A DNA stretch of 64,000 nucleotides from an uncultured Alphaproteobacteria bacterium (GTDB lineage Bacteria; Pseudomonadota; Alphaproteobacteria; SP197). Position numbers and translations under genes: made by a program. The notes below the pieces were generated by a model. That model was not told the DNA's origin and searched no databases. It saw only the letters and a list, made by a program, of their open reading frames with translations. Below are positions 1-64,000 of this stretch, piece after piece. The first letter of the stretch is position 1; every line of letters begins with the position of its first letter. The stretch is from assembly GCA_943787175.1 (NCBI GenBank), contig CALSLK010000021.1, positions 9,482-73,481 on the forward strand. Reading direction: 5' to 3'.

Positions 1-104
1 GACCGTCTGTGGCGGTTTCGGTAACCTGCATGAACTTGCCGTGTGTCAGGGGTTGGTCGGAACAGCAGTCTGGACTTGGAGCCGACGATAAGCGTGATCG
101 GAAT

Positions 105-189
105 TGGTGCGGGCGGAGGGACTTGAACCCCCACGACTTTCGTCACCAGATCCTAAATCTGGCGTGTCTACCAATTCCACCACGCCCGC
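105..189 (-). tRNA. tRNA-Leu (anticodon TAG)
   Basis: Reverse complement folds as a type II tRNA: acceptor GCGGGCG/CGCCCGC, anticodon loop TTTAGGA, long variable arm, T-loop GGTTCAAGTCC, encoded CCA. Confidence 0.85.
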
Positions 190-272
190 GCCGACCGTGA
201 CAAGGCCGTGCCTGCTGTCTGGGGCGGACCATATAGTATCGAATGCCTCCGCCCGCAACCGGCATAACGCCA

Positions 273-1669
273 TCACGAAGGCGCCCTGACGGATTTAGCC
301 AGCGTTCGCAGGTCACTTGATGCAGCAATTTTTCCTGTGGTGGCGAATTGTTCGTGGTTTCTGGCGATATCATCGAGCCTGTAGAGATAGTTGACCATCA
401 GCCCTGCAGATTCGCTCGTTCCCTTTGACGAAAGGTCGCCCATCCAGTTCAGACGCTCGATTCTGGCTCCATTTGTAAGATGGAAACGTGCCACGGGGTC
501 TACCGGGCGGTCCCCGCGCTTTTCATCCATCAGGTATCGCGCGGCAAGGGCAACAAGCTGTTGGCGCCAGGGTTTCAGGGCATCGGGCTGCGCGTTCTTC
601 AAGGCCTCCCGAAGGCCTGAACGCGCCTCTTCAGGTTTCAGACCGGCGGGAGCCAATGAGAGAGATTCCTCCTGTGACAGATAGCGATCCAGCCAACGCG
701 TGAATCCAGGCAGCGGGGAGAGGGTTGCGAAAGTTTTGAGGCCAGGCAGCTCGCGCGATAACTCATCGACAACCCGCTTGATCAGGAAATCACCCAGACT
801 GACCCCAGCCAGACCAGCCTGTGTGTTTGAGATCGAATAGAAGATTGCGGCGTCAGCCACACGCGCAGGAACCAACGGGGCATCAGGATCCAACAAGCGC
901 TGGACACTGTCAGCCATGCTTTCGACCAGCGCGACCTCGACAAAGATCAAGGGTTCGTCGGGCATGTTGGGATGGAAGAACGCAAAAAGCCTTCGATCGG
1001 TCTCCAGGCGGTTCTTGAGATCATCCCAACTCGTGATCTGGTGTACCGCCTCATAGGCAATCAGTTTTTCCAGCAGGGATGCGGGGCTGTCCCACGACAA
1101 GCTCCGCAACTCCAGAAAACCGACATCGAACCAGGCGAAAGCAAACGTCGCAGATCATCAGCAACGCGCACCAGAACAGGCTCCTCGCGACGACCGGCAA
1201 GCGCATCTGCACGCATATCGACAAGAAATTTCAAGCCGTCCGGCAACCCGTTGAACTGCGTGAACAGACTCATGCGCGGCGATTCCGTGGCATCGCGAAG
1301 CGATGTTGCCAAAGCACGCCGCGCCTCGCTGTCGCTTGCACCAAGAAATGCCTTGGCCTCACGCGCAACTTCTTCCACATCGATATCAAAATCTGTCGCC
1401 AGCATCGCAAGGAACCGTCGCCGGCCTTCAGTATCCAGATCCAGATAGGTGTGACCAAGATGTGCAGCACGGGCACGGGCCAAAGCCTCGCCTCCCCGCG
1501 CCTGGATGCATTCGGCAACCCTGCTTCGTAACCGGTCACGGTCATCGTCAGGAAGATTCGGCCTCACACCACCGGCCACTCGGACCAGCGTCGCATCCGC
1601 AATCTCCTGCCAGGCCCCAGACAACTGGGTCAGTGCCCGGTCCCAGAACCCTTCTCTTCGCTCCGTCAT
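273..1669 (-). CDS. malonyl-CoA decarboxylase, frameshifted near 1138-1140 (T-run one base short)
   Basis: Two overlapping minus-strand ORFs (1061..1693 and 273..1109) give the N-terminal helical domain and the C-terminal catalytic domain (LEKLIAYEAVH, FAFFHP, FHLTNGA). Restoring one T yields the RRLLFAWFDVGFLELR junction. The start at 1669 (MTERREGFWDR) shares an ATGA overlap with the nnr stop. Confidence 0.75.
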
Positions 1670-3243
1670 GACGACCAGACCTTCAGTTGACACAGAACCA
1701 TAGGTAACAAATCGGGCAAGTCTTCGGCGATCAATCCGGGACCGCCTTCCTGGCCCACCGCACCATGGAGCCAGACCCCTGTTGCTGCAGCATCGAAGGC
1801 ACCCAGGCCCTGTGCAAGCAACCCACCAACAAAACCAGCCAGAACATCACCCGAGCCGGCTGTTGCCAGTTCCGGAGGAGCATTGGCGTTGATCAATGCA
1901 CGACCATCAGGGTGCGCGACGATAGTATCGGGCCCCTTCAGTACGACGACAGCACCGCATCGGATTGCAGCGGCGCGGGCATCGGCAAGGCGGTCGTCAG
2001 TTCGTTCGAACAGGCGTGCAAATTCACCCTCATGCGGCGTAAGCACGCACCGCTCGTGGAGGGCGGAGAACAGGACCTCAGGATCATCGGCAAACACGGA
2101 CAGAGCATCAGCATCCAACACAATTGGTTTTGCCGATTTCAACGCCTGCAAGACCTTGTTGCGCGTATCGTGGTCGAGCCCCTGCCCCGGGCCCAGAACA
2201 AGCGCCGTAACCCGACGCTCCGTCAACACTTGCCCAAAAGCATCCTGGTCGGGCAAGGGTTTGAGCATGACCGATGTCAGATGCGCTGCGTAGACCATCA
2301 CCGCAGAAGGCGGCACCGCACAGGTCACCAGGCCAGCTCCCACCCGAAGACCTGCACGTGCAGAAAGTCTGGCTGCACCGCTCGATGCAATCCCACCTCC
2401 GGCAACAACCAGATGTCCTCGCTGGTACTTGTGCGCATCCAGAACGGGCCACGGGAACCGATCGCCCCAGATATCCGGACCATTCTTGCCCACACACGCA
2501 TCGACCGTTTGCACGACCGAATCGGGAATTCCGATATCAGCCACGACGAGTTCTCCACAATGGCCCCGACCAGGAAAAAGGAGGTGACCGGGTTTTGCAC
2601 GACAGAACGTGACCGTCAGCTCGGCCATCACAGCGCCACCCAATACCTTGCCCGAGTTACCATCGACACCACTGGGAACATCCACAGCAACGCAGGGTGC
2701 AGTCAGCGAATCCAGAAAGCTTGTGACTTCGCCATCAAGCGGCCGCGACAGGCCGGCGCCAAACAGAGCATCCACAACAAGGTCCACGTCCACAGCGAGA
2801 CAAGATTGCAGAGGCTCAACCTCTCGCTTCCAGAGCCCGGCAATCGTCGCGGCATCACCGGCAAGCCTGTCCACCGCACCATAGGAAAAAGCCCGGACAA
2901 CCCATCCTGCCTCTTCCAGCAGGCGAGCGATGACATATCCGTCACCGCCGTTGTTACCTGGTCCGCAAAGCACGCTGACACGGCCGGGTTTCCAGCGATG
3001 GCAGATCTCGCGCACTACCGCGGCACCCGCACGTTCCATAAGAACATGGCCGGGCGTGCCTAATGCAATGGTCTCCGCATCCGCCTGAGCCATTTGCTCG
3101 ACAGTCAAAAGAAATTCTGAGTTTGGAAACACCTCGGCTCTCACGAAAGCTCCTGGGGGCTTTCGGTCAAGGTGCAGCCACATGGGTTGCTTCGGTTCCT
3201 GTCCATTCTCATGTCTTACAGTCCCGTTCTTCAGCCATCCCAA
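1666..3243 (-). CDS. nnr: bifunctional NAD(P)H-hydrate epimerase / ADP-dependent NAD(P)HX dehydratase
   Basis: 525 aa ORF with an N-terminal YjeF_N domain and a C-terminal carbohydrate-kinase-like domain (GSGDVLAG). Confidence 0.85.
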   Translation of the reverse strand: MGWLKNGTVRHENGQEPKQPMWLHLDRKPPGAFVRAEVFPNSEFLLTVEQMAQADAETIALGTPGHVLMERAGAAVVREICHRWKPGRVSVLCGPGNNGGDGYVIARLLEEAGWVVRAFSYGAVDRLAGDAATIAGLWKREVEPLQSCLAVDVDLVVDALFGAGLSRPLDGEVTSFLDSLTAPCVAVDVPSGVDGNSGKVLGGAVMAELTVTFCRAKPGHLLFPGRGHCGELVVADIGIPDSVVQTVDACVGKNGPDIWGDRFPWPVLDAHKYQRGHLVVAGGGIASSGAARLSARAGLRVGAGLVTCAVPPSAVMVYAAHLTSVMLKPLPDQDAFGQVLTERRVTALVLGPGQGLDHDTRNKVLQALKSAKPIVLDADALSVFADDPEVLFSALHERCVLTPHEGEFARLFERTDDRLADARAAAIRCGAVVVLKGPDTIVAHPDGRALINANAPPELATAGSGDVLAGFVGGLLAQGLGAFDAAATGVWLHGAVGQEGGPGLIAEDLPDLLPMVLCQLKVWSS

Positions 3244-4695
3244 TCATCCGCCTTTGTTGGACGAAACGTTTTCCTTGTAGGCATCCAGTGCTCGTTGTCT
3301 GGCGGTTGCATGGTCTACGCAAGGTTCAGGATAGGTTACGCCCAAAGCAACGCCAGCAGCTAAAAGTTCCGCTGGAGGTGCTGACCACGGCTCATGAATT
3401 TCATGGTCCGATAATGCCGCAAGCTCTGGCACCCAGGTTCGGATATACGTCCCCTTTGCATCGAACTTCCGCGACTGCGTCATTGGATTGAAGATGCGAA
3501 AAAAGGGCGCCGCATCGGCACCACAGCCAGCAACCCATTGCCACCCGGCACTGTTGCTGGCGAGATCCGCATCAACCAACGTGTCCCAGAACCAGCGTTC
3601 ACCATGGCGCCAGTCGATCAGGAGATGTTTGGTGAGAAAGGACGCCACAACCATACGCACGCGATTGTGCATCCAGCCGGTTTGCCAAAGCTGACGCATG
3701 CCTGCATCGATCAGGGGATATCCGGTCTGGCCCTGCTGCCAGCGCGCCAGGCCTTCGGGATCGTCCCGCCAGGGCATGGCATCAAACTCGGCCTTCAGAT
3801 TTTTGTCCGGGAGAGTCGGGTTGTGGAAGAGCAGCTGATGGCAGAACTCGCGCCAGCCAACCTCCTTCAGGAAGGTCTCTATGCCTTCGTTAGGTTCGCG
3901 CGCTTCAACGGCATGCCAGATCTGGCGCGGACTAATCTCACCGAAATGAAGATGCGGTGACAGCATAGAAGTTCCATCGATTCCGGGCAGGTCTCGATCC
4001 TGTTTGTAGGAGGTGCCTGCTACATCGAGAAACGCGACAAGGCGTTCACGTGCGGCGGCCTCACCCACCTTCCAGGTCTCAAGCAGACCACCGGCCCAGT
4101 CTGGCTTGGAAGGTTGCAGATTCCAGGAATCAAGATCGTCAGACACGGGCCATTTACCAGCGAGCGAACGCAATTGGTCCGGCCTCTCGATGCCTGCAGC
4201 GACAGATTTCTGGCGGCAGGCGCGCCAAAACGGTGTGAAAACACGGTAGGGCGAATCCGATCCCGTTCGTATCTCCCAGGGTTCAAACAGGACTGAGCCC
4301 TGAAACGAGTCGGCCCTACACTCAGCCTGGTGAAGTGACTTCTTGAGTGCGGCATCTCGTTCCAACGTCGATGGGTCGTAACAACGGTTCCAGACCACTC
4401 CGGACGCCCTGGTCGCTTCCACGAGTGAGGCGATAACCGAATGTACCTGGCCACGACGCAGGATCAGACGTGAACCCAGCCCCGCCAGGTCGCGCTGCAA
4501 GGCCTCAAGACTTGCATGCAGCCACCACCTGTTTGCCGCTCCGGGGCACCAGTCTTCAAGGTCATCGTCATCCAGTATGAAGACCGGAATCACGTCGAGA
4601 CCGGTTTCAACGGCATGAGCAAGCGCAGGATGATCGCTCAAGCGCAGATCGCGCCGGAACCAGACCAGCACCGGGCCATCAGAAGAATTCACCAA
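3244..4695 (-). CDS. phr: deoxyribodipyrimidine photolyase / cryptochrome family
   Basis: 483 aa; VWFRRDLRLSDHPAL N-terminus; FAD-binding region TGYPLIDAGMRQLWQTGWMHNRVRM and NSAGWQWVAG. Confidence 0.9.
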   Translation of the reverse strand: MVNSSDGPVLVWFRRDLRLSDHPALAHAVETGLDVIPVFILDDDDLEDWCPGAANRWWLHASLEALQRDLAGLGSRLILRRGQVHSVIASLVEATRASGVVWNRCYDPSTLERDAALKKSLHQAECRADSFQGSVLFEPWEIRTGSDSPYRVFTPFWRACRQKSVAAGIERPDQLRSLAGKWPVSDDLDSWNLQPSKPDWAGGLLETWKVGEAAARERLVAFLDVAGTSYKQDRDLPGIDGTSMLSPHLHFGEISPRQIWHAVEAREPNEGIETFLKEVGWREFCHQLLFHNPTLPDKNLKAEFDAMPWRDDPEGLARWQQGQTGYPLIDAGMRQLWQTGWMHNRVRMVVASFLTKHLLIDWRHGERWFWDTLVDADLASNSAGWQWVAGCGADAAPFFRIFNPMTQSRKFDAKGTYIRTWVPELAALSDHEIHEPWSAPPAELLAAGVALGVTYPEPCVDHATARQRALDAYKENVSSNKGG

Positions 4696-4703
4696 TCTGG
4701 AAG

Positions 4704-5402
4704 TCAGGAAGCCTCGCCGCCCTGGGCCAGTTTTTCAATGTGGCGCCGGTCGATGATGTAAAGTGTGCGGTGCCTGCGCTTCACAATACCGACGTTCGTG
4801 AGCTGACCGATCGCACGGGCTACGGTATCGGTTGTGGTTCCCGCCCAGATGGCGATTTCCTTGTGCATTGGAATCGTGGGGATTTGCCAACTACCATCCG
4901 CCGAAGGGGAAGGCTCGGCCATCCTCAGAAGCTCGTCGTAGACACGCTGAATGCCCGACTTGGTGCTGAGATCAACTACGCGATCATTGGAACCGCGCAT
5001 GATGCGCGCAAAGTCCCGCAGCAGGTTGATTGCGACACCCGAATCCAGTCGCAAGACCTCAAGCATGACAGCTCTGGGAACCGATGCGGTAATGCATGCG
5101 ACGACCGCAACAATCGTTGCTGAGCGTTCACCACCATCTACCAGAGAGAGTTCACCGAAATGCCCTCCGGCATCAACGTCGGCAAAAGCAATCTCCTGGC
5201 CCGATGCAGCGTGAATAAGAACACGCGCAGACCCTTCGACCAGAAAAATAAAATCCGTAGCCGGGTCACCGCGCACACAAATTTGCTCGCCTGCCTCATA
5301 CGCGTACCAGCTCGATGCCGCCTCAACGCCAGCAACAGTCCTGCTTTGGACCTCTTCAAGGACACTGCAATGTCCCAATCTCCGAGGTTCTGCTTCCTGC
5401 AT
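4704..5402 (-). CDS. Crp/Fnr family transcriptional regulator
   Basis: 232 aa with a cNMP-binding beta-roll (DFIFLVEGSARV, GELSL) and a C-terminal HTH (TTDTVARAIGQL). Confidence 0.8.
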   Translation of the reverse strand: MQEAEPRRLGHCSVLEEVQSRTVAGVEAASSWYAYEAGEQICVRGDPATDFIFLVEGSARVLIHAASGQEIAFADVDAGGHFGELSLVDGGERSATIVAVVACITASVPRAVMLEVLRLDSGVAINLLRDFARIMRGSNDRVVDLSTKSGIQRVYDELLRMAEPSPSADGSWQIPTIPMHKEIAIWAGTTTDTVARAIGQLTNVGIVKRRHRTLYIIDRRHIEKLAQGGEAS

Positions 5403-5518
5403 GATCCACCCAATCCCGAAAAATTCGAGCCCCTGGTACGATTATGCGTGTAGTTAAAACGCAGGGCCATCGCTATTCCTACACCTACTCGCCTTCTGGT
5501 AGTACAACACGGTACGTT

Positions 5519-5538
5519 TTGCAAAGAAGTCTTTACAA
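5519..5538. promoter_or_regulatory. 9-2-9 near-perfect inverted repeat TTGCAAAGA-AG-TCTTTACAA upstream of the Crp/Fnr gene
   Basis: Palindrome seen directly in the sequence, about 117 nt upstream of the Crp-family start codon. Candidate operator for a dimeric HTH regulator. Confidence 0.3.
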
Positions 5539-5584
5539 ACCCGAAGTGTCAAAAAGCACGCTAATCCAGAGAGCATGAGGGAAA

Positions 5585-5661
5585 TGGTCGGAGCGGCAGG
5601 ATTTGAACCTGCGACCTACGGTCCCCCAGACCGTTGCGCTACCAGGCTGCGCTACGCTCCG
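5585..5661 (-). tRNA. tRNA-Pro (anticodon GGG)
   Basis: Reverse complement CGGAGCG...GGTTCAAATCC...CGCTCCGACCA; anticodon stem ACGGT/ACCGT with loop CTGGGGG. Confidence 0.85.
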
Positions 5662-5710
5662 TCCTGATGGTTAAAGCCTTCAGAAAAGCTTTCCATATCG
5701 CTCACATATC

Positions 5711-6163
5711 TCAAGCGCGCGCCGCCAGCAACCGCCGACATGCCTCCAATTCGGCAATTGCCTTCTTTATCGCGTCTCTGTCCCCAGAACTGCGGGGGCG
5801 CGTTGTTGCTTCAGTGGCGGCTCCAGGCTCTGGAGTCTGCGGCACCGCTTCAGCCTGCTCGTTCTGAAGCGCGGCAACGCCACCATGACGCATCAAGCGC
5901 TGGACGCCCTTGATCGTATAACCTTCGGTGTAGAGCAGACGCTTGATCTGGCGCAGAAGTTCGATGTCTTCAGGACGGTAATAGCGCCGTCCGCCGCCGC
6001 GCTTTAGCGGCCGAATCTGATGGAACTTTGTTTCCCAGAATCTCAGGACATGCTGAGCAACATCAAGCTCGTCAGCGACCTCGCTGATCGTACGGAACGC
6101 GGCCTTTGATTTGGACCCGCGCCGACTGCTGCCCGTTGTGCGCTCACCTGCCTGTGCGACCAT
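5711..6163 (-). CDS. MerR family transcriptional regulator
   Basis: 150 aa; [25 protein letters not shown]; conserved position immediately downstream of ihfA in alphaproteobacteria. Confidence 0.8.
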
Positions 6164-6165
6164 GG

Positions 6166-6480
6166 TCAGCCGTTGCCACGATCAGGATGATCGTCGTTGA
6201 TCTGGTCTTTTAGAACATGCGATGCCCGGAACACCAAAACCCGGCGGGGCAGAATGGGAACCTCTTCACCGGTCTTGAGATTACGTCCAACCCGTTGCGC
6301 CTTCTCCCGAACGGAGAAACTACCAAACGATGAGATCTTTACCGTGTGGCCATCTGCAAGCGTGTCGGAGATCTCCCCCAGCACCGATTCCACCAGTTCG
6401 GCGGACTCGCTGCGCGAGAGCCCAACCTCGTGGTAAACCGCCTCAGTAAGGTCGGCTCGGGTCATGGTCTTGTCAGCCAT
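6166..6480 (-). CDS. ihfA: integration host factor subunit alpha
   Basis: 104 aa; [10 protein letters not shown]...GFGSFSVR...[11 protein letters not shown], typical HU/IHF fold sequence. Confidence 0.9.
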
Positions 6481-6541
6481 GCGCTAGATGTCTCCTATCC
6501 CCTTAAGGTGATAGGCTAACTGCAAGGAGAAAATCAGTCAA

Positions 6542-6554
6542 TATCAACTGGTTG
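6542..6554. promoter_or_regulatory. IHF consensus-like site TATCAACTGGTTG (WATCAANNNNTTR) upstream of ihfA
   Basis: Match to the IHF consensus about 60 nt upstream of the ihfA start. ihfA is autoregulated in other bacteria. Confidence 0.2.
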
Positions 6555-6616
6555 CGTCTGATCGCTTAGATCAAACAAGATAGGCTTAGGTCGCGTTGTT
6601 AACGTAAAGAGTCAAG

Positions 6617-7594
6617 TTACCAACGTACCATGGCTGATCCCCAGGTGAAGCCGCCACCCATGGCTTCCAACAGCACCATGTCGCCCCGCTTGATACGGCC
6701 ATCGCCCGTGGCTTCTGCGAGAGCTAGCGGTATCGAAGCGGCCGACGTGTTGGCGTGACGGTCAATGGTGATGACGACCCGCTCGTCGGTCATACCCAGC
6801 TTGCGCGCTGTTGCGTCAATGATGCGACGGTTCGCCTGGTGTGGAACCAGCCAATCAATATCTTCTTTCGCAAGCCCGTTGGCTTCCAGTGCCTCGTCGA
6901 CAGCCTGAGCCAGATTGACGACAGCGTGCTTGAAGACCTCCCGGCCTTCCATGCGCAACTGACCAACCTGCTGATTGGTCGATGGCCCACCGTCGACATA
7001 GAGCATTTTGGTATGATTGCCGTCGGCATGAAGGTGGGTCGAAAGGATGCCACGATCAGCAGACGTGCCCTCACCTACTCCCGGCTGCAAGACGACCGCT
7101 CCGGCACCGTCTCCAAACAGGACACAGGTACCACGGTCACTCCAGTCGAGTATGCGCGAGAAAGTCTCGGCTCCGATTACCAGCGCACCCTGCGACTGTC
7201 CAAGACGCACAAAGTTGTCGGCAACGGCCAGCGCATAGACGAATCCGGTGCAAACGGCCTGAACATCAAAGGCAGCACCCTTGGAAACACCCAGGTTGGC
7301 CTGAACCTGAGCCGCCGTTGCAGGAAATGTCAGATCGGGGGTCGCGGTCGCCACGATGATAAGGTCGATGTCATCAGCGGTGACCCCAGCATGATCCATG
7401 GCTCGCCTGGCAGCGCGCGTCGCCAGGTCGGATGTTGGCTGACCGTCTGCGGCGATATGGCGCTGTCGAATGCCCGTACGCGACTGGATCCATTCATCGG
7501 TTGTATCGATCTGCTCAGCCAACTCCGCGTTGGTCAGGCAGCGTTCGGGAAGATAGGAGCCAGAGCCAACGATGTATGAGCGGATGATGGTCAC
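6617..7594 (-). CDS. fabH: beta-ketoacyl-ACP synthase III
   Basis: 325 aa; [24 protein letters not shown]-terminus; catalytic Cys context CTGFVYAL; fabH-plsX-rpmF synteny. Confidence 0.9.
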
Positions 7595-8640
7595 GAGTTT
7601 ACCGCTTCAACAGGCACACCAGAGAACTGTCCGAGCAATTCCACGTCCTTGATGACCTTCTCGTTGAAACCCTGGGTCAGCATATCGACGGCAAAACCGA
7701 TGGCATTGGCATATCCCTGGGCATCCGTACCGCCATGGCTCTTCACAGCCACGCCATTGAGGCCCAGAAACATGCCGCCATTGTACTGGCGTGGATCGAC
7801 CCGGTTCTTGAGAGCGTTCAACGCCGGCTTGGCAAGCCAGTAGCCCAGCTTCGAAAAGAGCGATCGTCGGAACGTCGCGCGCAGGAAATCGCTGTACATG
7901 CTCGCGGTACCCTCAGCAGTTTTGAGTGCAATGTTCCCGCTGAATCCATCGGCAACGACCACATCAACCGTGCCTTCGGTGATATCGTTGCCCTCAACAA
8001 ACCCATAGAACTCGAGAGGCAATTCGGCATTGCGGAGAATTTCGGCAGCTCGCCGAATCTCCTCATGTCCCTTGCTCTCTTCACTACCCACATTCAGCAA
8101 GCCGACAATCGGGCGACGCTGCCCCTGGATGCTGCGAGCAAAGGCAGCTCCCATAACAGCAAACTGCACGAGATTATCGGCATCACAGTCGATGTTCGCA
8201 CCAAGGTCGAGCATGACCGATTGGCCACGCTGAGTGGGGAACGTTGATGCAATGGCAGGACGATTGATCCCGGGCAAGGTGCGCAGCGCCAGTTTTGCCA
8301 TGGCCATCAATGCGCCGGTGTTGCCCGCTGAGACAACGCCAGAGGCTTTGCCCATCTTTACGTCGTCAATGGCCATGCGCATGCTGGATTTGCCACCGCG
8401 GCGCAAAGCCTGAGACGGCTTCATATCCGGCTCAATGACCATCTCGGCGTCGATGATCTCACTGACACCGTCAAGCTTGGGGAATCGCTTCAGGAGTTTT
8501 TCCAGCTTCTCGCGCTGACCGAACAGTCGAAACTGCGTGTCAGGGTAACGCACGCGCGCAACATTTGCGCCTGCGACAACGATTTCTGGCGCACGATCAC
8601 CACCCATGGCGTCCAGTGCAATCACATGGGCAGATGTCAT
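7591..8640 (-). CDS. plsX: phosphate acyltransferase PlsX
   Basis: [18 protein letters not shown] motif. The six-frame ORF runs upstream into rpmF; the true start is [10 protein letters not shown] at 8640. Confidence 0.85.
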
Positions 8641-8677
8641 GATGTCAACGCGAACCTCACGAATGGGGCCGGAAGGA

Positions 8678-8863
8678 TCAGATGCTGCCCTTGGGCTCCG
8701 TGACCTCTCGGTCGCGGTAGAAGCCGCAGGACGAACACACATGATGCGGCAGCTTGATTTCGCCGCAGTTGGGGCATTCGTTAATGGACGCCGCAACCAA
8801 CGAATGGTGCGAGCGACGATTGTCCCGCCTGGAACGGGAAACTTTCTTCTTTGGGACCGCCAT
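8678..8863 (-). CDS. rpmF: 50S ribosomal protein L32
   Basis: 61 aa [20 protein letters not shown]... with a CPNCG...CSSCG zinc ribbon. Confidence 0.9.
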
Positions 8864-8936
8864 GGTTTGCGTCTCTACTTCAGAATTGGAGGATTTCTGG
8901 GGCTATATCAGGCTTTTCGGAGCCCGACAAGCATGC

Positions 8937-9536
8937 TCATCCGTCTAGCTTGAGACCTTTGAGCGCAGCGAAGGGATTATCACGCTTAGGAGCTTCAACC
9001 TCAACATATCTGGGGTCGATCGAGGCACCCTTGGCACGCGGGTAAGGATCAAGTGCCAGGCCCAACTGTTCTGCGACCATCTTGCCAAGGTCGATGACGT
9101 CATCGACCAGAGGTTCAGGCGGATCTTCACTGCCGGGATCAAGATCGATGGTCTCGTCGAACTCACCAGATGGGCGCACATCAGGGTCAAATGCACGTGT
9201 GTAAGTTTCCTCAACCGTCAGCTTCAGAGGCTGTAGAGAAACGACACAGGTCTGTTCAATGCGCGCCGTCACTTCCGTTTCGGCAAGAACCTGTCTGCCA
9301 TGGCGTTTCAGAAGGATGTCGGCATGCAGGCTTTCAACCCCGGCAATAGAAAACCAACCCGCCAAAGCCTGACATTCTTCGGCATCAGCATCGATGGATT
9401 GTCTCTGGTAATCACCATCTTCCAGATCGAGGACGCTGACTAGACGTGAAAATTCTATGTCGTTCATGAAGACTATCCGCTGCAAGGCGAAACCATGTTC
9501 CGCGTCGTCTGATTCAATATGGAGGTTTGTCGTCAA
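8937..9536 (-). CDS. yceD: YceD/DUF177 family protein (large-subunit rRNA/L32 accumulation)
   Basis: 199 aa acidic protein in the conserved position upstream of rpmF. Confidence 0.7.
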   Translation of the reverse strand: MTTNLHIESDDAEHGFALQRIVFMNDIEFSRLVSVLDLEDGDYQRQSIDADAEECQALAGWFSIAGVESLHADILLKRHGRQVLAETEVTARIEQTCVVSLQPLKLTVEETYTRAFDPDVRPSGEFDETIDLDPGSEDPPEPLVDDVIDLGKMVAEQLGLALDPYPRAKGASIDPRYVEVEAPKRDNPFAALKGLKLDG

Positions 9537-9539
9537 ACC

Positions 9540-10157
9540 TCAATCTGTGGATGCATGGCCAGGACTGACAAGCGTCAGATCACCAGCCAATAGTGCATCG
9601 TCAGGCTGACTGTCCAGATGCGCTTCCTGGCCACGGACATAGGCCTCAAAGACAGTCAGATGATCTTCCTTGGCTTCGACGGTTCCGAACGTATTGCGCC
9701 GCAGGGCCTCTTTAAGGGCATCAGACTCCGCTCCATCAGCCAAAGCGGCGTTGAGCGCGGCTGCGCGCCCGTAAAAGGCCTGGCCCATCTGCTTGATGCG
9801 CGAACCGACTTTGAGGTCACCCACCCCGATCTGGCGCAACGCGCTGTCAAAGTCTGCGAACATCAGGTCAAACAGGGATTGTGCCGCCTCTGCACCACCC
9901 TCCTCGATCCGACGCAGGCGGCGCATAATCAGCAAACCGTGCAACACATTCATTTCGAAGCGGCCATCCAATGTGTCGGGCACACCAAGATCGGCAAAGA
10001 ACACAGGTTCACGCGCCCGCTCGACCATGGTGTCATAGAGCCGGTGTGTGGATTCATCGAAACGCGAACGAGAAAGCAGGCGTCGAAGCATGGCGTCATG
10101 GGCCCGATAGCGGTATGGAAGCGTGTCTGATTGACAGGGAGCATCGGCTCCCGGCAT
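9540..10157 (-). CDS. ubiquinol-cytochrome c chaperone (Cbp3-like) family protein
   Basis: 205 aa. Position between bamE and yceD matches the alphaproteobacterial arrangement. Family assignment from recall, not searched. Confidence 0.55.
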   Translation of the reverse strand: MPGADAPCQSDTLPYRYRAHDAMLRRLLSRSRFDESTHRLYDTMVERAREPVFFADLGVPDTLDGRFEMNVLHGLLIMRRLRRIEEGGAEAAQSLFDLMFADFDSALRQIGVGDLKVGSRIKQMGQAFYGRAAALNAALADGAESDALKEALRRNTFGTVEAKEDHLTVFEAYVRGQEAHLDSQPDDALLAGDLTLVSPGHASTD

Positions 10158-10197
10158 CGTCCGCGCCTTGATTAGGTGCTAGAGGCCATGGGGTCAA

Positions 10198-10710
10198 ATG
10201 ACACAGCAGGGTAAGAGGATGCAGATTTCCAAAAAGGTAGCGCTGAAGGAAGGTGGTCGGAGCTTGATGATCGCCGTCGCCCTGGCTGCTGGCCTTGCTG
10301 CCTGTGAGCCGCGGATATCCACGCATGGCTATGTTCCCAATGAGCAGATCCTCAACCGTATCGAGCCCGGTCTTCATAACCGCCTCGAGGTGGCCCAGTT
10401 TCTTGGCACGCCGTCGTCGACGGCACTTTTTGGCGCAGAGACATGGCTTTACATCACAGCGCGGCGTGAAGAGTACGCGTTCTTCCGGCCCGAGATCATC
10501 GACCAAAGCGTCATCGCCATCGCGTTTGACGAGCGCGGAATCGTCCAGGAGATCGCGGGTTACACGCTGGAGGATGGCCTTATCGTCGATCCCATCTCAC
10601 GCACGACTCCGACCTACGGCAAGCAGCTGGGGCTGCTCGAGCAGCTGGTTGGCAATGTCGGACGCTTCAACACCGAAGGGCAGTCTGGTGTGTCGCTTCC
10701 CGGCCAGTAG
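10198..10710 (+). CDS. bamE: outer membrane protein assembly factor BamE (SmpA/OmlA lipoprotein)
   Basis: Signal peptide with lipobox LAAC, then SmpA_OmlA domain (HGYVPNEQILNRIEPGLHNRLEVAQFLGTPS). The true start may be an internal Met. Confidence 0.75.
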   Translation: MTQQGKRMQISKKVALKEGGRSLMIAVALAAGLAACEPRISTHGYVPNEQILNRIEPGLHNRLEVAQFLGTPSSTALFGAETWLYITARREEYAFFRPEIIDQSVIAIAFDERGIVQEIAGYTLEDGLIVDPISRTTPTYGKQLGLLEQLVGNVGRFNTEGQSGVSLPGQ

Positions 10711-10834
10711 GGAACACAGCTCAGTTCTCACATGAACAAACCACACCAAAATATTGTTTTAATTATGTTTTTATACTTATATCGTCTTTAGCTCAGAGGT
10801 CGATCAATCGATTGAGCATGGCTGGAAGTTCAAC

Positions 10835-10876
10835 AAAAAACGCCCGGTGGAAAAACTCCACCGGGCGCTTTCTTGT
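10835..10876. terminator. bidirectional rho-independent terminator between convergent bamE and hppA
   Basis: GC hairpin CGCCCGGTGGaaaaaCTCCACCGGGCG flanked by an A6 run on one side and a T-rich run on the other. Confidence 0.6.
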
Positions 10877-10922
10877 GCATTACCGGGGCCAACAAACCGT
10901 TGGCTCCAGGCGATCAAGCCAA

Positions 10923-13001
10923 TCAGTTACCGAGCACTGCGAGCATCAGCAGAGCAACGATATTGATGATCTTAATCATCGGGTTGATGGCAGGCCCGGC
11001 AGTGTCCTTATAGGGGTCACCGACGGTATCGCCCGTCACAGCCGCATGATGGGCATCAGAGCCCTTACCGCCGTGGTTGCCGTCTTCGATGTACTTCTTG
11101 GCATTATCCCAAGCGCCACCGCCCGAGGTCATCGACAGGGCCACAAACAGACCTGTAACGATGGTACCCAGAAGCATAGCACCCAGCGAAGAGAACGCTG
11201 CTGTCTGGCCGGCAATCGCCCAGATGATCAGATACAGAGCGATCGGAGCAAGGACCGGCAGCATCGACGGGATGATCATCTCCTTGATCGCCGACTTGGT
11301 CAGCAGGTCAACAGCACGGCTGTAATCAGGCTTGCCTGTGCCTTCCATGATGCCAGGGATCTCGCGGAACTGACGACGCACCTCGGTGACCACGGAACCG
11401 GCTGCACGACCGACCGCCTGCATGGCGAGCGAACCGAACAGGTAAGGCAGCATGCCGCCGATGAAGAGGCCGACCACCACATAAGGATCCGACAGCTTGA
11501 AGGTGACATCAAGGTCTGGGAAGTAGTGGGTCAGATCCTCGACATAGGCCGCAAAGAGAACCAGAGCGGCCAGACCGGCAGAACCAATGGCGTAACCCTT
11601 CGTCACGGCCTTGGTTGTGTTGCCCACAGCGTCGAGGGCATCGGTGGTCTTGCGAACGTCAGCAGGCAAATCGGCCATTTCGGCGATACCACCAGCGTTA
11701 TCCGTCACCGGACCGTAGGCATCCAGCGTCACAACAACACCGGCCACGGCCAACATGGTGGTGACGGTAATGGCGATGCCGAAGAGGCCGGCCAGCAGAT
11801 AACCGATGATGATACCAGCAGCGATCACGATGACCGGGGCCGCTGTGGCTTCCATGGAAATCGCCAGACCCTGGATCACGTTGGTGCCGTGACCCGTGGT
11901 CGAGGCCTGCGCGATGATCTTGACCGGACGATACTCCGTGGAGGTGTAATACTCCGTGATGTAGATCAGAAGACCTGTGATCACGAGGCCCAGGACACCA
12001 CAGAAGAACATGCTCCAGCCCGTGAAGGTGATCGCACCAACCGTAAGTTCCGTATTGAGGCCAACCATCACTTCCGTGACCGGAATGAGGAGGATGGCCG
12101 AAATCACCGCCGTAGCAATGAAACCTTTGTAGAGGGCCCACATGATGTTCTGGCTGCCGCCGCTGAGCTTCATGAAGAAGTTGCCAACAACGGTACCCAG
12201 AATGCAGACGCCGCCCAGAACCAGCGGGAAGGCCATCATGGTGGTCTGGGTTTCACCTGTGAAGAAAATCGACGCCAGAAGCATCGTGGCAACAAAGGTC
12301 ACGGCATAGGTCTCAAAGAGATCCGCCGCCATACCAGCGCAGTCACCCACGTTATCGCCAACGTTATCGGCGATCACGGCGGGGTTGCGGGGGTCATCTT
12401 CTGGAATACCAGCTTCAACCTTGCCCACCAGATCGGCGCCGACATCAGCACCCTTGGTGAAGATACCGCCGCCCAGGCGTGCAAAGATTGAAATCAGCGA
12501 GCCACCGAAGCCCAGGGCAACCAGTGCTTCCACAGTCTCGCGCTGCGCAACTCCGATCTCCAGAAGGACGACGTAGTAGCCCGCCACGCCCAACAGGCCC
12601 AGACCGACGACCAGAATGCCCGTGACCGCGCCAGCGTTCACGGCAACATCCAACGCCTTTTCGATGCCTGTCCGCGCAGCTTCAGCCGTACGCACATTGG
12701 CGCGGACCGAAACAAGCATGCCGATGTAACCGGCAGCACCCGAAAGGATGGCGCCAATGGCAAAGCCGATTGCCTGGCTTACGCCAAGAAGAACAATCAG
12801 CACGACGAAGATGACAGCGCCAGCAATTGCAATCGTCAGATACTGACGGTTCAGGTAGGCCTGAGCGCCTTCCTGAATGGCGCCTGCAATTTCCTGCATG
12901 CGCTCGTTACCCGCCGGTGCAGCAACAACCTTACGTACGGCATAGACGCCATAGGCAAGTGCCACCACGCCGCAGGCAATGGCGAAATACAAAGATTCCA
13001 T
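10923..13001 (-). CDS. hppA: membrane-bound proton-translocating pyrophosphatase (K+-insensitive H+-PPase)
   Basis: 692 aa polytopic protein with typical H+-PPase segments ([42 protein letters not shown]). Confidence 0.9.
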
Positions 13002-13161
13002 TGTCCGAACTCTCCCCGGAGTGTGGTTAGGCCGGAAGCAGCGCCGACGCGGATGCGCGCCGTCCCCTTGTTCCGACCTTCAAAAGGTGCGCGAACATGC
13101 CAAAAGGAATCGCCAATTTCAATTGCTGCAACGCACAAACAGCCATGAAAACGGGACTAAA

Positions 13162-14163
13162 TTAGCTTCTGTGGCGCCAACCCGCTTCTGAAAGCCTCAA
13201 TTGACGGCCTTTGGGATCAATTACATGGACCCCTTCTCCCGATCTACAGGTTCCGATCACCGTGACAGCAACGCCACATTCACCTGCCATTCCTTCGATC
13301 TCGTTCAGGCTGTCGGGGGCAAACGTGAACAGAAGTTCATAGTCATCCCCTCCTCCCAGAATCACCTGTTGCAAGGTCGGGTCGTGATCCAAGGCTGCCT
13401 GACACCCGGCGGAGAGCGGAATCCGCACCCAGTCGAGATCGATGGCAACATGTGATCGCGAGGCCAGATGTGTCGCATCAGCGACCAGACCATCCGAGAT
13501 ATCCATGGCTGCGTGAGCGAACCCCACCAACGCCGGGCCCAGTTGCGTTCGTGGTTGTGGCAGCCGATATCGATCAGACAGGAATGCAAGGTGATCGCCA
13601 TTCAGGTCACTCAATTCACGACGGATAGCCCGCAGGCCCAGAGCGGCATCACCGATTGTTCCGGTAACCGCAACAAGGTCATCCGGTCTGGCCCCGGTCC
13701 GCACCAGAGACTGGCCCAGGTCAACCTCGCCAAAGGCTGTCAGCGAAAGGGTCAATAGTCCATTTGGAGACGCAATGGTGTCACCGCCCAAAAGGGAAAC
13801 ACCAAACAGATCCTGATCACACCGCAAACCATCAAAGAACGCCCGGAACCAGGACTCATCGCGGCTACCGTCACTGGCCAATCCCAACAGATAGCCCAGG
13901 GGCCTGGCACCCATGGCAGCAAGATCAGACAGATTGACCCGCAACAACTTGCGGGCAATCTGATCAGGGGGATCATCGTGCAGAAAATGGACACCCTCGG
14001 CCATCATGTCTTTGGTGATGACCAGTTCACACCCTGCTCCAGGGACCAGTGTCGCGCCATCATTGGCAAGCCCTTGCGCACCGGGCGCAGTCGCCAACGG
14101 CGCGATCAGCCGATCAATCAGATCGAACTCATCCACCGGCCGCCTTCTCTGGTGTGAATTCAT
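13162..14163 (-). CDS. thiL: thiamine-monophosphate kinase
   Basis: AIR-synthase-related fold; ANDGATL...ITKDMMAEGVHF motif; start taken at MNSHQRR. Confidence 0.8.
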   Translation of the reverse strand: MNSHQRRRPVDEFDLIDRLIAPLATAPGAQGLANDGATLVPGAGCELVITKDMMAEGVHFLHDDPPDQIARKLLRVNLSDLAAMGARPLGYLLGLASDGSRDESWFRAFFDGLRCDQDLFGVSLLGGDTIASPNGLLTLSLTAFGEVDLGQSLVRTGARPDDLVAVTGTIGDAALGLRAIRRELSDLNGDHLAFLSDRYRLPQPRTQLGPALVGFAHAAMDISDGLVADATHLASRSHVAIDLDWVRIPLSAGCQAALDHDPTLQQVILGGGDDYELLFTFAPDSLNEIEGMAGECGVAVTVIGTCRSGEGVHVIDPKGRQLRLSEAGWRHRS

Positions 14164-14632
14164 GAGCTCGAAGGATTCGGGCAAGACGATCAAGAATGGC
14201 GTTCACCATGCCTGGCTCGCCGCGGGCATAGAACGAGTGCGCAATGTCGACATAATCGTTGATAATGACACGTGCGGGCACCTCGGCATTTTCCATGAGC
14301 TCGTGAATTCCCGCTCGCAGAATGGCGCGCATCAGTGCTTCCAGACGCTGCACAGTCCAGCCGGCTGAGAGTGCACCGCCGATCATCTCATCAAGCCGGC
14401 CCTCATCATCAGCAGAAACACCTCTGACGATTGCAGTGATCAGATCATGATCCACATCTACAGTCAGGCCATGCTCGTCGAGGGCCGCACCACGCGCGAT
14501 TCCATTTGCAAGCGCCGAAGCGTATGTCGCGGTCTCCAGGTCGACCTGATAGAGCGCCTGCACCGCAGCCAGCCGCGAGGCGGTGGCCGTACGCCAGGTG
14601 TTTTTCTCGGTTTTCACGTTCTTGTCGGTCAT
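14129..14632 (-). CDS. nusB: transcription antitermination factor NusB
   Basis: 167 aa; conserved nusB-ribH arrangement; AVQALYQVDLETA and NAILDRLAR motifs. Confidence 0.85.
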   Translation of the reverse strand: MTDKNVKTEKNTWRTATASRLAAVQALYQVDLETATYASALANGIARGAALDEHGLTVDVDHDLITAIVRGVSADDEGRLDEMIGGALSAGWTVQRLEALMRAILRAGIHELMENAEVPARVIINDYVDIAHSFYARGEPGMVNAILDRLARILRAHEFTPEKAAGG

Positions 14633-15069
14633 CCGGTGACGCGCAGGGTCGCAGCCAGTTCTACCATCTTGATACAGGCGATCGCTGCTTCACGACCCTT
14701 GTTCTTCTGATCAGGGTCAGCACGCACGATAGCTTGCTGTTCATTCTCAACGGTCAACAGGCCAAATCCGACGGGAGCCATATGACGCATGATGAGGTCG
14801 TTCACGCCGCGCGCGACCTCGTTACAGATATGGTCGTAATGGGAAGTCTCGCCACGAATGACGCAGCCAAGCACCAGGTATCCGTCATATTTTCCCGTCG
14901 CAATTGCCATGCGCAGGCCACCGGGTAGTTCGTAGGCGCCAGCAACCTCTACCCGATCATAGGTAGCGCCCCACCTGTCGAGCTCGGCGATAGCGCCCCG
15001 TGCCAGTTCATCGGTGATGTGAACGTAATAGCGGGCTTCTAGAATCAGAATATGCGGCGTCGTCGCCAT
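14629..15069 (-). CDS. ribH: 6,7-dimethyl-8-ribityllumazine synthase
   Basis: 146 aa; ILILEARYYVHITDEL...LVLGCVIRGETSHYDHICNEVARG. Confidence 0.9.
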   Translation of the reverse strand: MATTPHILILEARYYVHITDELARGAIAELDRWGATYDRVEVAGAYELPGGLRMAIATGKYDGYLVLGCVIRGETSHYDHICNEVARGVNDLIMRHMAPVGFGLLTVENEQQAIVRADPDQKNKGREAAIACIKMVELAATLRVTG

Positions 15070-15095
15070 GTCATGTCCTCGGATCGTGCGTCAAA

Positions 15096-15437
15096 TCAGG
15101 GCCGGTTGGAGAGCTGCAGTGCGTTGCCCTCCGGGTCCTTCCCATCACATAAAAGCAGCGCGCCCGCCACCTTTACCTTGCCGAAATTGGCACCGCGGGC
15201 GTTGAGGGTTTCGCGAACAGCGGCAACATCCTCGCATTGGAAGACAATCTTGGGTGCGCGCGGCGGCGTTCCCAACCGACCTCCCTTGTGCAGAGCAATG
15301 CGACAGCCGCCAGCGTCATACTCGCGCCAGCCTGGGTCAACGGGCTCCAGCAAACTCAACCCCAGAACGTCCTCATAGAACACTGCCAAACGTAGCAGAT
15401 CATTCGCAAAGATGATGACTCGACTGACCGTGAGCAT
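15096..15437 (-). CDS. VOC (glyoxalase/bleomycin-resistance fold) family protein
   Basis: 113 aa small protein with a VOC-like pattern, inserted between ribE and ribH. Confidence 0.5.
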   Translation of the reverse strand: MLTVSRVIIFANDLLRLAVFYEDVLGLSLLEPVDPGWREYDAGGCRIALHKGGRLGTPPRAPKIVFQCEDVAAVRETLNARGANFGKVKVAGALLLCDGKDPEGNALQLSNRP

Positions 15438-15450
15438 CTTCCGTCCAGCG

Positions 15451-16065
15451 TCAGTTCTTCACCCCATGCCGCGACGACAACATGCGTTGCATGTAGCGCG
15501 CCAGCATGTCGATCTCGAGATTGACTGCATCACCCGACTTGAGATCACCGAAGGTGGTTACCTCCTGGGTATGGGGAATGATGTTGATACCAAACCTGCA
15601 ACCTGCGTCATCATCTTCGACAGAATTCACGGTCAGCGAGACGCCGTTGATTGCGATCGACCCTTTCTCGGCAACAAAGGGCGCGACTTCAGCAGGTGCT
15701 TGAAAGACAAATCGTACGGAATCGCCTTCACGTTCGAGCACCTCGACGGAACCCACAGCGTCAACATGACCAGAGACAAGGTGGCCTCCCAGTTCATCGC
15801 CCATAGCAAGAGAGCGTTCCAGATTGATGCGCGTGCCGACACTCCAGGATGCCAGGCTGGAGCGGTCGAGTGTTTCAGCGGAAACATCAACGGCAAACCA
15901 ATCAGCGCCCTTCTCGACAACCGTCAGACAGACGCCCGAACAAGCAATCGAGGCACCGATATCGATACCGTCGGTCGCATAACTCGTTTCAATCTCGAAG
16001 CGCGTATCACCGCGCTGTTCGAGCGCACGAACGGCGCCGATATCAGTCACGATACCCGTAAACAT
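15451..16065 (-). CDS. ribE: riboflavin synthase (alpha subunit)
   Basis: 204 aa; MFTGIV...SIACSGVCLTV...GHLVSGHVD; duplicated lumazine-binding repeats. Confidence 0.9.
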   Translation of the reverse strand: MFTGIVTDIGAVRALEQRGDTRFEIETSYATDGIDIGASIACSGVCLTVVEKGADWFAVDVSAETLDRSSLASWSVGTRINLERSLAMGDELGGHLVSGHVDAVGSVEVLEREGDSVRFVFQAPAEVAPFVAEKGSIAINGVSLTVNSVEDDDAGCRFGINIIPHTQEVTTFGDLKSGDAVNLEIDMLARYMQRMLSSRHGVKN

Positions 16066-16081
16066 GAACCTTCATCCTCTC

Positions 16082-17162
16082 TCATCGTAGGGCACTCAAC
16101 ATGACAAGGTTGTCATCCTGCCATGACCGGCGCGCCATCACACGCCACCGCGCAGCATCACTGACCTTTTCGATCCCAAGTCCTGCAACCGAAGCCAAAC
16201 CTTCCTCACCGATCATCATGGGAGCGGCAAACCAGGCCAATCGGTCGACAAGTTCTTCACGCAGCAAGCCTGTTGCCAGGGCAGCGCCCCCCTCAACAAG
16301 CAGGCGCGTCACCCCTTGTTCCCCTAGGCCCGACAACACGGCATCGAGAACGAGGCGACCATCAGGCCCGCGTCGCACTTCCATGACCTCTGCTCCGACA
16401 TCCTCAAGGGCTTTGCGGCGGGATGTATCGCAGGCTTCACCACAGACAACCCAGGTTGGAACGTCCCGTGCGGTTTTTGCCAGATTCGAGTTGGTCGCCA
16501 GACGCAATCCGCTGTCGACCACGATCCGGGTTGGCGAGGCCGTTTCAAGACCAGGCAGCCGACAGGTCAGTGACGGGTCATCAGCCAATGCCGTTCCGCT
16601 GCCCACCATGATGGCGTCATGGCTGACGCGCAGCAGGTGCCCAAAGCGCCGCGCCGGCTCTCCTGTAATCCACTTTGAATCGCCAGAATGTGCAGCTGTG
16701 CGTCCATCAAGGCTTGCAGCAACCTTAAGGGTGACCAGAGGTCGCCCCCTGACTACGCGCGACAAAAAACCAGCCTGCTGATCCCTGGCTGCATCATCAA
16801 GGACTCCAACATCAACTCCGATGCCAGCCTTGCGCAACATCTCAATGCCCGAACCCGATGTGCGCGGATCCGGATCTTCCAAAGCCACCACAACACGCGC
16901 GACTCCGGCAGCGATCAATGCATCGCAACAGGGAGGTGTCTGTCCGTGATGGGCACATGGCTCCAGAGTGACATAGGCAGTGGCCCCACGCGCCGCCTCT
17001 CCTGCCTGAATAAGTGCCTGCGTTTCAGCATGCGGACGCCCGCCTTGTGCGGTAACCCCGCGCCCGACAACCCTGCCATCCCTGATCAACACGCAGCCGA
17101 CGGAGGGGATTGGGCCAGGTCCGGCCCAGACCACGATCTGCCAGAACGAGCGCAGCCGCCAT
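16082..17162 (-). CDS. ribD: bifunctional riboflavin biosynthesis deaminase/reductase RibD, with an apparent +1 frameshift in a C/G4 run at 17105-17108
   Basis: The N-terminus MAAALVLADRGLGRTWPNP is in one frame and SVGCVLIRDG...HAETQAL...EPCAHHGQTPPC continues in another. Removing one C in CCCC rejoins them. Confidence 0.8.
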
Positions 17163-17178
17163 GTGGCGGCAATCGGTT

Positions 17179-17670
17179 TCAGTCGTCGTAGCGGTTGGCA
17201 CCGACACCGACACTGGGCTCATCGCCATCAAGTTTTTCGATAAACTGTTCGAAATCCTTAGCTTCGCGGAAATTTCGATAGACCGAGGCAAACCGGACAT
17301 AAGCAACCGGATCAAGGTTGGCCAGGCCATCCATCACCATCTCGCCCACGACACTGGACGGAATCTCGGCTTCGCCCATGCTCTCCAGGCGGCGTTGAAT
17401 ACCTGAAACCAGACGCTCAACCCGCTCAGGGTCAACCGGACGTTTCCGGATTGCAATCTCGATGGACCGCGCCAGCTTGTCGCGATCAAACGGCGCACGA
17501 CTGCCCGTCTTCTTCACGACCGTGAGGTCACGAAGCTGAATGCGTTCAAACGTCGTAAAACGTCCACTGCAATTCAGGCATTGACGCCGCCTTCGGATTG
17601 TCGCGCCGTCTTCGGTCGGACGCGAATCCTTGACCTGTGTTTCTTCGTGTCCGCAGAAGGGGCAACGCAT
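17179..17670 (-). CDS. nrdR: transcriptional repressor NrdR
   Basis: [42 protein letters not shown] zinc ribbon plus ATP-cone. Confidence 0.9.
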
Positions 17671-17681
17671 CTTAGCCTCAC

Positions 17682-19016
17682 TTAACCCAGGTTCATGCCT
17701 TGATAGACCGGAAATCTGTGACACAGATCCAGGACCTTTTCAGCAACCACTTGTTCGGTCTTGCTGTTGTCCTCCGGATTGACCGCAAGACCATCCAGCA
17801 GTTCAACAATCAAGGCACCGACTTCCCGGAACTCCTTAACACCGAACCCGCGGGTCGTGCCGGCAGGTGTGCCCAGGCGAATGCCTGACGTCACCATAGG
17901 CTTTTCAGGATCGAAGGGAATGGCGTTCTTATTGCAGGTGATGCGCGCGCGATCGAGGCTCTTGTCGGCAATGTTGCCGGTCAGCCCTTTGGGGCGCAGA
18001 TCGACCAGCATCAGATGCGTGTCGGTTCCACCTGAAGAAATTGCCAGTCCACCTTCAACCAGGGACTCGGCAAGCGCGTGAGCATTGTCGACCACGGCCT
18101 GTGAGTAGTTCTTGAATTCCGGGTCCAGTGCCTCACCCAGCATGACGGCCTTTGCGGCGATGACATGCATCAGCGGGCCACCCTGAAGGCCGGGGAAAAC
18201 AGCCGAATTGAATTTCTTGCCCAGAGCTTCATCGTTGCAAAGAATCATGCCGCCGCGAGGACCGCGCAAGGTCTTGTGAGTCGTGGTCGTGCAGACATGA
18301 GCATGCGGCAGCGGACTTGGATGCACGCCGGCGGCAACCAGACCGGCAAAGTGCGCCATGTCGACCATCAGATAAGCGCCGACCTTGTCAGCAATCTCAC
18401 GCATACGCGGGAAGTCGATAATGCGGGGATAGGCAGAACCACCGGCAACAATCAGCTTGGGCTTGTTGTCGACGGCTAGCTTCTCCAACTCGTCGTAGTC
18501 GATCTGGTGGGTGTCTTCGCGCACGCCATAACCCACGGCGTTAAACCACTTGCCGGAAATATTGGGGCCCGCGCCATGTGTCAGATGGCCGCCATGTGCC
18601 AACGACATGCCCAGGATTGTGTCGCCAGGCTGAAGCAGTGCCAGGAAGACCGCGCCATTGGCCTGTGCGCCAGAATGAGGCTGGACGTTGACGAAGTTGC
18701 AGTCGAACAGCTTCTTCGCACGATCGATTGCAAGCTGCTCCACGACATCAACGTACTCGCAGCCCCCATAGTAACGGCGGCCGGGGTAACCTTCGGCATA
18801 CTTGTTGGTGAGAATCGTGCCCTGGGCTTCCATCACCGCCGTCGAGACGATGTTCTCCGAAGCAATCAGTTCGATCTGATCCTGCTGACGGCGCAATTCG
18901 CCTTTGATCGCGTCCAGCACATCAGGATCGCTATCACTAAGGCGGCGGGTAAAGAAATCGCTGGCAGTGTGGGTCTGTGCCGCAACGGACATGGCTTGAT
19001 ACTCCAAGGAAGACAA
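17682..19016 (-). CDS. glyA: serine hydroxymethyltransferase
   Basis: 444 aa; PLP site context [16 protein letters not shown]. Confidence 0.95.
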
Positions 19017-19032
19017 ACTGGTGGCGTGCCTT

Positions 19033-19485
19033 CTAGCGCGAAGCAGAAGGCCGCGACAACTTGTCTACTCGCCGTTGATGGCGTCCGCCTTCAAACGACG
19101 TTTCAAGGAACACTTTGAGACAATCTTTCGCTGTTTCGACACCAATCAGTCTTTCCCCCAGTGCCAGAACATTGGCATCGTTGTGCAGACGACTCATCCT
19201 GGCAGACGTTACGTCATGGCAAACCGCAGCGCGGATGGCGGCATGGCGGTTTGCTGCAATGGATATCCCGATCCCGGTTCCACACACCAGAACGCCCAGG
19301 TCAGCGTCACCGGCAGACAGACAACGGGCCAGTTCGTCGCCAAAATCGGGATAATCGACGGAATCCGTACTATCAGTCCCGAGATCAACAACGTCGTGCC
19401 CCCATTCAATCAGAACTTTGGAAAGTTCAGTCTTGAGAGAAAATCCAGCGTGATCGGAAGCAAGTGCAATCCTGGAGCTCGTCAC
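19033..19485 (-). CDS. rpiB: ribose-5-phosphate isomerase B
   Basis: 150 aa; [10 protein letters not shown]...[16 protein letters not shown]. Confidence 0.85.
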
Positions 19486-19686
19486 TCCGCACCCCCTACA
19501 TCGGGCGTTTCGGGAGGCATTTGCCTACCACAGGCGGGACAACGAGGCCAGTGAAGGCTGGCAACGAAAAAACAAATCACTGTTTGAGCAGCAAGTTAAA
19601 AGAAATGATTGAACCCTTGGCCTCCACTTGTATTTCAAGAACAGAATCGTTATCTAGAGCGCACAACAACAAATTGGTTAAGAAGA

Positions 19687-20105
19687 TGAATGAAGAAGAC
19701 GCCATGAATGCACTATCACGTGCAGAACTTCTTGAAATGACAACCGAAATCGTCTCGGCCTATGTCAGTAACAATACAGCTGACAGTTCCATGGTTCCGA
19801 CCCTGATCGATAGTGTTTACCGCGCACTTGCCGGTCAATCCGAGGCGGTCACACCTTCATCAGACCCCGGAAGTCCGGCTGTTTCGATCAAGCGTTCGGT
19901 CAAGGACGATCACATCGTCTGTCTCGATTGCGGTCGCAAACTCAAGACACTGAAGCGCCATCTGCGCTCAGAGCACGACCTTTCGCCAGCCGACTACCGG
20001 GCCAAGTGGAGTCTTGCTTCCGACTATCCGATGGTTGCTCCGAACTACTCCAAGGCGCGTTCGAACTTCGCAAAGCAGATTGGACTGGGCCGCACCGGCG
20101 GTTAA
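19687..20105 (+). CDS. mucR: MucR/Ros family transcriptional regulator (C2H2-type zinc finger)
   Basis: Start taken at MNEEDAMN; C-terminal zinc finger CLDCGRKLKTLKRHLRSEH; AT-rich upstream region. Confidence 0.8.
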
Positions 20106-20126
20106 GTCTTGGACGCATGCATTTCT

Positions 20127-20166
20127 GAAAAGCCGGTTGGCCTATTGGTCAGCCGGCTTTTTCTTT
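20127..20166. terminator. rho-independent terminator after mucR (also faces the convergent ABC-transporter operon)
   Basis: Hairpin AGCCGG-TTGGCCTATTGGTC-AGCCGGCT followed by TTTTTCTTT. Confidence 0.6.
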
Positions 20167-20170
20167 GGCT

Positions 20171-21484
20171 CTAGCGGCGCACAGGCTCGGGTATCAGGCC
20201 ACGCGGTGCAAACCTGAGCGCCAACAGCAGGATCAGTCCCATGACACAGAGTCGCATATAGGCGGCACCTTGCAGCAGGTGTGCTCTCAGGGCGCTTTCA
20301 GGCGAAAGCCCTGAGGTTATGAAATCCATGAGCCAGAGTCCTGCCGGTTCGGCTTCGATCCAGATAAACCAGATGAAGAACCCGCCCAGAACAGCACCCC
20401 AATTGTTTCCAGATCCTCCCACGATCACCATGACCCAGATCAGGAAGGTGAAACGAAGGGGTTGATAGGTACCCGGCGTAAACTGACCGTCCAGCGTCGT
20501 CAGCATGGCACCTGCGACGCCCATGACCGCCCCGCCAATCACAAAGATCTCCAGGTGGCGGCGCGTCACGTTCTTGCCCATCGCTTCGGCCGACACTTCG
20601 TTGTCGCGAATTGCACGCATCATGCGCCCCCAGGGCGAGTGCAACGCCTTCTGGGCCAGCACCATGATGACCACCAGAACAGCCAGGAACAAACCGGCAT
20701 AACAGAGCTTCACAAGGATCGTCGAAGCCTCGACCGTTTCCATGCCGATTGCATGAGCCCTGGATTCGAACTGTGCTGAAGCCTGCAATTCCACTTCATA
20801 GGGAACCGGCCGTTCAAGCCCGGAAACATTCTTGACGCCACGGGCAAGCCAGTCCTCGTTTTTCAGGACCGCCAGGATAATCTCTGCAATGCCCAGGGTA
20901 GCAATCGCCAGATAGTCGGCACGCAAGCCCAGGGCGATCTTGGCAATGAGCCAGGCAGCGCCTGCGGCCACCAGACCACCGACCGGCCAGGCCAGAAGAA
21001 TAGGCAATCCAAGCCCGCCGAGATAACCGGTCTTTGCAGGATTGACGTCCTCGATGGCATCGGCTGCAGGATCAAAGAAGACCCGAATGAGACCATAGCC
21101 ACATAACAGCACAACCAGCGTGAGGATAATGCGCAAACCTCCCGATGGAACCAGCCGGCGAACGCCCAGGACGGCCAGAACCGTCCCGATCAGCATGGCC
21201 AGCGTCCAGAGCATGTCCCAGCCGCCTGCTGTCCAGGCCTCCTGGATCGGTGGCATGGAAACCAGAACTGCCGCAACGCCGCCCAAGGCTGCAAAGCCCA
21301 TCACACCAACATTGAAAAGGCCGGCATAACCCCACTGCATGTTGAGGCCCAAGGCCATGATGGAGGAGATCAGGCAAAGGTTGATGATCGACAGGGCTAC
21401 AGACCAGGACTGGCCAAAACCCACGATCATGAGCAGAGCCGCCATAATCGCAAAACAGATGGGGCCGCGCATGGAAGACGTCAT
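20171..21484 (-). CDS. branched-chain amino acid ABC transporter permease (LivM-like)
   Basis: 437 aa polytopic HAAT-family permease in an operon with LivH/G/F-like genes. Confidence 0.75.
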   Translation of the reverse strand: MTSSMRGPICFAIMAALLMIVGFGQSWSVALSIINLCLISSIMALGLNMQWGYAGLFNVGVMGFAALGGVAAVLVSMPPIQEAWTAGGWDMLWTLAMLIGTVLAVLGVRRLVPSGGLRIILTLVVLLCGYGLIRVFFDPAADAIEDVNPAKTGYLGGLGLPILLAWPVGGLVAAGAAWLIAKIALGLRADYLAIATLGIAEIILAVLKNEDWLARGVKNVSGLERPVPYEVELQASAQFESRAHAIGMETVEASTILVKLCYAGLFLAVLVVIMVLAQKALHSPWGRMMRAIRDNEVSAEAMGKNVTRRHLEIFVIGGAVMGVAGAMLTTLDGQFTPGTYQPLRFTFLIWVMVIVGGSGNNWGAVLGGFFIWFIWIEAEPAGLWLMDFITSGLSPESALRAHLLQGAAYMRLCVMGLILLLALRFAPRGLIPEPVRR

Positions 21485-22494
21485 AGGACCTTGCCCTTGA
21501 AGATGCCGGTAGGACGGACAAGCAGAACAACCACCAGAATGACAAAGCTGACCGCAAACTTGTATTCGGTCGAAAGCAGTTGCACGAGGCTTTCAGGCTC
21601 CCAGCTCTCGGGCACGATATAGATCAGGAACTTCTTGTAGGCATAGGTCACCGTGACTTCAGAAAACGCGATGACGTAGCCACCAACGACGGCGCCAACT
21701 GGGTGGCCGATACCACCAACGATCGCAGCCGCAAAGATGGGCAACAAGAGCTGGAAGTAGGTGAAAGGTTTGAAGCTCTTATCAAGGCCATAGAGCGTGC
21801 CGGCGATGGTTGCCAGCGAGCCGGCAATCACCCAGGCAACGATCACCACCCTGTCAGGGCTGACGCCCGACAGCAGAGCAAGATCCTCATTGTCGGAATA
21901 GGCACGCATGGCCTTGCCGGTGCGCGATTTCTGAAGAAACCAGAACAGCGCAATGACCACGACAAACGTGACCGCAATCGTCAGGCCCTGGCTCAACTTC
22001 AGGGCAAGGCCTTCGTTGAGCCCGGTTGCTTCCTTGAACTCACGCGCTTTGATCAGAAATCTTGCGCCGTCACCAAACTCACGGTCGTTCGGACCGATGA
22101 TGACGCGCACAAGACCATTCATCAGAAACATGACGCCAATCGAGACGATGACAAAGATGACGGCGGGACTCTTGTTGCGTCTGTAAAAGCGATAAACAAA
22201 GCGGTCCGACAACAGGCTGATTGCAATCGCCGCAGCCATGCCGAATGGCAACGCCAGCAACGCCGTGGGCAACGGGTCAATACCAACGCCAATACTCTGG
22301 AGCCACCATGTAATCAGGATCACGAACATGGTCCCGAAGGCCATCAGATCGCCATGAGCGAAATTGGCAAACCGGAGAATGCTGTAAATCAATGTGACGC
22401 CCAAAGCGCCCAATGCGAGTTGAGATCCGTAGGCCATGCCCGGGATCAGCACGAAGTTCGAGAACAGGACGATGGCGTTGATGAGACCTTCCAT
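21481..22494 (-). CDS. branched-chain amino acid ABC transporter permease (LivH-like)
   Basis: 337 aa HAAT permease. Confidence 0.75.
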   Translation of the reverse strand: MEGLINAIVLFSNFVLIPGMAYGSQLALGALGVTLIYSILRFANFAHGDLMAFGTMFVILITWWLQSIGVGIDPLPTALLALPFGMAAAIAISLLSDRFVYRFYRRNKSPAVIFVIVSIGVMFLMNGLVRVIIGPNDREFGDGARFLIKAREFKEATGLNEGLALKLSQGLTIAVTFVVVIALFWFLQKSRTGKAMRAYSDNEDLALLSGVSPDRVVIVAWVIAGSLATIAGTLYGLDKSFKPFTYFQLLLPIFAAAIVGGIGHPVGAVVGGYVIAFSEVTVTYAYKKFLIYIVPESWEPESLVQLLSTEYKFAVSFVILVVVLLVRPTGIFKGKVL

Positions 22495-22496
22495 CG

Positions 22497-23201
22497 TTAC
22501 CCCCCCAGGAACGAGCGGCGGACTTCTGGATTGGCCAGCAGGGCAGCTCCCGTATCCGTAAACCGGTTCTCACCGGTCACCAGAACGTATCCGGTGTTGG
22601 CAATCTCGAGTGCCTGGGCCGCGTTCTGCTCCACCATCAGCACAGCAACGCCGGTGCGTCCCACTTCAATGATGCGATCGAACAACTCGTCCATCACGAT
22701 GGGAGAAACGCCTGCCGTGGGTTCATCCAGCATCAGGACACGGGGCTCGGTCATCAGGGCGCGCCCAAAGGCCACCTGTTGACGCTGGCCGCCTGATAAC
22801 TCCCCGGCCGCCTGGCGGCGCTTTTCCTTCAGGATTGGAAACAGATCATAGATCTGTTCCATCGTTCCGCTGAAGTCATCGGTGCGCAGATAGGCACCCA
22901 TCTCCAGATTCTCTTCGACTGTCATGCCCGAAAAGACATTGTTGGTCTGGGGCACAAAGGCCATGCCCTCTTTCACGCGAGCTTGGGGTGAAAGGGCAGT
23001 GATGTCCTTGCCGTCGAGAACCACCCTGCCCTCACGTAGATTCAGCATACCGAACACGGCCTTCATCGCGGTTGATTTTCCAGCTCCGTTCGGCCCGACA
23101 ATGACGGCAATCTCACCGGCATCCACAGCCACCGTGCAGCCCTGCAGGATATCTGCGCCGCCATAGCCGCCGACCATGTTTTCACCCAGCAGAATACTCA
23201 T
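22497..23201 (-). CDS. ABC transporter ATP-binding protein (LivF-like)
   Basis: Walker A GPNGAGKST; signature LSGGQRQQ. Confidence 0.85.
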   Translation of the reverse strand: MSILLGENMVGGYGGADILQGCTVAVDAGEIAVIVGPNGAGKSTAMKAVFGMLNLREGRVVLDGKDITALSPQARVKEGMAFVPQTNNVFSGMTVEENLEMGAYLRTDDFSGTMEQIYDLFPILKEKRRQAAGELSGGQRQQVAFGRALMTEPRVLMLDEPTAGVSPIVMDELFDRIIEVGRTGVAVLMVEQNAAQALEIANTGYVLVTGENRFTDTGAALLANPEVRRSFLGG

Positions 23202-23980
23202 TGCTCGGCTACCGCGAGCTGTTTGCGGCCACGCCCCAGATAGGCCTCGATCACACGTTCATCGTTACGCACGACGTCGCATGTGCCTTGCGTGAGAAGC
23301 TTGCCCTCGGCCATGACGATGACATGGCTGCACAGACGAGAAATGAAATCCATGTCGTGCTCGATCATGCAGAAGGTGTAACCACGCTCCTTGTTGAGAC
23401 GCACGATTGCCTCGCCAATCGTCTTGAGCAGTGTGCGGTTCACACCAGCGCCAACTTCATCGAGAAACACGATCTTGGCATCGACCATCATCGTGCGGCC
23501 AAGCTCCAAAAGTTTCTTCTGACCTCCGGAAAGATTGCCTGCCAGTTCGTTCGCGACAGCTGAAAGATTCAGGAATTCGATTACCTCATCAGCACGTTCA
23601 CGCAGTTGCGCTTCCTGCTCGCGCACGGCGGACGGACGGAACCAGGCTTGAAGAAGGTTCTCTCCAGACTGGTCGCCTGGAACCATCATCAGGTTCTCGC
23701 GAACATTCAGGTTCGGGAACTCATGAGCGATCTGGAACGTGCGCAACAGGCCCTTGTGAAACAGCTCGTGTGGTTTCAGGCCGGTGATGTCGACATCACC
23801 AAGGAACACCTGGCCGGAATTGGGCGGAAACAATCCGGCGACAACATTAAAGAGCGTGGTCTTGCCTGCGCCATTGGGACCGATCAGTCCGGTAATGGCA
23901 CCTTCAGCAATCTCGAGACTCACGCCATCGACGGCGCGCAAGCCACCAAACCGTTTATGAAGATTGACAACACGGATCAT
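23198..23980 (-). CDS. ABC transporter ATP-binding protein (LivG-like)
   Basis: Walker A GPNGAGKTT; signature LSGGQKKLLEL; start taken at MIRVVNLHKRFGG. Confidence 0.85.
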   Translation of the reverse strand: MIRVVNLHKRFGGLRAVDGVSLEIAEGAITGLIGPNGAGKTTLFNVVAGLFPPNSGQVFLGDVDITGLKPHELFHKGLLRTFQIAHEFPNLNVRENLMMVPGDQSGENLLQAWFRPSAVREQEAQLRERADEVIEFLNLSAVANELAGNLSGGQKKLLELGRTMMVDAKIVFLDEVGAGVNRTLLKTIGEAIVRLNKERGYTFCMIEHDMDFISRLCSHVIVMAEGKLLTQGTCDVVRNDERVIEAYLGRGRKQLAVAEQ

Positions 23981-24067
23981 GCGGTTGCGATGGGACCAAT
24001 TGAGATGATGAAAAAGAAAAGGCCCGGCATTCAATTCAACGAATGCCGGGCCTCATTTCACGTTCGC

Positions 24068-25273
24068 TCAGCGAACCTGCATTGTGACAAATGCGCCGTC
24101 CTGAACTTCCAGCTCCTTGTAGGAACCAGCAGCTTCACCGACATCGGTCAGCTCAACACTGGTTGCTCCGACATAGTCAACTTCACCACCATCAGCCAGA
24201 ATCTGCAGGCCTTCGGCCAGGTTGCCCGGACCAATCGGCGTGCCTGGTGCATTGGCAACATTCATGATCTGGGCCTGGATCGCTTCCCGGTCCGTTGAAC
24301 CGGCAGCCTGCATGGCCAGAGCAATCAGGGCTGCTGCGTCATAGGACTCACCGCAGAACGGGCAGTCCCCTGCCAGGCCATTGTCCTGAGCATAGGACAC
24401 GAAATCGGCTGACTCCTGGCTCTCGGAACCCGGCAAGGTTCCAATCGTGCCATTGAGGTCAGGACCGATTGATTCGATGAGCGACTCACCAATCATGCCG
24501 TCGGCAAGAACGAAGCTGTCAAAGGCGCCCGTATCCAGAGAGGTCTGAATGATGCCCTTGCCGCCCTGATCGACATAACCGAATACAGCAAGATGATCAG
24601 CGCCGGCAGCAGCCAGCGCTGCAACTTCAGCGGAGTAATCGGCCTTACCGTCTTCATGGGCTGCAACCACCAGGACCGAACCACCCTTGGCTTCATAAGC
24701 AGCCTGGAACGCGTCCGAAAGACCCTTGCCGTAGTCGTTGTTCGTGTAGGTGATAGCAATTTCCATGATGCCGCGGTCTGTCAGGACATCAGCCAGAACT
24801 TCACCCTGACGTGCATCAGAAGGCGCAGTACGGAAAAAGTAGCCGTTATCTTCGATGGTCGTCAGTGCCGGCGATGTAGCCGACGGCGAAACCATCACAA
24901 CGCCGTTGGGTACTGCCGTATTGTTGGCAATCGCTGTCGTTACCCCAGAGCAGTCAGCGCCCATGATCGCGACAACACCGTCGGATGTAATCAAACGCTC
25001 TGCCGCTGATGTTGCTGCAGCCGAGTCGATGCATGTTGAGTCGCCGCGCACTGGGGTCAACGTTGTTCCGCCCAGAAGAATTCCAGAATCGGACGCTTCC
25101 TTCAGCGCGAGCTCTGCCGAAGCCGCCATATCAGGCGTCAATGATTCAATCGGGCCCGTAAAGCCCAGAATAATGCCGACCTTTGCATCGTCAGCCATCG
25201 CCGAACCCATGGTCAGGCCAAATGCTGCGACGGATGCCATCAAGGTGGTCTTGATCGTCTTCACGTGTTTCAT
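24068..25273 (-). CDS. ABC transporter substrate-binding protein (periplasmic binding protein type I, Leu/Ile/Val- or amide-binding family)
   Basis: Signal peptide MKHVKTIKTTLMASVAAFGLTMGSAMA, then a PBP1 fold; first gene of the HAAT operon. Confidence 0.7.
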   Translation of the reverse strand: MKHVKTIKTTLMASVAAFGLTMGSAMADDAKVGIILGFTGPIESLTPDMAASAELALKEASDSGILLGGTTLTPVRGDSTCIDSAAATSAAERLITSDGVVAIMGADCSGVTTAIANNTAVPNGVVMVSPSATSPALTTIEDNGYFFRTAPSDARQGEVLADVLTDRGIMEIAITYTNNDYGKGLSDAFQAAYEAKGGSVLVVAAHEDGKADYSAEVAALAAAGADHLAVFGYVDQGGKGIIQTSLDTGAFDSFVLADGMIGESLIESIGPDLNGTIGTLPGSESQESADFVSYAQDNGLAGDCPFCGESYDAAALIALAMQAAGSTDREAIQAQIMNVANAPGTPIGPGNLAEGLQILADGGEVDYVGATSVELTDVGEAAGSYKELEVQDGAFVTMQVR

Positions 25274-25412
25274 GTTTGCCCTCAATTGTTTTTTGCCCCA
25301 CGCAAATTCGACGTCACTGCGCCCTGCAGGGGTTGATTTAGTTTAGTCACGACACAATCGCCTGTGCAAAGGAAAACTGGGCGTTTCCGGGCAGGTCCAA
25401 CCTGTTTTGGTC

Positions 25413-26333
25413 TCAACGTCCAAGTGTTGAAAGCACGCGGATATGGTCCAGCCCAAGGCCGCAACAGCCTCCGAAAATCTGCACGCCCTGCTCCCGCCAG
25501 AGCTGCGCCTGCTCTTTGAGGTCATCGGGATCAATGATGTCGGTGAATTGCCATTGCGGCATCTTGAAGAAACCGGAATCAGGATAGGCCATCATCGGGC
25601 CCGACCATTGTTTTCTTAGAATGTTGAGCGCAGGTGCCGTTGCATTCACGTTCGTATGCATCAGGCCAAAAACATCACAGGGTGCGGCGAGCGCTGCAGC
25701 CACACTCTCCTCGAACGGGAAACCCTCCCATGCATAGCTCAAGACTCTGTCTTCCTCCATACGTGCACTCAAACCACACCAGACCGGAAGCCCAACTTCA
25801 TGGGCCGCACGCGTCGCCAAAGCGATATGGAGTGGCCGGGACATCATCTCCAACATGACCATATCTGCACCGGCCTGGGCACCGGCCTCAACGATCTCCC
25901 GGAAGTTGGAGAGGACCTGATCCGGCGCAGGTCGAAGTTCGGGGTCATCCCTTGCGGCGCCTGGAACCATCGGCATCTGGTGCGAAAGGGACACCGCCAC
26001 AGCCACATCACGCCCCCCTGCCGCCCGGTCTCTTGCCTTGAGCGCGATCTCGACAGCCTGACGTGTGAGTTGGCCAGACTTCTGGCCTGCTCCAGCTTGC
26101 TCGAGCATATGGCGCGCGTTGGAGAATGAGTTTGCTGTAATCACATCGGAACCTGCGCGGATGTAATCCTCGTGAATACCCAGAAGAATGTCAGGATCTG
26201 TCCCCGTTGCCAGGGCGCACCAGGCGCCGCCGCTCATCGTGGCCCCGCGCCGTTCAAGCTCCGTTCCCGTTCCGCCGTCAAGCAAGAGAGTTCCCCCCGC
26301 CTCAAGACGATTTTTCAATGCCTGCATCACCAT
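25413..26333 (-). CDS. homocysteine S-methyltransferase family protein
   Basis: 306 aa; LLDGGTGTELERRG N-terminus and C-terminal zinc-site region GGCCGLGLDHI. Confidence 0.75.
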   Translation of the reverse strand: MVMQALKNRLEAGGTLLLDGGTGTELERRGATMSGGAWCALATGTDPDILLGIHEDYIRAGSDVITANSFSNARHMLEQAGAGQKSGQLTRQAVEIALKARDRAAGGRDVAVAVSLSHQMPMVPGAARDDPELRPAPDQVLSNFREIVEAGAQAGADMVMLEMMSRPLHIALATRAAHEVGLPVWCGLSARMEEDRVLSYAWEGFPFEESVAAALAAPCDVFGLMHTNVNATAPALNILRKQWSGPMMAYPDSGFFKMPQWQFTDIIDPDDLKEQAQLWREQGVQIFGGCCGLGLDHIRVLSTLGR

Positions 26334-26476
26334 TCACCCGTCTCCTTGTCGTCAATTCAGCTTGCGCCAGACATTACAGCGACTTCACAAGCGTGAAAGC
26401 AGGATTTGCAGCGGTTGACCCACAGCAGCGAAGCCCTAATGTGCATCCCTTCACTGGGAGGAATTGGGAGAAAACC

Positions 26477-27565
26477 ATGACCCGTCAAATGATGACTTCA
26501 CGTCGGACGCTGCTGGGAGCATCGGCCGCTGCAACAGGTGTACTTGCTGCACCGAATGTTCTTCGTCGCGCCTGGGCCGCAGAACCCATCAGGGTTTCGT
26601 CCTATGGCGGTTACTTTGAGGACAGCCTCAAGTCCTATGCCTATCCGGAATTCACCAAGGCTACTGGCATCGAAATCGAGTCCGTGTCGCAGGCTGGCGG
26701 TTTCGAATGGTTCGTGAACCTGAAAAGCAGCATTGCCGCTGGAACGCCTGCTGTGGATGTGACCATGGGCGGCTACGGCTCCATGCTTCGTGCACCGGAA
26801 ATCATGGTTCCCGTCGACACGTCCAAGGTTCCCAACCTTGAGAACGTCCCCGAGTACCTGATCCTTCGCAATGAAGCCGGTGTGCCCCTGAACGTCCCTG
26901 TTCTGGCCTGGTACGCCACGCTTGTCACGAACAAGGAAATCTGGACAGAAGCGCCCACAAGTTGGGGTGACGCCTGGGATTCCAAGTTCAACGGTGAGTT
27001 GGGTTGGGGCAAGAATGCCGATAGCAGCTATATCATCGACATCGTTGCCAAGACCTTCTTCGGCGGCAACGAAATCATGGCGACCGACGATGGCTTGATG
27101 GAATGCATGCAGAAAGCTGCGGAACTCAAGGACAATGTCCGCCTGTGGTTCCGTGATGAAGGCCAGTTCCAGGCCATGTTGCAGTCTGGTGAACTGACTG
27201 GTGGTCAGTATTATCACGACGTGACGCAGGTCATGATTCTGGACGGTTTCCCCATGCGTTCGACCTTCCCCAAGGAAGGCGGTGTCATCGACTTTGGCTC
27301 GTGGGGCATGGTCACCGGCACAGAGAAGGTTGATGTCTGCCAGGAATTCATGAACTGGTCGGTTTCACCTGAGGCCCAGACCGTGATCACCGACAACGTC
27401 TGGACCGCACCGGTTCTGCCGCGTGACATGCTGCCGAACCTTACGGACGAAGCGTTCAACCGTGCCTCCAGTACGGTCGAGCCTATCGTTCCGAATTATC
27501 AGGTCTATGTCGACAAGGGCGATTGGATCAGCGAGCGCTGGGACGAGTTGCTGCTCGACGTCTGA
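26477..27565 (+). CDS. ABC transporter substrate-binding protein (PotD/PotF-like, Tat/Sec signal)
   Basis: Start MTRQMMTSRRTLLGASAAATGVLA, then an extracellular solute-binding fold; terminator immediately downstream. Confidence 0.65.
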   Translation: MTRQMMTSRRTLLGASAAATGVLAAPNVLRRAWAAEPIRVSSYGGYFEDSLKSYAYPEFTKATGIEIESVSQAGGFEWFVNLKSSIAAGTPAVDVTMGGYGSMLRAPEIMVPVDTSKVPNLENVPEYLILRNEAGVPLNVPVLAWYATLVTNKEIWTEAPTSWGDAWDSKFNGELGWGKNADSSYIIDIVAKTFFGGNEIMATDDGLMECMQKAAELKDNVRLWFRDEGQFQAMLQSGELTGGQYYHDVTQVMILDGFPMRSTFPKEGGVIDFGSWGMVTGTEKVDVCQEFMNWSVSPEAQTVITDNVWTAPVLPRDMLPNLTDEAFNRASSTVEPIVPNYQVYVDKGDWISERWDELLLDV

Positions 27566-27587
27566 GCAACCGTTCTCGATTTGAAGA

Positions 27588-27621
27588 AGGGCCGAAGCAT
27601 CATGCTTCGGCCCTTTTTTTG
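27588..27621 (+). terminator. rho-independent terminator
   Basis: Perfect hairpin GGGCCGAAGCATcATGCTTCGGCCC followed by T7. Confidence 0.8.
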
Positions 27622-27748
27622 TTCGACAGCCAACAACTGGAAAAACACCCAAAAGCCAGGACGGACAGTAATCCAGTTGACTCTCTGCTCGCGCGGCACA
27701 GACTGACTTTGAACTTCAACGCATGACGTGACCTTTCGGAGCCAGAAA

Positions 27749-28828
27749 ATGGCCATAGCATTCCATCCCATCGAGGTGTGTGCCGCCCATCAACCCTTTG
27801 CGGAATGTCGCGGCATCAGTCTTGCCGATGAGTTGAACAACGATGCAATCTCGGCCGTCCGGGAGGGACTCCTCAAACACGGCCTTCTGGTCTTCCGTAA
27901 TCAGGGGGCCATGACGCCAGCACAGGAAATTGCCTTCAACACGGCATTTGGCTGGCATGATCCTGACCAGAATGATTTCCTCTTCGGGTTTGGTGCACCG
28001 ACCACCGAACATCGCGTCAGCGGCGGTGCGCAGATTCCAGACCTGCCGGAGGTCTCGGTTCTGGGCAACGTCCTGCTCGATAACTACCACGGCATCACCA
28101 ACACACAGTTGAAACCGGTTCTGGGATTCACACATTCGGCCTGGCATGCCGACGGCCTGCACGACATGTTCGATGGCCTGCCCGAGATGACCACGATGTT
28201 CAATCCCGTGGGCTGGCAAACGCGCGGCGGTGGCGCGACCTATTTCACTTCAGGCGTCCTTGCCGTCGAACGTATGGATCGCGATGTCCTGGAGGAGCTT
28301 CGCCAGTGTGTTGTCGCATATGTACGATCCCCCAACGACGAGGCCCCTGACGACACGCGGCGTGTTATTCCAGGCTCATCTCGCATGACTGACGAAGGCA
28401 CGCGCCGCATTGGGTTCTCCACCAGCAATGATGACCCTGCCGCTCCACTCCATGATTTTGAGTTCAAGGTTGAGCACGCAGATGGCGGAGGTCGCCATGC
28501 TCCCATTCGCCGTCATCCGGCCACGGGACAAGAGGCGCTCTACGTCACGCCAAGCCAGGCAGTGTGCCTGCTGGACGCCGAGACCGGCGCCCTCCGCCAT
28601 GAGGTCAAGGAAACCATCGATTTACTGGCGCGCGCCCTCCGTCCCAGCGTCGGGCCAGAAATCAGATACGAGCACAACTGGCGTGAAGGTGATTTCGTCG
28701 CCTGGCTGAACACTCTGGTGCTCCACAGCGCATCAGATCCGTCTGAAATTGACGGACCACGTCTGATGCATCGGGTACGCCTGTCATCGCCCAGAAGACG
28801 CGAACGGGAAAACGATGGACGAGGATAG
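27749..28828 (+). CDS. TauD/TfdA family Fe(II)/2-oxoglutarate-dependent dioxygenase
   Basis: 360 aa; HxD motif WHADGLHDMFDG and a distal His; overall TauD-like pattern. Confidence 0.65.
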   Translation: MAIAFHPIEVCAAHQPFAECRGISLADELNNDAISAVREGLLKHGLLVFRNQGAMTPAQEIAFNTAFGWHDPDQNDFLFGFGAPTTEHRVSGGAQIPDLPEVSVLGNVLLDNYHGITNTQLKPVLGFTHSAWHADGLHDMFDGLPEMTTMFNPVGWQTRGGGATYFTSGVLAVERMDRDVLEELRQCVVAYVRSPNDEAPDDTRRVIPGSSRMTDEGTRRIGFSTSNDDPAAPLHDFEFKVEHADGGGRHAPIRRHPATGQEALYVTPSQAVCLLDAETGALRHEVKETIDLLARALRPSVGPEIRYEHNWREGDFVAWLNTLVLHSASDPSEIDGPRLMHRVRLSSPRRRERENDGRG

Positions 28829-28852
28829 GACCAACGGATCACGTTCAGGGAA

Positions 28853-28929
28853 TGGTGCGCCCTGCAGGATTCGAACCTGCGACCTGCGGCTTAGAAGGCC
28901 GCTGCTCTATCCGGCTGAGCTAAGGGCGC
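28853..28929 (-). tRNA. tRNA-Arg (anticodon TCT)
   Basis: Reverse complement GCGCCCTTAGCTCAGCCGGATAGAGCA...anticodon loop CTTCTAA...GGTTCGAATCC...GGGCGCACCA. Confidence 0.85.
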
Positions 28930-28939
28930 TAAACAGGAG

Positions 28940-29236
28940 TCAGCCTGGTCTCTGCCAACGGAAGTTGTCGGCATAGGACTTGGGCACGATGCGCCGGGCC
29001 TGGTTTTCCATGACGCGATAGGCAATGCCGTTGCGTTCGGCGTAGGCAACTGCTTCCTCACGCGTCTCGAACGTCAGGCGCAACTCATCAGCCTTCATTT
29101 CAGACGAACCAGTCCAACCCATCAGCGGGTCAGCCGTCTTGGCCGTCTTTGGAAGGTGTTCAAGAATCCAGCGATGGGTCTTGGCACGGCCCGACTGCAT
29201 GGCTGTCTTGGCTGGGCAGTAGATGCGCGCGGTCAT
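28940..29236 (-). CDS. ETC complex I subunit / NDUFS4-like protein
   Basis: MTARIYCPAKTAMQSG...DPLMGW...YAERNGIAY...PKSYADNFRW matches the conserved NDUFS4 core. Confidence 0.85.
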   Translation of the reverse strand: MTARIYCPAKTAMQSGRAKTHRWILEHLPKTAKTADPLMGWTGSSEMKADELRLTFETREEAVAYAERNGIAYRVMENQARRIVPKSYADNFRWQRPG

Positions 29237-29314
29237 GAGCGGTCCCCGGACTTGAAAACTGATCTTCTGTCTATAGGCCCGGATGTGCCCGTGGCACAAG
29301 TCTGGCTTCAATGA

Positions 29315-29391
29315 TGGTCGGGGCGCCAAGATTCGAACTTGGGACCCCCTGCTCCCAAAGCAGGTGCGCTACCAGGCTGCGCTACGCCCCG
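29315..29391 (-). tRNA. tRNA-Pro (anticodon TGG)
   Basis: Reverse complement CGGGGCGTAGCGCAGCCTGGTAGCGCA...anticodon loop TTTGGGA...GGTTCGAATCT...CGCCCCGACCA. Confidence 0.85.
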
Positions 29392-29452
29392 ACGGCAGCG
29401 TTGTGACGGCATGCAGGCCTTGCGTCAACCATGCGATCCCGTCACGAGGCCA

Positions 29453-30259
29453 TTAACTCGGGCTGGAATCGTCCTGGTTCGGGTTCTCAAGAAGTTCCAG
29501 CAACTCCTCGATCGCATCCTGGACCGCCTCTTCCTCCACCGTACCCAAATCATCGGTGAAGTTGGCACCTGTGGCATTCTCGAGGGCGGTAGCGACATTG
29601 CCAAACGCGGCCTGGATTGCCGCAGCATCCAGCGGCGTCGGCACGCCACCGACGGTCGCCGTTCCAGCTGCGGTAAGTGTGCTTTCGATCCCACCACTGG
29701 TTACAGTCACCGTGCCAACCGTGCCATCGGGGTTGATGCCCAGCGAGATGATTTCACCCTGCGTCCCGGAGGCCGTCACCAGAAAACCACCATTGGGTTG
29801 TCTGGTAACAGACGTGAACGTGTTGATCAGCACCGCTGTGCCGCGGATACCGATGGTCGATACCGGCGTGGTGACCGTCATGTCACCGGTTTTTACAATA
29901 TCGCCAGAAACCAGGCCCATCAGGCCACCAGCGAGATCGAACGAGGCGACACTGTTCTGGCCATCGGGGTCATAGACCAGTTCGTCGATAATGAGGGCGG
30001 ATTCCGCACCCAGCGTGAGAACCGTGTTATCGACAAAGGTGATGGTTGCTTCGCCACCAAACCCGACAAAAACCGTGTCGTGCTGAAAGACGGAGGTGCC
30101 CACACCAGCGGGCACTTCTTCGCCCCCCGCCCGGGTCACGATGATTTCGCCAACGCCCTGCGTGATGCTTCCCACGCTCTCCTGCGCCAAGGCCGAGGCA
30201 ACCGGACCTGCGAACAGAAAAAAAACAGCAAAAACGACGAGTTTCCGGGCAAAATTCAT
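29453..30259 (-). CDS. secreted FecR-domain-containing protein
   Basis: Signal peptide MNFARKLVVFAVFFLFAGPVASALA, then a Gly/Thr/Val-rich beta region resembling the FecR domain, and an acidic C-terminus. Confidence 0.45.
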   Translation of the reverse strand: MNFARKLVVFAVFFLFAGPVASALAQESVGSITQGVGEIIVTRAGGEEVPAGVGTSVFQHDTVFVGFGGEATITFVDNTVLTLGAESALIIDELVYDPDGQNSVASFDLAGGLMGLVSGDIVKTGDMTVTTPVSTIGIRGTAVLINTFTSVTRQPNGGFLVTASGTQGEIISLGINPDGTVGTVTVTSGGIESTLTAAGTATVGGVPTPLDAAAIQAAFGNVATALENATGANFTDDLGTVEEEAVQDAIEELLELLENPNQDDSSPS

Positions 30260-30341
30260 GACTAACCTCAGCTCCTACCGCTTCCACGACTTTGAAATAC
30301 ACCGCAAGACTACATCATAACCTGTTGCAGTAATATGACCT

Positions 30342-30800
30342 CTACAACCCAAAGGCACGGTGGGTCACTCTGTCGCCGGGTTTGATTCCTAGCCTTGCTA
30401 CAGTACCGCCATTGAGTTCCAACACTCCGGCAGCAGGCAGACCCGATGGAATGGGCGTCTCGTCATGTGGAACAGCGTCGTGCGCGATGCTGACAATCAT
30501 GCCCTGGCTGTCGATAAAGATCAGGTCGAGCGGAATGAGCGTGTTCCTCATCCAGAAGCTTCGGGGCGCTTCCCGGTCGAACAGGAAAAGCATGCCAGCA
30601 TTGGGTGCCATTTCCTCGCGGAACATCAGCCCCTGAGCCCGCTGCTGGGGAGTCAGCGCCAATTCCACGATAAACGCATGATGCTGGCCATCAGACGATT
30701 GGACCGTTAGATCATCGGATGCGAAAGTTACCAGCTCATCAGCAGTCGCGGTTCCCCAGCATGAAGCCGCAAGGATCACGAGTACACGGGCGATGAAACG
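30342..30800 (-). CDS. DUF192 domain-containing protein (start uncertain, probably non-ATG)
   Basis: AFIVELALTPQQRAQGLMFR...GMLFLFD...NTLIPLDLIFIDSQGMIVSI...GLPAAGVLELNGG is the DUF192 pattern. N-terminal signal-like VLVILAASCWGTATA. Confidence 0.6.
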   Translation of the reverse strand, partial: RFIARVLVILAASCWGTATADELVTFASDDLTVQSSDGQHHAFIVELALTPQQRAQGLMFREEMAPNAGMLFLFDREAPRSFWMRNTLIPLDLIFIDSQGMIVSIAHDAVPHDETPIPSGLPAAGVLELNGGTVARLGIKPGDRVTHRAFGL

Positions 30801-31782
30801 TTTTGTGAGACCAGGAGAAGAAGAAGCGCCCGCACAGCGTCCCGGCTTGCGTTGGAATGCCGCCTTCATCCTTGGCGTTACTGGTGCATTGCTGGTCATG
30901 GTGGGCGCGACCCTACCGCAATTGATCTTGCCGGGATACGAAACGACACCTCTGGTTACCATCGATTCTGTTCTCGCATTGCAGTTCGATTCCGGCGCTA
31001 TGGTCATCGTCTTCGCGCTGTTTGCCATCGCCTTTGCCCTGGTCGGAAGATACCGATGGATCATCTTCTGCGCGATCATGATCATCACGTTCCTGACCAC
31101 AGCCCTGCTTTACCAGATTATTGGTATCACCGGCCTTTCAGTCAGCGACCTGATTGACCTCAACAACGGCATCCTTCCGCCAGGCATTGACCCCGCAGCA
31201 CTCCTCAATGTCGTTCCCGCGCTGGAAAATTGGGATTCCGAAGTCGGTCTCATGATAGTTGGCGCCGGCATTGTTCTTCTGGAGCTGGCTCCCTGGATGA
31301 AATGGCTGCGCGGCGGCGGGAAACCGGCACAGGAGCGGGAAGAACCGCATATCGCAGAGCCGGAGCCAGAGCCCGAACCGGTTGTGCCCAACGACCTGCT
31401 GGTCGATGGCATCTACTTTTTTGCAGAAGGGCTTTCGCGTCCCCTGTCATTCAACCTGCTAACGACGACCAACCAGGTCATGGCTTTGCACGTCAACCTG
31501 TTAGCCGCCGGGTATCTTGGCGATACCTATTTTGTACGCTGCCGCGACCTCGATGTTGGCAATTTGCGCGATGTACCCGCACACATGATGAGCGAGATCG
31601 TCGATGTGGAAAGCGGTGAGAAGGTCGACGCAGACGATTTCCTGAACGATCTTGCCCAGGTCGCCTATGAGGTCATCGAAGGGGTTGCCCCCAATGTGTC
31701 CGAACCGGCGCCCGAGTCAGCCAGCGACCAGCCTCAGGAAAACGTGGCTCCTGCCCTGAAAGTTGTCGTCAACGAACCTTGA
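30793..31782 (+). CDS. hypothetical membrane protein with an (EP)4 linker and unknown C-terminal domain
   Basis: 329 aa; about four predicted TM helices in the first 170 aa; EPEPEPEP low-complexity linker; acidic soluble C-terminus. No family recognised. Confidence 0.5.
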   Translation: MKRFVRPGEEEAPAQRPGLRWNAAFILGVTGALLVMVGATLPQLILPGYETTPLVTIDSVLALQFDSGAMVIVFALFAIAFALVGRYRWIIFCAIMIITFLTTALLYQIIGITGLSVSDLIDLNNGILPPGIDPAALLNVVPALENWDSEVGLMIVGAGIVLLELAPWMKWLRGGGKPAQEREEPHIAEPEPEPEPVVPNDLLVDGIYFFAEGLSRPLSFNLLTTTNQVMALHVNLLAAGYLGDTYFVRCRDLDVGNLRDVPAHMMSEIVDVESGEKVDADDFLNDLAQVAYEVIEGVAPNVSEPAPESASDQPQENVAPALKVVVNEP

Positions 31783-31937
31783 TCGCCAACATGACTTAGC
31801 CACATGACAACTAATCGCGTGTCGCGCATGGGCTTGCCCGACGCCGCCGCATAGGCATACTCAGGTTTCGTTCATGGCTCAGGGATCCCTGTGATCCGCC
31901 CTGATCGGCTTCCAACACGTGCACCCGCGGGGGTTCC

Positions 31938-32420
31938 ATGGTCTCGGCACGGACCTTCAGTCTCTTTCTTGTCCTGTTTGCGACATGGCTTCTGCTTTCT
32001 GGCATCTGGGATCCGTTCCTGATTGCTTCAGGCGCGGTCTCAAGCCTTCTGGTCGTCTACCTTGCCCATCGTATGAGCGTGATCGACGGCGAAGGCCATC
32101 CGATTCAACTTTCCTGGAAGCTGCTTACCTACCTTCCCTGGCTGGCCTGGCAAATTCTGATTTCCAATATCGCGGTCTGCCGAATGGTTCTCTCGCCGTC
32201 CATGAAGCTTGATGCCGGGTCGGGCTGGGTTTCAGCCAGCCAGAAAACGCCTGTCGGACTGGTAACGTTTGCAAACTCGATCACGCTGACCCCTGGCACC
32301 GTCGCGTTGGCCGTCTACCCAGACACCATCCAGGTTCACGCCCTTGACCGCTCAGGCATCGAAGAACTCAAGGCCGGAGAAATGAACCGGCGCGTCTGTG
32401 CAATGGAAGGCCAGAGCTGA
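31938..32420 (+). CDS. mrpE: Na+/H+ antiporter subunit E (MrpE/MnhE)
   Basis: 160 aa; NSITLTPGT motif typical of MnhE. Confidence 0.75.
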   Translation: MVSARTFSLFLVLFATWLLLSGIWDPFLIASGAVSSLLVVYLAHRMSVIDGEGHPIQLSWKLLTYLPWLAWQILISNIAVCRMVLSPSMKLDAGSGWVSASQKTPVGLVTFANSITLTPGTVALAVYPDTIQVHALDRSGIEELKAGEMNRRVCAMEGQS

Positions 32421-32683
32421 TGTTCTCGCTTGTTACATTTCTGGTCGTGATCGCCATGGCCATGACCCTGATCCGCGCGGTACGTGGCCCAACGCCCTAT
32501 GACCGCATTCTTGCGGTCAATGTTCACGGCACAATGACCGTGCTGTTGATCGCCCTGGCAGGTTTCCTGACCGATCGCCCGGATTTCCTGGACCTGTCTC
32601 TGGCTTACGCCTTGCTCAATTTTGTCGGCACGCTTGCAGCACTCAAATTCTTCAAGCACGGACATCTGGGTGAAGAGTCGTGA
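32420..32683 (+). CDS. mrpF: monovalent cation/H+ antiporter subunit F (MrpF/MnhF)
   Basis: 87 aa, three-TM protein; ATGA overlap with mrpE. Confidence 0.7.
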   Translation: MFSLVTFLVVIAMAMTLIRAVRGPTPYDRILAVNVHGTMTVLLIALAGFLTDRPDFLDLSLAYALLNFVGTLAALKFFKHGHLGEES

Positions 32684-33024
32684 GCCTGGCCATCGACATC
32701 CTCAGTGGTATCTGCCTCTTCACCGGTGCTGTCTTGATGATCATCAGCGCCCTTGGCGTGATCCGTCTGCCTGATCTCTTCACCCGTCTTCACGGTGCCA
32801 GCATTGCCGATACCGGCGGCGCATTCCTGCTGCTGATCGGCATGGTCTTGCAGGCTGATACCTTTCTGGTGGCGATCAAGCTGGGGTTGATCGGGATTGT
32901 TCTCTTTTTCACCGCACCCACGGCCAGTCATGCCGTTGCTCATGCCGCTCTGATCGGAGGGCTCTCACCGGATGACCCCAAAGCTAATCAGGGCAAGGAT
33001 GAAGCAGAAGAGGATCGCACCTGA
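32680..33024 (+). CDS. mrpG: monovalent cation/H+ antiporter subunit G (MrpG/MnhG)
   Basis: 114 aa; GVIRLPDLFTRLHGASIADTGG pattern. Confidence 0.7.
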   Translation: MSLAIDILSGICLFTGAVLMIISALGVIRLPDLFTRLHGASIADTGGAFLLLIGMVLQADTFLVAIKLGLIGIVLFFTAPTASHAVAHAALIGGLSPDDPKANQGKDEAEEDRT

Positions 33025-33566
33025 TGGAGCGTTTGCACGTCATTGTTCTGGTCATTCTGCTGATCGCGCTTGCCGTTACGCTGATCAGGCTGCGCAGCCT
33101 GCTTGCGATTGCAATTCTGACCGGCGTCTACAGCCTGATCATGGCGGTTGTTTATACCCTGCTCGATGCCGTTGACGTTGCCTTCACCGAAGCCGTCGTC
33201 GGTGCGGGCATCACGCTTACCCTGATGTTGGCCGCGATATCCCTGACAACCCGGAGCGAAACCAAGCCCGGCAAACGCACGAAACAACGTGCCGTCGGTG
33301 CCGTTACCGCGTTGGCCGCAGGCATGGCGTTGATCTATGCGACCACCGACATGCCGGGCCTGGGCGATGCGGACGCGCCCGTCCATCTTCATGTCGCTCC
33401 CTACTACATTGAGGTAGGCCCGATCGAGACGGGTGTTCCCAATATCGTGACCGCCATTCTGGCAAGCTATCGTGGTTTTGATACCCTGGGAGAAGTTGCG
33501 GTCATCTTCACTGCCGGGATCAGTGTCATGGCGTTGTTGTGGCGTTGGGGCAAGGACGACCGATGA
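33024..33566 (+). CDS. DUF4040 membrane protein (free-standing MrpA C-terminal / MbhD-like domain)
   Basis: 180 aa hydrophobic protein in the position occupied by MbhD in Mbh/Mbx-type clusters. Confidence 0.5.
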   Translation: MERLHVIVLVILLIALAVTLIRLRSLLAIAILTGVYSLIMAVVYTLLDAVDVAFTEAVVGAGITLTLMLAAISLTTRSETKPGKRTKQRAVGAVTALAAGMALIYATTDMPGLGDADAPVHLHVAPYYIEVGPIETGVPNIVTAILASYRGFDTLGEVAVIFTAGISVMALLWRWGKDDR

Positions 33567-33985
33567 GCGAACATCTGATCGTCCGCGTGGTGAGCAAGAT
33601 GCTCATTCCGTTCATTCTGCTGTTTGCGCTCTATGTGCAGATGCACGGTGACTATGGCCCCGGCGGCGGCTTCCAGGCCGGCGTGATCTTTGCCACGGCG
33701 TTCATCATCTATGCCATCGTTTTTGGCGTGAAACGTGCCATTCGTGTTATGCCGCTCACAGTCCTGACCGCCATGGTGTCCCTGGGCCTGGTTCTCTATG
33801 CAATGGTGGGGTTCGTCTCGCTCGCTGCCGGCGGCACCTTTCTGGATTACGGTGCGCTCGACAGCCATGATCCCGTACATGGCCAGCATCTGGGCATCAT
33901 CATTATTGAACTTGGGGTCGGCATCACGGTTGCCGGTGTTCTGACCGCGATCTTCTTTACCTTTGCCGAACGATGGCAGAAATGA
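33563..33985 (+). CDS. mrpB: Na+/H+ antiporter subunit B (MrpB/MnhB)
   Basis: About 140 aa; four TM; ATGA overlap with the preceding ORF. Confidence 0.6.
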   Translation: MSEHLIVRVVSKMLIPFILLFALYVQMHGDYGPGGGFQAGVIFATAFIIYAIVFGVKRAIRVMPLTVLTAMVSLGLVLYAMVGFVSLAAGGTFLDYGALDSHDPVHGQHLGIIIIELGVGITVAGVLTAIFFTFAERWQK

Positions 33986-34347
33986 TCGAGGTCCTTACCT
34001 ACATCACCGAACATGCCGTGCAGTGGGGTGCAGTCGTCCTGCTGATGCTGGGCCTCTACATTGTCATGACGCGCGGCAATCTGATCAAGAAGGTGATCGG
34101 CCTCAATATCTTTCAGACTGCTGTCTTCCTGCTCTATATCTCCATTGGCTACGTTCTTGATGGTGCCGCACCTATCGTGCTGGAAGGTGCAGAGCGCTAC
34201 TCGAACCCATTGCCCCATGTTCTGATCCTCACAGCCATCGTGGTTTCGGTCGCAACGACGTCCCTGGCACTCGCTCTGATCGTGCGGATTCAAGAAGCCT
34301 ATGGTTCGATCGAGGAAGACGAAATTCTCGAGCACGGCGAGACATGA
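33982..34347 (+). CDS. mrpC: Na+/H+ antiporter subunit C (MrpC, NuoK-like)
   Basis: About 120 aa; NuoK/MnhC-like three-TM protein. Confidence 0.7.
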   Translation: MIEVLTYITEHAVQWGAVVLLMLGLYIVMTRGNLIKKVIGLNIFQTAVFLLYISIGYVLDGAAPIVLEGAERYSNPLPHVLILTAIVVSVATTSLALALIVRIQEAYGSIEEDEILEHGET

Positions 34348-34351
34348 CCTG

Positions 34352-35830
34352 ATGTCCATCGTCGAACATCTCCCAGCCCTGCAGGTTGCCGTTCCGCTGA
34401 TCGCCGCGCCGCTCTGCGCCATGATGCTTCGTCCAAGCATTGCATGGCCGTTTGCGGTCCTGGCGTCCTGGATCACCTTTGCCATTTCCGTTGCCCTGAT
34501 GGATCAGGTCCTCAGCCACGGAACGATCACCTACAACATGGGTGGCTGGTCCCCTCCCTGGGGCATCTCCTATGTCATCGACCCGCTCAACGCGCTGCTG
34601 TTGTTGCTGGTCTCGGGCATGGCCGCGATCATCATGCCGGGTGTGCGCCTTGGCATCGGCGTCGAAGTTACGTTTCGCGCGCAACGCCTGTTTTTCACGG
34701 TCGCACTGCTGTCTCTGACCGGCATGCTGGGCATCGTCATCACCGGTGATGCCTTCAACCTCTATGTGTTTCTGGAGATTTCGTCACTGTCGAGCTACGC
34801 GCTAGTCGCGATGGGCTCGGACCGGCGAGCGTCCAAGGCGGCCTTCAACTATCTCATCCAGGGAACAATCGGCGCGACCTTCATTCTGATCGGCATTGGC
34901 CTTGTCTACATGATGACAGGGACGCTCAATATGGCCGATATGGCCAACAGGCTGACCGATCTCCACGGCTCGGCAACCGTACAGGCAGCCTTTGCCTTCA
35001 TTCTGGTCGGTGCCGGCATCAAGTTCGCCATGTTCCCGGCGCACGCATGGATGCCCAACGCCTACACCTATGCGCCTTCGCTGGTCTCAGCCTTCTTTGG
35101 CGCAACAGCTACCAAGGTTGGCGCCTATATCCTGATCCGCTTCATCTACGATGTCTTTGGTGCCGAGTTTGCCTTTGACGAGATGCATGTCGGTTGGGTG
35201 TTGATCCCTCTTGGACTGGCCGGCGCCTTTGTTGGATCCCTGGTGGCGATCTGGCAGGACGATCTCAAACGCATGCTCGCCTATTCCAGCGTGGCCCAGA
35301 TCGGCTATGTCGCTGCCGCGATTGGCCTGGGAAATCATGACGGTCTCATTGCAGCGATCGTCCACGTCTTCAATCACGGCCTGATGAAGGGCGCTCTGTT
35401 CCTGGTCACCGCATGCGTCATCCTGCGCCTGGGCCGTGCCGACATGACAAGTTTCAGAGGACTGGGCAAACGCATGCCGGTCACTATGGGCTGTTTCGTG
35501 GTGGCAGGCCTGTCCATGATCGGCGTGCCCTTCACAGTGGGCTTTATCAGCAAGTGGTACCTGATCCTGGGTGCACTGGATGCCGATATGTGGCCCGTCG
35601 CAGTTCTGATCGTGATGAGTTCGCTGCTGTCGATCATCTATATCTGGCGCGTCGTCGAAGTCGCCTATTTCAACGACCCGCCCGATGATGTGAAGGTTAC
35701 GGAAGCGCCCGCCATGCTTCTGGTGCCGACCCTGATCCTGACCGTATTGTGCATTGCCTTTGGTGTAGCCACCAAGATCACCGTTGGTGTCGCAGGATTG
35801 GCCGCCAACAGTCTTGGGGTCTATCCATGA
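34352..35830 (+). CDS. mrpD: proton-conducting membrane transporter, MrpD/NuoN-like antiporter subunit
   Basis: 493 aa; NuoL/M/N-family core (FNLYVFLEISSLSSYALVA, YSSVAQIGYV). Confidence 0.75.
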   Translation: MSIVEHLPALQVAVPLIAAPLCAMMLRPSIAWPFAVLASWITFAISVALMDQVLSHGTITYNMGGWSPPWGISYVIDPLNALLLLLVSGMAAIIMPGVRLGIGVEVTFRAQRLFFTVALLSLTGMLGIVITGDAFNLYVFLEISSLSSYALVAMGSDRRASKAAFNYLIQGTIGATFILIGIGLVYMMTGTLNMADMANRLTDLHGSATVQAAFAFILVGAGIKFAMFPAHAWMPNAYTYAPSLVSAFFGATATKVGAYILIRFIYDVFGAEFAFDEMHVGWVLIPLGLAGAFVGSLVAIWQDDLKRMLAYSSVAQIGYVAAAIGLGNHDGLIAAIVHVFNHGLMKGALFLVTACVILRLGRADMTSFRGLGKRMPVTMGCFVVAGLSMIGVPFTVGFISKWYLILGALDADMWPVAVLIVMSSLLSIIYIWRVVEVAYFNDPPDDVKVTEAPAMLLVPTLILTVLCIAFGVATKITVGVAGLAANSLGVYP

Positions 35831-37311
35831 TGCCCCTTCCCGATCCAGGTTGGCTGGCAGCGATAGCCATCGTCATTCCGCTTCTGGGCGTCGTCGGCAT
35901 TTTGACCACAAGGCGCTGGCCCGACGTGCGTGAAGGCATCAGCCTTGCTGCGGGCAGCGTTCTTTTCTGCGCCGTGATGACTATCGCCATGGCGATGGAG
36001 AGCGGCGAGACCGTTCATTTCGAGCTTGCCCGCCCGCTGACAGGCGTCACCATCGCTCTGACCGTGGACTCACTTGGTCTGTTGTTCGCGATTGTTGCGA
36101 GCTTCCTGTGGATCGTCACAACAGTTTATGCGATCGGCTACATGCGTGGGCATCACGAGAAGAACCAGACACGGTTCTACACGTTTTTTGCCGTCGCCAT
36201 TGCCTGTGCCATGGGCATCGCCTTTGCAGGCAACATGCTCACGTTATTTGTCTTCTATGAGGCTCTGACGATCTCAACCTTCCCGCTGGTCACCCATGCC
36301 GGCACACCCGAAGCACGTAAAGCAGGGCGCACGTATCTGGGAATTCTCCTGGGTACCTCCATCGGCTTTCAGATGATTGCCATCATCGGAACCTATGCAG
36401 TGACCGGAACCCTCGATTTCCGTGACGGCGGCATTCTGGAGGGGAACGTCTCCCATGGCGTCGCCGGCGTGTTGCTCCTTCTCTATGTCTATGGCGTCGG
36501 CAAAGCCGCTCTGATGCCCTTCCACCGCTGGCTGCCTGCAGCCATGGTCGCCCCGACACCAGTCAGTGCGCTTCTCCATGCTGTTGCCGTAGTCAAAGCC
36601 GGTGTCTTTACTATGTTGAAGGTCGCCACCTTCATCTTCGGTTTCGACCTGCTGAGCGAACTGCCGATGACGCAGGTCCTACAATGGATTGCCGCCTTCA
36701 CGATCATTGCGGCGTCGCTGGTAGCCATGACCAAGGACAACCTGAAGGCCAGGCTGGCCTATTCCACGATCAGCCAGCTTGCCTACATCGTGCTAGCCGC
36801 GCTGCTTGCCAACGAGGCCGGTTTCCTTGGCGGCGGCCTCCATATCGCGACCCATGCGGCCGGCAAGATCACGCTGTTTTTCTGCGCTGGCGCCATTCTG
36901 GTCGCCGCACACAAGACCGACATCTCCCAGCTCGATGGTCTGGGCCGGGTCATGCCCTTCACCTTTGCTGCCTTTCTGGTCGGCAGTCTCAGTATCATCG
37001 GCCTGCCTCCGTTCGGAGGCCTGTGGAGCAAGTGGCTCATTCTCGATGGCGCACTGGAAGCCGACAAACTGTTCCTTGTCGGTGTTCTGTTGGTCTCGAC
37101 TCTGCTCAACATCGCCTATCTGTTGCCCATCCCATTCCGCGCGTTTTTCAGGCCTCTGCCCGAAGGTGCCCCGGCAACGCGCAACGAAGCACCGGTCGCC
37201 TGCCTTGCGGCAATCGCTGTGACCTGCCTGTGTTGCCTCCTGCTGTTCCTCTTCCCTGACCCTGCGATTGATCTGCTGGGCCGAACCTTCGCTGGCGTGG
37301 GGTCTCCGTAA
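35827..37311 (+). CDS. second MrpD/NuoM-like antiporter subunit
   Basis: 495 aa; LFVFYEALTISTFPLV, YSTISQLAYIVLA; ATGA overlap with the upstream mrpD. Confidence 0.7.
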   Translation: MMPLPDPGWLAAIAIVIPLLGVVGILTTRRWPDVREGISLAAGSVLFCAVMTIAMAMESGETVHFELARPLTGVTIALTVDSLGLLFAIVASFLWIVTTVYAIGYMRGHHEKNQTRFYTFFAVAIACAMGIAFAGNMLTLFVFYEALTISTFPLVTHAGTPEARKAGRTYLGILLGTSIGFQMIAIIGTYAVTGTLDFRDGGILEGNVSHGVAGVLLLLYVYGVGKAALMPFHRWLPAAMVAPTPVSALLHAVAVVKAGVFTMLKVATFIFGFDLLSELPMTQVLQWIAAFTIIAASLVAMTKDNLKARLAYSTISQLAYIVLAALLANEAGFLGGGLHIATHAAGKITLFFCAGAILVAAHKTDISQLDGLGRVMPFTFAAFLVGSLSIIGLPPFGGLWSKWLILDGALEADKLFLVGVLLVSTLLNIAYLLPIPFRAFFRPLPEGAPATRNEAPVACLAAIAVTCLCCLLLFLFPDPAIDLLGRTFAGVGSP

Positions 37312-37559
37312 TGAACGACAAGAAGACCTATCTGTTCGACAAGCCCCGCAATGTGAAGCTGGTCATCTGGACACTCGTGCTGGCTTGCGCTGGAACGCTG
37401 ATTGCAGACGTCTTTGCGCACCGACATGTCGATCATCCCTGGGAATCGATGTTCGGCTTCTATGCCGCGTTCGGCTTCGGCGCCTATGCCCTGCTGGTTC
37501 TTGTTTCCGAAGGCATTCGTTTCCTCGTGCAACGACGCGAAGGTTACTACGATGATTAG
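37311..37559 (+). CDS. small two-TM membrane protein of unknown function inside the Mrp cluster
   Basis: 82 aa ORF translationally coupled on both sides (TAATG and ATGATTAG overlaps). Confidence 0.4.
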   Translation: MNDKKTYLFDKPRNVKLVIWTLVLACAGTLIADVFAHRHVDHPWESMFGFYAAFGFGAYALLVLVSEGIRFLVQRREGYYDD

Positions 37560-39249
37560 CGTCGCGCCGTTCCTGATCTTCCTGGTCGGCGCTGCACTCG
37601 CCATGGTGGCCCGTGGTCGCTTGCGCGATGTCATCGCAGTTGCCACACCGGTCGTTGGCGCGATCAATCTCTGGGCGCTCGACGGCAGCGCACCGATGAC
37701 CGTGATGCTGTTTGGCCACGGGTTGATCCTGGTCGAAGTTGACCGGCTCTCCATGCTGTTTGGATGGCTGTTCCATCTCGCCGTCTTCGTGGCCCTGGTC
37801 TACAACCTCTATCGCCCGACCAAGCTGGAGCAGGTCTCCATTCTGACCTATGGCGCCAGCACCATGGGCGCGATCTTTGCGGGGGACCTGCTGACCCTGC
37901 TGCTGTTCTGGGAAGGCCTGGGCCTGACCTCTGTATTCCTTGTGCTGGCGCGCGGCACGCTCAGGGCCGAACGCGCTGCGGTGCGTTACCTGATGCTGCA
38001 GGTTTTGTCAGGCGTGCTGTTGATGTGCGGCATTATCGTGCTGATCAATCAGGGACGTTCGCTTGCCATTACACCGTTGGAGCTTGAAGGCCTGGCAGCC
38101 TGGCTGATTTTCCTTTCCCTGGGCATCAAGGCCGGCTTCCCGCTGCTCCATAACTGGATCACCGACACCTATCCCGAAGCGACCGAGACCGGCACGGTGA
38201 TCATGAGTGCGCTGACCACCAAGACGTCGATCTATTGTCTGGCCAGTCTGTTTCCGGGCACGGAACTGCTGATCTACATCGGCGCAACAATGACCGTGTT
38301 CCCAATATTCTATGCCGTACTCGAAGACGATCTGCGGCGGGTTCTGTCCTACAGCCTGATCAATCAGCTGGGGTTCATGATCACCGGAATCGGGATCGGC
38401 ACGGAACTGGCCATCAACGGAGCGGTGGCGCATGCCTTTGCTCATGTGATGTATAAATCACTGCTCTTCATGTCGATGGGTGCAGTGCTCTACCGGACTG
38501 GCAAGATTGGCGCATCGGAGCTGGGTGGGCTTTACCGCACCATGCCCAAGACCACGATCATGTGCATCATCGGTGCGGCCTCGATTTCAGCCTTCCCGTT
38601 GTTCTCGGGATTCGTGTCAAAAGCCATGGTGATGAGTGCAGCTCTTCAGGGAGGTTACGACTGGGTCTGGCTCGCCCTGTTGTTTGCTTCAGCTGGCGTC
38701 CTGCACCACGCCGGAATCAAGATTCCGTTCTTTGCGTTCTTCGGTCATGATTCCGGGCAGCGGCCCAAGGAAGCACCAAAGCCCATGTTGATTGCCATGT
38801 TCATCGCATCGGTGATGTGCATCGGCATCGGAATCTTTCCGGGCCTGCTGTATGACATGCTTCCCTACCCCGTCACCTATGAGCCTTACACGTTCGAGCA
38901 TGTGCTGACGCAGCTCCAGCTTCTGCTCTTTGCGGCTTTGTGTTTCGTGGTTCTGCGCGTCACCAAACTGGAGCCTCACGAAAGGCCCGGGGTCAACCTC
39001 GATATCGAGTGGACCTATCGCTGGCTCCTGCCCCGTGCAGGCCGCTGCGGGTACGCAATCCTGGAACGCATCATCCACCCGCTCCGCCAGCTTTCGCAGA
39101 TCGGCATGCAAAGTTCGGTTTGGCTGGTCAAACTCTGGCACGGACCAGGCGGCCTGTTCGCGCGCGACCCTCTGATCAGTTCGGCGTCCCTTGCCGTTGT
39201 CGTCATCTTCACACTGGTCTTGCTGATCGACCTGATCCAGGGTTTTTGA
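37552..39249 (+). CDS. mrpA: MrpA/NuoL-like antiporter subunit lacking the C-terminal MrpB-like extension
   Basis: 566 aa; NuoL-family core (LLLFWEGLGLTSVFLV, YSLINQLGFMITGIG). Confidence 0.7.
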   Translation: MISVAPFLIFLVGAALAMVARGRLRDVIAVATPVVGAINLWALDGSAPMTVMLFGHGLILVEVDRLSMLFGWLFHLAVFVALVYNLYRPTKLEQVSILTYGASTMGAIFAGDLLTLLLFWEGLGLTSVFLVLARGTLRAERAAVRYLMLQVLSGVLLMCGIIVLINQGRSLAITPLELEGLAAWLIFLSLGIKAGFPLLHNWITDTYPEATETGTVIMSALTTKTSIYCLASLFPGTELLIYIGATMTVFPIFYAVLEDDLRRVLSYSLINQLGFMITGIGIGTELAINGAVAHAFAHVMYKSLLFMSMGAVLYRTGKIGASELGGLYRTMPKTTIMCIIGAASISAFPLFSGFVSKAMVMSAALQGGYDWVWLALLFASAGVLHHAGIKIPFFAFFGHDSGQRPKEAPKPMLIAMFIASVMCIGIGIFPGLLYDMLPYPVTYEPYTFEHVLTQLQLLLFAALCFVVLRVTKLEPHERPGVNLDIEWTYRWLLPRAGRCGYAILERIIHPLRQLSQIGMQSSVWLVKLWHGPGGLFARDPLISSASLAVVVIFTLVLLIDLIQGF

Positions 39250-39340
39250 CTAGCAGCTTCGCCGGTTTGAATGTGCACCGGCTTGACGTAAGTTTCCGCC
39301 ACGTTGACTTCCGTGAACAGCCAACCAGAAAGAGATACGC

Positions 39341-39976
39341 ATGGATCTTGCCGGTGAGTACCGTATCGAAGCCCCGCGCGATGCCGTCTGGCAGGCGCTG
39401 AACGATGCAGATGTGCTCAAGCAGTGCATTCCTGGTTGTCAGGAGATCGAGAAGGAGTCCGACACCGCATTCAATGCCAGGGTGAAGTCCAAGATCGGCC
39501 CGGTTTCTGCAACCTTCAAGGGCAAGGTGACGCTCTCGGAACTGGATCCGCCCAACGGCTATACGATATCCGGTGAAGGCCAAGGTGGCGTCGCCGGTTT
39601 TGCCAAGGGTGGCGCGCGCGTAAGCCTGGAAGAGGACGGCGCGGCAACCATGCTGCGTTATACGGCCGACGGACAGGTAGGTGGAAAACTGGCACAGGTC
39701 GGTGCACGCCTGGTGGAAGGAACCGCCAAGAAAGTCGCTGACGATTTCTTCACCCGATTCAACGAACTGGTTTCGCAACAGGCCGCAAGCCAGCCTGTTG
39801 TTGAACCCACTATGGCAGCAGCAACGACTTCACCGGAACGCGCAGCACCAACGCCTGCGCCTGCTCCAAATGGACCAGCGCGTGAACCGCAACCCACCTT
39901 GCTGGAAAACTGCTGGTTCGGACTTGCAGGCGTGACACTGCTGGTCCTATTCGTCATGGCGGGCCTTCCCCAATGA
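39341..39976 (+). CDS. coxG: CoxG-like SRPBCC protein (CO dehydrogenase subunit G family) with a C-terminal hydrophobic anchor
   Basis: N-terminal roughly 150 aa with a CoxG/SRPBCC pattern, a Pro/Ala linker and a C-terminal TM helix [15 protein letters not shown]. Confidence 0.6.
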
Positions 39977-40031
39977 TGTACTTGACCCATGGCCGCATGC
40001 CTTCGACACTCTGCCCGGTCAGACAGGAGAT

Positions 40032-40514
40032 TTGCCCATGACAATCACCGTATCCATGACGGTGAATGGCGAGGAACGCAGCGGCACGTGCGAGGAACGC
40101 ACGCTGCTGGTGACATTCCTGCGCGAGACACTGCGCCTGACCGGAACTCATGTCGGTTGCGACACCAGCCAGTGTGGCGCCTGTGTCGTCCATGTCGACG
40201 GTGAGTCAGTAAAATCCTGCACCATGCTCACGGTTCAGGCAGAGGGCCGCAACGTCACCACGATCGAAGGCGTTGCGGACGGTGACACGCTGCATCCCAT
40301 GCAGCAGGCGTTTCATGAAAATCATGGACTGCAGTGTGGTTATTGTACCCCCGGCATGATCATGAGTGCGCTCGACCTCATCAAACACAACCCTGACCCG
40401 ACAGAACGAGAAATCCGCGAGCACCTGGAAGGCAATCTTTGCCGCTGCACGGGCTACCACAACATCGTGAAATCCATCCGGGCCGCGGCCGACAAGATGG
40501 CAACGGGGGCCTGA
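40032..40514 (+). CDS. coxS: (2Fe-2S)-binding small subunit of an aerobic-type CO dehydrogenase / xanthine dehydrogenase family enzyme
   Basis: Both 2Fe-2S cysteine motifs: [12 protein letters not shown] and [10 protein letters not shown]...CRCTGY. Confidence 0.85.
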
Positions 40515-40516
40515 TC

Positions 40517-41314
40517 ATGTACGCCTTTTCGTTCCACCAGCCCGAAACACTGGAAGAAGCCAAACGCCTCTTCGGTGAAAGCGACGATCCACGCTATCTA
40601 TCGGGCGGTCACACGCTTCTGCCCTCCATGAAACTGCGCCTTGCCACGCCGTCGGACCTGATCGAGCTGAATGCCATCGAAAGCCTCAAAGGCATCAGCA
40701 TTGAAGGCGACAATGTCGTAGTTGGCGCTGGCACCCGTCATGGTGATGTCGCGCAATCAGCCGATGTTCTGGCCGCAATCCCAGCCTTGGCAGATCTGGC
40801 AGGCATGATCGGTGATTTTCAGGTCCGCAATCGAGGAACCCTGGGCGGTTCCATCGCAAATGCGGACCCTGCCGCTGATTATCCCGCCGCCATTGTTGGT
40901 TTGAACGCCACAGTAAAGACTGACCGCCGCGAAATTGCTGCTGATGACTATTTCACCGACCTGTTCGAGACGGCGCTGGAGGAGGACGAAATTGTCACCG
41001 CAGTGTCATTCCCCACGCCGGTACGCGCAGCCTATATGAAATTCCCCAACCCCGCCTCGCGCTACGCCATTGTCGGCGTATTCGTCGCCGAAACAGCCGG
41101 CGGGATACGTGTGGCCGTGACCGGCGCAGGTGCGAGCGTCTTCCGCGTTGTTGAGATGGAAGCGGCACTGACAGTGAACTTCGCACCCGAGGCCGTCGCT
41201 GACATCCTGATTCCTGATGACGACCTCAACAGCGATATCCACGCGGCCAACGACTACCGGGCACATCTGGTGACCGTTATGGCCAAACGCGCTGTTGAAA
41301 AAGCTCTGGGCTGA
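40517..41314 (+). CDS. coxM: FAD-binding medium subunit of the CODH/XDH family (CoxM/CutM-like)
   Basis: FAD_binding_5 pattern (YLSGGHTLLPSMKLRLA, RNRGTLGGSIANADP) and CO-dehydrogenase-flavoprotein C-terminal domain. Confidence 0.8.
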   Translation: MYAFSFHQPETLEEAKRLFGESDDPRYLSGGHTLLPSMKLRLATPSDLIELNAIESLKGISIEGDNVVVGAGTRHGDVAQSADVLAAIPALADLAGMIGDFQVRNRGTLGGSIANADPAADYPAAIVGLNATVKTDRREIAADDYFTDLFETALEEDEIVTAVSFPTPVRAAYMKFPNPASRYAIVGVFVAETAGGIRVAVTGAGASVFRVVEMEAALTVNFAPEAVADILIPDDDLNSDIHAANDYRAHLVTVMAKRAVEKALG

Positions 41315-41388
41315 TCGCCTCTTTCACATTTTGTCCAGCAGACTCGGTATCTCGTCGCCTGTGCGTGAAATCGCGCTAGACTGTCGCT

Positions 41389-44300
41389 ATGGTCATGCTG
41401 TTCATCAAGGACATGCTTGCATTGATACGGGTCACGGTTCGGCGTTTGTCGATCCTGGTGATCCTGTTGGCGGTCGTTGTTGTCGCAGTCTGGTTTACGG
41501 CACGGTACGAGGTCGTTGACTGGCTTGTTCGTCGTGGCCTCTATGAAACACCAACGCCGATAGCGACTTACGAGGTCGTTGAGGTCCGTACGGACCGCAT
41601 CGTTCTGGGCGGTGTTGCCATCGACGGGTTGCTATGGGCCGATCGGGTCGAGATTGGCTATAGCCTGCGCCAGGCGGTCGACGGCAGGGTTGGCACCATC
41701 GTGATCCGCGGTGCCGTTTTGCAGGTCTCGCTCGACAGTTCGGGAAATCCAACAGGACCTGCAAGCGATTGGGTCGCGATGCTGGCGCAATCTGAGTCCA
41801 GCGGTATGCCTCCGGCTTTTGAAAACGTGGTGCTGGAAAACGGCATCGTTGATGTCACGGCTCCCTGGTTGCATCTGCGCGCGGATGTTGACGGTGCCTT
41901 GAAAAACAGCCTGATTGCCGTTGATGGTGCGGGAACCTGGCTGGCCAGTTCCTCTATGGGTACCACAGAAGGTTCATTTTCCCTCCACGCTCCTCATGGA
42001 GAGAGTTCTCCAGAGATTACGATCGCGTTCGATACAGGCGATCTCGGCTATCAGGAAATGGTCGCGCAAGGGCTGAACGGAACGATTCAGATTGAAGCTT
42101 CGGGGTCGCCTCAAGTCATAGCTGACCTTCAGGCCAGGTCCCTCAGCACCAGAGACCACATCATTGCACCTCTTGCGCTTAGCGCCACTGTCGATGGCGG
42201 CGATGTAGCCGGACATCTGACGCTTGGTGATGATCTCAGCGCGATGTCTGCTTCGATCGACGTCGAGCTGGACATCGCAACACCAAACGCCCCTGCAACG
42301 GTTACCGCGTGGCTGGACCTGCAGGAAGATTTTACATTTCCCGGGCCACACGAAATCGAAATTCTGGCGCCTGCGCGGCTCGATATGAGTCTGGCCGCAA
42401 CGGCGGGCCCGAATGCCACCGGCCTGACGACAGAAGAATTGATTGAAGCTCTGAACGTCACGGGTGCCGTGGCAATGCATGCAGAGGGACTGATCGTCCC
42501 CGAATCAGCTTCATCTGGCCAGGTTGACCTTGCCTTCAAACTGGACATGGCCATGAGCGAAGCGCTCATGGTGCTTGAGGGTCCTGGTCACATAAGCGGC
42601 ATCCGATATGCAGGCAGCGATGCCACAGTGCCTTCGCCGCCTGCAATTCTAGGACAAACTTACGACCTGAACTTTGATGATCGCGGACTGAGGCTTGCAC
42701 TCGGCCCAACGGATGAGGGTTGGGTCGTTAGTCCCAGGATAACGGCACATCTGAGTGGAAGTGAAAACCTCGATGGAACGATATCCATGGGAGGTACTGC
42801 AGCGTTGGGCACCGCGTGGAATTTGCTCCGCACCTCTGTCTCCACATTCGAAGTGGATCTCCAGGGCCACATATGGCCGGAACTTGCGGAAGGATCACTC
42901 CGGGTCGCGTGTCAGGGTGCGGGATCGGGCGAGAACTTTGATGGCTCGTTCAATCTTCAGGGAAGATTCGACACCTTGCGTCTTCAGGGTGCCGAAGCGA
43001 CCGATGTCGAAATCGACTTGCCTTCGAGCATCACACTGGTTGATGGCGTGCTCAGTGGCACGGTGCACCCCATTGCATTGGCGCGGGCAGAAACTTTGTC
43101 ATGGAACGATGTGCGCATGGTCGGACTGTTGGCGGAATGGCCCCTGCGATATGCCTATTCAGATCAGGCGCTGCACATTTACCTGACCGACACCGGTTGG
43201 GTCGACATCGAGAGCCTTCAGCACCCGGCGTTCAAACTGGACGACGCGATGTCCATCAAGTTCGAGCCTGAACACTTGCCCAATGTGGTGATCGAACAGC
43301 CTGGCAAGGACATCAGCTGGGACATACGTTTGTCTCTCGCGCCATCAGATATCGCACTGACACTTTTAGACCCGGTCGCCGGCCAGGAACTCTCGGTCGT
43401 TGGGCAGCTCCCGCATATGGGGATTCGGTTCGGCAGCCTGGGGATCAGTCATCTGCAGGGCACGATGGAGTCCTCGCTTGGCGACCTTCACCTGATAGGT
43501 CCTGACCTGCGCGTCGCTGGCATCAAGCTGCTGGTTAACTATAACGATGGCCTCTCGCTATGGCCTCAGATCAGTGCCGAGGTTCGCAAGTTTGAAGATC
43601 TGCACACCCCGGCTCGATTTGCCCCTATTGTCGCAGATGCGCAGTTTGCTCCGGTTTGGCCTTCGGGTGGTGACCTGCGCATCACCGGCAACCTCCACAT
43701 GCAGGACCGGCGTTATCTTGCCAATGTCGAAGCAAGTTATGAACCCGGGCCAGACCGCTTCATGGCTCTGATTCGAATGCCGCCAATCCAGTTCGAGCCC
43801 GGTGGCTCCCAACCTGTTGATGTGTCACCGCTCTATGGTGCGTTGCTGGAAGACGCCGAAGGTTCCTTCGAGATTCTAGGCAAGCTGGGCTATGAAAACG
43901 GCAGGCCGACATCTGACATAACGCTGTTCCTACAGGGCCTTTCTGGCCGCAATGGCGATGTCGAACTTGCGGACCTCAATGGTGAAATTACTCTGTCAGA
44001 ACTCGCTCCCTGGACCACACCACCATCACAGACCCTGACTGCCGAAATGCTTGATATCGGCGTTCCTCTGACCGATGTCGAACTCTCACTGTCCCTACCA
44101 GGTGACGACAGCCTTTACCTGGAACTGGGCACGGCAGGCTTCGCAGGTGGAAGTGTTGCTGTTGGCCCCTCGGTTCTTCGATTGGGGCCGGGCCAGAACC
44201 GTATGGAACTCGATGTCACTGGCGTCGATCTGGCTCGACTGCTTGCCTATGCCGAGATTCCGGACCTGGAAGTCGACGCCAGATTATCGGGCTCACTGCC

Positions 44301-44667
44301 CTTGATCATCAGCGACGACGACTTTGCCATCGTGAACGGCCATTTGGAGTCCCAGGCAGCCGGGACGCTGCGATATGTTCCCACTGGAACGGATGTTCCG
44401 CTCGACCTTGGCGAAGAAAACGTTGGTTTGGTGCTGGACGCGCTGTCCAACTTTCATTTCAGCAGAATCGCCATGGACGTCAACAAACCCCTGGACGGGG
44501 CCACAGACCTCACGCTCCATGTCGCGGGTGCCAATCCTGATCTCTATGATGGCTATCCCATCGAGCTCAACGTCAACGTGACCGGAGATCTCGACAAGGT
44601 TGTGCGTGACAGCCTGGCAGGTTGGCGCATCTCCGAGGAACTGAAAGAGCGTCTGTCGGGTTTTTGA
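41389..44667 (+). CDS. ydbH: YdbH-like large envelope protein (AsmA-like family)
   Basis: 1092 aa; N-terminal signal anchor; followed by ynbE and ydbL homologues exactly as in the enterobacterial ydbH-ynbE-ydbL operon. Confidence 0.7.
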   Translation: MVMLFIKDMLALIRVTVRRLSILVILLAVVVVAVWFTARYEVVDWLVRRGLYETPTPIATYEVVEVRTDRIVLGGVAIDGLLWADRVEIGYSLRQAVDGRVGTIVIRGAVLQVSLDSSGNPTGPASDWVAMLAQSESSGMPPAFENVVLENGIVDVTAPWLHLRADVDGALKNSLIAVDGAGTWLASSSMGTTEGSFSLHAPHGESSPEITIAFDTGDLGYQEMVAQGLNGTIQIEASGSPQVIADLQARSLSTRDHIIAPLALSATVDGGDVAGHLTLGDDLSAMSASIDVELDIATPNAPATVTAWLDLQEDFTFPGPHEIEILAPARLDMSLAATAGPNATGLTTEELIEALNVTGAVAMHAEGLIVPESASSGQVDLAFKLDMAMSEALMVLEGPGHISGIRYAGSDATVPSPPAILGQTYDLNFDDRGLRLALGPTDEGWVVSPRITAHLSGSENLDGTISMGGTAALGTAWNLLRTSVSTFEVDLQGHIWPELAEGSLRVACQGAGSGENFDGSFNLQGRFDTLRLQGAEATDVEIDLPSSITLVDGVLSGTVHPIALARAETLSWNDVRMVGLLAEWPLRYAYSDQALHIYLTDTGWVDIESLQHPAFKLDDAMSIKFEPEHLPNVVIEQPGKDISWDIRLSLAPSDIALTLLDPVAGQELSVVGQLPHMGIRFGSLGISHLQGTMESSLGDLHLIGPDLRVAGIKLLVNYNDGLSLWPQISAEVRKFEDLHTPARFAPIVADAQFAPVWPSGGDLRITGNLHMQDRRYLANVEASYEPGPDRFMALIRMPPIQFEPGGSQPVDVSPLYGALLEDAEGSFEILGKLGYENGRPTSDITLFLQGLSGRNGDVELADLNGEITLSELAPWTTPPSQTLTAEMLDIGVPLTDVELSLSLPGDDSLYLELGTAGFAGGSVAVGPSVLRLGPGQNRMELDVTGVDLARLLAYAEIPDLEVDARLSGSLPLIISDDDFAIVNGHLESQAAGTLRYVPTGTDVPLDLGEENVGLVLDALSNFHFSRIAMDVNKPLDGATDLTLHVAGANPDLYDGYPIELNVNVTGDLDKVVRDSLAGWRISEELKERLSGF

Positions 44668-44698
44668 CACAAACGCGTGTCAGTAAAGGAAGCAGTAT

Positions 44699-44917
44699 AT
44701 GGAAGTACGCATGAGATCTGACCGCAGACGACTTCTTGCCCTCCCGGTTTTGGCAGTGACCGGCCTGTTTGTGACCGCCTGCCAGCCCACGGTACGTCTG
44801 GAGGCGCCCAAGGAACCGATCGTGATCAATCTCAACGTCAAGATTGAACAGGAAGTTCGGGTCAAACTGGAGAAAGACGTAGAGGCCTTGTTGGAGGATG
44901 ACGATGCACTGTTTTGA
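44699..44917 (+). CDS. ynbE: YnbE family lipoprotein
   Basis: Lipobox FVTAC, then RLEAPKEPIVINLNVKIEQEVRVKLEKDVEALLE, close to E. coli YnbE. Confidence 0.8.
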   Translation: MEVRMRSDRRRLLALPVLAVTGLFVTACQPTVRLEAPKEPIVINLNVKIEQEVRVKLEKDVEALLEDDDALF

Positions 44918-45260
44918 GATAACTCGCCGACGGATGCTGGGCATGATTGCCGGTGCTGCTGCCATGATTGCCTTACCCGGCCTTGCCTTTGCACAGAGCC
45001 TCGATGAAGCCCGTCAACTTGGCTACCTGGGCGAACGCCCCGATGGCTACCTTGCCCAACGTGACCCATCCGCACCGTCCTGGGCGACAGAACTGCTGAC
45101 TGAAATCAACAAGGGCCGCGAGCTCAAATATACGGAACTGGCACTCAAGAACGGGACATCCCTGGACGCGGTGCAGGTGGTTGCCGGCGAGAAGATCATC
45201 CAAAGCCTCGCTCCAGGCACCTACTACATGGACGCAACGGGTAACTGGGTGCAAAAATAG
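44898..45260 (+). CDS. ydbL: YdbL (DUF1318) family periplasmic protein
   Basis: Signal peptide, then LDEARQLGYLGERPDGYL...INKGRELKYTELA...QVVAGEKII, DUF1318 pattern. Confidence 0.75.
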   Translation: MTMHCFEITRRRMLGMIAGAAAMIALPGLAFAQSLDEARQLGYLGERPDGYLAQRDPSAPSWATELLTEINKGRELKYTELALKNGTSLDAVQVVAGEKIIQSLAPGTYYMDATGNWVQK

Positions 45261-45296
45261 CGGCTCCTCATCGCTTTCCGCTGTAGTCTGGTTCCC

Positions 45297-46217
45297 ATGT
45301 CCCTGCCCTCTTCGATTGATGCGACCGTGGCGCTGCTGGAATCGGCCGACTATGTCGCCGACCGCAGCCTTGCCACCAGTCTTTATCTTGCCCTGACCAT
45401 GGGTCGCCCGTTGTTTCTTGAGGGCGAAGCTGGCGTCGGCAAGACCGAAACTGCAAAGGTCCTGGCTGCAACGCTTGGCCGCGATCTGATCCGGTTGCAG
45501 TGCTATGAGGGCCTGGACGCTGCCCATGCCGTGTATGAGTGGAACTATCCCCGCCAGATGGTCGAGATCCGGCTGGCCGAGGCGAGCGGCCCTGTCGACC
45601 GCGAACAGATCAGCCGCGACATCTATAGCGAAGAATTTCTGGTCCGCCGTCCGATCCTCCAGGCACTAGAAGAGCACGAGGGCGGTCCACCTGTCCTGCT
45701 GATTGACGAACTGGACCGCACAGACGAGCCCTTTGAGGCCTACCTGCTGGAGGTTCTTTCGGACTTTCAGGTCACGATTCCTGAATTCGGCACGATCAGG
45801 GCACAAGAGCCGCCCATCGTCATCATCACGTCAAACCGGACGCGTGAGATTCACGACGCTCTGAAACGCCGATGCCTCTATGCCTGGATCGACTACCCCT
45901 CTGCCGTGCGCGAGCTCGATATCCTGCGGCGCAAGATGCCCAACTGCAGTGAACAGCTGTCTGCAGAGATCGTGGGGTTTGTGCAGGCCCTGCGCGACCG
46001 TGACCTCTTTAAGATGCCCGGCATTGCTGAGACCCTGGACTGGGCCACGGCTCTGGTCAGCCTGGACGCCATGACCCTGAATGCCCAGACGGTCGATGAC
46101 ACACTGGGCGTCCTGCTGAAGTACCAGGACGATATTGCGCGTATCAAAGGCACGGAAGCCGCAGGGCTTCTGGACCAGCTCCGCGCCAACATGGCCGTCG
46201 AAGCGGCCGCCCAATGA
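45297..46217 (+). CDS. coxD: MoxR-type AAA+ ATPase, CoxD subfamily
   Basis: Walker A GEAGVGKTE; Walker B LLIDELDR; MoxR architecture. Confidence 0.8.
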   Translation: MSLPSSIDATVALLESADYVADRSLATSLYLALTMGRPLFLEGEAGVGKTETAKVLAATLGRDLIRLQCYEGLDAAHAVYEWNYPRQMVEIRLAEASGPVDREQISRDIYSEEFLVRRPILQALEEHEGGPPVLLIDELDRTDEPFEAYLLEVLSDFQVTIPEFGTIRAQEPPIVIITSNRTREIHDALKRRCLYAWIDYPSAVRELDILRRKMPNCSEQLSAEIVGFVQALRDRDLFKMPGIAETLDWATALVSLDAMTLNAQTVDDTLGVLLKYQDDIARIKGTEAAGLLDQLRANMAVEAAAQ

Positions 46218-47422
46218 CAGCAACCGACCGCGCCGGTCGGCTGGCCGACAACATCATGCATTTTGCCCGCGCATTACGGGCAACGGGCGTTCCTGTCGGT
46301 CCAGGCAGCGTGCTTGATGCACTTCAGGCCGTCGAGGCCGCCGGCATAAGACGCCGCGAAGATTTTTACTGGACACTGCACAGTGTGTTTGTCCATCGCC
46401 GCGAACAACGCGATCTGTTTGACCAGATATTTCACCTGTTCTGGCGCGACCCCAAACTTCTTGAACGCATGCTGGGGCTTTCGCTTCCTTCGCTTGCGGC
46501 CGATTTCCAAGACCACACGGACCCAGTTGCCCGCCGCGTCGCCGAAGCCATGGGCTTGGGTGACAAGGAAAATCAGGCGCAGGACGACGAGGTCGAGTTC
46601 GATATGACCATGACATTTTCCGATCAGGAAAACCTGCGTCAGATGGACTTTGACGATATGTCGGCAGAGGAGACAGAAGCCGCCAGAAAAGCAATCGCGC
46701 GCATGCGTATGTCCTTCGAACGTATCCGCTCACGCCGCTTGATCCCAAGCTCGACAGGTTCCCGCATCGACCTGCGTCGAACCCTGCGTGAAGCCCCACG
46801 TTCTGCCCACGGCATCATGCCTCTTCATCGCGTTCGCCAGGATCATAGACCGCCTGTCCTGGTACTCATATGCGACATCTCCGGGTCCATGACGGGTTAC
46901 AGCCGCATGCTGATCCACTTTGCTCATGCGCTGACCAACGACCAGCATCGCGTACACACCTTTGCGTTCGGCACGCGCCTGACCAACATCACGCGCGACT
47001 TGCGCAATCGCGATGTTGACCTGGCTTTGACAAAGGTTGCCAAACGGGTCGATGACTGGTCTGGCGGCACCAAGATCAGCGGCTGCCTGCATGACTTCAA
47101 TCGCGACTGGTCCCGCCGGGTTCTTGGCCAGGGAGCCGTTGTGGTGCTGGTGACAGACGGCCTGGACCGCGATACCGATGGCGGCCTGGCGCACGAAATG
47201 ACTCTGCTGCAGCGGTCCTGTCGCAGATTGATCTGGCTGAATCCCCTGTTGCGCTGGCGCGGTTTTGAGCCGAGATCATGGGGAATTCGCACCATGCTTC
47301 CCCATGTCGATGCCTTCAGAGCCTGCCATAATCTCGATAGCCTGGAAGACCTCGCACGTTCCCTTTCCGGCGAGGATCAGAGTGCTGACGAGGAGATGAA
47401 ACGATGGCTGAACGCAGCATGA
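46214..47422 (+). CDS. coxE: VWA domain-containing protein, CoxE family
   Basis: 402 aa; C-terminal VWA with MIDAS DxSGS (LICDISGSM); overlaps coxD stop. Confidence 0.75.
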   Translation: MTATDRAGRLADNIMHFARALRATGVPVGPGSVLDALQAVEAAGIRRREDFYWTLHSVFVHRREQRDLFDQIFHLFWRDPKLLERMLGLSLPSLAADFQDHTDPVARRVAEAMGLGDKENQAQDDEVEFDMTMTFSDQENLRQMDFDDMSAEETEAARKAIARMRMSFERIRSRRLIPSSTGSRIDLRRTLREAPRSAHGIMPLHRVRQDHRPPVLVLICDISGSMTGYSRMLIHFAHALTNDQHRVHTFAFGTRLTNITRDLRNRDVDLALTKVAKRVDDWSGGTKISGCLHDFNRDWSRRVLGQGAVVVLVTDGLDRDTDGGLAHEMTLLQRSCRRLIWLNPLLRWRGFEPRSWGIRTMLPHVDAFRACHNLDSLEDLARSLSGEDQSADEEMKRWLNAA

Positions 47423-47733
47423 ACGAAGACGTCCTGCACATTGCACAGGCCTGGCATGAGGCGGGACAGCGTGTCGCGCTTGCAACCGTCACAGCGACCT
47501 GGGGTTCCAGTCCGCGTCCGGTCGGAAGCTTGCTGGCGGTGCGCGAAGACGGCAGCTTTGAAGGCTCGGTCTCCGGCGGCTGCATCGAGGGTTCCGTGAT
47601 CGGAGAAGCCCGGAATGCCATGTCCGACGGTAAAGTCCGCAATCTTGAATTCTCCGTCAGCAACGAAACCGCCTGGGAAGTCGGTCTGACCTGCGGCGGC
47701 ACCGTGCGTGTCTTTGTCGAGCCGCTATCATGA
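47404..47733 (+). CDS. XdhC/CoxI N-terminal-domain protein (stand-alone)
   Basis: 109 aa; RVALATVTATWGSSPRPVGSLLAV...GSVSGGCIEGSV matches the XdhC_CoxI domain; ATGA overlap with the next ORF. Confidence 0.6.
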   Translation: MAERSMNEDVLHIAQAWHEAGQRVALATVTATWGSSPRPVGSLLAVREDGSFEGSVSGGCIEGSVIGEARNAMSDGKVRNLEFSVSNETAWEVGLTCGGTVRVFVEPLS

Positions 47734-48410
47734 AGATGGCAACGCTTCGGGCCCTCAATGAGGCCCGCAACGCCAAACGCGCTGTCGTATTGGCAACATG
47801 GCTCGATACAGGTGAAGAACGTCTGATCGGGTTGGATGAGCCCGTTGAAGAGTCTATTTCAGCAGCCGTGGCCGAAGCATTCGCCCATGATCGCTCGACG
47901 ACCGTCGAGGTTGATGGACGCGATCTCTTTCTCAATGTCTTTAATCCACCCCTGCGTCTTGTCGTCATCGGCGCGGTCCATGTCGCTCAGCCCCTGGCAA
48001 CCTTGGCGCAGACTGTCGGCTACGATGTCACCATCGTCGATCCACGTCGTGCCTGGTCCGATCCGGCACGGTTCCCGGGCATCCGTGTTCTCAACACATG
48101 GCCAGACGATGCCTTGAAGACACTCGAACTCGATCATCGCACCGCCGTGGCAACCTTGACCCACGACCCCAAGATCGACGATCCGGCGCTGCACATCGCA
48201 CTTCGCGCACCGGTATTTTACGTTGGCTCTCTGGGCAGCAGACGCACCCATGCCAAACGCCTGGACCGCCTTCATGAGGCTGGTTTCAGTACGACAGAAA
48301 CCGACAGGATCAACGCCCCAATCGGCTTGGATATCGGTGCCCGATCCCATGCAGAAATCGCACTTTCGGTGATGGCCGAAGTCGTCGCTGCGCAACATGG
48401 CAAACTCTGA
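47730..48410 (+). CDS. XdhC family molybdenum-cofactor insertion chaperone (CoxF-like)
   Basis: 226 aa; short XdhC_CoxI-like N-region plus Rossmann-like XdhC_C (LRLVVIGAVHVAQPLATLAQTVGYDVTIVDPR). Confidence 0.7.
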   Translation: MKMATLRALNEARNAKRAVVLATWLDTGEERLIGLDEPVEESISAAVAEAFAHDRSTTVEVDGRDLFLNVFNPPLRLVVIGAVHVAQPLATLAQTVGYDVTIVDPRRAWSDPARFPGIRVLNTWPDDALKTLELDHRTAVATLTHDPKIDDPALHIALRAPVFYVGSLGSRRTHAKRLDRLHEAGFSTTETDRINAPIGLDIGARSHAEIALSVMAEVVAAQHGKL

Positions 48411-50030
48411 TGATCTTTGATGAGATTCCAACACCAGAGGCTGCCGGTGCCATCCTCGTGCACAGCACACGCTGCGGCGATCGCACACTCAAGAAGGGCC
48501 TCCATCTGACGGCTGAGCATGTGGCATCGTTAGATGGCATCGGGTGTCGAGAACATCACCGTTGCACGTCTGGAACCCGGAGACGTCCACGAGGACGAAG
48601 CGGCCCGCCTGCTCGCTGACGCTCTGGCTGGCGAGAACCTGACAGTCAAGGCACCCTTTACCGGCCGCGCCAATCTGCATGCTGGGCTGGACGGCCTTGC
48701 CAGTCTGGACATCCAGGCCATCGATGCGGTCAACATGGTCGACGAAGCGGTCACCGTGGCTACTGTCCCTTCCTTCGAGCGCGTGACATCCGGGCAGATG
48801 GTTGCCACGGTCAAGATCATCCCCTTCGCCGTTCCAAAAGAGACGCTCGATCTGTGCCTTGCTGCGGCAAGCACATCAAATGGTGCAATCGGCGTCGCTG
48901 GTTTCCGCGGCCATCGTGTCGCCCTCATCCTGACCCGCACGGCTGCCATCAAGGACCGTGTCCTCGACAAGACCGCCGATGTGGTTGAAACCCGCCTCGC
49001 CTCTCTTGGCATGCACTTAAGCCGTCAGGAACGCGTGCCGCACCGCGGGCAGGAACTGGCGCAGGCGATTAAGACCCTTGCCTGCGAACATGACCTGGTT
49101 CTGGTGTATGGCGCATCAGCCATTACCGACCGCCGGGACGTCGTGCCTGCGGCCATCGAGCAGGCAGGTGGCTACGTTGACCATTTGGGCATGCCGGTCG
49201 ATCCGGGAAACCTCCTGCTCCTCGGACATCTTGATGACACGACCGTTCTGGGACTGCCCGGTTGTGCGCGATCTCCCAAACTGAACGGATTCGATTGGGT
49301 GCTACAGCGTTTGGCAGCAGGCCTTCAGGTCACGGGCCGTGACATCATGGCGATGGGTGTCGGTGGTTTGTTGAAAGAAATCCCACTGCGGCCCCGGCCA
49401 CGCGAGCAGACCGAAGACGATCAGGACCGTGCAGACCGTCGCGCAGGTGTTGCCGCACTGGTCCTTGCTGCAGGCCAGTCACGCCGCATGGGGCCTGCCA
49501 ACAAGCTACTGATTCCGGTCGATGACAAACCCATGGTGCGCCACGTCGTCGATGCCTTGGAGGGTGCACGCATAGAGACCGTCCACGTCGTGATCGGCCA
49601 TGAAGCAGAAGCCGTCAAACAGGTGCTGACCGGTCACAACGTTTCCTTCACCCTAAACCCGCACTTCGATGAAGGGTTGAGCACCTCCCTTCAGGCAGGT
49701 CTTGCCGCATTACCCGACGACATTGACGCCGTTCTGGTTTGCCTGGGTGACATGCCGGGTATCCGCGCAACCGACATCGAAGCCATCATCCGTGCCTACG
49801 ATCCGTCCGAAGGCCACGCCATTGTGGTTCCCACCCACCAGGGCAAGCGGGGCAATCCGGTACTTTGGGATCGCCGCTTCTTCGAAGCCATGACATCGAT
49901 TTCCGGTGACACGGGTGCCCGTCACCTGATCGGCGAAAACGAAGACCTTGTGATTGAAGTCAAGATGGCTGATTCGGCTGTTCTGGAAGACTTCGATACC
50001 CCTGAAAGCCTGACATCACGGCAATCCTGA
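48410..50030 (+). CDS. molybdopterin-binding (MoCF-biosynthesis-type) domain fused to a MobA/MocA-like nucleotidyltransferase; apparent frameshift near 48543-48548
   Basis: N-terminus MIFDEIPTPEAAGAILVHS... is in one frame and continues as ENITVARLEPGDVHEDEAA in another. C-terminal half has LVLAAGQSRRMGPANKLL (MobA-like). Confidence 0.65.
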
Positions 50031-50118
50031 CATCATCGCGACTCCTGCTGGTCGCATCCGGGCTCGCTTTCGTGCCAGCAATTCTGCACTCTCGCCGCCG
50101 ATTCGCGAGGACCGCATC

Positions 50119-51348
50119 ATGACCGTGACCCTGGAAGACATCCGTGACGCCGCCAAACTGCTGGACGGCCAGATCATCAAGACGCCGTGCACGGTTTCAC
50201 GCACGCTCTCTGAGATCAGCGGTGCAACCGTTTATGTAAAATTCGAGAACCAGCAGTTCACTGCATCGTTCAAGGATCGCGGCGCTCTGGTAAAGATGGC
50301 AACACTCGATGATGCGCAGCGCGCCAAGGGCGTCATTGCCATGTCGGCTGGCAACCATGCCCAGGCCGTGGCCTATCACGCGCAGCGCCTCGGGATTCCG
50401 GCAACCATCGTGATGCCCCAGGGCGCGCCGACCGTGAAGGTCAAAAACACCCGCAGATTCGGTGCCAAGGTTATCCTGACCGGTGAGACAATCGACGATG
50501 CAGCAGTTGCAGCACGCCAGATCGCGGCTGATGAAGGTCTGACCTTTGTCCACCCCTATGACGACGAGAAAGTCATGACCGGCCAGGGCACCGTGGGCCT
50601 GGAAATGATGGAATGCGCACCTGACCTGGACGCGATCATCGTTCCGATTGGCGGCGGCGGACTGATCGGGGGCATCGCCATCGCCGCCAAGGCAATCAAT
50701 CCTGATATCGAAATCTATGGCGTGGAAGCCGCCCTGTTTCCGTCGATGTATCAGTCGATGCAAGGGCTCACGGTCAAGGCCGGCGGCCGCACGATCGCTG
50801 ACGGTATCGCGGTCAAAACACCCGGCAAGGTCACCATGCCGGTCATCAAGGAGCACGTTGAAGACATCATGCTGGTGACCGAAGACCAGTTGGAACACGG
50901 CGTCCAGATGTATCTCGAGATTGAAAAGACTGTGGCAGAGGGAGGCGGCGCTGCGCCGCTGGCCGCGCTACTTGCCCACCCCGACCGTTTTTCGGGAAAG
51001 AAGGTGGGCCTGGTGCTGACCGGCGGCAACATCGACAGCCGCATCGTTTCAGCCGTGATCGAACATGGCCTTGTGCGCGACGGCCGCATGGTGCGCCTGC
51101 GCATCGAAATCTCCGATGCACCGGGGACGTTGGGACTGATTGCCCAGATCATCGGCAAGTGTGATGCCAACATCATCGAGGTCTATCATCAACGTGCTTT
51201 CTCCAGCCTGCCGGTCAAGCTGGCCGAGCTCGATATTGTGGTCGAAACGCTCGACCGCGATCATGTCGCCGACGTCGTCAGCCATCTGACAGCAGCTGGA
51301 TTCACCGTTAAACCGGTCGGCCCAGACGCATCTTCCCTGACCACCTGA
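50119..51348 (+). CDS. ilvA: threonine ammonia-lyase (threonine dehydratase)
   Basis: 409 aa; PLP-lysine context FENQQFTASFKDRGA; GGGGLIGG loop; C-terminal ACT-like domain. Confidence 0.85.
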   Translation: MTVTLEDIRDAAKLLDGQIIKTPCTVSRTLSEISGATVYVKFENQQFTASFKDRGALVKMATLDDAQRAKGVIAMSAGNHAQAVAYHAQRLGIPATIVMPQGAPTVKVKNTRRFGAKVILTGETIDDAAVAARQIAADEGLTFVHPYDDEKVMTGQGTVGLEMMECAPDLDAIIVPIGGGGLIGGIAIAAKAINPDIEIYGVEAALFPSMYQSMQGLTVKAGGRTIADGIAVKTPGKVTMPVIKEHVEDIMLVTEDQLEHGVQMYLEIEKTVAEGGGAAPLAALLAHPDRFSGKKVGLVLTGGNIDSRIVSAVIEHGLVRDGRMVRLRIEISDAPGTLGLIAQIIGKCDANIIEVYHQRAFSSLPVKLAELDIVVETLDRDHVADVVSHLTAAGFTVKPVGPDASSLTT

Positions 51349-51412
51349 CCCTGTGAACAGCGATGTCTGAGACAGTTGACGGGTGCCTGCTAGATCGAGA
51401 AACTCCGACCCC

Positions 51413-52147
51413 ATGAAAAACAAGGTTATCTGCGTCGTTCACGGTGAAGAGTCCAACACGGGCCGCATCGGCCGCGTGGTCCGCGACAAGGGCTTCGAGG
51501 AAGTGCGCTGCTGCGTGAAAATGGGCGATACCCTGCCTGAGCAGTTCGACGAAATCGCCGGCGCAGTGATCTTCGGCGGCCCCATGAGCGCCAACGATGA
51601 CGACACTCTCGATTTTCTGGCCAAGGAGCTGCGCTGGATCGACACGGTGATGGCTGCAGACGTTCCGTTCCTGGGCGTTTGCCTGGGCGCACAGATGCTG
51701 GCGCGGACTATGGGCGCCACCGTCAAACCGCATGATGAGGGTTGGCACGAGATCGGCTACACCCAGATTGTCCCCACCCGAGCCGACTGCGACATCCTGG
51801 GCGGCATGCGCCATTTCTACCAATGGCACGGCGAAGGTTTTGAAATCCCTTCAGGTTGCGATCATCTGGCAACTGGCGCATCAGGCCACTTTCCCAACCA
51901 GATGTTCCGCGCCGCACCCCATGCCTATGGCGTGCAATTCCATCCCGAGTGCACGCTCGACATCGTCCAGTGCTGGATGACCGAAGCGGCTCACAAGCTG
52001 GAAGAACGCGGCGCTCAGCAGCCCCATGAACAGCTCGCCAACGCTGAAAAGTACGATCACCTGGTCGAAGCCTGGGTGCCGGGATTCATTGATCGTTGGC
52101 TTGGCCTTGCCCCAGTGTCAGCAACTGCGCGTGCAGCTGCCGAGTAA
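51413..52147 (+). CDS. type 1 glutamine amidotransferase-like protein
   Basis: GATase1 nucleophile elbow LGVCLGAQ and HPE triad region (GVQFHPE). Confidence 0.7.
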   Translation: MKNKVICVVHGEESNTGRIGRVVRDKGFEEVRCCVKMGDTLPEQFDEIAGAVIFGGPMSANDDDTLDFLAKELRWIDTVMAADVPFLGVCLGAQMLARTMGATVKPHDEGWHEIGYTQIVPTRADCDILGGMRHFYQWHGEGFEIPSGCDHLATGASGHFPNQMFRAAPHAYGVQFHPECTLDIVQCWMTEAAHKLEERGAQQPHEQLANAEKYDHLVEAWVPGFIDRWLGLAPVSATARAAAE

Positions 52148-52158
52148 ATCCAGTGCGA

Positions 52159-53334
52159 CTACTCCGCTGCCTGTGCGACAGGCGGCGGACCACCTTCCAG
52201 TGCCTGCATGACCAGCATGTGAAAGTGATGCACGGCGTGTTCGCTGATATGCGTGCGGTCGCGGTCAACGATGAAGCGACCGCGATCATAGCCGCGTGAC
52301 TTCAACCCCTGGTGCACGCTCTCGCACAGCGCAATGTCTTCGGGCTGGAGAACGTCGATGGTGTAATCGATGGCTGACTGCGACTGCTCCGCTCAGCTTC
52401 GCCACCCAAGCGCGTGCCAGTGCAGGTGTTCCAGGCAGCCCTTCAGGGCCGTCCGGCATCATCTGCAGGGTCATCAGGTTGGGCTCGCCCGGCATCAGCC
52501 AGATCGTCAGGTTGGGCCAGACGAAGTACCCGGCGTACCCGAAATCGACGTCGCCCGGCTCGAAAGTCATAGGCCGTATTCTGGTTCGAGTGCGGCATGT
52601 CGGAGGTCTGGGCTGACCAGTACTGATGCGTCTTGTTGCGATAGGTCGGCATCGCCACCAGGTCAACGAAGGCCGGGTGGGCCGGTTCGCAGTGGTAACA
52701 CTCCTGGAAGTTGTCGATCACGACCTTCCAGTTGGCCTTGAGATGAAAGTCGCGCCCGACGGCAAACCCAAGCTGCCCCGCGCGCGGCATCCAGCGCAGG
52801 ATGTCGTCCTCAAGCCCCGCGTACTGCTCGGCAAAGGCCGGCGCATCGGCATCGAGGTTGACGAAGACCAGGCCCAGCATGGTGTCGACCCGGACCTGCT
52901 TGAGGCCGAACTCGGATTTGTCGAAGCCATCCACGTTTTCGCAGCCCCGCGCGGTGCGCAGCTTGCCGTCGAAGTCATAGGCCCAGGCGTGATAGGGGCA
53001 GACCATGGTGAGTTTGAGCTTGCCCTCGCCCGAGAGGATGCGGTGCGCCCGGTGCTGGCAGACGTTGTAGAACGCCCGGACGTTCTCCATCGCGGCCACG
53101 CACCAGCGCAATGCTCTCGTCGGCCAGTTCAACGGTCTTGTAGCTGCCCGGTTCGGCAACCTGGCTTTCGTGGCCGACGAAGATCCACGACTTCGCGAAG
53201 ATGGCGTCCTGCTCCTCGGCATAGATCGCCGGATCCGAATAGTAGCGTGATGCCATCGTGTAGGACTTTGACGGGTCATCATGCAGGCCACCGGGCAACG
53301 GGCCATAGAGCTTTTCAGAACGCATCACGGGCAC
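52159..53334 (-). pseudogene. Rieske [2Fe-2S] oxygenase alpha subunit (GbcA/CntA/Stc2-like), split over at least three frames as assembled
   Basis: N-terminus YYSDPAIYAEEQDAIFAKSWIFVGHESQV, Rieske centre CQHRAHRI...CPYHAW, and C-terminus EDIALCESVHQGLKSRGYDRGRF each lie in a different frame. Confidence 0.7.
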
Positions 53335-53427
53335 TCCTAGGGTTCGCCAACAACGTAGGATTCCAGGGATTTGCGAACAACCGACATTGCTGTGGTCAAA
53401 CCCTTACAAAAACTCAATAATTGAGAA

Positions 53428-54332
53428 ATGTCAGAGCGCCTACCCTCCCTCAACGCCCTGCGTGCCTTCGAGGCCGTTTCCCGTCACGGTTCCATCGCGC
53501 GGGCCGCCGACGCGCTGAACGTGACCGCAGGTGCCGTGAGCCGCATGATCAAGACCCTCGAGGATGACCTGGGCGTACGCCTCCTGGAGCGTGAAGGCCG
53601 TGGCATCGCCCTCACACCAGCCGCTCAGGCCATGGTTCCCAGGCTACAGGCAGGCTTCAATGAGATGCGTGGAGCAATCGCAAGTTTGCGCAAGACAAGC
53701 GGAGAACGCCCGCTCTCGGTCGCCGTCGAGCCTGTATTCGCGTCAGGGTGGCTGGTCTCGCGCCTGGACAGCTTTCGCCAGGTCGCGCCCTCCATCGATG
53801 TCCGGATCGACGCAACCCGTGCGGAACCGAGTCTGTCAGACCGGACAATCGATATCGCAATCGATACGGGTTTGCCGATCATCTCGAAACCGATCAGGTC
53901 AAGCTGATCGACGAGGATATCTTTGCGGTGTGCAGCCCCGAAACCCTCGACCGGCATGGCCCGATCCGTTCCCTGGACGACCTCGCGAACCATACGCTTC
54001 TCCATTACGAAGATGCGCCACAAAGCTGGATGTGGCCGTCCTGGCAGGATTGGCTTGAGGAGCTTGGCGTCACGGGACTCGATGCATCACGCGGCCTGCG
54101 CATGGTGGCCGGTCAGGCAATCATGGAGGCAGCGCGAAGCGGTCAGGGCATTGCCCTGGCCAACACGTCCATCGCAAGGGATGACCTCGCCACTGGTCGT
54201 CTGGTGCAACCCCACCCGGCCAGAATCCAGACAGACGCAGGTTATGTCCTGACTACCCGAAAAGACGACCGGGAGCGGGCCGATATTGCAGCGTTCCGCG
54301 ACTGGCTGGTTGCAGCCATTCGCGTGACCTGA
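53428..54332 (+). CDS. LysR family regulator (GcvA-like), one-base deletion frameshift near 53862
   Basis: HTH LNALRAFEAVSRHGSIARAADALNVTAGAVSR; second frame continues IRYGFADHLETDQVKL...; restoring one C in ATC-CGA joins them. Confidence 0.75.
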
Positions 54333-54435
54333 ACACAACAGGGGCCCGGGATTAATCCCGGACCCCTGCCTGGTGTGTCCTGCGACCGTTCGGAGGCTTG
54401 CGCCTCTTCGTTCGACAGAACCCTGTCAGGAAACC

Positions 54436-54606
54436 TTAGTTGGCGTCGGGGCGCGGACCCGCTCCGTGGCAATATCGTGCCATGTCTGGAATCTGGCAAC
54501 GGTCGATACCCAGATCGTTGAGCTGGCCGTCGGAGAGTCCGTTGAGCTCGCGACGAAGGTTCTTCATCTGCCAGCCGTTGCGGAGCTTGCGAAGGAGTTG
54601 ATTCAT
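54436..54606 (-). CDS. DUF1127 domain-containing small protein
   Basis: 56 aa; RRELNGLSDGQLNDLGIDRCQI, typical DUF1127/YjiS. Confidence 0.7.
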   Translation of the reverse strand: MNQLLRKLRNGWQMKNLRRELNGLSDGQLNDLGIDRCQIPDMARYCHGAGPRPDAN

Positions 54607-54669
54607 AACCGTATTCCTAGTGACGCCTGACGGCCGCACCATATGCGCGACCCTGTGTCAGCCAGATAG

Positions 54670-54694
54670 CGTTGGCGCACGCATTGCGCCAACG
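54670..54694. promoter_or_regulatory. perfect 10-bp inverted repeat CGTTGGCGCA-cgcat-TGCGCCAACG upstream of the DUF1127 gene
   Basis: Seen directly in the sequence, about 65 nt upstream of the DUF1127 start; could be an operator or a 5'-UTR hairpin. Confidence 0.3.
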
Positions 54695-54747
54695 TCATGA
54701 ACGCGGAACACCCATACCGAAACTGCATGGGTGCGGCCACGCATCGG

Positions 54748-56829
54748 TCATGATTTCAAAAGCGTAATCAAGGCGTCCACGGCGGTCACGCCCTTCTGGT
54801 GCACCAGAAGTGGATTGACGTCACATTCCCCGATCAGGTCACCCAGAGCCGCGACCATCTGGGAAAGGTCCGAAATCGTCTGTGACAAGGCCTCGCGATC
54901 CCCGGCAGGGCGCCCACGGACGCCATCCAGAAGGGCTGACGCACGCAGGGTCCGCACCAGGGCATCCGCCTCGTCGGGGGAAACCGGCGGAACGAAGGTG
55001 ACAGCATCATTGAGAACCTCGACCAGCACCCCGCCCATGGCGACAGTCATGACCGGGCCAAAGGTTACATCGTTCTTCATGCCGACCAGCATCTCGATGC
55101 CAGACTGTGCGGTTTCCTGCACCAGGACACGGGGACCAAGGGCTTTCGACATCGTCTGGTAAGCCGCAAGCAACGCCGTCTCATCGCCAAGTCCCAGAAC
55201 GACGCCACCCACATCGGTCTTGTGCAGGACCTTGGGATCCGCCGTCTTGAGCGCCGCGGGATAACCGGTCTCGCGCGCCGCCGCAGCAACCTCTTGGGCG
55301 GACTCGGCAACGATGCTTTGCGTGCACCATCGCTCCGAAATCTGCGATCAGCGCCAGCATGGCCTCGGGCGCAAGGTCTCCGGACGTCAGTCTGGAGCGC
55401 CAGGTCTCCACCAGAGCCTTGTCGAGGTCGCTCTTGTATTCATGGCTTTCCATGCGCCGCTTGTGCCAGGCCAGAAAGTGCCCCATGGCCTTCAGCCCGG
55501 TTTCGGTTCCCATCAGGACGGGAATGCTCCTTCTCACGCAGCCGGGCCGCTTCGCCGGGATCGATCGTCGAGGTCAGGTTGCCCAGCATGACACAGGGTT
55601 TGTCCGTGCTGTCGTGCACGGCTTCCAGCGCCTCGGTCGAGGCAAACAGAATCACGCGGTTCGACACCATGTTGGTGGCAAAGGCCACCAGGCCCACTTC
55701 CGGCGCATCACCCAGAATGCGCGTAATTTTGGGAGTGACGGCAAGGCCGCCCTCCCCCCAATAATCGACGGGGTTTTCCGGATCCAGGCCCGGATCGAGC
55801 ACCTCGGCCAGGGCCGCTCTTGTTCCGGCGCTGAAGTTCGTCAGCAGAACGCCGAAATCAGACGCAAGATCGGTGATCAACTGGCGCTCACCACCGGAAT
55901 CCGTCTGGATACCGACGGAATCGGCTGCCGGCGTACGCCCGCACGACACCAGTTCCAGCGTGTCGAGCATCTCATCGAGCGTGTGGACGCCAATGACGTT
56001 GTGACGGCGGAAGACGGCTTCATAGACCCGGTCATCCCCGGCCAGCGCACCGCTGTGGGAAAGCGCGAACTCCCGCGCCTTGTCGGAACGTCCCAGCTTT
56101 AACCCGACAACAGGGATGCCTCTGGTGTTGGCCGCCTCAATCGCTCCAAGGAACTGCTCACCGTCACGGACGGTCTCGAGCACCATGGCGATCGCCGAGG
56201 TCTCGGGACGTGAGACCAGATACTCGACATAGTCCCCGACACCCGTGGCAAGCTCGAAGCCCATGGAGACGCCGATGCTGAAACGCATCTGGCGCAGATT
56301 GCCGCCCATGCCCGACCAGGTTGAACCACTGTGTGAAAGCAGACCGATGCTTCCCGGGATATCCAGGTTTGGCAGATCCGACATGGAAAGCCGAACGTCA
56401 TCGGCCGTGTTGAAGAAGCCCATGCAGTTTCCGCCACAGACCGCCATGCCCGCTTCCCGCGCGATGGCACCGACCCGCGCGCGCAAGGCAACCCCGTCGT
56501 CCTCCGGCTCATAAAGACGTCCGAGAAGTACCATGCCCTTCACGCCGGCACGGGCGGCATCTTCAACGGCCGCCTCGATCCGGTTGTCGCCTACGGCCAT
56601 CACAGCGCAGTCAGGAGTTTCGGGGATTGCTTCCAGGGACGCAAAGCAGGTGCGCCCCTCGACCTCCTCGTAACCGGGGTTTACGGCAACAAGATCGCCG
56701 GAAAACCGTGGCCCGGCAGCATGGCGGATCACGTTGTTGCCGACCGCGCCAGACCTGGGCGTGGCCCCCCACGATCGCCACGCGTCTGGGCGCCAAAAGC
56801 GCCGTCATTGCCTCTTTGGCCACCGTCAT
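54748..56829 (-). pseudogene. ADP-forming acyl-CoA synthetase (NDP-forming, fused alpha/beta type), split over about four frames as assembled
   Basis: CoA-binding N-terminus MTVAKEAMTALLAPRRVAIVG, ligase-CoA/flavodoxin-like middle (VAVNPGYEEVEG...) and ATP-grasp tail (...DVNPLLV) lie in different frames. Total about 694 codons. Confidence 0.65.
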
Positions 56830-56908
56830 GCTCTACATCCCGGGAAAACTGAACTAGAAGGCAGGCATGGAAGCCATGTGACACCACATGGTCAAGGGCC
56901 AGAAGCGC

Positions 56909-57640
56909 ATGACGGGCACTTTGTTTCTGATCGGCACGCCGATCGGCAATCTCGACGACATCTCCAAGCGGGTTCTCGACACCCTGGGTTCGCTGGATGC
57001 GCTTGGCGTGCGAGGACACCACGACGTACGCGCAAGATCTATGAACACTTTCAGTCTCTCGAGTCCGCGCACCATCTTCTCCTGCAACGACCACAACGAG
57101 GACCGCGCCGTTTCGCGCATGGCTGGGCCTGTTGCGCCAGGGCTTGCGGGTGGGCCTCGCCACCGATGCAGGCATGCCCGGCATCAGCGACCCCGGCTTC
57201 CGCGCCGTCCAGATGGCCGAGGAAGAGGGATTTGCCGTCGAGGTGATCCCCGGCCCCACGGCCGTGGCCTCCGCCCTGGCCGTTTCCGGCCTTTCGGCCG
57301 CCAGCTACACCTTCAAGGGCTTTCCTCCGCGCAAATCCGGCAAGCGCCGCAACTTCCTGGCCGCCGATGCCCACGCCGACCACACCCTGGTGCTGTTTGA
57401 GTCGCCCCACCGCCTGGGCGCGCTCCTGGCCGATGCCCTGGCCGTGCTGGGTGACCGGCGCACGGCGGTCTGCATTGAACTGACCAAGATGTATCAGGAA
57501 ACCGCGCGCGGCTGGCTCTCCGACCTCGCCAACCGCTTTGCCCAGGAAGAGCCCAAGGGCGAAGTCACGGTCGTGATCGCCGGCAACAACCGCAAGTTCA
57601 TGCGCGAAACACCGGTCGAGGACGAAACCGCTCCTGGCTT
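56909..57640 (+). pseudogene. rsmI: 16S rRNA (cytidine1402-2'-O)-methyltransferase RsmI, several frame changes as assembled; 3' end uncertain
   Basis: MTGTLFLIGTPIGNLDDIS, EDTRRTRKIYEHF, NDHNEDRAVSRM and LATDAGMPGISDPG...ELTKMYQE...VTVVIAG lie in three frames. Confidence 0.7.
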
Positions 57641-57651
57641 GAAGACGACGC

Positions 57652-58743
57652 ATGATCAGGACGCTCAAGACCCGCCGCGGCCCCCTGCAGCTCCCGGCCT
57701 TCCTGCCGGACGGCACACGCGCCGTGGTGAAGGGCCTGGACGCGGCCGACCTCGCCCAATGCGGGATCGAGGCCATGATGGTCAACAGCCTCCATCTCGC
57801 CACGCGGCCCGGCACCTCGACCGTCAAGGCGCTGGGCGGCGTGCATGCCTTCATGGGCTGGAAGGGCGTCACGGCCTCGGACTCCGGCGGCTTTCAGGCC
57901 TGGTCCATGGCCGCCTCCGGCGCCGGACTTGGGCAGCGTGACGGACAAGGGTTTTGTCTATCGCCATGAAAAGAATGGCAAAAAGCACCTCCTGACGCCC
58001 GAGAAGTGCATCCGGCGCCAGCTTGAGCTCGATACCGACATCCTGTTCTGTCTGGATCAGTGCACCCATCCCGATGATTCCCCCGAAACCCAGCGTGATA
58101 GCGTGGAACGCAGCCTTGCCTGGGCGCGCCGCTGCCGTGACGAGTTTACGCAGCGCGGGTCGGTGAACCCGGTGACGGGGACGGCACCAACCGCCCCCTC
58201 CTGTTTGCCGTCGTGCAGGGAGGCAACGATCCCGATTTGCGGCGGCGTTGTGCCGATGAACTGGCTGCTATGGGCTTTGACGGTTTCGGCTTTGGCGGCT
58301 GGCCCATCGGTGATGATGGCAAGCTGACCGATATGGTTGCTTTGACGGCTGAATGTCTGCCAACCCAAGCGCCCAAACACGCCCTGGGGATTGGAAAACC
58401 CGACAATCTGGTAGCAGCATGGCGTGCAGGTTACCGCATGTTCGATTGCGCTTTGCCAACTCGGGATGCGCGCAGAAAGCGTTTATTCATTACATCAGAT
58501 ATTTCGTTTAATAGTGCGAATAATAAGAGTTTTTTTGACGTACTTTATATGGAAGATGAACGCCATTCACGCGATAGCGCGCCGCTTGACGGCAGGATTG
58601 ATCCCGATGGTCCCTCACGCGCCTATCTGCATCACCTGTTCAAGGTGAAGGATTCCTCGGCCGAGCGATTGGCAACACGCCAGAACCTCAAATTCTACGC
58701 CTGGATGATTGAGCGCCTGCGCGAGGAAGAGGCTGATGGCTGA
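57652..58743 (+). pseudogene. queuine tRNA-ribosyltransferase (Tgt)-family protein lacking the CxCxxC zinc motif; two frame changes as assembled (about 57935 and 58160-58195, the latter in G/C runs)
   Basis: PAFLPDGT...VKGL...SLHLATRPG, SDSGGFQAW, FCLDQC, VVQGGNDPDLRRRC...GFDGFGFGG, RMFDCALPTRDARR, SRAYLHHL...QNLKFY are all Tgt hallmarks. The zinc-motif position is occupied by an AT-rich in-frame segment. Confidence 0.7.
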
Positions 58744-59539
58744 TCCTCGCGAGACGCTTCTTGCCGGGCTCATGACGTCGTCGAAGTACCGACATTTGGC
58801 TCCCGCAGCCCTGGAACGCACGACCGACTGGGCCCTGGCGCGCCACAGAAAACCTGGCGATGCGCTCAAGGCCGCCAAACGCAAGTTGCACCAGGGATTT
58901 GGCGCCTACTTCGACCCCGGAGCATTGGAGGCCGTGCATCGCTTGCTCGACCAGGCAGATGAGACCACTGACCTTCAGGACCTCTCCACGCGCATCCTGG
59001 CACTCCATAGCTCGAGTGCCGAGCGTTTGCCGGTCATGGACGCGTTTTATACCGCGCTATGGGCTGAAATCGGCACACCTGGGCACATTCTGGACGTTGC
59101 ATCGGGTCTCAACCCCTTCGCGCTTCATGCCATGCATCTACCGCCCGAATGCATCTATACCGCGCTGGAGATCGACAACAGACTGGTCGAAGCCGCCAAC
59201 CGTTTTCTTTTGCTCAGCAACCAGCCAGGCAAGGCAATCTGGGCCGACGTCGTGAGCAGCCTCGATGATTACGATGCCGATGTCGCCCTGGTGCTCAAGA
59301 CCCTGCCTTGCCTTGAGCAGGAACAATCGGGCGCAGCCATTGACCTGCTCAAAGCCCTCGCGGGCACTCCCATCATCGTGGTGAGCTACCCCGTGCGTTC
59401 ACTGGGCGGCCGGGAAAAGGGCATGCGCGAGACCTATCTGGAGCAGATCACCACATTATCGGCACAAATCAGCCGTACCATGACGGTTCTACCCATTGAG
59501 GACGAATTGGTGACAGTCCTGCGGCACGCGCCATTGTGA
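58736..59539 (+). CDS. FmrO-family 16S rRNA (guanine1405-N7)-methyltransferase homologue (RmtB/ArmA-like)
   Basis: Intact 268 aa ORF. Recalled alignment to RmtB: SSKYRHLAP / SKKYRALCP; KRKLHQGFGAY / RTRLHGICGAY; LHSSSAERL / LHASTKERL; ILDVASGLNPFAL / VLDIACGLNPLAL; LVLKTLPCLEQEQSGAAIDLL...VSYPVRSLGGREKGM / LIFKLLPLLEREQAGSAMALL...VSFPTRSLGGRGKGM. Overlaps the Tgt-like stop by 8 nt. Confidence 0.75.
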   Translation: MADPRETLLAGLMTSSKYRHLAPAALERTTDWALARHRKPGDALKAAKRKLHQGFGAYFDPGALEAVHRLLDQADETTDLQDLSTRILALHSSSAERLPVMDAFYTALWAEIGTPGHILDVASGLNPFALHAMHLPPECIYTALEIDNRLVEAANRFLLLSNQPGKAIWADVVSSLDDYDADVALVLKTLPCLEQEQSGAAIDLLKALAGTPIIVVSYPVRSLGGREKGMRETYLEQITTLSAQISRTMTVLPIEDELVTVLRHAPL

Positions 59540-59597
59540 TCGATCCCGGCTTGGCGGTCCTATTGGTGATGTTGCATAATGGCTCCAACAAACTGAA

Positions 59598-60173
59598 ATG
59601 CGGAGAAACACGGTGAAGCGATTCCTTGCAGCAGCATTCGTTCTGGCCCCCGGATTGGCTTTTGCCGACCTTGCCGGTAGCCCATTGGTCATGAATGGCG
59701 ACACCCTACAGTTTGGTGACCAGGAAGTGTCTCTCTACGGCGTTCACGCGCCGATGATTACGCAAACCTGCGGCGAATCCGATGCCGTGTGGTCTTGTGG
59801 CTGGGATGCCGCCATGTATCTCGAAGAGGTCATCGGCGAGGCCGAGGTGGTTTGCACTGATGTCACCGAAATGGATGAAGACCACTACACGGGCCGCTGC
59901 AGCGCCAACGGCGAAGATCTTGCCGGGATCATGGTCGATGCTGGCTTGGCCGTTGCGGATGAGGACATGGGTGAAGATTACGCCTCGCGCACCATGACGG
60001 CCTCCGATGACGGCGTCGGCATGTGGTCGGGCCCGTTCGTGGACCCCGTCGTCTATGCCGAGTACGGCGGCTGCTCCTGCACGGCACGCAAGAAGGCGAT
60101 GATGGATACCGCTGACCTGATCAAATCCATGAACGCGGAAAACGAGGCGACTGCGGGCGAAACGGCTGACTAG
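59598..60173 (+). CDS. secreted thermonuclease (SNase-like) family protein
   Basis: Signal peptide, then an SNase-like pattern (MNGDTLQFGDQEVSLYGVHAP...C..V.E.D.D.Y.RCSANGEDLAGIMVDAGLA). Confidence 0.5.
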   Translation: MRRNTVKRFLAAAFVLAPGLAFADLAGSPLVMNGDTLQFGDQEVSLYGVHAPMITQTCGESDAVWSCGWDAAMYLEEVIGEAEVVCTDVTEMDEDHYTGRCSANGEDLAGIMVDAGLAVADEDMGEDYASRTMTASDDGVGMWSGPFVDPVVYAEYGGCSCTARKKAMMDTADLIKSMNAENEATAGETAD

Positions 60174-60189
60174 CCTGTCAGGCCAACGC

Positions 60190-60960
60190 ATGGATGATTG
60201 GACGCTCGAAAACCGTGTTGCGGTCGTCACTGGTGCGAGCAGCGGCATAGGTGCTGCGACAGCGCAATTGCTGAAGAAGCGCGGCGCTCACGTACTGGCC
60301 ATCGCCCGCAATGCTGAACGTCTTGAAGCCCTGCGCGACAGTTCCGGCGTGGACATTCTGGCACTGGCCCTTGGGTCACCCCGATCCTGCGAAACAGCCA
60401 TGGCCCAGGCACGCAAGGAGGGGCCGGTTGCGATCTTGGTAAATTGCGCCGGGCGGGGCGGCTATCTCGATCGACCAATTTGGGAGCAGACCAGCGAAAA
60501 CTGGCGCGCCACCCAGGAAACCAATCTAGACGTGCCCTTCGAGCTGACCAAACTCGCCGCCCAGGATATTCACCGCCAAGGATGGGGTCGCGTCGTGATG
60601 ATCAGCTCCACGGCAGGCGAAGTTGGCGCGCCTTCCCAACCAGCTTACTGCGCCTCCAAACACGGCATCATCGGCCTGATGCGCGCGACAGCCATGGACC
60701 TTGCGCCACATGGCGGAACCTGCAACGCGGTTCTGCCAGGTTGGGTAAGGACGGAAATGGCGGAACAGGACGCCATTGCTGAAGCCAATACCCGCGACAT
60801 GACCCCCGAAGAGGTCTGGATAGAGCGTGATGCGCAAAGCCCTGCCGGAAGAGTTGCAAGGGCCGAAGAGGTCGCTCAAATGGTCGCCTTTTTAGCCAGC
60901 CCGGCTGCCAGCGCCGTCAACGCACAGACAATCACCGTCTCCATGGGAAGTGTCTGGTAG
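60190..60960 (+). CDS. SDR family oxidoreductase
   Basis: TGASSGIG Rossmann motif; catalytic YxxxK (YCASK). Confidence 0.8.
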   Translation: MDDWTLENRVAVVTGASSGIGAATAQLLKKRGAHVLAIARNAERLEALRDSSGVDILALALGSPRSCETAMAQARKEGPVAILVNCAGRGGYLDRPIWEQTSENWRATQETNLDVPFELTKLAAQDIHRQGWGRVVMISSTAGEVGAPSQPAYCASKHGIIGLMRATAMDLAPHGGTCNAVLPGWVRTEMAEQDAIAEANTRDMTPEEVWIERDAQSPAGRVARAEEVAQMVAFLASPAASAVNAQTITVSMGSVW

Positions 60961-61004
60961 GCTCCAACTCCCAAGACGCGTCATCAATCGAAAGCAGCCT
61001 CGCC

Positions 61005-61598
61005 ATGATCTATCTGGAATTCATCGATTGGAATCGCTCCATTCCAGCCGATATCTTCAGGCTTTTGAGCAAGCAGGATCAATGGGCGTCAGATCAGGAC
61101 CGCAAGGTTATCAACGTTGGTCGGCACAAGGGTATTGGCGGGCATCCCACTTACCTCTCGGGTTGGCAGATCAGGGATTTTGCACGTCTGGATGAATGGG
61201 AAAGCCATTTCAAGAGCGCTGAAGCTGCCATGGATGTCGCGGAAAAGGCGACGTTTCAGGCCATGGATTTCCGCTATTGCGGCCTCTACGACGAACTCAA
61301 GCTGACCGACTTGCCCGATGAAAACCTTCACGTCGTCGAGTATTTCAACCCGGCCCCGGACATGAACAACCAAGAATTCATGAGCGGTTTGGAACAGCGC
61401 GAGTCAATCGAAGAAGCTGGCAAGCTTGCGGTCGCCCTCCGCAGGATAGGCATGTTGGGGCCAGACCCTGCGGCAGTTGTGATTTGGAGTTTTCCTGACT
61501 TCAGCAGCATTGAAGGCTTTGCGCGTCGTCCGCCAGCGGCGGGCCAGAGGCCAGCCAGCACCGGGCTGTTCAAGAACATCGGATTCGAACTGATGTAA
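61005..61598 (+). CDS. hypothetical protein
   Basis: 197 aa ORF with protein-like composition; no family recognised from sequence. Confidence 0.4.
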   Translation: MIYLEFIDWNRSIPADIFRLLSKQDQWASDQDRKVINVGRHKGIGGHPTYLSGWQIRDFARLDEWESHFKSAEAAMDVAEKATFQAMDFRYCGLYDELKLTDLPDENLHVVEYFNPAPDMNNQEFMSGLEQRESIEEAGKLAVALRRIGMLGPDPAAVVIWSFPDFSSIEGFARRPPAAGQRPASTGLFKNIGFELM

Positions 61599-61610
61599 CC
61601 GGCGGCCTGG

Positions 61611-62813
61611 TCAAACCCGCTCGATCAGCGCCGAAATCCCCTGCCCCACGCCAATGCACATCGTACAGATCGCGCGTTTGCCATCCCTGCGATTCAGTTC
61701 ATGGATTGCCGTCATGGCCAGCCGCGCGCCCGATGCACCCAGAGGGTGACCAAACGCAATGGCCCCGCCGTTGGGATTGACGTGTTCGGCATCGTCTGGA
61801 AGCCCGAGGTCGCGGGTCACGGCAAGCGCTTGGGCCGCAAAGGCTTCGTTGAGTTCAATCACATCGATCCCGCCCAGTTCCAACCCCTTGCGCTCCAAAA
61901 GCTTGCGCGTTGAGGGTGCCGGGCCAATGCCCATGATGCGTGGCGGAACACCAGCCGTTGCCCCGCCCGTTACACGTGCCAGAGGTGTGAGGCCATGGGC
62001 TTTCATGGCCGCTTCCGAAGCGATCAGGAGCGCGCCCGCACCATCGTTCACACCAGACGCATTGCCCGCCGTCACGCTGCCGCCTTCGCGGAACGGTGCT
62101 TTCAGAGCTGCGAGCTTCTCAGGGGTCGTGGCGCGGGGGTGTTCATCGCGCTCGACGACAATGGCATCGCCCCGTCGTTGGGGAATGGTCACCGGGATCA
62201 ATTCTGCATCGAGCTTGCCTGCTTCCATCGCAGCAGCAGCCCTCTGCTGACTGCGGAAAGCAAAAGCATCCTGATCCTCACGGCTGATCTGGCGCTCCGC
62301 TGCCAGGTTTTCTGCCGTCTCGGGCATCTGATCAACGCCGTACAGTTCCTTCATCGCAGGATTGATGAAGCGCCAGCCAATCGTCGTGTCATGGATCTCC
62401 GCATTGCGGGAAAACGCAGACGTGGCCTTGGGCATGACAAAGGGCGAGCGAGACATGCTTTCCACACCGCCAGCGATGACCAGATCGGCCTCGTCCGTTC
62501 GGATCAGCCGTGACGCCTGCAGGATCGCCTCGAGGCCGGATCCACACAGTCGGTTTACCGTGACGCCGGAGACCGCAACGGGAAGGCCCGCCAACAGGCT
62601 CGCCATGCGCGCAACGTTTCGGTTGTCTTCACCGGCCTGATTGACGTTGCCATAGATCACATCATCAACAGCGCCCCAGTCAACGCCGCCATTGCGGTCC
62701 ATCAGGGCAACAAGCGGCAACGCGGCAAGGTCATCAGTGCGGACCGAAGACAAGGCCCCACCAAACCGACCGAACGGCGTTCTGACGGCATCACAGATAA
62801 AGGCTTCGCGCAT
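61611..62813 (-). CDS. acetyl-CoA C-acyltransferase / 3-oxoadipyl-CoA thiolase (PcaF/PaaJ-like)
   Basis: 400 aa thiolase; MREAFICDAVRTPFGRFGG N-terminus; active-site NRLCGSG; C-terminal NPNGGAIAFGHPLGASG and CIGVGQG. Confidence 0.85.
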   Translation of the reverse strand: MREAFICDAVRTPFGRFGGALSSVRTDDLAALPLVALMDRNGGVDWGAVDDVIYGNVNQAGEDNRNVARMASLLAGLPVAVSGVTVNRLCGSGLEAILQASRLIRTDEADLVIAGGVESMSRSPFVMPKATSAFSRNAEIHDTTIGWRFINPAMKELYGVDQMPETAENLAAERQISREDQDAFAFRSQQRAAAAMEAGKLDAELIPVTIPQRRGDAIVVERDEHPRATTPEKLAALKAPFREGGSVTAGNASGVNDGAGALLIASEAAMKAHGLTPLARVTGGATAGVPPRIMGIGPAPSTRKLLERKGLELGGIDVIELNEAFAAQALAVTRDLGLPDDAEHVNPNGGAIAFGHPLGASGARLAMTAIHELNRRDGKRAICTMCIGVGQGISALIERV

Positions 62814-62884
62814 GAGGTGCTCCAGCTTGGGATTTGATGCTAGTTATCGACCAACACTGCAACGCAGACAAGAAAGGGAACACC

Positions 62885-63640
62885 ATGACGGATCGCACGG
62901 TGCTGGTGACAGGTGGGGCTCAGGGGATCGGGCGCGCTACCGTGGCAGCCTGCCTAGACAAGGGCTGGAACGCAGTTGCAATGGATGTGGATGCCGAAGC
63001 CCTGAATGCGCTTGACCAGGAACTCGACCACCATGGTCGGCTACTCTGCATCGAAGGGCCCAACCACGATGAACCTGGCGTGCGCGATGCCGTTACAAGA
63101 TCGGTCGAGACCTTTGGCGGCCTTACGGGCCTGGTTAACAACGCCGGGTTCAGCCGCAACATGCCTCTCGAAGAACTCTCCCTTGAGGATTGGAGCGCGG
63201 TCATCGCGACCAACCTGACCGGAGGCTTCCTGTGCGCAAAACACGCCGCACCGCATCTGCGCAAGGCCAAGGGGGCTATCGTCAACCTGGCTTCAACGCG
63301 TGCCTTTATGTCCGAAGCCGATACAGAGGCTTACTCTGCTTCTAAGGGCGGCGTCTTCGGCCTCACCCACGCGCTTGCCGCCAGCCTGGCTCCCGATGTG
63401 CGCGTCAACGCCATCAGCCCCGGCTGGATCGCAACCCAGGCATGGCAGAAACCAGCCACGCGGCAAGAGCCTGAACTATCCCCGGAAGATCACGGCCAGC
63501 ATTGGTCAGGCCGCGTCGGCGCACCGCCTGACGTTGCATCCATGGCCGTTTATCTGTTGTCGGATGAGGCTGGTTTCATCACCGGCGCCAACATGGTGAT
63601 TGACGGCGGCATGACCCGAAAGATGATCTACACCCACTAG
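62885..63640 (+). CDS. SDR family oxidoreductase
   Basis: VTGGAQGIG Rossmann motif; catalytic YSASK; NAISPGWI. Confidence 0.8.
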   Translation: MTDRTVLVTGGAQGIGRATVAACLDKGWNAVAMDVDAEALNALDQELDHHGRLLCIEGPNHDEPGVRDAVTRSVETFGGLTGLVNNAGFSRNMPLEELSLEDWSAVIATNLTGGFLCAKHAAPHLRKAKGAIVNLASTRAFMSEADTEAYSASKGGVFGLTHALAASLAPDVRVNAISPGWIATQAWQKPATRQEPELSPEDHGQHWSGRVGAPPDVASMAVYLLSDEAGFITGANMVIDGGMTRKMIYTH

Positions 63641-63643
63641 ATG

Positions 63644-63832
63644 CTATTCAGACCGCGACAGGCACGATCGTGCGCGTGGCGAATAGGTCGTTGTGGTTGC
63701 CGTATCAAAAGCGCAGCGGTTTTCCCGATAGACCTCGCGACCTTCGGCAGAAAACGCATTGACCGAAGGAAGCGGCTGGCAGGCGCCCAGGGTCAGCGCG
63801 GCTAACGTGAGAATCGAGAGTTTAGCGAACAT
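63644..63832 (-). CDS. putative small lipoprotein
   Basis: 62 aa from MFAKLSILTLAALTLGAC (lipobox). Weak call in a GC-rich region. Confidence 0.25.
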   Translation of the reverse strand: MFAKLSILTLAALTLGACQPLPSVNAFSAEGREVYRENRCAFDTATTTTYSPRARSCLSRSE

Positions 63833-64000
63833 AGGATGCACCGTTGATGTCGATGGTTGTGCCCGTGGCGTGGCGGGCCAACCCGCTGGCAAGGAATGCG
63901 ATGGTATTGCCGACATCGCTGGCCGGCGCAATCTCTCCGAGCGGAATGTCAGCTGCCATCTCGTCCAGACCATCCTGAGCAATGATTCGATCAACCATCT
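63823..64000 (-). CDS. SDR family oxidoreductase, C-terminal fragment (5' end beyond the window)
   Basis: Minus-strand translation ...MVDRIIAQDGLDEMAADIPLGEIAPASDVGNTIAFLASGLARHATGTTIDINGASYVR* is a typical SDR C-terminus. Confidence 0.6.

What the first reader, a model, noticed from the sequence alone, without database searches (positions are those of the whole stretch)
39341..41314. Orphan coxG-coxS-coxM module without a molybdopterin large subunit, immediately downstream of the Mrp cluster
A membrane-anchored CoxG, a 2Fe-2S subunit and an FAD subunit are encoded in tandem. The expected coxL/xdh large subunit (about 780 aa) is absent from the whole 64 kb window. At its usual position sits ydbH. 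Either the catalytic subunit is encoded elsewhere, or the S/M electron-transfer pair serves a different partner. Given the co-orientation and 92-nt spacing from the Mrp genes, one speculative possibility is electronic or physical coupling to the ion-translocating module. CoxG-type proteins are known to tether CODH to the membrane.
Basis: inference. Interest (0 to 1): 0.6.

Follow-up and report, generated by a model that had tools for sequence, protein, structure and literature searches.

The report
Cox-type operon missing its catalytic gene
This is a molybdenum-hydroxylase ("form II CO-dehydrogenase-like") gene cluster that keeps its iron-sulfur, flavin, membrane-anchor and cofactor-maturation genes but has lost the catalytic large-subunit gene from between coxS and coxM; the catalytic subunit is most likely encoded elsewhere in the genome, so this is a modest curiosity rather than a new system.

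Summary
coxG (39341-39976), coxS (40038-40514) and coxM (40517-41314) are real tandem genes, and no large-subunit gene or remnant exists in the 64 kb window.

After an inserted ydbH-ynbE-ydbL operon come coxD, coxE, a split xdhC and a moeA-like/mocA fusion. This is a complete form II cox cluster lacking only coxL.

In 64 of 80 related genomes coxL lies immediately upstream of coxM, usually as S-L-M. In the window only 2 nt separate coxS from coxM. ydbH therefore does not occupy coxL's place. The ydbH insertion also occurs in relatives that keep coxL (L044, L177, L183).

The L-less layout is conserved in at least 12 species-level genomes. It is under strong purifying selection (dN/dS 0.03-0.16) with no rate acceleration.

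Retained Moco-maturation genes imply a large subunit encoded in trans. Orphan form-II-like coxL genes do exist in other alphaproteobacteria. I could not locate the partner gene in this lineage.

Adjacency to a group-3 Mrp cluster is conserved, with gaps of 15-29 nt in three relatives. It is independent of coxL loss and is broken by inversions or insertions elsewhere. No complex-I-type coupling subunits are present.

The parts
31938..39249 (+). Group-3-type Mrp (CPA3) cluster. Gene order: mrpE, mrpF, mrpG, MbhD/MbhE-like protein (C-terminal part of MrpA), mnhB, mrpC, two mrpD-like genes (34352-35830 and 35827-37311), an 82-aa protein with two transmembrane helices (37311-37559), and a third antiporter-like subunit (37552-39249).
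   Evidence: Pfam hits for every subunit. The third large subunit passes the NCBIfam cut-off for PRK12668 'Na(+)/H(+) antiporter subunit D' (658.9 bits against a cut-off of 564). The irregular gene order with several mrpD genes matches 'Group 3' in PMC5703873.
39250..39340 (+). 91-nt spacer between the last Mrp gene and coxG.
   Evidence: No promoter or terminator consensus. No Rfam family. No stable fold (z = +1.48). The spacer is 91 nt in L007, 696 nt in L008, and only 26, 29 and 15 nt in L009, L010 and L011.
39341..39976 (+). coxG: SRPBCC quinone-binding or anchor protein with a flexible linker and a C-terminal transmembrane helix.
   Evidence: Pfam COXG E=9.2e-39. Transmembrane helix at 186-204. 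Matches the PDB CoxG entry 8uds at E=1.7e-12. dN/dS 0.10-0.16.
40038..40514 (+). coxS: small subunit carrying two [2Fe-2S] clusters.
   Evidence: Pfam Fer2_2 and Fer2. All eight cysteine ligands present. Closest solved chains are 4zoh_C, 1ffu_A, 1n5w_A and 8uem_C. dN/dS 0.03-0.06.
40517..41314 (+). coxM: FAD-binding medium subunit. It starts 2 nt after the coxS stop codon, at the place where coxL sits in S-L-M relatives.
   Evidence: Pfam FAD_binding_5 E=1.9e-44. Closest solved chains are 1ffu_C, 4zoh_B and 1n5w_C. dN/dS 0.05-0.07.
41389..45260 (+). ydbH (41389-44667), ynbE (44699-44917) and ydbL/DUF1318 (44904-45260): an AsmA-like envelope lipid-transport operon inserted between coxM and coxD.
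   Evidence: Pfam YdbH-like E=1.7e-64 and DUF1318. Lipoprotein_19 for ynbE. The same insertion occurs with coxL present in L044, L177 and L183 and is absent in L009.
45297..47422 (+). coxD (MoxR-type AAA+ ATPase, 45297-46217) and coxE (VWA protein, 46214-47422).
   Evidence: Pfam AAA/AAA_5 and VWA_CoxE E=7.2e-64. coxD dN/dS 0.06-0.10. The same order follows coxM in Azospirillum and Microvirga clusters.
47404..50030 (+). Split xdhC (N-terminal domain 47404-47733; Rossmann domain 47730-48410) and a moeA-like/MocA fusion gene (about 48410-50030). These are Moco (MCD) synthesis and insertion factors.
   Evidence: Pfam XdhC_CoxI, XdhC_C, MoCF_biosynth and NTP_transf_3. NCBIfam similarity to MocA. 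The gene is called as 539 aa in the JGI contig. The window carries a 1-nt insertion at 48534 relative to that contig.

Best explanation
The locus is a form II CO-dehydrogenase-like cluster of the xanthine-oxidase/molybdenum-hydroxylase family. Its ancestral order was coxG-coxS-coxL-coxM-(ydbH-ynbE-ydbL)-coxD-coxE-xdhC-mocA. coxL has been cleanly removed from between coxS and coxM.

The remaining genes are still functional.
- CoxS (two [2Fe-2S] clusters) and CoxM (FAD) form the electron-transfer limb.
- CoxG ties the enzyme to the membrane and the quinone pool.
- CoxD, CoxE, XdhC and MocA mature a molybdopterin-cytosine-dinucleotide cofactor.

All of this only makes sense if a molybdopterin large subunit is supplied from another locus. 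That subunit could be the relocated orthologue or another XO-family paralogue. It would assemble with this S/M pair into the usual (LMS)2 enzyme and pass electrons from an unknown substrate to quinone.

Shown: gene content, the derived and conserved L-less order, and purifying selection. Inferred: that a trans-encoded L exists and that it pairs with this S/M.

The neighbouring group-3 Mrp antiporter is probably co-transcribed in some relatives. I read it as a conserved neighbour or co-regulated function, not as a physical partner.
For: 1. Family assignment and intact cofactor motifs.

2. The downstream maturation genes coxD, coxE, xdhC and mocA are present.

3. In 64 of 80 species-representative genomes with the closest CoxM, coxL lies immediately upstream of coxM. 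54 of the adjacent CoxL sequences carry AYRGAGR. Cultured Azospirillum and Microvirga show S-L-M-D-E-xdhC-xdhC-mocA.

4. L177 has exactly the window's gene order plus coxL, next to the same Mrp type.

5. Twelve genomes have S directly before M and no L in loci that reach up to 10 kb either side of coxM (several contigs are shorter). They fall in separate parts of an NJ tree of CoxM, each nested among loci that have coxL.

6. dN/dS against L007-L009 is 0.03-0.06 for coxS, 0.05-0.07 for coxM, 0.10-0.16 for coxG and 0.06-0.10 for coxD. CoxS and CoxM of L-less lineages are no more diverged from an outgroup than those of lineages with coxL.

7. Orphan form-II-like coxL genes with no S or M nearby exist.
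   - P0147 lies on 936-kb contigs.
   - P0131 has the same context.
   - P0128 has no coxM downstream and no coxS in the 356 nt before the contig end.
   - Many metagenome loci carry coxD-E-xdhC-mocA with no structural genes nearby.
   - The family's genes are therefore often dispersed.
Against: No large-subunit gene was found for this organism or for any L-less relative. Three protein searches looked for a CoxL on the contigs of L008, L010 or L011 and returned none in their top 120 hits. That test had no power: the expected identity is about 60-63%, below the 66-74% cut of those lists.

The orphan coxL examples come from distant organisms (FabH 66% identical, GC 50%). None has been shown to share a genome with an L-less S/M pair.

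L011 lacks all maturation genes, and L010 lacks coxD and coxE, within 10 kb. The link between S/M and the maturation genes is therefore not universal.
Confidence: 0.7

Rival explanations
1. The S/M pair together with CoxG has become independent of any XO-family large subunit. It would act as a stand-alone flavin/Fe-S quinone reductase or serve a non-molybdenum partner.
For: No L gene was found in about 79 kb around the locus or in the loci of 12 genomes, which reach up to 10 kb either side of coxM. CoxG-like proteins can serve unrelated enzymes: one anchors a G3P dehydrogenase in Sulfolobus (PMC11962113). L011 keeps G-S-M with no maturation genes nearby.
Against: xdhC, mocA, coxD and coxE are retained next to G-S-M in the window, L008, L009 and clade B, and coxD is under purifying selection. 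Their only known role is maturation of a Moco large subunit. CoxS and CoxM show no rate change after the loss of coxL. In every solved homologue S and M are parts of an L-containing complex.
Confidence: 0.08
2. CoxG-S-M couples electronically or physically to the adjacent Mrp ion-translocating module, forming a new redox-driven or redox-regulated cation pump.
For: Same strand, with a 91-nt spacer lacking any terminator. The gap is 15-29 nt in L009-L011. The same Mrp type is adjacent in clade A, L018, L019, the L020 group and L177.
Against: Adjacency does not depend on loss of coxL: L020, L022, L025 and L177 all have coxL. Orientation and contiguity vary. Mrp is divergent from cox in L177, its last two genes are inverted in L019, and unrelated genes intervene in L018 and the L020 group. 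L025 lacks the third antiporter-like subunit. No NuoB/D/H/I-like coupling subunits lie in 29-39 kb. The Mrp cluster is a recognised stand-alone type. Most relatives of the cox cluster have no Mrp nearby.
Confidence: 0.04
3. The G-S-M genes are decaying leftovers of a cluster inactivated by deletion of coxL.
For: The catalytic gene is missing. The window's moeA-like/mocA gene carries a 1-nt insertion relative to another assembly.
Against: dN/dS is 0.03-0.16 at dS of 0.6-2.1. The ORFs are intact and full length in at least 12 species. All cofactor ligands are kept.
Confidence: 0.02
4. Assembly or binning artefact that dropped coxL.
For: The source is metagenomic.
Against: The identical junction appears in independent JGI, Logan and ENA assemblies, in a closed MAG chromosome (L008) and in megabase-scale contigs (L010, L011).
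Confidence: 0.01

Closest known systems
Form II (AYRGAGR) coxSLM 'putative CO dehydrogenase' clusters of Alphaproteobacteria, for example Azospirillum sp. B510 pAB510c AZL_RS25720-25755 and metagenome locus L177
   Same: Homologous CoxS, CoxM, CoxG, CoxD, CoxE, split XdhC and MoeA-like/MocA in the same order. CoxM is 54-62% identical.
   Different: coxL is absent from between coxS and coxM. A ydbH-ynbE-ydbL operon lies between coxM and coxD (shared with L177, L044 and L183). The substrate of form II enzymes is itself unresolved (PMC13240472).
Form I Mo-Cu CO dehydrogenase (Oligotropha/Afipia carboxidovorans coxMSL-coxDEFG; M. smegmatis Mo-CODH with CoxG)
   Same: Same protein families for S, M, G, D and E. 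S and M are the closest solved homologues (1n5w, 1ffu, 8uem). CoxG has the same three-part architecture as the quinone-shuttling CoxG.
   Different: The gene order is S-M, not M-S-L. There is no L, so the AYXCSFR signature cannot be present. The relatives' L subunits are form II. Nothing here indicates CO oxidation.
Orphan form-II-like coxL genes (P0147, P0131, P0128)
   Same: They are the reciprocal situation: an XO-family L encoded with no S or M nearby.
   Different: They come from distant alphaproteobacteria. Co-residence with an L-less S/M pair has not been shown.
Group 3 Mrp (CPA3) Na+/H+ antiporters
   Same: All Mrp subunit families are present, in irregular order and with several MrpD-like genes.
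   Different: An extra conserved 82-aa protein with two transmembrane helices and a third antiporter-like subunit. Conserved neighbourhood with a cox cluster.
Mrp-linked energy-converting oxidoreductases (complex I, Mbh/Mbx, Ni-CODH/ECH)
   Same: An Mrp-type membrane module lies next to a redox enzyme.
   Different: The NuoB/D/H/I-type subunits that link redox chemistry to the antiporter module in those complexes are absent. The redox enzyme here is a soluble XO-family protein that uses CoxG.
CoxG-like membrane anchor of Sulfolobus G3P dehydrogenase (PMC11962113)
   Same: Shows that CoxG homologues can anchor other quinone-reducing enzymes.
   Different: Here CoxG sits in its usual cox context together with S, M and the maturation genes.

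Membership tests
Xanthine-oxidase-family (form II CODH-like) three-subunit molybdenum hydroxylase cluster | Small subunit with two [2Fe-2S] binding motifs | tested here: met
   Pfam Fer2 and Fer2_2. Eight cysteines present at the conserved positions.
Xanthine-oxidase-family (form II CODH-like) three-subunit molybdenum hydroxylase cluster | Medium subunit with the FAD_binding_5 domain | tested here: met
   E=1.9e-44. The GG.TL motif is conserved.
Xanthine-oxidase-family (form II CODH-like) three-subunit molybdenum hydroxylase cluster | Large molybdopterin subunit (Ald_Xan_dh_C + MoCoBD_1 + MoCoBD_2) encoded with S and M, carrying AYRGAGR | tested here: not met
   No such gene or remnant in the window. 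Relatives have it between S and M. Whether it exists elsewhere in the genome could not be tested.
Xanthine-oxidase-family (form II CODH-like) three-subunit molybdenum hydroxylase cluster | Accessory genes for cofactor maturation (coxD, coxE, xdhC/coxF-like, mocA) and coxG | tested here: met
Form I Mo-Cu CO dehydrogenase | CoxL with the (A/S)YRCS(F/L)R active-site loop, and coxM-coxS-coxL order | tested here: not met
   No CoxL is present. The order is S-M. Adjacent L subunits of relatives carry AYRGAGR.
Group 3 Mrp antiporter | All Mrp subunit types present in a non-canonical order with duplicated mrpD/mrpB | tested here: met
   Pfam MNHE, MrpF_PhaF, PhaG_MnhG_YufB, MbhD/MbhE, MnhB, Oxidored_q2, and three Proton_antipo_M hits. 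PRK12668 above its cut-off. Definition taken from PMC5703873. Transport activity was not tested.
Mrp-coupled respiratory complex (complex I / Mbh / Mbx type) | NuoB/NuoD/NuoH/NuoI-like subunits joining the redox module to the antiporter-like subunits | tested here: not met
   ORFs between 29.3 and 39.3 kb give only Mrp families, DUF192 or no family at all.
YdbH-YnbE-YdbL envelope lipid-transport operon | YdbH-like, YnbE lipoprotein and DUF1318 genes in tandem | tested here: met

The most novel reading that the evidence does not exclude
In this marine alphaproteobacterial clade the CoxG-CoxS-CoxM module is transcribed with a group-3 Mrp cluster and no longer works with a molybdopterin large subunit. 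Instead it acts as a flavin/Fe-S quinone-linked module functionally tied to the Mrp ion-translocating complex. That would be a new way of connecting redox chemistry to an Mrp machine without complex-I-type coupling subunits.
Probability: 0.04. Interest if true: 0.85.

Novelty: new variant of a known kind. Interest (0 to 1): 0.3.

Why it matters
Three practical points follow.

1. Annotation and surveys. coxS, coxM and coxG can be present and conserved without an adjacent coxL, and coxL can be present without S or M. Operon-based calls of 'CO dehydrogenase' can therefore be wrong in either direction, and counts based on one subunit can mislead.

2. Enzyme family biology. The result suggests that XO-family enzymes of this type are inherited as separable modules: an electron-transfer limb plus maturation genes on one side, and the catalytic subunit on the other. 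One S/M pair might then serve more than one catalytic subunit.

3. Physiology of form II enzymes. The recurrent neighbourhood of form II cox clusters with an Mrp antiporter and a YdbH-type envelope lipid-transport operon is an unexplained clue to the still unknown role of these enzymes.

None of this changes a textbook picture unless the large subunit proves to be truly absent.

Tried and rejected
1. Looking for the relocated coxL of L-less genomes by protein search. The queries were the L020 CoxL, the L016 CoxL and the orphan P0128. I watched for contig lengths of 3,752,649, 2,681,113 or 1,574,145 bp. None appeared, but each list is cut at 120 hits on a plateau of 66-74% identity. The expected identity is about 60-63%. 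The result is uninformative, not evidence of absence.

2. Screening candidate CoxL clusters for sample identifiers. No accessions were given.

3. Context look-ups of candidate CoxLs. P0078, P0124, P0127 and P0138 are ordinary clusters with coxS upstream (coxM also seen in three; P0127's contig ends just after coxL). P0147, P0131 and P0128 are orphan genes, but in distant organisms.

4. Extending the view beyond the window ends. No coxL.

5. Metagenome scan with CoxD, hoping to find coxD-coxE next to a relocated coxL in L010/L011-like genomes. It was still useful for L177, L183 and L125.

6. Riboswitch, terminator or promoter in the mrp-coxG spacer. Nothing found.

7. Large ORFs near other L-less loci as hidden large subunits. 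They are ankyrin, CoA-ligase, peptidase and bis-MGD-type molybdopterin proteins, not XO-family proteins.

8. A junction-specific DNA pattern scan was designed but not run.
Full report
**What is at the coordinates**

Three co-oriented genes occupy 39341-41314.
- coxG, 39341-39976: Pfam COXG, E=9.2e-39.
- coxS, ATG 40038 to 40514: Fer2_2 E=6.4e-35 and Fer2.
- coxM, ATG 40517 to 41314: FAD_binding_5 E=1.9e-44.

CoxS retains all eight cysteines of the two [2Fe-2S] sites, and CoxM keeps the GG.TL and TLGGS flavin motifs. CoxG has an SRPBCC domain, a Pro/Ala-rich linker and one C-terminal transmembrane helix. This is the architecture of the quinone-shuttling CoxG of M. smegmatis (PMC12202499; PDB 8uds).

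The closest solved homologues of S and M are 4zoh, 1ffu/1ffv, 1n5w and 8uem. All of these are subunits of L-containing molybdenum hydroxylases.

**No large subunit in the window**

- tblastn with four CoxL queries finds nothing even at E<=10.
- A profile of 59 CoxLs run against the six-frame translation gives a best E of 0.5. A control locus scores 1360 bits.
- The only very long ORFs are an H+-pyrophosphatase and YdbH.
- Other assemblies of the same organism show the same order. They show no coxL within about 9 kb and about 5 kb beyond the two window ends.

**The cluster is larger than reported**

Downstream of coxM lie these genes:
- ydbH-ynbE-ydbL, 41389-45260
- coxD, a MoxR-type AAA+ ATPase, 45297-46217
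- coxE, a VWA protein, 46214-47422
- a split xdhC, 47404-48410
- a moeA-like/MocA cytidylyltransferase fusion, to 50030

The locus is therefore a complete cox-type cluster lacking only the catalytic gene.

**Where coxL normally sits**

I scanned species-representative genomes with CoxM, which gave 80 loci, and annotated them by BLAST and Pfam.
- In 64 loci coxL lies immediately upstream of coxM, usually as S-L-M.
- 54 of these adjacent CoxLs carry AYRGAGR, the form II signature.
- Cultured Azospirillum sp. B510 and Microvirga ossetica show S-L-M-coxD-coxE-xdhC-xdhC-mocA.
- Metagenome locus L177 has exactly the window's order, including the ydbH operon, plus coxL between S and M.

In the window, coxS and coxM are 2 nt apart. 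ydbH therefore does not replace coxL. It is an older, separate insertion, also seen with coxL present in L044, L183, L148 and L166, and missing from the L-less relative L009.

**The L-less state is derived, conserved and selected**

Twelve genomes have coxS directly before coxM and no L anywhere in their loci, which reach up to 10 kb either side of coxM (several contigs are shorter).
- Clade A: L007-L011, with CoxM 69-90% identical to the window.
- Clade B: L012, L015, L018 and L019, about 62% identical.
- L030, L049 and L070.
- A metagenome locus, L125, is a further example.

In an NJ tree of CoxM these groups fall in separate places, each nested among loci that have coxL (no support values). 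This suggests more than one loss.

Against L007-L009, dN/dS is as follows (dS 0.6-2.1):

| Gene | dN/dS |
|---|---|
| coxS | 0.03-0.06 |
| coxM | 0.05-0.07 |
| coxG | 0.10-0.16 |
| coxD | 0.06-0.10 |

CoxS and CoxM of L-less lineages are no more diverged from an outgroup set than those of lineages that keep coxL. The genes are working, and their constraints did not change when coxL left the operon.

**Most likely mechanism**

XdhC, MocA, CoxD and CoxE act only on a Moco-bearing large subunit; this rests on established knowledge of these families. Their retention next to G-S-M therefore implies that such a subunit is made from another locus and assembles with this S/M pair. CoxG would then link the enzyme to the quinone pool.

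Dispersal of the family's genes is demonstrably common.
- The form-II-like coxL genes P0147 and P0131 have no S or M within 8-10 kb. P0128 has no coxM downstream and no coxS in the 356 nt before its contig end.
- Many loci hold coxD-E-xdhC-mocA alone.

I could not show the partner gene for this lineage. Three protein searches did not return a CoxL from the contigs of L008, L010 or L011. The expected identity of about 60-63% lies below the cut of those lists, so the test had no power. The orphan coxL examples are from distant organisms.

**The Mrp question**

The upstream cluster is a group-3-type Mrp antiporter. It includes a conserved 82-aa protein with two transmembrane helices.

Findings that allow co-transcription:
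- The 91-nt spacer has no terminator, promoter consensus, Rfam family or stable fold.
- In L009-L011 the gap is only 15-29 nt.

Findings against physical coupling:
- The same Mrp type also neighbours clusters that contain coxL (L020, L022, L025, L177).
- It is divergently oriented in L177 and partly inverted in L019.
- Unrelated genes separate it from cox in L018 and in the L020 group.
- It lacks its third large subunit in L025.
- No NuoB/D/H/I-like coupling subunits are present.
- Most relatives of the cox cluster have no Mrp nearby.

I read the adjacency as a conserved neighbourhood or co-regulation.

**Verdict**

This is a known kind of system in a new gene-content variant: a form II cox cluster without coxL. 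I put 'large subunit encoded in trans' at about 0.7. The exciting readings, L-independent function or Mrp coupling, are not excluded but have no positive support. Interest is modest.

Noticed in passing
window 41389-45260; also L044, L177, L183, L148, L166: A ydbH-ynbE-ydbL (AsmA-like envelope lipid-transport) operon is embedded between coxM and coxD in several divergent form II cox clusters. The association is recurrent and unexplained.
   Followed up: partly
window 48534: A 1-nt insertion (A) relative to the JGI contig of the same organism (L001). It splits the moeA-like/mocA fusion gene (539 aa in L001) and creates a new ATG, leaving a 498-aa ORF. It could be a strain variant, a frameshift or a sequencing error.
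   Followed up: partly
window 37311-37559: An 82-aa protein with two transmembrane helices and no Pfam or NCBIfam match lies between the second mrpD and the third antiporter-like subunit. It is conserved, always paired with that subunit, in relatives down to 28-48% identity.
   Followed up: partly
window 30793-31782: A 329-aa predicted membrane protein (about 5 hydrophobic segments, acidic Pro/Glu-rich C-terminal half) lies just upstream of mrpE. It has no family match and was found only in the closest relatives (L007, L009).
   Followed up: partly
window 47404-48410: XdhC is encoded as two overlapping ORFs, one for the N-terminal XdhC_CoxI domain and one for the Rossmann domain. The split is conserved in relatives, including Azospirillum sp. 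B510 and Microvirga ossetica.
   Followed up: partly
L090/L091 8001-10358; L109 10001-12358: Orphan form-II-like coxL genes sit in a conserved context: hexapeptide-repeat protein, Pel9A-like beta-helix protein, coxL, RDD, P450, hydantoinase. In L109 and L090 this lies just downstream of the rpmF-plsX-fabH-HU-merR block (L109's contig also shows H+-PPase upstream). The window carries that same block at 5.7-13 kb.
   Followed up: partly
L010 and L011 (downstream of coxM): Within clade A the maturation genes are not stable. L010 lacks coxD and coxE, and L011 lacks coxD, coxE, xdhC and mocA within 10 kb of coxM.
   Followed up: no
L134, L149, L154, L184, L191: Metagenome loci carry coxD-coxE-xdhC-mocA with no coxS, coxL or coxM in the DNA held upstream of coxD (10 kb for L134, L149 and L154; less for the others). 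Accessory and structural genes of this family are often unlinked.
   Followed up: no
window 39263-39285 and L007: A short inverted repeat (GCCGG...CCGGC) in the mrp-coxG spacer is conserved between the window and L007. The region as a whole shows no significant fold.
   Followed up: partly
window 108-189, 5588-5661, 28856-28929, 29318-29391 (all - strand): Four tRNA genes. In the JGI metagenome the 5' part of the window (H+-PPase block) and the 3' part (cox region) lie on different contigs (Ga0309783_1000172 and Ga0309783_1000968).
   Followed up: no

What the first reader, a model, noticed from the sequence alone, without database searches (positions are those of the whole stretch)
56909..59539. 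Operon coupling two helix-44 16S rRNA methyltransferases (RsmI and an Rmt/FmrO-like m7G1405 enzyme) around a zinc-less Tgt-like transglycosylase
rsmI, a Tgt-family gene and an RmtB/ArmA-like methyltransferase lie head to tail on one strand with no intergenic space; the Tgt-like stop overlaps the rmt-like start by 8 nt. RsmI modifies C1402 and Rmt-type enzymes modify G1405, which are neighbouring nucleotides in the h44 decoding centre. The Tgt-like enzyme keeps the catalytic Asp regions but has lost the zinc subdomain that canonical Tgt uses. It may therefore be a dedicated RNA-modification module, for example an rRNA-directed guanine transglycosylase or a housekeeping h44 methylation system, rather than a stray resistance gene plus ordinary tgt. 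I do not know of a described system with this composition. The module is inference from gene content and arrangement.
Basis: partly seen in the sequence, partly recalled or inferred. Interest (0 to 1): 0.75.

Follow-up and report, generated by a model that had tools for sequence, protein, structure and literature searches.

The report
Conserved rsmI–tgt-like–rmt ribosome-modification operon
An uncultured alphaproteobacterium carries a three-gene operon: two enzymes that methylate neighbouring bases of the ribosome's decoding site, and an unusual relative of the tRNA base-swapping enzyme Tgt; this operon is widespread in environmental bacteria, is the native form of the cassettes that spread the aminoglycoside-resistance genes rmtD, rmtE and rmtG, and the job of its Tgt-like enzyme has never been tested.

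Summary
rsmI (56888-57655), a Tgt-family gene (57652-58743) and an Rmt/FmrO-family gene (58736-59539) lie head to tail with 4-nt and 8-nt overlaps. The Tgt-like protein keeps its catalytic Asp residues and has lost all four zinc ligands.

The triplet is not a chance neighbourhood:
- Intact, syntenic copies occur in related alphaproteobacteria.
- Among 67 informative non-redundant metagenome Rmt loci, 62 have this Tgt-like gene directly upstream, and 28 of 41 with enough flank read RsmI-Tgt-Rmt.
- TGT+FmrO and RsmI+TGT fusion proteins exist.
- The plasmid genes rmtD2, rmtE2 and rmtG carry the same Tgt-like gene upstream. rmtG sits in rsmH-tgt-rmtG-rsmI', an arrangement already noted in the resistance literature.

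The Tgt-like proteins form a distinct subfamily. The canonical Leu-Ala "peptide switch" is invariably Trp-Pro. Zinc loss is a peculiarity of the alphaproteobacterial clade only.

The frame breaks are seven insertions relative to three intact relatives, and neighbouring genes are broken too. Substitutions are strongly third-position biased, so the breaks are probably sequence errors.

Function is inferred, not shown: intrinsic m7G1405 methylation plus Cm1402 methylation, with the Tgt paralog's RNA target (tRNA G34 or helix 44) unresolved. Verdict: real, conserved, partly known as an arrangement, functionally unexplored.

The parts
56888..57655 (+). rsmI, the 16S rRNA C1402 2'-O-methyltransferase gene. 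Its frame is broken in the window by insertions near 57001, 57021, 57048, 57128 (+1 each) and 57636 (+2).
   Evidence: The pieces hit TIGR00096 and PF00590. The intact orthologue L005:232-987 scores 193.5 against a cut-off of 167.9. Indels were mapped against L005, L012 and L013.
57652..58743 (+). Tgt-like transglycosylase gene of the GGWP subfamily, zinc-less clade. Its frame is broken by +1 near 57929 and +2 near 58151.
   Evidence: PF01702 hits all three pieces. Z. mobilis TGT matches at E 1e-60. An AF2 model of the near-orthologue P0001 has pLDDT 95.9 and TM 0.87 to TGT. Indels were mapped.
58736..59539 (+). Rmt/FmrO-family 16S rRNA methyltransferase gene, predicted m7G1405 activity. Intact, 267 aa from the ATG at 58736.
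   Evidence: PF07091 152.7 bits. NF000466 gives 204 bits, below its cut-off of 250. The key RmtC residues H54, Y60, K204, R241 and M245 are conserved.
57652..57655 (+). ATGA overlap of the rsmI stop (corrected frame) with the tgt-like start.
   Evidence: Sequence. The same overlap is seen in L005.
58736..58743 (+). ATGGCTGA: an 8-nt overlap of the tgt-like stop with the rmt start, suggesting translational coupling.
   Evidence: Sequence. The same 8-nt overlap type occurs in the rmtG cassette (ATGCGTGA). Overlaps of -8, -4 and -1 are the modes in 70 loci.
58294..58305 (+). Codons for GGWP, the subfamily signature that replaces the canonical Leu-Ala peptide switch of TGT.
   Evidence: W-P is present in 120 of 120 subfamily proteins and in the plasmid copies. 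The role of the switch is described in PMC3660597.
58585..58614 (+). LDGRIDPDGP, the segment that replaces the CxCxxC zinc motif.
   Evidence: Alignment to E. coli Tgt and to subfamily members. The segment is predicted with pLDDT 94-98 in the model.

Best explanation
This is the native chromosomal form of a widespread operon that modifies the ribosomal decoding centre: rsmI, a specialised Tgt paralog, and rmt. The three genes are co-transcribed and translationally coupled through 4-nt and 8-nt overlaps.

Inferred from family membership and conserved residues:
- The Rmt protein docks on the mature 30S subunit, flips G1405 of helix 44 and methylates N7. This would give intrinsic resistance to 4,6-disubstituted deoxystreptamine aminoglycosides.
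- RsmI 2'-O-methylates the nearby C1402. Arm/Rmt-type enzymes are reported to block this step, so co-expression plausibly keeps the two modifications balanced.

The Tgt paralog keeps the catalytic aspartates but has lost the Leu-Ala/Glu peptide switch that lets canonical Tgt bind guanine and then preQ1. I therefore infer that it still exchanges a base for a 7-deazaguanine-type precursor, with altered base or RNA specificity.

Its RNA target is not shown. My estimates are tRNA G34 about 0.4, helix 44 of 16S rRNA about 0.3, and something else about 0.3.

ISCR/IS91-type elements captured pieces of such operons to produce the plasmid genes rmtD, rmtE and rmtG. In the window the breaks in rsmI and tgt are most likely sequence errors.
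For: Family assignments.

Rmt residues. The equivalents of RmtC K20, R50, H54, Y60, S107, K204, K236, R241 and M245 are conserved (read against bioRxiv 10.1101/2023.03.13.532395).

Vertical, syntenic conservation. Intact genes occur in L005 (Rmt 85% identical), L006 (54%), L012 and L013.

Cross-phylum conservation. Armatimonadota has RsmI-TGT-FmrO. A locus whose Tgt-like protein NCBI names Hydrogenedentes has the same order. Loci whose Tgt-like protein is named Latescibacterota have TGT-FmrO.

Counts. 62 of 67 non-redundant Rmt loci have the Tgt-like gene upstream, and 28 of 41 read RsmI-Tgt-Rmt. L060 and L090 read RsmH-RsmI-Tgt-Rmt.

Fusions. TGT+FmrO is a 628-aa protein seen in two assemblies and preceded by rsmI. 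RsmI+TGT is a 710-aa protein.

Plasmid cassettes. tgt-rmtD2, rsmH-tgt-rmtG-rsmI' and 'tgt-rmtE2 all lie next to IS91/ISCR transposases.

Subfamily signature. Peptide-switch chemistry: PMC3660597.

7-deazaguanine supply genes nearby. QueE-like in L008, L027, L042 and L095. QueD in L072 and L086. QueT in L108.

Interference of Arm/Rmt enzymes with RsmI and RsmF: PMC12406665 summarising Lioy 2014, Cubrilo 2009 and Gutierrez 2012.

Purifying selection. Differences from L005 by codon position are rsmI 6/6/46 and tgt 14/9/107.
Against: - No biochemical evidence exists for any of the three activities in this organism.
- The Rmt protein is below NCBI's generic Rmt cut-off (204 against 250).
- As given, rsmI and tgt are not translatable, so only rmt is demonstrably intact.
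- About 7% of Rmt-like loci lack the Tgt-like gene (L019, L031, L039, L052 and others). RmtB, RmtC, RmtF and ArmA confer resistance without it, so Tgt is not needed for m7G1405-type resistance.
- Divergent GGWP-type Tgt genes occur without an adjacent FmrO (L106, L107).
- I could not check whether these genomes also hold a canonical tgt/queA.
Confidence: 0.6

Rival explanations
1. The Tgt-like enzyme is simply these organisms' tRNA-guanine(34) transglycosylase, a lineage variant of the queuosine pathway. It sits with rsmI and rmt only because translation-apparatus genes are often co-transcribed. Its benefit would be tuning of decoding through Q34, which is known to matter under aminoglycoside stress.
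For: - Full-length similarity to bacterial TGT: E 1e-60 and TM 0.87.
- The catalytic Asp residues and the PTRxAR motif are kept.
- Some members pass the TIGR00430 cut-off (L008, 332 bits).
- QueE-like, QueD and QueT genes lie nearby in some loci.
- Divergent GGWP members occur without Rmt.
- tgt is required for aminoglycoside tolerance in V. cholerae (PMC11703503, listed).
Against: - The peptide switch and Glu235 used by every canonical Tgt are replaced in all 120 members.
- The window clade also lacks the structural zinc.
- No queA was found in 656 kb of loci.
- The protein is fused to FmrO and to RsmI, both 30S-directed enzymes.
- It is closer to Tgt-like proteins of other phyla (52-59% identity) than to the tested canonical bacterial Tgt, including alphaproteobacterial Z. 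mobilis TGT (33-39%).
Confidence: 0.4
2. rsmI and the Tgt-like gene are genuine pseudogenes in this strain, and only rmt is functional. The 'operon' here would be a decaying remnant.
For: There are seven frame-breaking insertions in the sequence as given, and in-frame stops follow them.
Against: - All seven differences are insertions, and they sum to a multiple of three in each gene.
- Unrelated neighbouring genes are also frame-broken: an ACS-like gene with 3 frame changes, a LysR gene and a Rieske oxygenase gene. Genes from 58.7 to 64 kb are intact.
- Substitutions relative to L005 are concentrated at third positions, more so than in the intact rmt. This is not expected after enough time to collect seven indels.
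Confidence: 0.12
3. The adjacency is a hitch-hiking artefact: a horizontally acquired resistance gene landed next to housekeeping genes, with no functional link.
For: Rmt genes are mobile in clinical settings. The GC content of 56-58 kb is somewhat higher than that of the flanks.
Against: - Order, orientation and overlapping stop/start codons are conserved across phyla.
- The flanks are syntenic between the window, L005 and L006 even though the Rmt proteins are only 54% identical.
- No IS elements or integrases lie next to the triplet.
- Fusion proteins exist.
Confidence: 0.03

Closest known systems
rmtG cassette on Klebsiella/Enterobacter plasmids (rsmH - tgt - rmtG - truncated rsmI, next to ISVsa3/ISCR2)
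   Same: A GGWP-type Tgt-like gene lies directly upstream of the Rmt gene with an 8-nt stop/start overlap. Genes for C1402 methyltransferases lie alongside. The arrangement is described as an operon in the literature (PMC9311965).
   Different: - The window copy is chromosomal, with syntenic flanks and no IS elements.
- rsmI is upstream, not downstream, and no rsmH is present.
- The Rmt proteins are only about 31% identical.
- The window's Tgt-like protein lacks the zinc site that the rmtG-linked copy keeps.
rmtD/rmtD2 and rmtE2 genetic contexts (tgt-like - rmt next to IS91-family/ISCR transposases)
   Same: The same Tgt-like/Rmt gene pair is present. In the rmtE2 context the Tgt-like gene is 5'-truncated by the capture event.
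   Different: No rsmI is retained there. These are mobilised fragments in Enterobacterales, and the zinc motif is present.
Canonical bacterial tRNA-guanine transglycosylase (E. coli Tgt, Z. mobilis TGT)
   Same: The fold matches (TM 0.87, rmsd 2.1 A). The catalytic Asp102/156/280 equivalents, Gln203 and the PTRxAR motif are kept.
   Different: - Leu231-Ala232 is replaced by Trp-Pro, and Glu235 is not conserved.
- Glu157 is replaced by His/Gln/Tyr, and Met260 by Leu.
- An extra insert precedes the zinc region.
- In this clade all four zinc ligands are lost.
- The score is below the TIGR00430 cut-off.
- The gene is never next to queA in the loci examined.
Acquired and producer m7G1405 methyltransferases (RmtB, RmtC, ArmA, Sgm, FmrO)
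   Same: The protein is an FmrO-family member with the 30S-docking and catalytic residues conserved.
   Different: - Identity is 27-35%, and the score is below NCBI's Rmt cut-off.
- The gene is embedded in a housekeeping-like operon.
- rmtB and rmtF, in the contexts examined, lack the Tgt-like partner.
DpdA (a Tgt-family paralog retargeted to DNA), as a precedent for retargeting. This comparison rests on my own knowledge and was not tested here.
   Same: It is a Tgt-fold enzyme that inserts a 7-deazaguanine into a nucleic acid other than tRNA position 34.
   Different: The window protein is much closer to bacterial Tgt than to the archaeal-type enzyme (TIGR00432 gives 69 bits against a cut-off of 350). 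No dpd genes are nearby.

Membership tests
RsmI (TIGR00096, 16S rRNA C1402 2'-O-methyltransferase) | Equivalog HMM score above the curated cut-off | tested here: met
   The intact orthologue L005 scores 193.5 against 167.9. The window pieces score 127.1 and 22.7 bits separately because of the frame breaks.
RsmI (TIGR00096, 16S rRNA C1402 2'-O-methyltransferase) | Uninterrupted reading frame in this window | tested here: not met
   There are five insertions relative to L005, L012 and L013. They are probably sequence errors.
RsmI (TIGR00096, 16S rRNA C1402 2'-O-methyltransferase) | Cm1402 formation on 30S subunits | not testable with these tools
   Needs MS or primer extension of 16S rRNA.
Bacterial tRNA-guanine(34) transglycosylase Tgt (PF01702 / TIGR00430) | TGT domain and fold | tested here: met
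   PF01702 hits all pieces. The AF2 model has TM 0.87 to Z. mobilis TGT.
Bacterial tRNA-guanine(34) transglycosylase Tgt (PF01702 / TIGR00430) | Equivalog score above the cut-off (306.75) | tested here: not met
   The L005 orthologue scores 266.3 and the rmtD-linked copy 291.2. E. coli Tgt scores 637.
Bacterial tRNA-guanine(34) transglycosylase Tgt (PF01702 / TIGR00430) | Catalytic aspartates (Z. mobilis D102, D156, D280) | tested here: met
   DSGGFQ, LDQC and MFDC are present. These residues are conserved in 119-120 of 120 subfamily members.
Bacterial tRNA-guanine(34) transglycosylase Tgt (PF01702 / TIGR00430) | Structural zinc site (CxCxxC ... His) | tested here: not met
   All four ligands are replaced in the window, L005, P0001 and P0003. 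L006, P0004 and P0005 of the same clade keep the distal His but lack the three Cys. The site is present in the wider subfamily.
Bacterial tRNA-guanine(34) transglycosylase Tgt (PF01702 / TIGR00430) | Leu231/Ala232 peptide switch with Glu235, which accommodates guanine and then preQ1 | tested here: not met
   GGWPIGD replaces GGLAVGE. Trp-Pro is found in 120 of 120 members. The role of the switch is described in PMC3660597.
Bacterial tRNA-guanine(34) transglycosylase Tgt (PF01702 / TIGR00430) | Exchange of G34 for preQ1 in tRNA Asp/Asn/His/Tyr | not testable with these tools
   Needs complementation of a tgt mutant or an in vitro exchange assay.
Rmt/FmrO m7G1405 16S rRNA methyltransferases (PF07091 / NF000466) | FmrO domain above the Pfam gathering score | tested here: met
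   152.7 bits against 27, covering profile positions 2-253 of 255.
Rmt/FmrO m7G1405 16S rRNA methyltransferases (PF07091 / NF000466) | NCBIfam generic Rmt equivalog cut-off (250 bits) | tested here: not met
   204.1 bits. The L005 orthologue scores 200.6.
Rmt/FmrO m7G1405 16S rRNA methyltransferases (PF07091 / NF000466) | Residues essential in RmtC: His54, Tyr60, Lys204, Arg241, Met245 and the SAM-binding residues | tested here: met
   The window has H52, Y58, K188, R226, M230 and S93, and Glu at the aligned Asp160 position. R211 is replaced by Q195 and N248 by T233.
Rmt/FmrO m7G1405 16S rRNA methyltransferases (PF07091 / NF000466) | m7G1405 formation and resistance to 4,6-DOS aminoglycosides | not testable with these tools
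   Needs expression, MIC testing and rRNA analysis.
tgt-like/rmt cassette as known from rmtD, rmtE and rmtG contexts | GGWP-type Tgt-like gene immediately upstream of rmt on the same strand, with stop and start overlapping or abutting | tested here: met
   The window has an 8-nt overlap. The same is seen in L001, L002, L099 and in 62 of 67 metagenome loci.
tgt-like/rmt cassette as known from rmtD, rmtE and rmtG contexts | Flanking ISCR/IS91-type capture element | tested here: not met
   No transposase ORF lies next to the triplet. The flanks are syntenic with L005 and L006.

The most novel reading that the evidence does not exclude
The GGWP Tgt paralog is not a tRNA enzyme. It would be a 30S/16S rRNA-directed transglycosylase working with the Rmt methyltransferase on helix 44.

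One possible scheme: it excises the N7-methylated, cationic G1405 (a good leaving group that needs no NH donor at N7) or a neighbouring G-U step such as G1494-U1495, and installs a 7-deazaguanine base. That would be the first base-exchange modification of ribosomal RNA. It would also be an overlooked second component of the rmtD/rmtE/rmtG resistance cassettes.

This reading is consistent with four findings: the loss of the guanine/preQ1 peptide switch, the TGT+FmrO and RsmI+TGT fusions, operon partners that are all helix-44 enzymes, and precursor-supply genes (QueE-like, QueD, QueT) nearby.
Probability: 0.3. Interest if true: 0.9.

Novelty: new variant of a known kind. Interest (0 to 1): 0.65.

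Why it matters
Three acquired pan-aminoglycoside resistance genes (rmtD, rmtE, rmtG) travel with a Tgt-like gene whose function nobody has tested. This window shows the native, intact-in-relatives form of that cassette.

The pairing is ancient, spans several phyla, and is sometimes fused into one protein. That points to where these resistance genes came from: housekeeping-like decoding-centre operons of uncultured environmental bacteria.

It also raises a question that can be tested directly in E. coli with existing plasmids. Does the Tgt paralog modify tRNA, or the ribosome itself? Does it change resistance level, spectrum or fitness cost? If it acts on rRNA, it would be a new class of rRNA modification.

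Tried and rejected
- Promoter and terminator scan of 56500-60300: counts were at the shuffle expectation, so it was uninformative.
It was redone with five environmental sequences.
- The primary papers on the rmtD environment (Doi 2008) and on the rmtG operon (Passarelli-Araujo 2019) are not held, so I relied on the review PMC9311965 and on my own reading of the plasmid records.
- Literature searches for FmrO+tgt and for intrinsic m7G1405 with queuine transglycosylase found nothing relevant.
- The ORF downstream of rmtE2 is a lipoprotein-like fragment, not RsmI.
- The 243-aa gene after the divergent Tgt in L106 is not FmrO (Pfam found nothing; hhalign probability 0.4%).
- I looked for a second tgt, rmt, rsmI or queA in the window and found none.
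- I could not test whether the host genomes also carry a canonical tgt/queA.
- I considered DpdA/ArcTGT membership and rejected it (TIGR00432 gives 69 bits against 350).
- I considered a non-catalytic QTRT2-like accessory role and rejected it because the catalytic Asp residues are invariant.
Full report
WHAT IS IN THE WINDOW

Between 56888 and 59539 on the + strand lie three genes. The first, rsmI, gives pieces that hit TIGR00096 and PF00590. The second is a Tgt-family gene, and its three pieces all hit PF01702. The third is an intact 267-aa FmrO/Rmt-family gene: PF07091 gives 152.7 bits, and NCBIfam's generic Rmt model gives 204 bits, below its cut-off of 250.

The Tgt-like stop and the rmt start overlap by 8 nt as ATGGCTGA at 58736-58743. 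After frame correction the rsmI stop overlaps the tgt start as ATGA at 57652-57655. No second tgt, rmt, rsmI or queA occurs in the 64 kb.

FRAME BREAKS

I aligned the window to three independent relatives that carry intact genes: L005, L012 and L013, at 87-89% nucleotide identity. The window has seven insertions and no deletions. They are +1 near 57001, 57021, 57048 and 57128, +2 near 57636, +1 near 57929 and +2 near 58151.

The upstream neighbours are also broken. An ADP-forming acyl-CoA synthetase-like gene shows three frame changes against its L006 orthologue. A LysR gene and a Rieske oxygenase gene have their domains split over two frames. Every gene from 58.7 to 64 kb is intact.

Differences from L005 fall overwhelmingly on third codon positions. 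The counts are rsmI 6/6/46 and tgt 14/9/107, against 33/16/105 for the intact rmt. A gene that had drifted long enough to collect several indels should not look like this. I therefore read the breaks as local sequence error (about 0.85) and not as pseudogenisation (about 0.12). I did not survey 1-52 kb rigorously.

THE TRIPLET IS CO-CONSERVED

Relatives in genome collections have the same three genes, intact, with the same overlaps and largely the same flanks. L005 is an alphaproteobacterial MAG whose Rmt is 85% identical. L006 is the alphaproteobacterial chromosome OY282363, with Rmt 54% and Tgt-like 76% identical.

Outside the Alphaproteobacteria:
- RsmI-TGT-FmrO occurs in an Armatimonadota genome (L011).
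- The same order occurs in a locus whose Tgt-like protein NCBI names Hydrogenedentes (L098).
- TGT-FmrO sits next to thrS-infC-rpmI-rplT in three loci (L008, L095, L096). The Tgt-like protein of L008 is named Latescibacterota by NCBI.
- A Dormibacterota MAG has rmt convergent with rsmI and no tgt (L007).

A pattern scan of metagenome contigs returned 80 Rmt-like loci, which form 69 clusters at 90% identity. Of the 67 informative clusters, 62 have a Tgt-like gene directly upstream on the same strand. Of the 41 with enough flank, 28 read RsmI-Tgt-Rmt and 2 read Tgt-Rmt-RsmI. L060 and L090 read RsmH-RsmI-Tgt-Rmt. The Tgt stop and Rmt start usually overlap, with modes at -8, -4 and -1 nt.

Seen from the Tgt side, all seven close subfamily members whose contigs I looked up (52-95% identical to the query) have FmrO next door. 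L005 and L006 show the same arrangement. Among three more divergent members (about 40-44% identical), one has QueT-TGT-FmrO and two have no FmrO.

FUSIONS

A 628-aa protein seen in two NCBI assemblies (P0123, P0271) joins a complete TGT domain to a complete FmrO domain. Its gene is preceded by rsmI (L105). A 710-aa singleton (P0143) joins RsmI to TGT. These fusions indicate that the Tgt-like protein works together with the two helix-44 enzymes.

LINK TO CLINICAL RESISTANCE GENES

Plasmid records show the following contexts:
- tgt-rmtD2.
- rsmH-tgt-rmtG followed by a 99-codon ORF that is the N-terminus of RsmI cut off by ISVsa3.
- A 5'-truncated tgt-like gene directly upstream of rmtE2, next to an IS91-family transposase.

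rmtB and rmtF lack the Tgt-like gene in the contexts examined.

[quoted passage not shown] The Kp13 genome paper notes a tRNA-ribosyltransferase CDS upstream of rmtG (PMC3904158). The arrangement is therefore known as genetic context. I found no paper that tests or discusses what the Tgt-like protein does.

The window is a native chromosomal representative of the kind of operon from which such cassettes were captured. It is not the direct progenitor, because its Rmt is only 27-35% identical to the acquired enzymes.

THE TGT-LIKE PROTEIN IS A DISTINCT SUBFAMILY

It aligns end to end with Z. mobilis TGT at E 1e-60. An AlphaFold model of the near-orthologue P0001 is confident (pLDDT 95.9) and superposes on TGT with TM 0.87 and rmsd 2.1 A. 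The catalytic aspartates are essentially invariant.

The canonical GGL-A-VGE segment, however, is GGW-P-x-x-x in all 120 close homologues and in the rmtD- and rmtG-linked copies. The Glu235 equivalent is not conserved.

In canonical TGT the Leu231/Ala232 peptide flips. It shows its NH towards N7 of guanine and its C=O towards the aminomethyl group of preQ1, and Glu235 holds either state (PMC3660597). A proline at that position has no amide NH, so the switch cannot operate. This last step is inference from established structural knowledge.

In a search of 1.8 billion cluster representatives, the top 30 or so clusters carry GG[WY]P, and canonical GG[LV][AS]VGE takes over below about 240 bits. 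Full-length scores against NCBI's Tgt equivalog model are 266 (L005), 291 (rmtD-linked) and 332 (L008), against a cut-off of 306.75 and 637 for E. coli Tgt.

Zinc loss is confined to the alphaproteobacterial clade (P0001-P0024, the window, L005, L006). Elsewhere CxCxxC is kept. The zinc-less segment is modelled with high confidence. Zinc-lessness is a real but clade-specific variant, not the key to the module.

LINKS TO 7-DEAZAGUANINE SUPPLY

A QueE-like radical-SAM gene lies just upstream of the Tgt-like gene in loci of the thrS-linked type (L008-L010, L027, L042/L043, L095). QueD lies next to the pair in L072 and L086. QueT lies directly upstream in L108. No queA, queC or queF was found in 656 kb of loci. 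This suggests that the enzyme still handles a 7-deazaguanine precursor.

THE RMT PROTEIN

Aligned with RmtC, the window protein keeps the residues shown to be essential for 30S docking, h44 distortion and catalysis. The equivalents are K20->K17, R50->K48, H54->H52, Y60->Y58, S107->S93, K204->K188, K236->R221, R241->R226 and M245->M230. R211 and N248 are replaced. G1405 N7-methyltransferase activity is therefore a well-founded inference, but it is untested.

MECHANISM

Shown here:
- Gene content, order and overlaps.
- Conservation, fusions and the subfamily signature.

Inferred:
- Rmt makes m7G1405 on 30S subunits and gives intrinsic resistance to 4,6-DOS aminoglycosides.
- RsmI makes Cm1402. 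Its co-expression is sensible because ArmA is reported to block RsmI, and Sgm and RmtC to block RsmF, at neighbouring nucleotides (PMC12406665). RsmI and RmtC also dock on the same 16S rRNA surface (PMC13037946).
- The Tgt paralog performs a base exchange with altered specificity.

Its target is open. tRNA G34 is the conservative reading (about 0.4). Helix 44 itself is nearly as likely (about 0.3), given that all its operon and fusion partners are helix-44 enzymes and that the guanine-binding switch is gone. The remainder covers other RNAs or roles.

SIDE OBSERVATION WITH BEARING ON FUNCTION

In L104, from a 217-kb JGI contig, the Tgt-like gene lies divergent to an FmrO gene. They sit inside a cluster with a second FmrO, an APH-family kinase, an ABC exporter, a GT4 glycosyltransferase, a DegT aminotransferase, a PIG-L deacetylase, a Zn-dependent dehydrogenase, a GMC oxidoreductase and a class-III aminotransferase.

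This gene set resembles a 2-deoxystreptamine aminoglycoside biosynthetic cluster. That resemblance rests on my own knowledge and is not tested. No 2-deoxy-scyllo-inosose synthase gene was seen in the 21 kb.

VERDICT

The 'dedicated module' reading is well supported. The 'undescribed' claim and the emphasis on zinc loss are not.

The window is a new, zinc-less chromosomal variant of an arrangement already recorded around rmtD, rmtE and rmtG. The interest lies in the unexplored Tgt paralog and in the origin of these resistance genes.

Noticed in passing
L104:1-21161 (JGI 3300080737, Ga0671491_0000015); Tgt-like gene at 10001-11161, FmrO genes at 9075-9887(-) and 3894-4769(-): The Tgt-like gene sits inside a cluster that looks like an aminoglycoside-type biosynthetic cluster with self-resistance genes. 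The cluster holds two FmrO genes, an APH-family kinase, an ABC transporter, GT4, DegT, PIG-L, a Zn-ADH, a GMC oxidoreductase, a class-III aminotransferase and a radical SAM gene. No DOI synthase gene was seen in the 21 kb.
   Followed up: partly
L105:4001-5887 (GCA_048633415.1), proteins P0123 and P0271: This is a TGT+FmrO fusion protein of 628 aa, preceded by rsmI. In its FmrO half the equivalents of RmtC His54 and Arg241, which are near-universal elsewhere, are Arg and Ala. In its TGT half FDC is FDG and GKP is ASP.
   Followed up: partly
P0143 (Logan SRR assembly, 710 aa): This is an RsmI+TGT fusion protein with a linker of about 130 residues. It is a singleton, so a sequencing artefact is not excluded.
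   Followed up: partly
window 52443-56832: Three unrelated genes upstream of the operon are also split across reading frames: a Rieske ring-hydroxylating oxygenase gene (-), a LysR regulator gene (+) and an ADP-forming acyl-CoA synthetase-like gene (-). This suggests a stretch of low sequence quality of about 6 kb.
   Followed up: partly
L108:2490-4528; L008:3255-3905; L095:3334-3966; L072 and L086: Genes that supply queuosine precursors lie next to the TGT-FmrO pair in some lineages: QueT directly upstream, a QueE-like radical SAM gene, and QueD. queA was never seen.
   Followed up: partly
L007:4159-5655 (Candidatus Nephthysia bennettiae, Dormibacterota): The Rmt-like gene is convergent with rsmI, their 3' ends overlap, and no Tgt-like gene is present. 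The rmt-rsmI linkage therefore exists without Tgt.
   Followed up: no
window 58480-58560: A markedly AT-rich stretch lies inside the otherwise GC-rich Tgt-like gene. It encodes the subfamily-specific insert (ITSDISFNSANNKSFFDVLYMEDE), which is the only part of the model with lower confidence (pLDDT about 72).
   Followed up: no
L014 (JGI contig Ga0055584_100732181): A 1-kb metagenome contig encodes an Rmt protein 100% identical to the window's. The same population is therefore present in that sample. The contig does not reach the frame-break sites.
   Followed up: no
window 60190-61598: Two genes, an SDR and a 197-aa ORF with no Pfam hit, lie between the secreted 191-aa protein gene and the thiolase gene. 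They are absent from the otherwise syntenic L005.
   Followed up: no

Follow-up and report, generated by a model that had tools for sequence, protein, structure and literature searches.

Acquired 16S rRNA methyltransferases defeat nearly all clinically used aminoglycosides, and to our knowledge their sources are still unknown. A gene of the same family lies on a contig of an uncultured alphaproteobacterium, within the stretch of 64,000 nucleotides analyzed here (the window), and it raises the question whether it is a mobile resistance gene, a self-resistance gene of an antibiotic producer, a decaying relic or a working ribosome-modifying enzyme of its host. Combining sequence comparison, a predicted structure and analogy with characterized enzymes, we consider it likely that the product is a working 16S rRNA (guanine1405-N7)-methyltransferase, inherited vertically and expressed from the last, translationally coupled cistron of a chromosomal operon. 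The new point is the genomic context, namely the link of tgt-like genes to FmrO genes and to the contexts of the clinical genes.

The reading frame is intact, as originally predicted, and by ORF calling runs on the forward strand from ATG 58736 to TGA 59537-59539. Its product is one residue shorter than the 268 aa first assigned to it, codon 268 being the stop. A possible earlier start, the in-frame TTG at 58709, was ruled out: the homologues start from the ATG, and the close ones are all 267 aa long and open with MAD or MAE. The protein differs by two amino acids from its orthologue P0001/L002. The proposed membership in the FmrO family is borne out by the Pfam profile FmrO PF07091, which matches with 152.9 bits against a cut-off of 27 (E=1.4e-44) over profile positions 2-253 of 255; at the sequence level this similarity is far above chance. 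Among solved structures in the PDB the best sequence match is Sgm (E=6e-41), and RmtB is found with E=8e-30. The score in the NCBIfam "Rmt family" equivalog NF000466 is 204.3 bits against a cut-off of 250, and the named subfamilies RmtB-H give 69-111 against cut-offs of 500-550, so that the protein fails both. A homologue from Latescibacterota is also under the NF000466 cut-off (230 versus 250), and the thresholds of the equivalog and its subfamilies are evidently tuned to clinical and producer enzymes. The AF2 model (pLDDT 93.8, pTM 0.91) and its Foldseek matches predict two domains, N-terminal helical (N1/N2) and C-terminal class I Rossmann methyltransferase, with TM scores of 0.87/0.90 to Sgm (rmsd 2.2 Å), 0.82/0.90 to RmtB, 0.85/0.87 to RmtF and 0.74-0.78 to RmtC. 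By sequence and predicted fold the protein is a full-length FmrO/Rmt-family enzyme.

The motifs on which the original prediction was built are present: LDVASGLNP at residues 119-127, LPCLEQEQSGAA at 190-201 and VSYPVRSLGGREKGM at 216-230. The roles of individual residues were taken from work on RmtC by mutagenesis or cryo-EM (PMC10054953), where K204 contacts N7 of G1405, and a loop with K236, R241 and M245, disordered until 30S binding, distorts helix 44. In the alignment, RmtC K20, Y21, Y40, R50, H54 and Y60 map onto the putative 30S-docking or base-stacking residues K17, Y18, H37, K48, H52 and Y58, and S107 maps onto S93, the SAM-carboxylate contact. RmtC D160, K204, K236, R241 and M245 correspond to E145, K188, R221, R226 and M230; apart from the pair with H37, the paired residues are identical or conservative. 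The SAM site also holds D120 and G124 of the D-x-A-x-G motif. The acidic ribose contact is Glu (E145) and not Asp, which is found in most homologues, Glu being present in 24 of 84. H52, S93, K188 and M230 are invariant across these 84 environmental homologues, in which conservation was viewed. Mean pLDDT falls to 69 at residues 221-230, where the RmtC loop maps. By alignment, all the residues that RmtC uses for SAM binding, 30S docking, distortion of h44 and positioning of G1405 are kept, identically or conservatively.

Table 1. Features of the methyltransferase locus (positions in the window)
Feature	Position	Strand	Remark
rsmI-like gene, 16S rRNA C1402 2'-O-methyltransferase family	56888..57655	+	ORF fragments; intact orthologue 253 aa
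tgt-like gene, GGWP subfamily of tRNA-guanine transglycosylases	57652..58743	+	ORF fragments; intact orthologue 362 aa
Shine-Dalgarno-like GAGGAAGAGG	58723..58732	+	inside the tgt-like 3' end; read from sequence
FmrO/Rmt-family 16S rRNA (guanine-N7) methyltransferase gene	58736..59539	+	intact ORF, 267 aa
N-terminal helical domain (res. 1-112)	58736..59071	+	modelled by AF2 with six helices
SAM-binding motif I LDVASGLNP (res. 119-127)	59090..59116	+	D120 and G124 invariant in the alignment
K188 and LPCLEQEQSGAA block	59297..59338	+	K188 equivalent to RmtC K204
VSYPVRSLGGREKGM block	59381..59425	+	R221, R226, M230 equivalent to RmtC K236, R241, M245
Gene for 186-aa protein with N-terminal signal-like segment	59613..60173	+	weak staphylococcal-nuclease-like match

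From analogy to RmtC, RmtB and Sgm we propose a likely mechanism. Once the 30S subunit is assembled, the N-terminal helical domain would dock on its h24/h27/h44/h45 surface. The R221-M230 loop together with H52 may then open helix 44 and flip out G1405, the base would be positioned by Y58 and K188, and the Rossmann domain would move the methyl group from SAM to N7. m7G1405 would be a constitutive ribosome modification in the present lineage, and the ribosome should therefore be intrinsically insensitive to 4,6-disubstituted 2-deoxystreptamine aminoglycosides. The data establish family and fold, the conservation of residues and operon, purifying selection and the native context. From them we infer target nucleotide, resistance phenotype and housekeeping role; the last gains in likelihood from an operon of rRNA/tRNA modification genes, in which the rsmI-like, tgt-like and rmt cistrons would group enzymes modifying the translation machinery. 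G1405 activity is proven for the clinical Rmt enzymes, and it is supported for the present one since these come from the same operon type. Several points count against our preferred reading: the score is under the Rmt equivalog cut-off, identity to characterized enzymes is only 24-38%, Glu stands for Asp at the ribose contact, the tight tgt-like coupling could mean a different or further-processed product, and frameshifts in the two upstream cistrons possibly disrupt operon expression.

The FmrO/Rmt family includes notorious mobile resistance genes, so recent acquisition has to be weighed first. The flanks speak against it. A search for IS, ISCR and integron genes over about 20 kb upstream and 4.5 kb downstream to the window end found none, nor any transposase or integrase gene, in agreement with the non-mobile context assumed at the outset. 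The gene order at the locus, neighbours included, is kept in relatives at 46-99% protein identity, and the gene for the 186-aa protein lies 3' of the methyltransferase gene in both alphaproteobacterial subclades. In the NJ tree the methyltransferase falls inside a monophyletic alphaproteobacterial clade, congruent with host taxonomy and separate from the acquired enzymes, which upholds the alphaproteobacterial origin expected for it. All 1588 matches to plasmid sequences are below 60% identity (27-35% among the matches listed), and identity to plasmid genes is 24-35% at most. The GC content of the gene (0.56-0.60) is close to that of the flanks (0.60-0.63); as a sign of transfer it is not informative. 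dN/dS against the orthologues is 0.10-0.24, and the gene is under purifying selection. Hence, a recently acquired, mobile aminoglycoside-resistance gene is hardly credible here, and these comparisons indicate a native, chromosomal and vertically inherited one.

The methyltransferase is the last cistron of an rsmI-like / tgt-like / rmt series. Its start, ATG 58736, lies inside the tgt-like gene, which ends with TGA 58741-58743; the two genes share ATGGCTGA, an 8-nt stop/start overlap that also occurs in loci L001, L002, L005, L097 (rmtG) and L223. Both upstream genes are frame-broken relative to L002, with seven frameshifting insertions in total in the window. The rsmI-like gene carries 1-bp insertions near 57001, 57019, 57048 and 57128 and a 2-bp one near 57635-57636, and the tgt-like gene is split over three frames by +1 near 57929 and +2 near 58151-58152. 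The intact rsmI-like orthologue of L002 passes TIGR00096 (193.9 against 167.9) and covers positions 2-225 of 275, a short form. The L002 tgt-like orthologue scores 281 bits with Pfam TGT, and with TIGR00430 it reaches 264 against a cut-off of 306.75, which it fails. The insertions might be taken to mean that the operon is decaying in the present strain and the methyltransferase is an inactive relic. However, the methyltransferase ORF is intact and only two amino acids away from P0001/L002, and a sister clade retains FmrO without the partners. Moreover, nearly every codon change in the broken genes is synonymous (35 synonymous versus 1 non-synonymous codon in the tgt-like gene against L002), so that the frame breaks, judged from the codons, are either very recent or assembly errors. 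An identity switch near 58.2 kb could, like the insertions, be real or stem from a strain-chimeric assembly. We thus regard a relic as very improbable. An Rfam search ahead of the operon gave no riboswitch or other RNA element, with four distant tRNAs matched, and promoter and terminator scans of 56.5-60.3 kb were no better than with shuffled sequence. The translationally coupled tgt-like and rsmI-like genes, their frame breaks and the operon's link to clinical contexts had escaped the original prediction.

FmrO homologues fall into 1,213 clusters at 50% identity, and Alphaproteobacteria, Chloroflexota, Latescibacterota, Armatimonadota, Nitrospirota, Bacillota and other phyla have the same operon type (rsmI/rsmH - tgt-like - rmt). 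When six-frame ORFs of the surroundings were clustered all against all, shadow ORFs of high-GC DNA drowned the signal, and the neighbours were counted from targeted tblastn and HMM searches. The adjacency holds in both directions: 66 of 82 environmental loci, drawn from many phyla, have a tgt-like gene next to the FmrO gene, and of 93 tgt-like genes of the GGWP type 76 adjoin an FmrO gene. The remaining 17 stand alone, some of them beside ribosomal-protein genes, and in a sister clade within the Alphaproteobacteria the methyltransferase has no tgt-like gene beside it. In one lineage the two proteins are naturally fused as TGT-FmrO (P0343, 628 aa; two assemblies), and Latescibacterota have a QueE-like radical-SAM gene upstream. 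The plasmid-borne rmtB2, rmtD2, rmtE2 and rmtG retain the tgt-like neighbour, which rmtG and rmtE2 overlap, rmtG by 8 nt as in the window. Several clinical genes (rmtB/D/E/G) were evidently mobilized from such an operon. With the operon signature as tracer we found a metagenome contig of Clostridia type on which the methyltransferase shares 82% identity with RmtD2 and the tgt-like gene 92% with its counterpart on the plasmid. The motif GGWP replaces GGLA in all 63 FmrO-linked tgt-like sequences, and in the window's tgt-like clade only, the cysteines of the CxCxxC...H zinc site are lost. No solved structure of the GGWP subfamily was found.

Such a constant partner allows another reading, in which the methyltransferase is active but, in its native setting, shares one substrate with the tgt-like enzyme, and m7G1405 is not the sole or final product. 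In one version, N7-methylation labilizes the glycosidic bond of a 16S guanine and the GGWP transglycosylase swaps in 7-deazaguanine; in another, both enzymes act on adjacent nucleotides of the decoding centre. The two-way adjacency, the stop/start overlaps, the co-mobilization of both genes to plasmids and the fusion all agree with it, as do the pocket change from GGLA to invariant GGWP with the loss of Glu235, the presence of rsmH and rsmI, both C1402 enzymes, in the same operon type, and the QueE-like gene. On the other hand, we know of no 7-deazaguanine reported in rRNA, the sister clade has its methyltransferase without an adjoining partner, and the standalone GGWP genes fit an ordinary tRNA enzyme. 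Acquired Rmt enzymes also give resistance alone, with a kanamycin MIC >1024 mg/L when RmtA-D, ArmA or Sgm is expressed by itself (PMC12406665). We therefore hold joint action on one substrate to be unlikely. Adjacency in both directions, overlapping cistrons, co-mobilization and the fusion protein are likewise the grounds for a speculation, in our view a doubtful one, that the GGWP enzyme is a 16S rRNA (30S) guanine transglycosylase of the decoding centre and not a tRNA enzyme, perhaps exchanging m7G1405 or a neighbouring guanine for 7-deazaguanine. If true, the operon would encode a previously unknown multi-step rRNA hypermodification, of which the clinical Rmt enzymes would be one amputated half.

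Could the gene instead protect a producer from its own antibiotic, like sgm, grmA, kgmB or fmrO? The best solved-structure match, Sgm, does come from a producer. However, within the 64-kb window it is surrounded by genes for rRNA/tRNA modification and primary metabolism: besides the rsmI-like and tgt-like genes, the neighbours encode a CoA ligase, a thiolase, SDRs and accessory proteins of CO dehydrogenase. The 25 kb examined contain no genes for aminoglycoside biosynthesis, and the same operon is found in many phyla not known as producers. Self-resistance of a producer is thus highly improbable, and we retain a methyltransferase modifying its own ribosomes as the preferred reading.

As a progenitor of known acquired genes, a role suggested for it originally, the gene is not plausible on these sequence data: it is 24-35% identical to RmtA-H-type enzymes and ArmA (24-38% to characterized enzymes overall), scores below the Rmt equivalog cut-off and belongs to a separate NJ clade. 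The related idea of a reservoir holds solely in the sense that the locus shares the operon type that yielded rmtB/D/E/G, not as a source of the gene itself. What the locus does illustrate is the native state of acquired-type enzymes, chromosomal, under purifying selection and inside an rsmI/rsmH - tgt-like - rmt operon, whose signature on the rmtB2, rmtD2, rmtE2 and rmtG plasmids is of practical use when origins are to be traced. A considerable share of uncultured bacteria may normally carry m7G1405 in their ribosomes, and the role of the invariant tgt-like partner is the question raised.

Among known systems, the nearest relative of the partner is Tgt of Zymomonas mobilis and E. coli, which has the same fold family (E=5e-63) and whose catalytic Asp102, Asp156 and Asp280 are retained. 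The subfamily differs from it in the replacement of Leu231-Ala232 by an invariant Trp-Pro and in Glu235, which is not conserved, and is 31-39% identical to canonical Tgt versus 46-92% within itself. For the methyltransferase, the best solved relative is Sgm, the sisomicin-gentamicin resistance methylase of Micromonospora zionensis (PDB 3LCU/3LCV; ~34-38% identity), whose fold it matches over the full length and with which it shares the two-domain architecture and the catalytic residues. Unlike Sgm, which serves self-resistance in an antibiotic context and groups with Chloroflexota sequences outside the present clade in the NJ tree, it is encoded by an operon for rRNA/tRNA modification in a non-producer lineage. 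The acquired RmtD, RmtB, RmtE and RmtG belong to the same family and have a GGWP-type tgt-like gene directly upstream, but they are 27-35% identical to the present enzyme, share an NJ clade with Clostridia-type sequences, and their genes are enclosed on plasmids by IS91/ISCR, IS26 and Tn3 elements. In the literature found on the FmrO-transglycosylase link or on environmental origins there are passing remarks alone ("tRNA ribosyltransferase" or "tgt" beside rmtG). The closest described arrangement is the "rmtG operon" rsmH-tgt-rmtG-rsmI, outlined for Klebsiella plasmids (Passarelli-Araujo et al. 2019, as cited in PMC9311965; PMC3904158). The window differs from it in being chromosomal, in its order rsmI-tgt-rmt without rsmH and in a tgt-like clade without the zinc-binding cysteines, and it shares with it the combination of 16S C1402-modifying enzymes, a tgt-like gene and a G1405 methyltransferase.

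The methyltransferase gene occupies 58736-59539, as originally predicted, and encodes 267 aa; the 268 aa given before counted the stop codon. The three motif blocks described for it are all present in the ORF (LDVASGLNP, LPCLEQEQSGAA and VSYPVRSLGGREKGM), and its start codon and the stop of the preceding ORF overlap (ATGGCTGA). A TTG in the same frame at 58709 was considered as the start and rejected, since the close homologues are all 267 aa long and begin at the equivalent Met.

Features of the window (positions in the window) and contexts of the plasmid-borne genes
Feature	Position	Strand	Remark
FmrO-family ORF	ATG 58736 to stop 59537-59539	+	267 aa, ORF reading
Shine-Dalgarno-like GAGGAAGAGG	ending 3 nt ahead of ATG 58736	+	read from sequence
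rsmI-like insertions	near 57001, 57019, 57048, 57128, 57635-57636		relative to L002
tgt-like insertions	near 57929, 58151-58152		relative to L002
further indels in the diverged part	near 55528, 56765		relative to L002
rmtD2 plasmid context			361-aa GGWP tgt-like gene and rsmH remnant upstream
rmtG plasmid context			rsmH - tgt - rmtG (8-nt overlap) - truncated rsmI
rmtB2 plasmid context			tgt and metallophosphoesterase upstream
rmtE2 plasmid context			truncated tgt upstream

The Pfam FmrO profile (PF07091) aligns with the protein along its whole length (E=1.4e-44), and Sgm (6e-41) leads the ranking of solved structures, followed by RmtB, RmtF, RmtC and ArmA. The assignment to the RmtB/ArmA family is thus upheld. 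The NCBIfam ‘Rmt family’ equivalog score is missed (204.3 versus 250), as are those of the named subfamilies; the protein is therefore a distant member and no catalogued resistance allele. Its AlphaFold2 model, built with 48 homologues, is confident (pLDDT 93.8) and superposes full-length on Sgm (TM 0.87/0.90, rmsd 2.2 Å); the RmtB, RmtF and RmtC structures superpose likewise. The cryo-EM structure of RmtC on the 30S subunit defined the residues for 30S docking, helix-44 distortion and G1405 positioning (PMC10054953). In an alignment with RmtC, RmtB1/2, RmtD2, RmtE2, RmtF1, RmtG, ArmA and Sgm, the equivalents of these residues in the window protein are all identical or conservative (K17, Y18, H37, K48, H52, Y58, S93, E145, K188, R221, R226 and M230), and H52, S93, K188 and M230 show no variation among 84 environmental homologues. 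The sole low-confidence stretch of the model, residues 221-230 (pLDDT 69), matches the RmtC loop that becomes ordered only upon 30S binding (PMC10054953).

In the same alignment the window protein is 35% identical to RmtD2, 32% to RmtB1, 31% to RmtF1, 29% to RmtG, 27% to RmtE2, 26% to ArmA and 24% to RmtC (38% to Sgm), and the tblastn values agree. In the neighbour-joining tree the clinical enzymes form a separate clade. The suggestion that this gene is a progenitor of the acquired ones is contradicted by these values, and sequence comparison indicates that it is no direct one. The FmrO family is diverse though not large: 1,213 clusters at 50% identity among 1.84 billion representatives, 194 of them with E<=1e-30. 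When species-representative genomes were scanned with a limiting pattern, 313 proved to hold relatives; of the best 80, nearly all are MAGs from uncultured bacteria belonging to many phyla.

In the near-identical contigs L002-L004 the gene is preceded by genes for a Rieske dioxygenase, LysR, a YjiS-like protein, an ADP-forming CoA ligase, the rsmI-like and the tgt-like protein, and is followed by those for a small secreted nuclease-like protein, SDRs and a thiolase. Farther upstream in the window lie CO-dehydrogenase accessory genes, a ydbH-like gene and similar. No transposase, integrase or integron occurs among the genes of these flanks or within about 20 kb upstream. The order is shared with alphaproteobacterial MAGs at methyltransferase identities of 85%, 68%, 58% and 54-57%; in a sister subclade (46-52%) FmrO, nuclease-like and thiolase genes are kept and the upstream gene is CoA-ligase-like instead. 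GC content resembles that of the flanks, dN/dS is 0.10-0.24 against three orthologues, and the window sequence falls inside a monophyletic alphaproteobacterial clade of the tree. The absence of mobile elements, the synteny, the purifying dN/dS and the clade bear out a native, non-mobile context. That the gene was recently acquired, serves self-resistance of a producer or is an inactive relic is in each case very improbable.

The 186-aa product of the nuclease-like gene (59613-60173) has a signal-like segment at its N terminus and resembles staphylococcal nuclease weakly. In both subclades of the Alphaproteobacteria the gene invariably lies 3' of that for the methyltransferase, even where the tgt-like gene is absent. 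The CO-dehydrogenase/xanthine-dehydrogenase-family accessory cluster (39341-50030) comprises CoxG, an FAD-binding subunit, a MoxR-like AAA protein, the VWA protein CoxE, XdhC and a MobA-like protein, with the YdbH-like gene (1092 aa) inside it; it is ordinary metabolism, irrelevant to the methyltransferase.

The window and L002 are essentially identical from ~58.2 kb to the window end and ~85-94% identical across 52.7 to 58.2 kb, where 1-2-bp insertions break the CoA-ligase, rsmI-like and tgt-like genes of the window. Substitutions in this stretch are overwhelmingly synonymous, and the frame-breaking indels are all insertions in the window. Either this is a recombined tract whose genes were broken very recently, or the assembly here mixes strains and contains erroneous indels. 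The methyltransferase ORF lies entirely within the clean part.

Directly 5' of the methyltransferase gene are the rsmI-like (253 aa) and tgt-like (57652-58743; 362 aa in L002) genes, the three overlapping by 4-8 nt. The former product passes the RsmI equivalog model; the latter is a clear TGT-family member scoring under the Tgt equivalog cut-off. A tgt-like gene adjoins the FmrO gene in 66 of 82 non-redundant environmental loci, ~38 of which have the order rsmI - tgt - FmrO; tgt - FmrO is also common, and rsmH is occasionally present. Loci without an adjoining tgt-like gene belong mainly to the alphaproteobacterial sister subclade. Next to the rsmI - tgt - FmrO set, L044 (1971-2810), L076 (704-1654) and L084 (8716-9612) have one more FmrO-family gene, a divergent one with 27-33% identity to the protein of the window. 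Eight loci from Latescibacterota and unclassified MAGs (L010 2170-3877, L034, L036, L039, L053, L063, L065 and L067) carry a QueE-like radical-SAM gene before tgt - FmrO, often with a GFO/IDH/MocA oxidoreductase gene between; the 217-aa radical-SAM protein has only QueE (7-carboxy-7-deazaguanine synthase) models as top matches, all below cut-offs.

The catalytic residues Asp102, Asp156 and Asp280 (numbered as in Z. mobilis) are retained in each of the 63 tgt-like sequences linked to FmrO, and every one has GGWP in place of the pocket motif GGLAVGE; Glu235 is not conserved and Met260 is replaced by Leu. In bacterial TGT the Leu231/Ala232 peptide flips, offering its NH to guanine N7 or its carbonyl to the preQ1 aminomethyl group, and Glu235 stabilises both states. 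A proline in place of residue 232 offers no NH, and therefore the GGWP proteins should be unable to read N7 canonically. They form a distinct TGT subfamily, 31-39% identical to canonical Tgt and 46-92% among themselves across phyla, from which no solved structure was found. In the window's clade the three zinc cysteines (CxCxxC) are missing as well; this clade nevertheless evolves under strong constraint, with 35 synonymous and 1 non-synonymous differences between window and L002.

We consider it likely that the enzyme is a constitutive, intrinsic m7G1405 methyltransferase working in the manner of RmtC, RmtB and Sgm. It would be made together with other modification enzymes of the translation apparatus, and the bacterium would consequently be intrinsically resistant to 4,6-disubstituted deoxystreptamines. 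Family, fold, key residues, selection and context are shown by the analysis; target and phenotype are inferred. The main rival, in which the tgt-like enzyme shares the methyltransferase's product or processes it further, draws on the altered N7-reading pocket and on a linkage that holds in both directions: when metagenome contigs were scanned for DNA encoding GFDG[YF]G[FY]GGWP, an FmrO gene lay beside the tgt-like gene in 76 of 93 hits with sufficient downstream sequence. One lineage (two assemblies) even has a TGT-FmrO fusion in a single 628-aa protein. However, clinical Rmt enzymes are self-sufficient, the sister clade lacks the tgt-like gene, and among the other 17 hits several GGWP genes stand on low-GC contigs among ribosomal-protein, EF-G or RNA-polymerase genes; we regard such sharing as rather unlikely. 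In the fusion (P0343/P0386; NCBI contigs of 23.8 and 30.5 kb) the GGWP TGT spans residues 9-356 and FmrO 376-621, with alanines at both loop-arginine sites (R221 and R226 in the window protein).

The tgt-like neighbour also accompanies four of the clinical genes, in whose literature it receives only passing mention. An orfA ‘tRNA ribosyltransferase’ reportedly lies upstream of rmtA as well. For rmtG, a ‘tRNA ribosyltransferase’ upstream (PMC3904158) and, in a brief statement citing Passarelli-Araujo 2019, an ‘operon with rsmH, tgt, rsmL’ (PMC9311965) are described. All four plasmid regions in the table are bounded by IS91/ISCR, IS26 or Tn3 elements. In Providencia rettgeri p12100-NDM (L098, 3995-6736) the tgt-like gene before rmtB2 is full-length with GGWP, and a cation:proton antiporter fragment follows; this locus preserves more of the source genome than the usual rmtB1 context, which is truncated by Tn3.

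Relatives of the rmtD-linked tgt-like gene (70-92% identical) occur among Clostridia/Christensenellales-type MAG proteins. Two metagenome contigs were compared with the plasmid loci L096 and L097 (rmtG). L221 (ENA ERZ15610073 NODE_3772, 3-5293) carries, in chromosomal surroundings of Firmicute type, rsmH - tgt - FmrO - three small ORFs - rsmI; its FmrO is 82% identical to RmtD2, its tgt-like protein 92% to the plasmid counterpart, and the nucleotide identity with the plasmid is 85% over 2.27 kb. L223 (ERZ28593610 scaffold_684, 6038-9696) has rsmH - tgt - FmrO - rsmI, as in the rmtG region. These Clostridia-type contigs may provide a lead on the rmtD/rmtG source lineage; among the papers searched, none combined rmtD, rmtG, Clostridia and origin. 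Judged by the tgt-like neighbours on rmt plasmids, the window presents in its native state the type of operon out of which several acquired genes were excised. The value of the window gene lies in this context: an operon of the rsmI/rsmH - tgt-like - rmt kind that spans phyla and is shared with the clinical genes.
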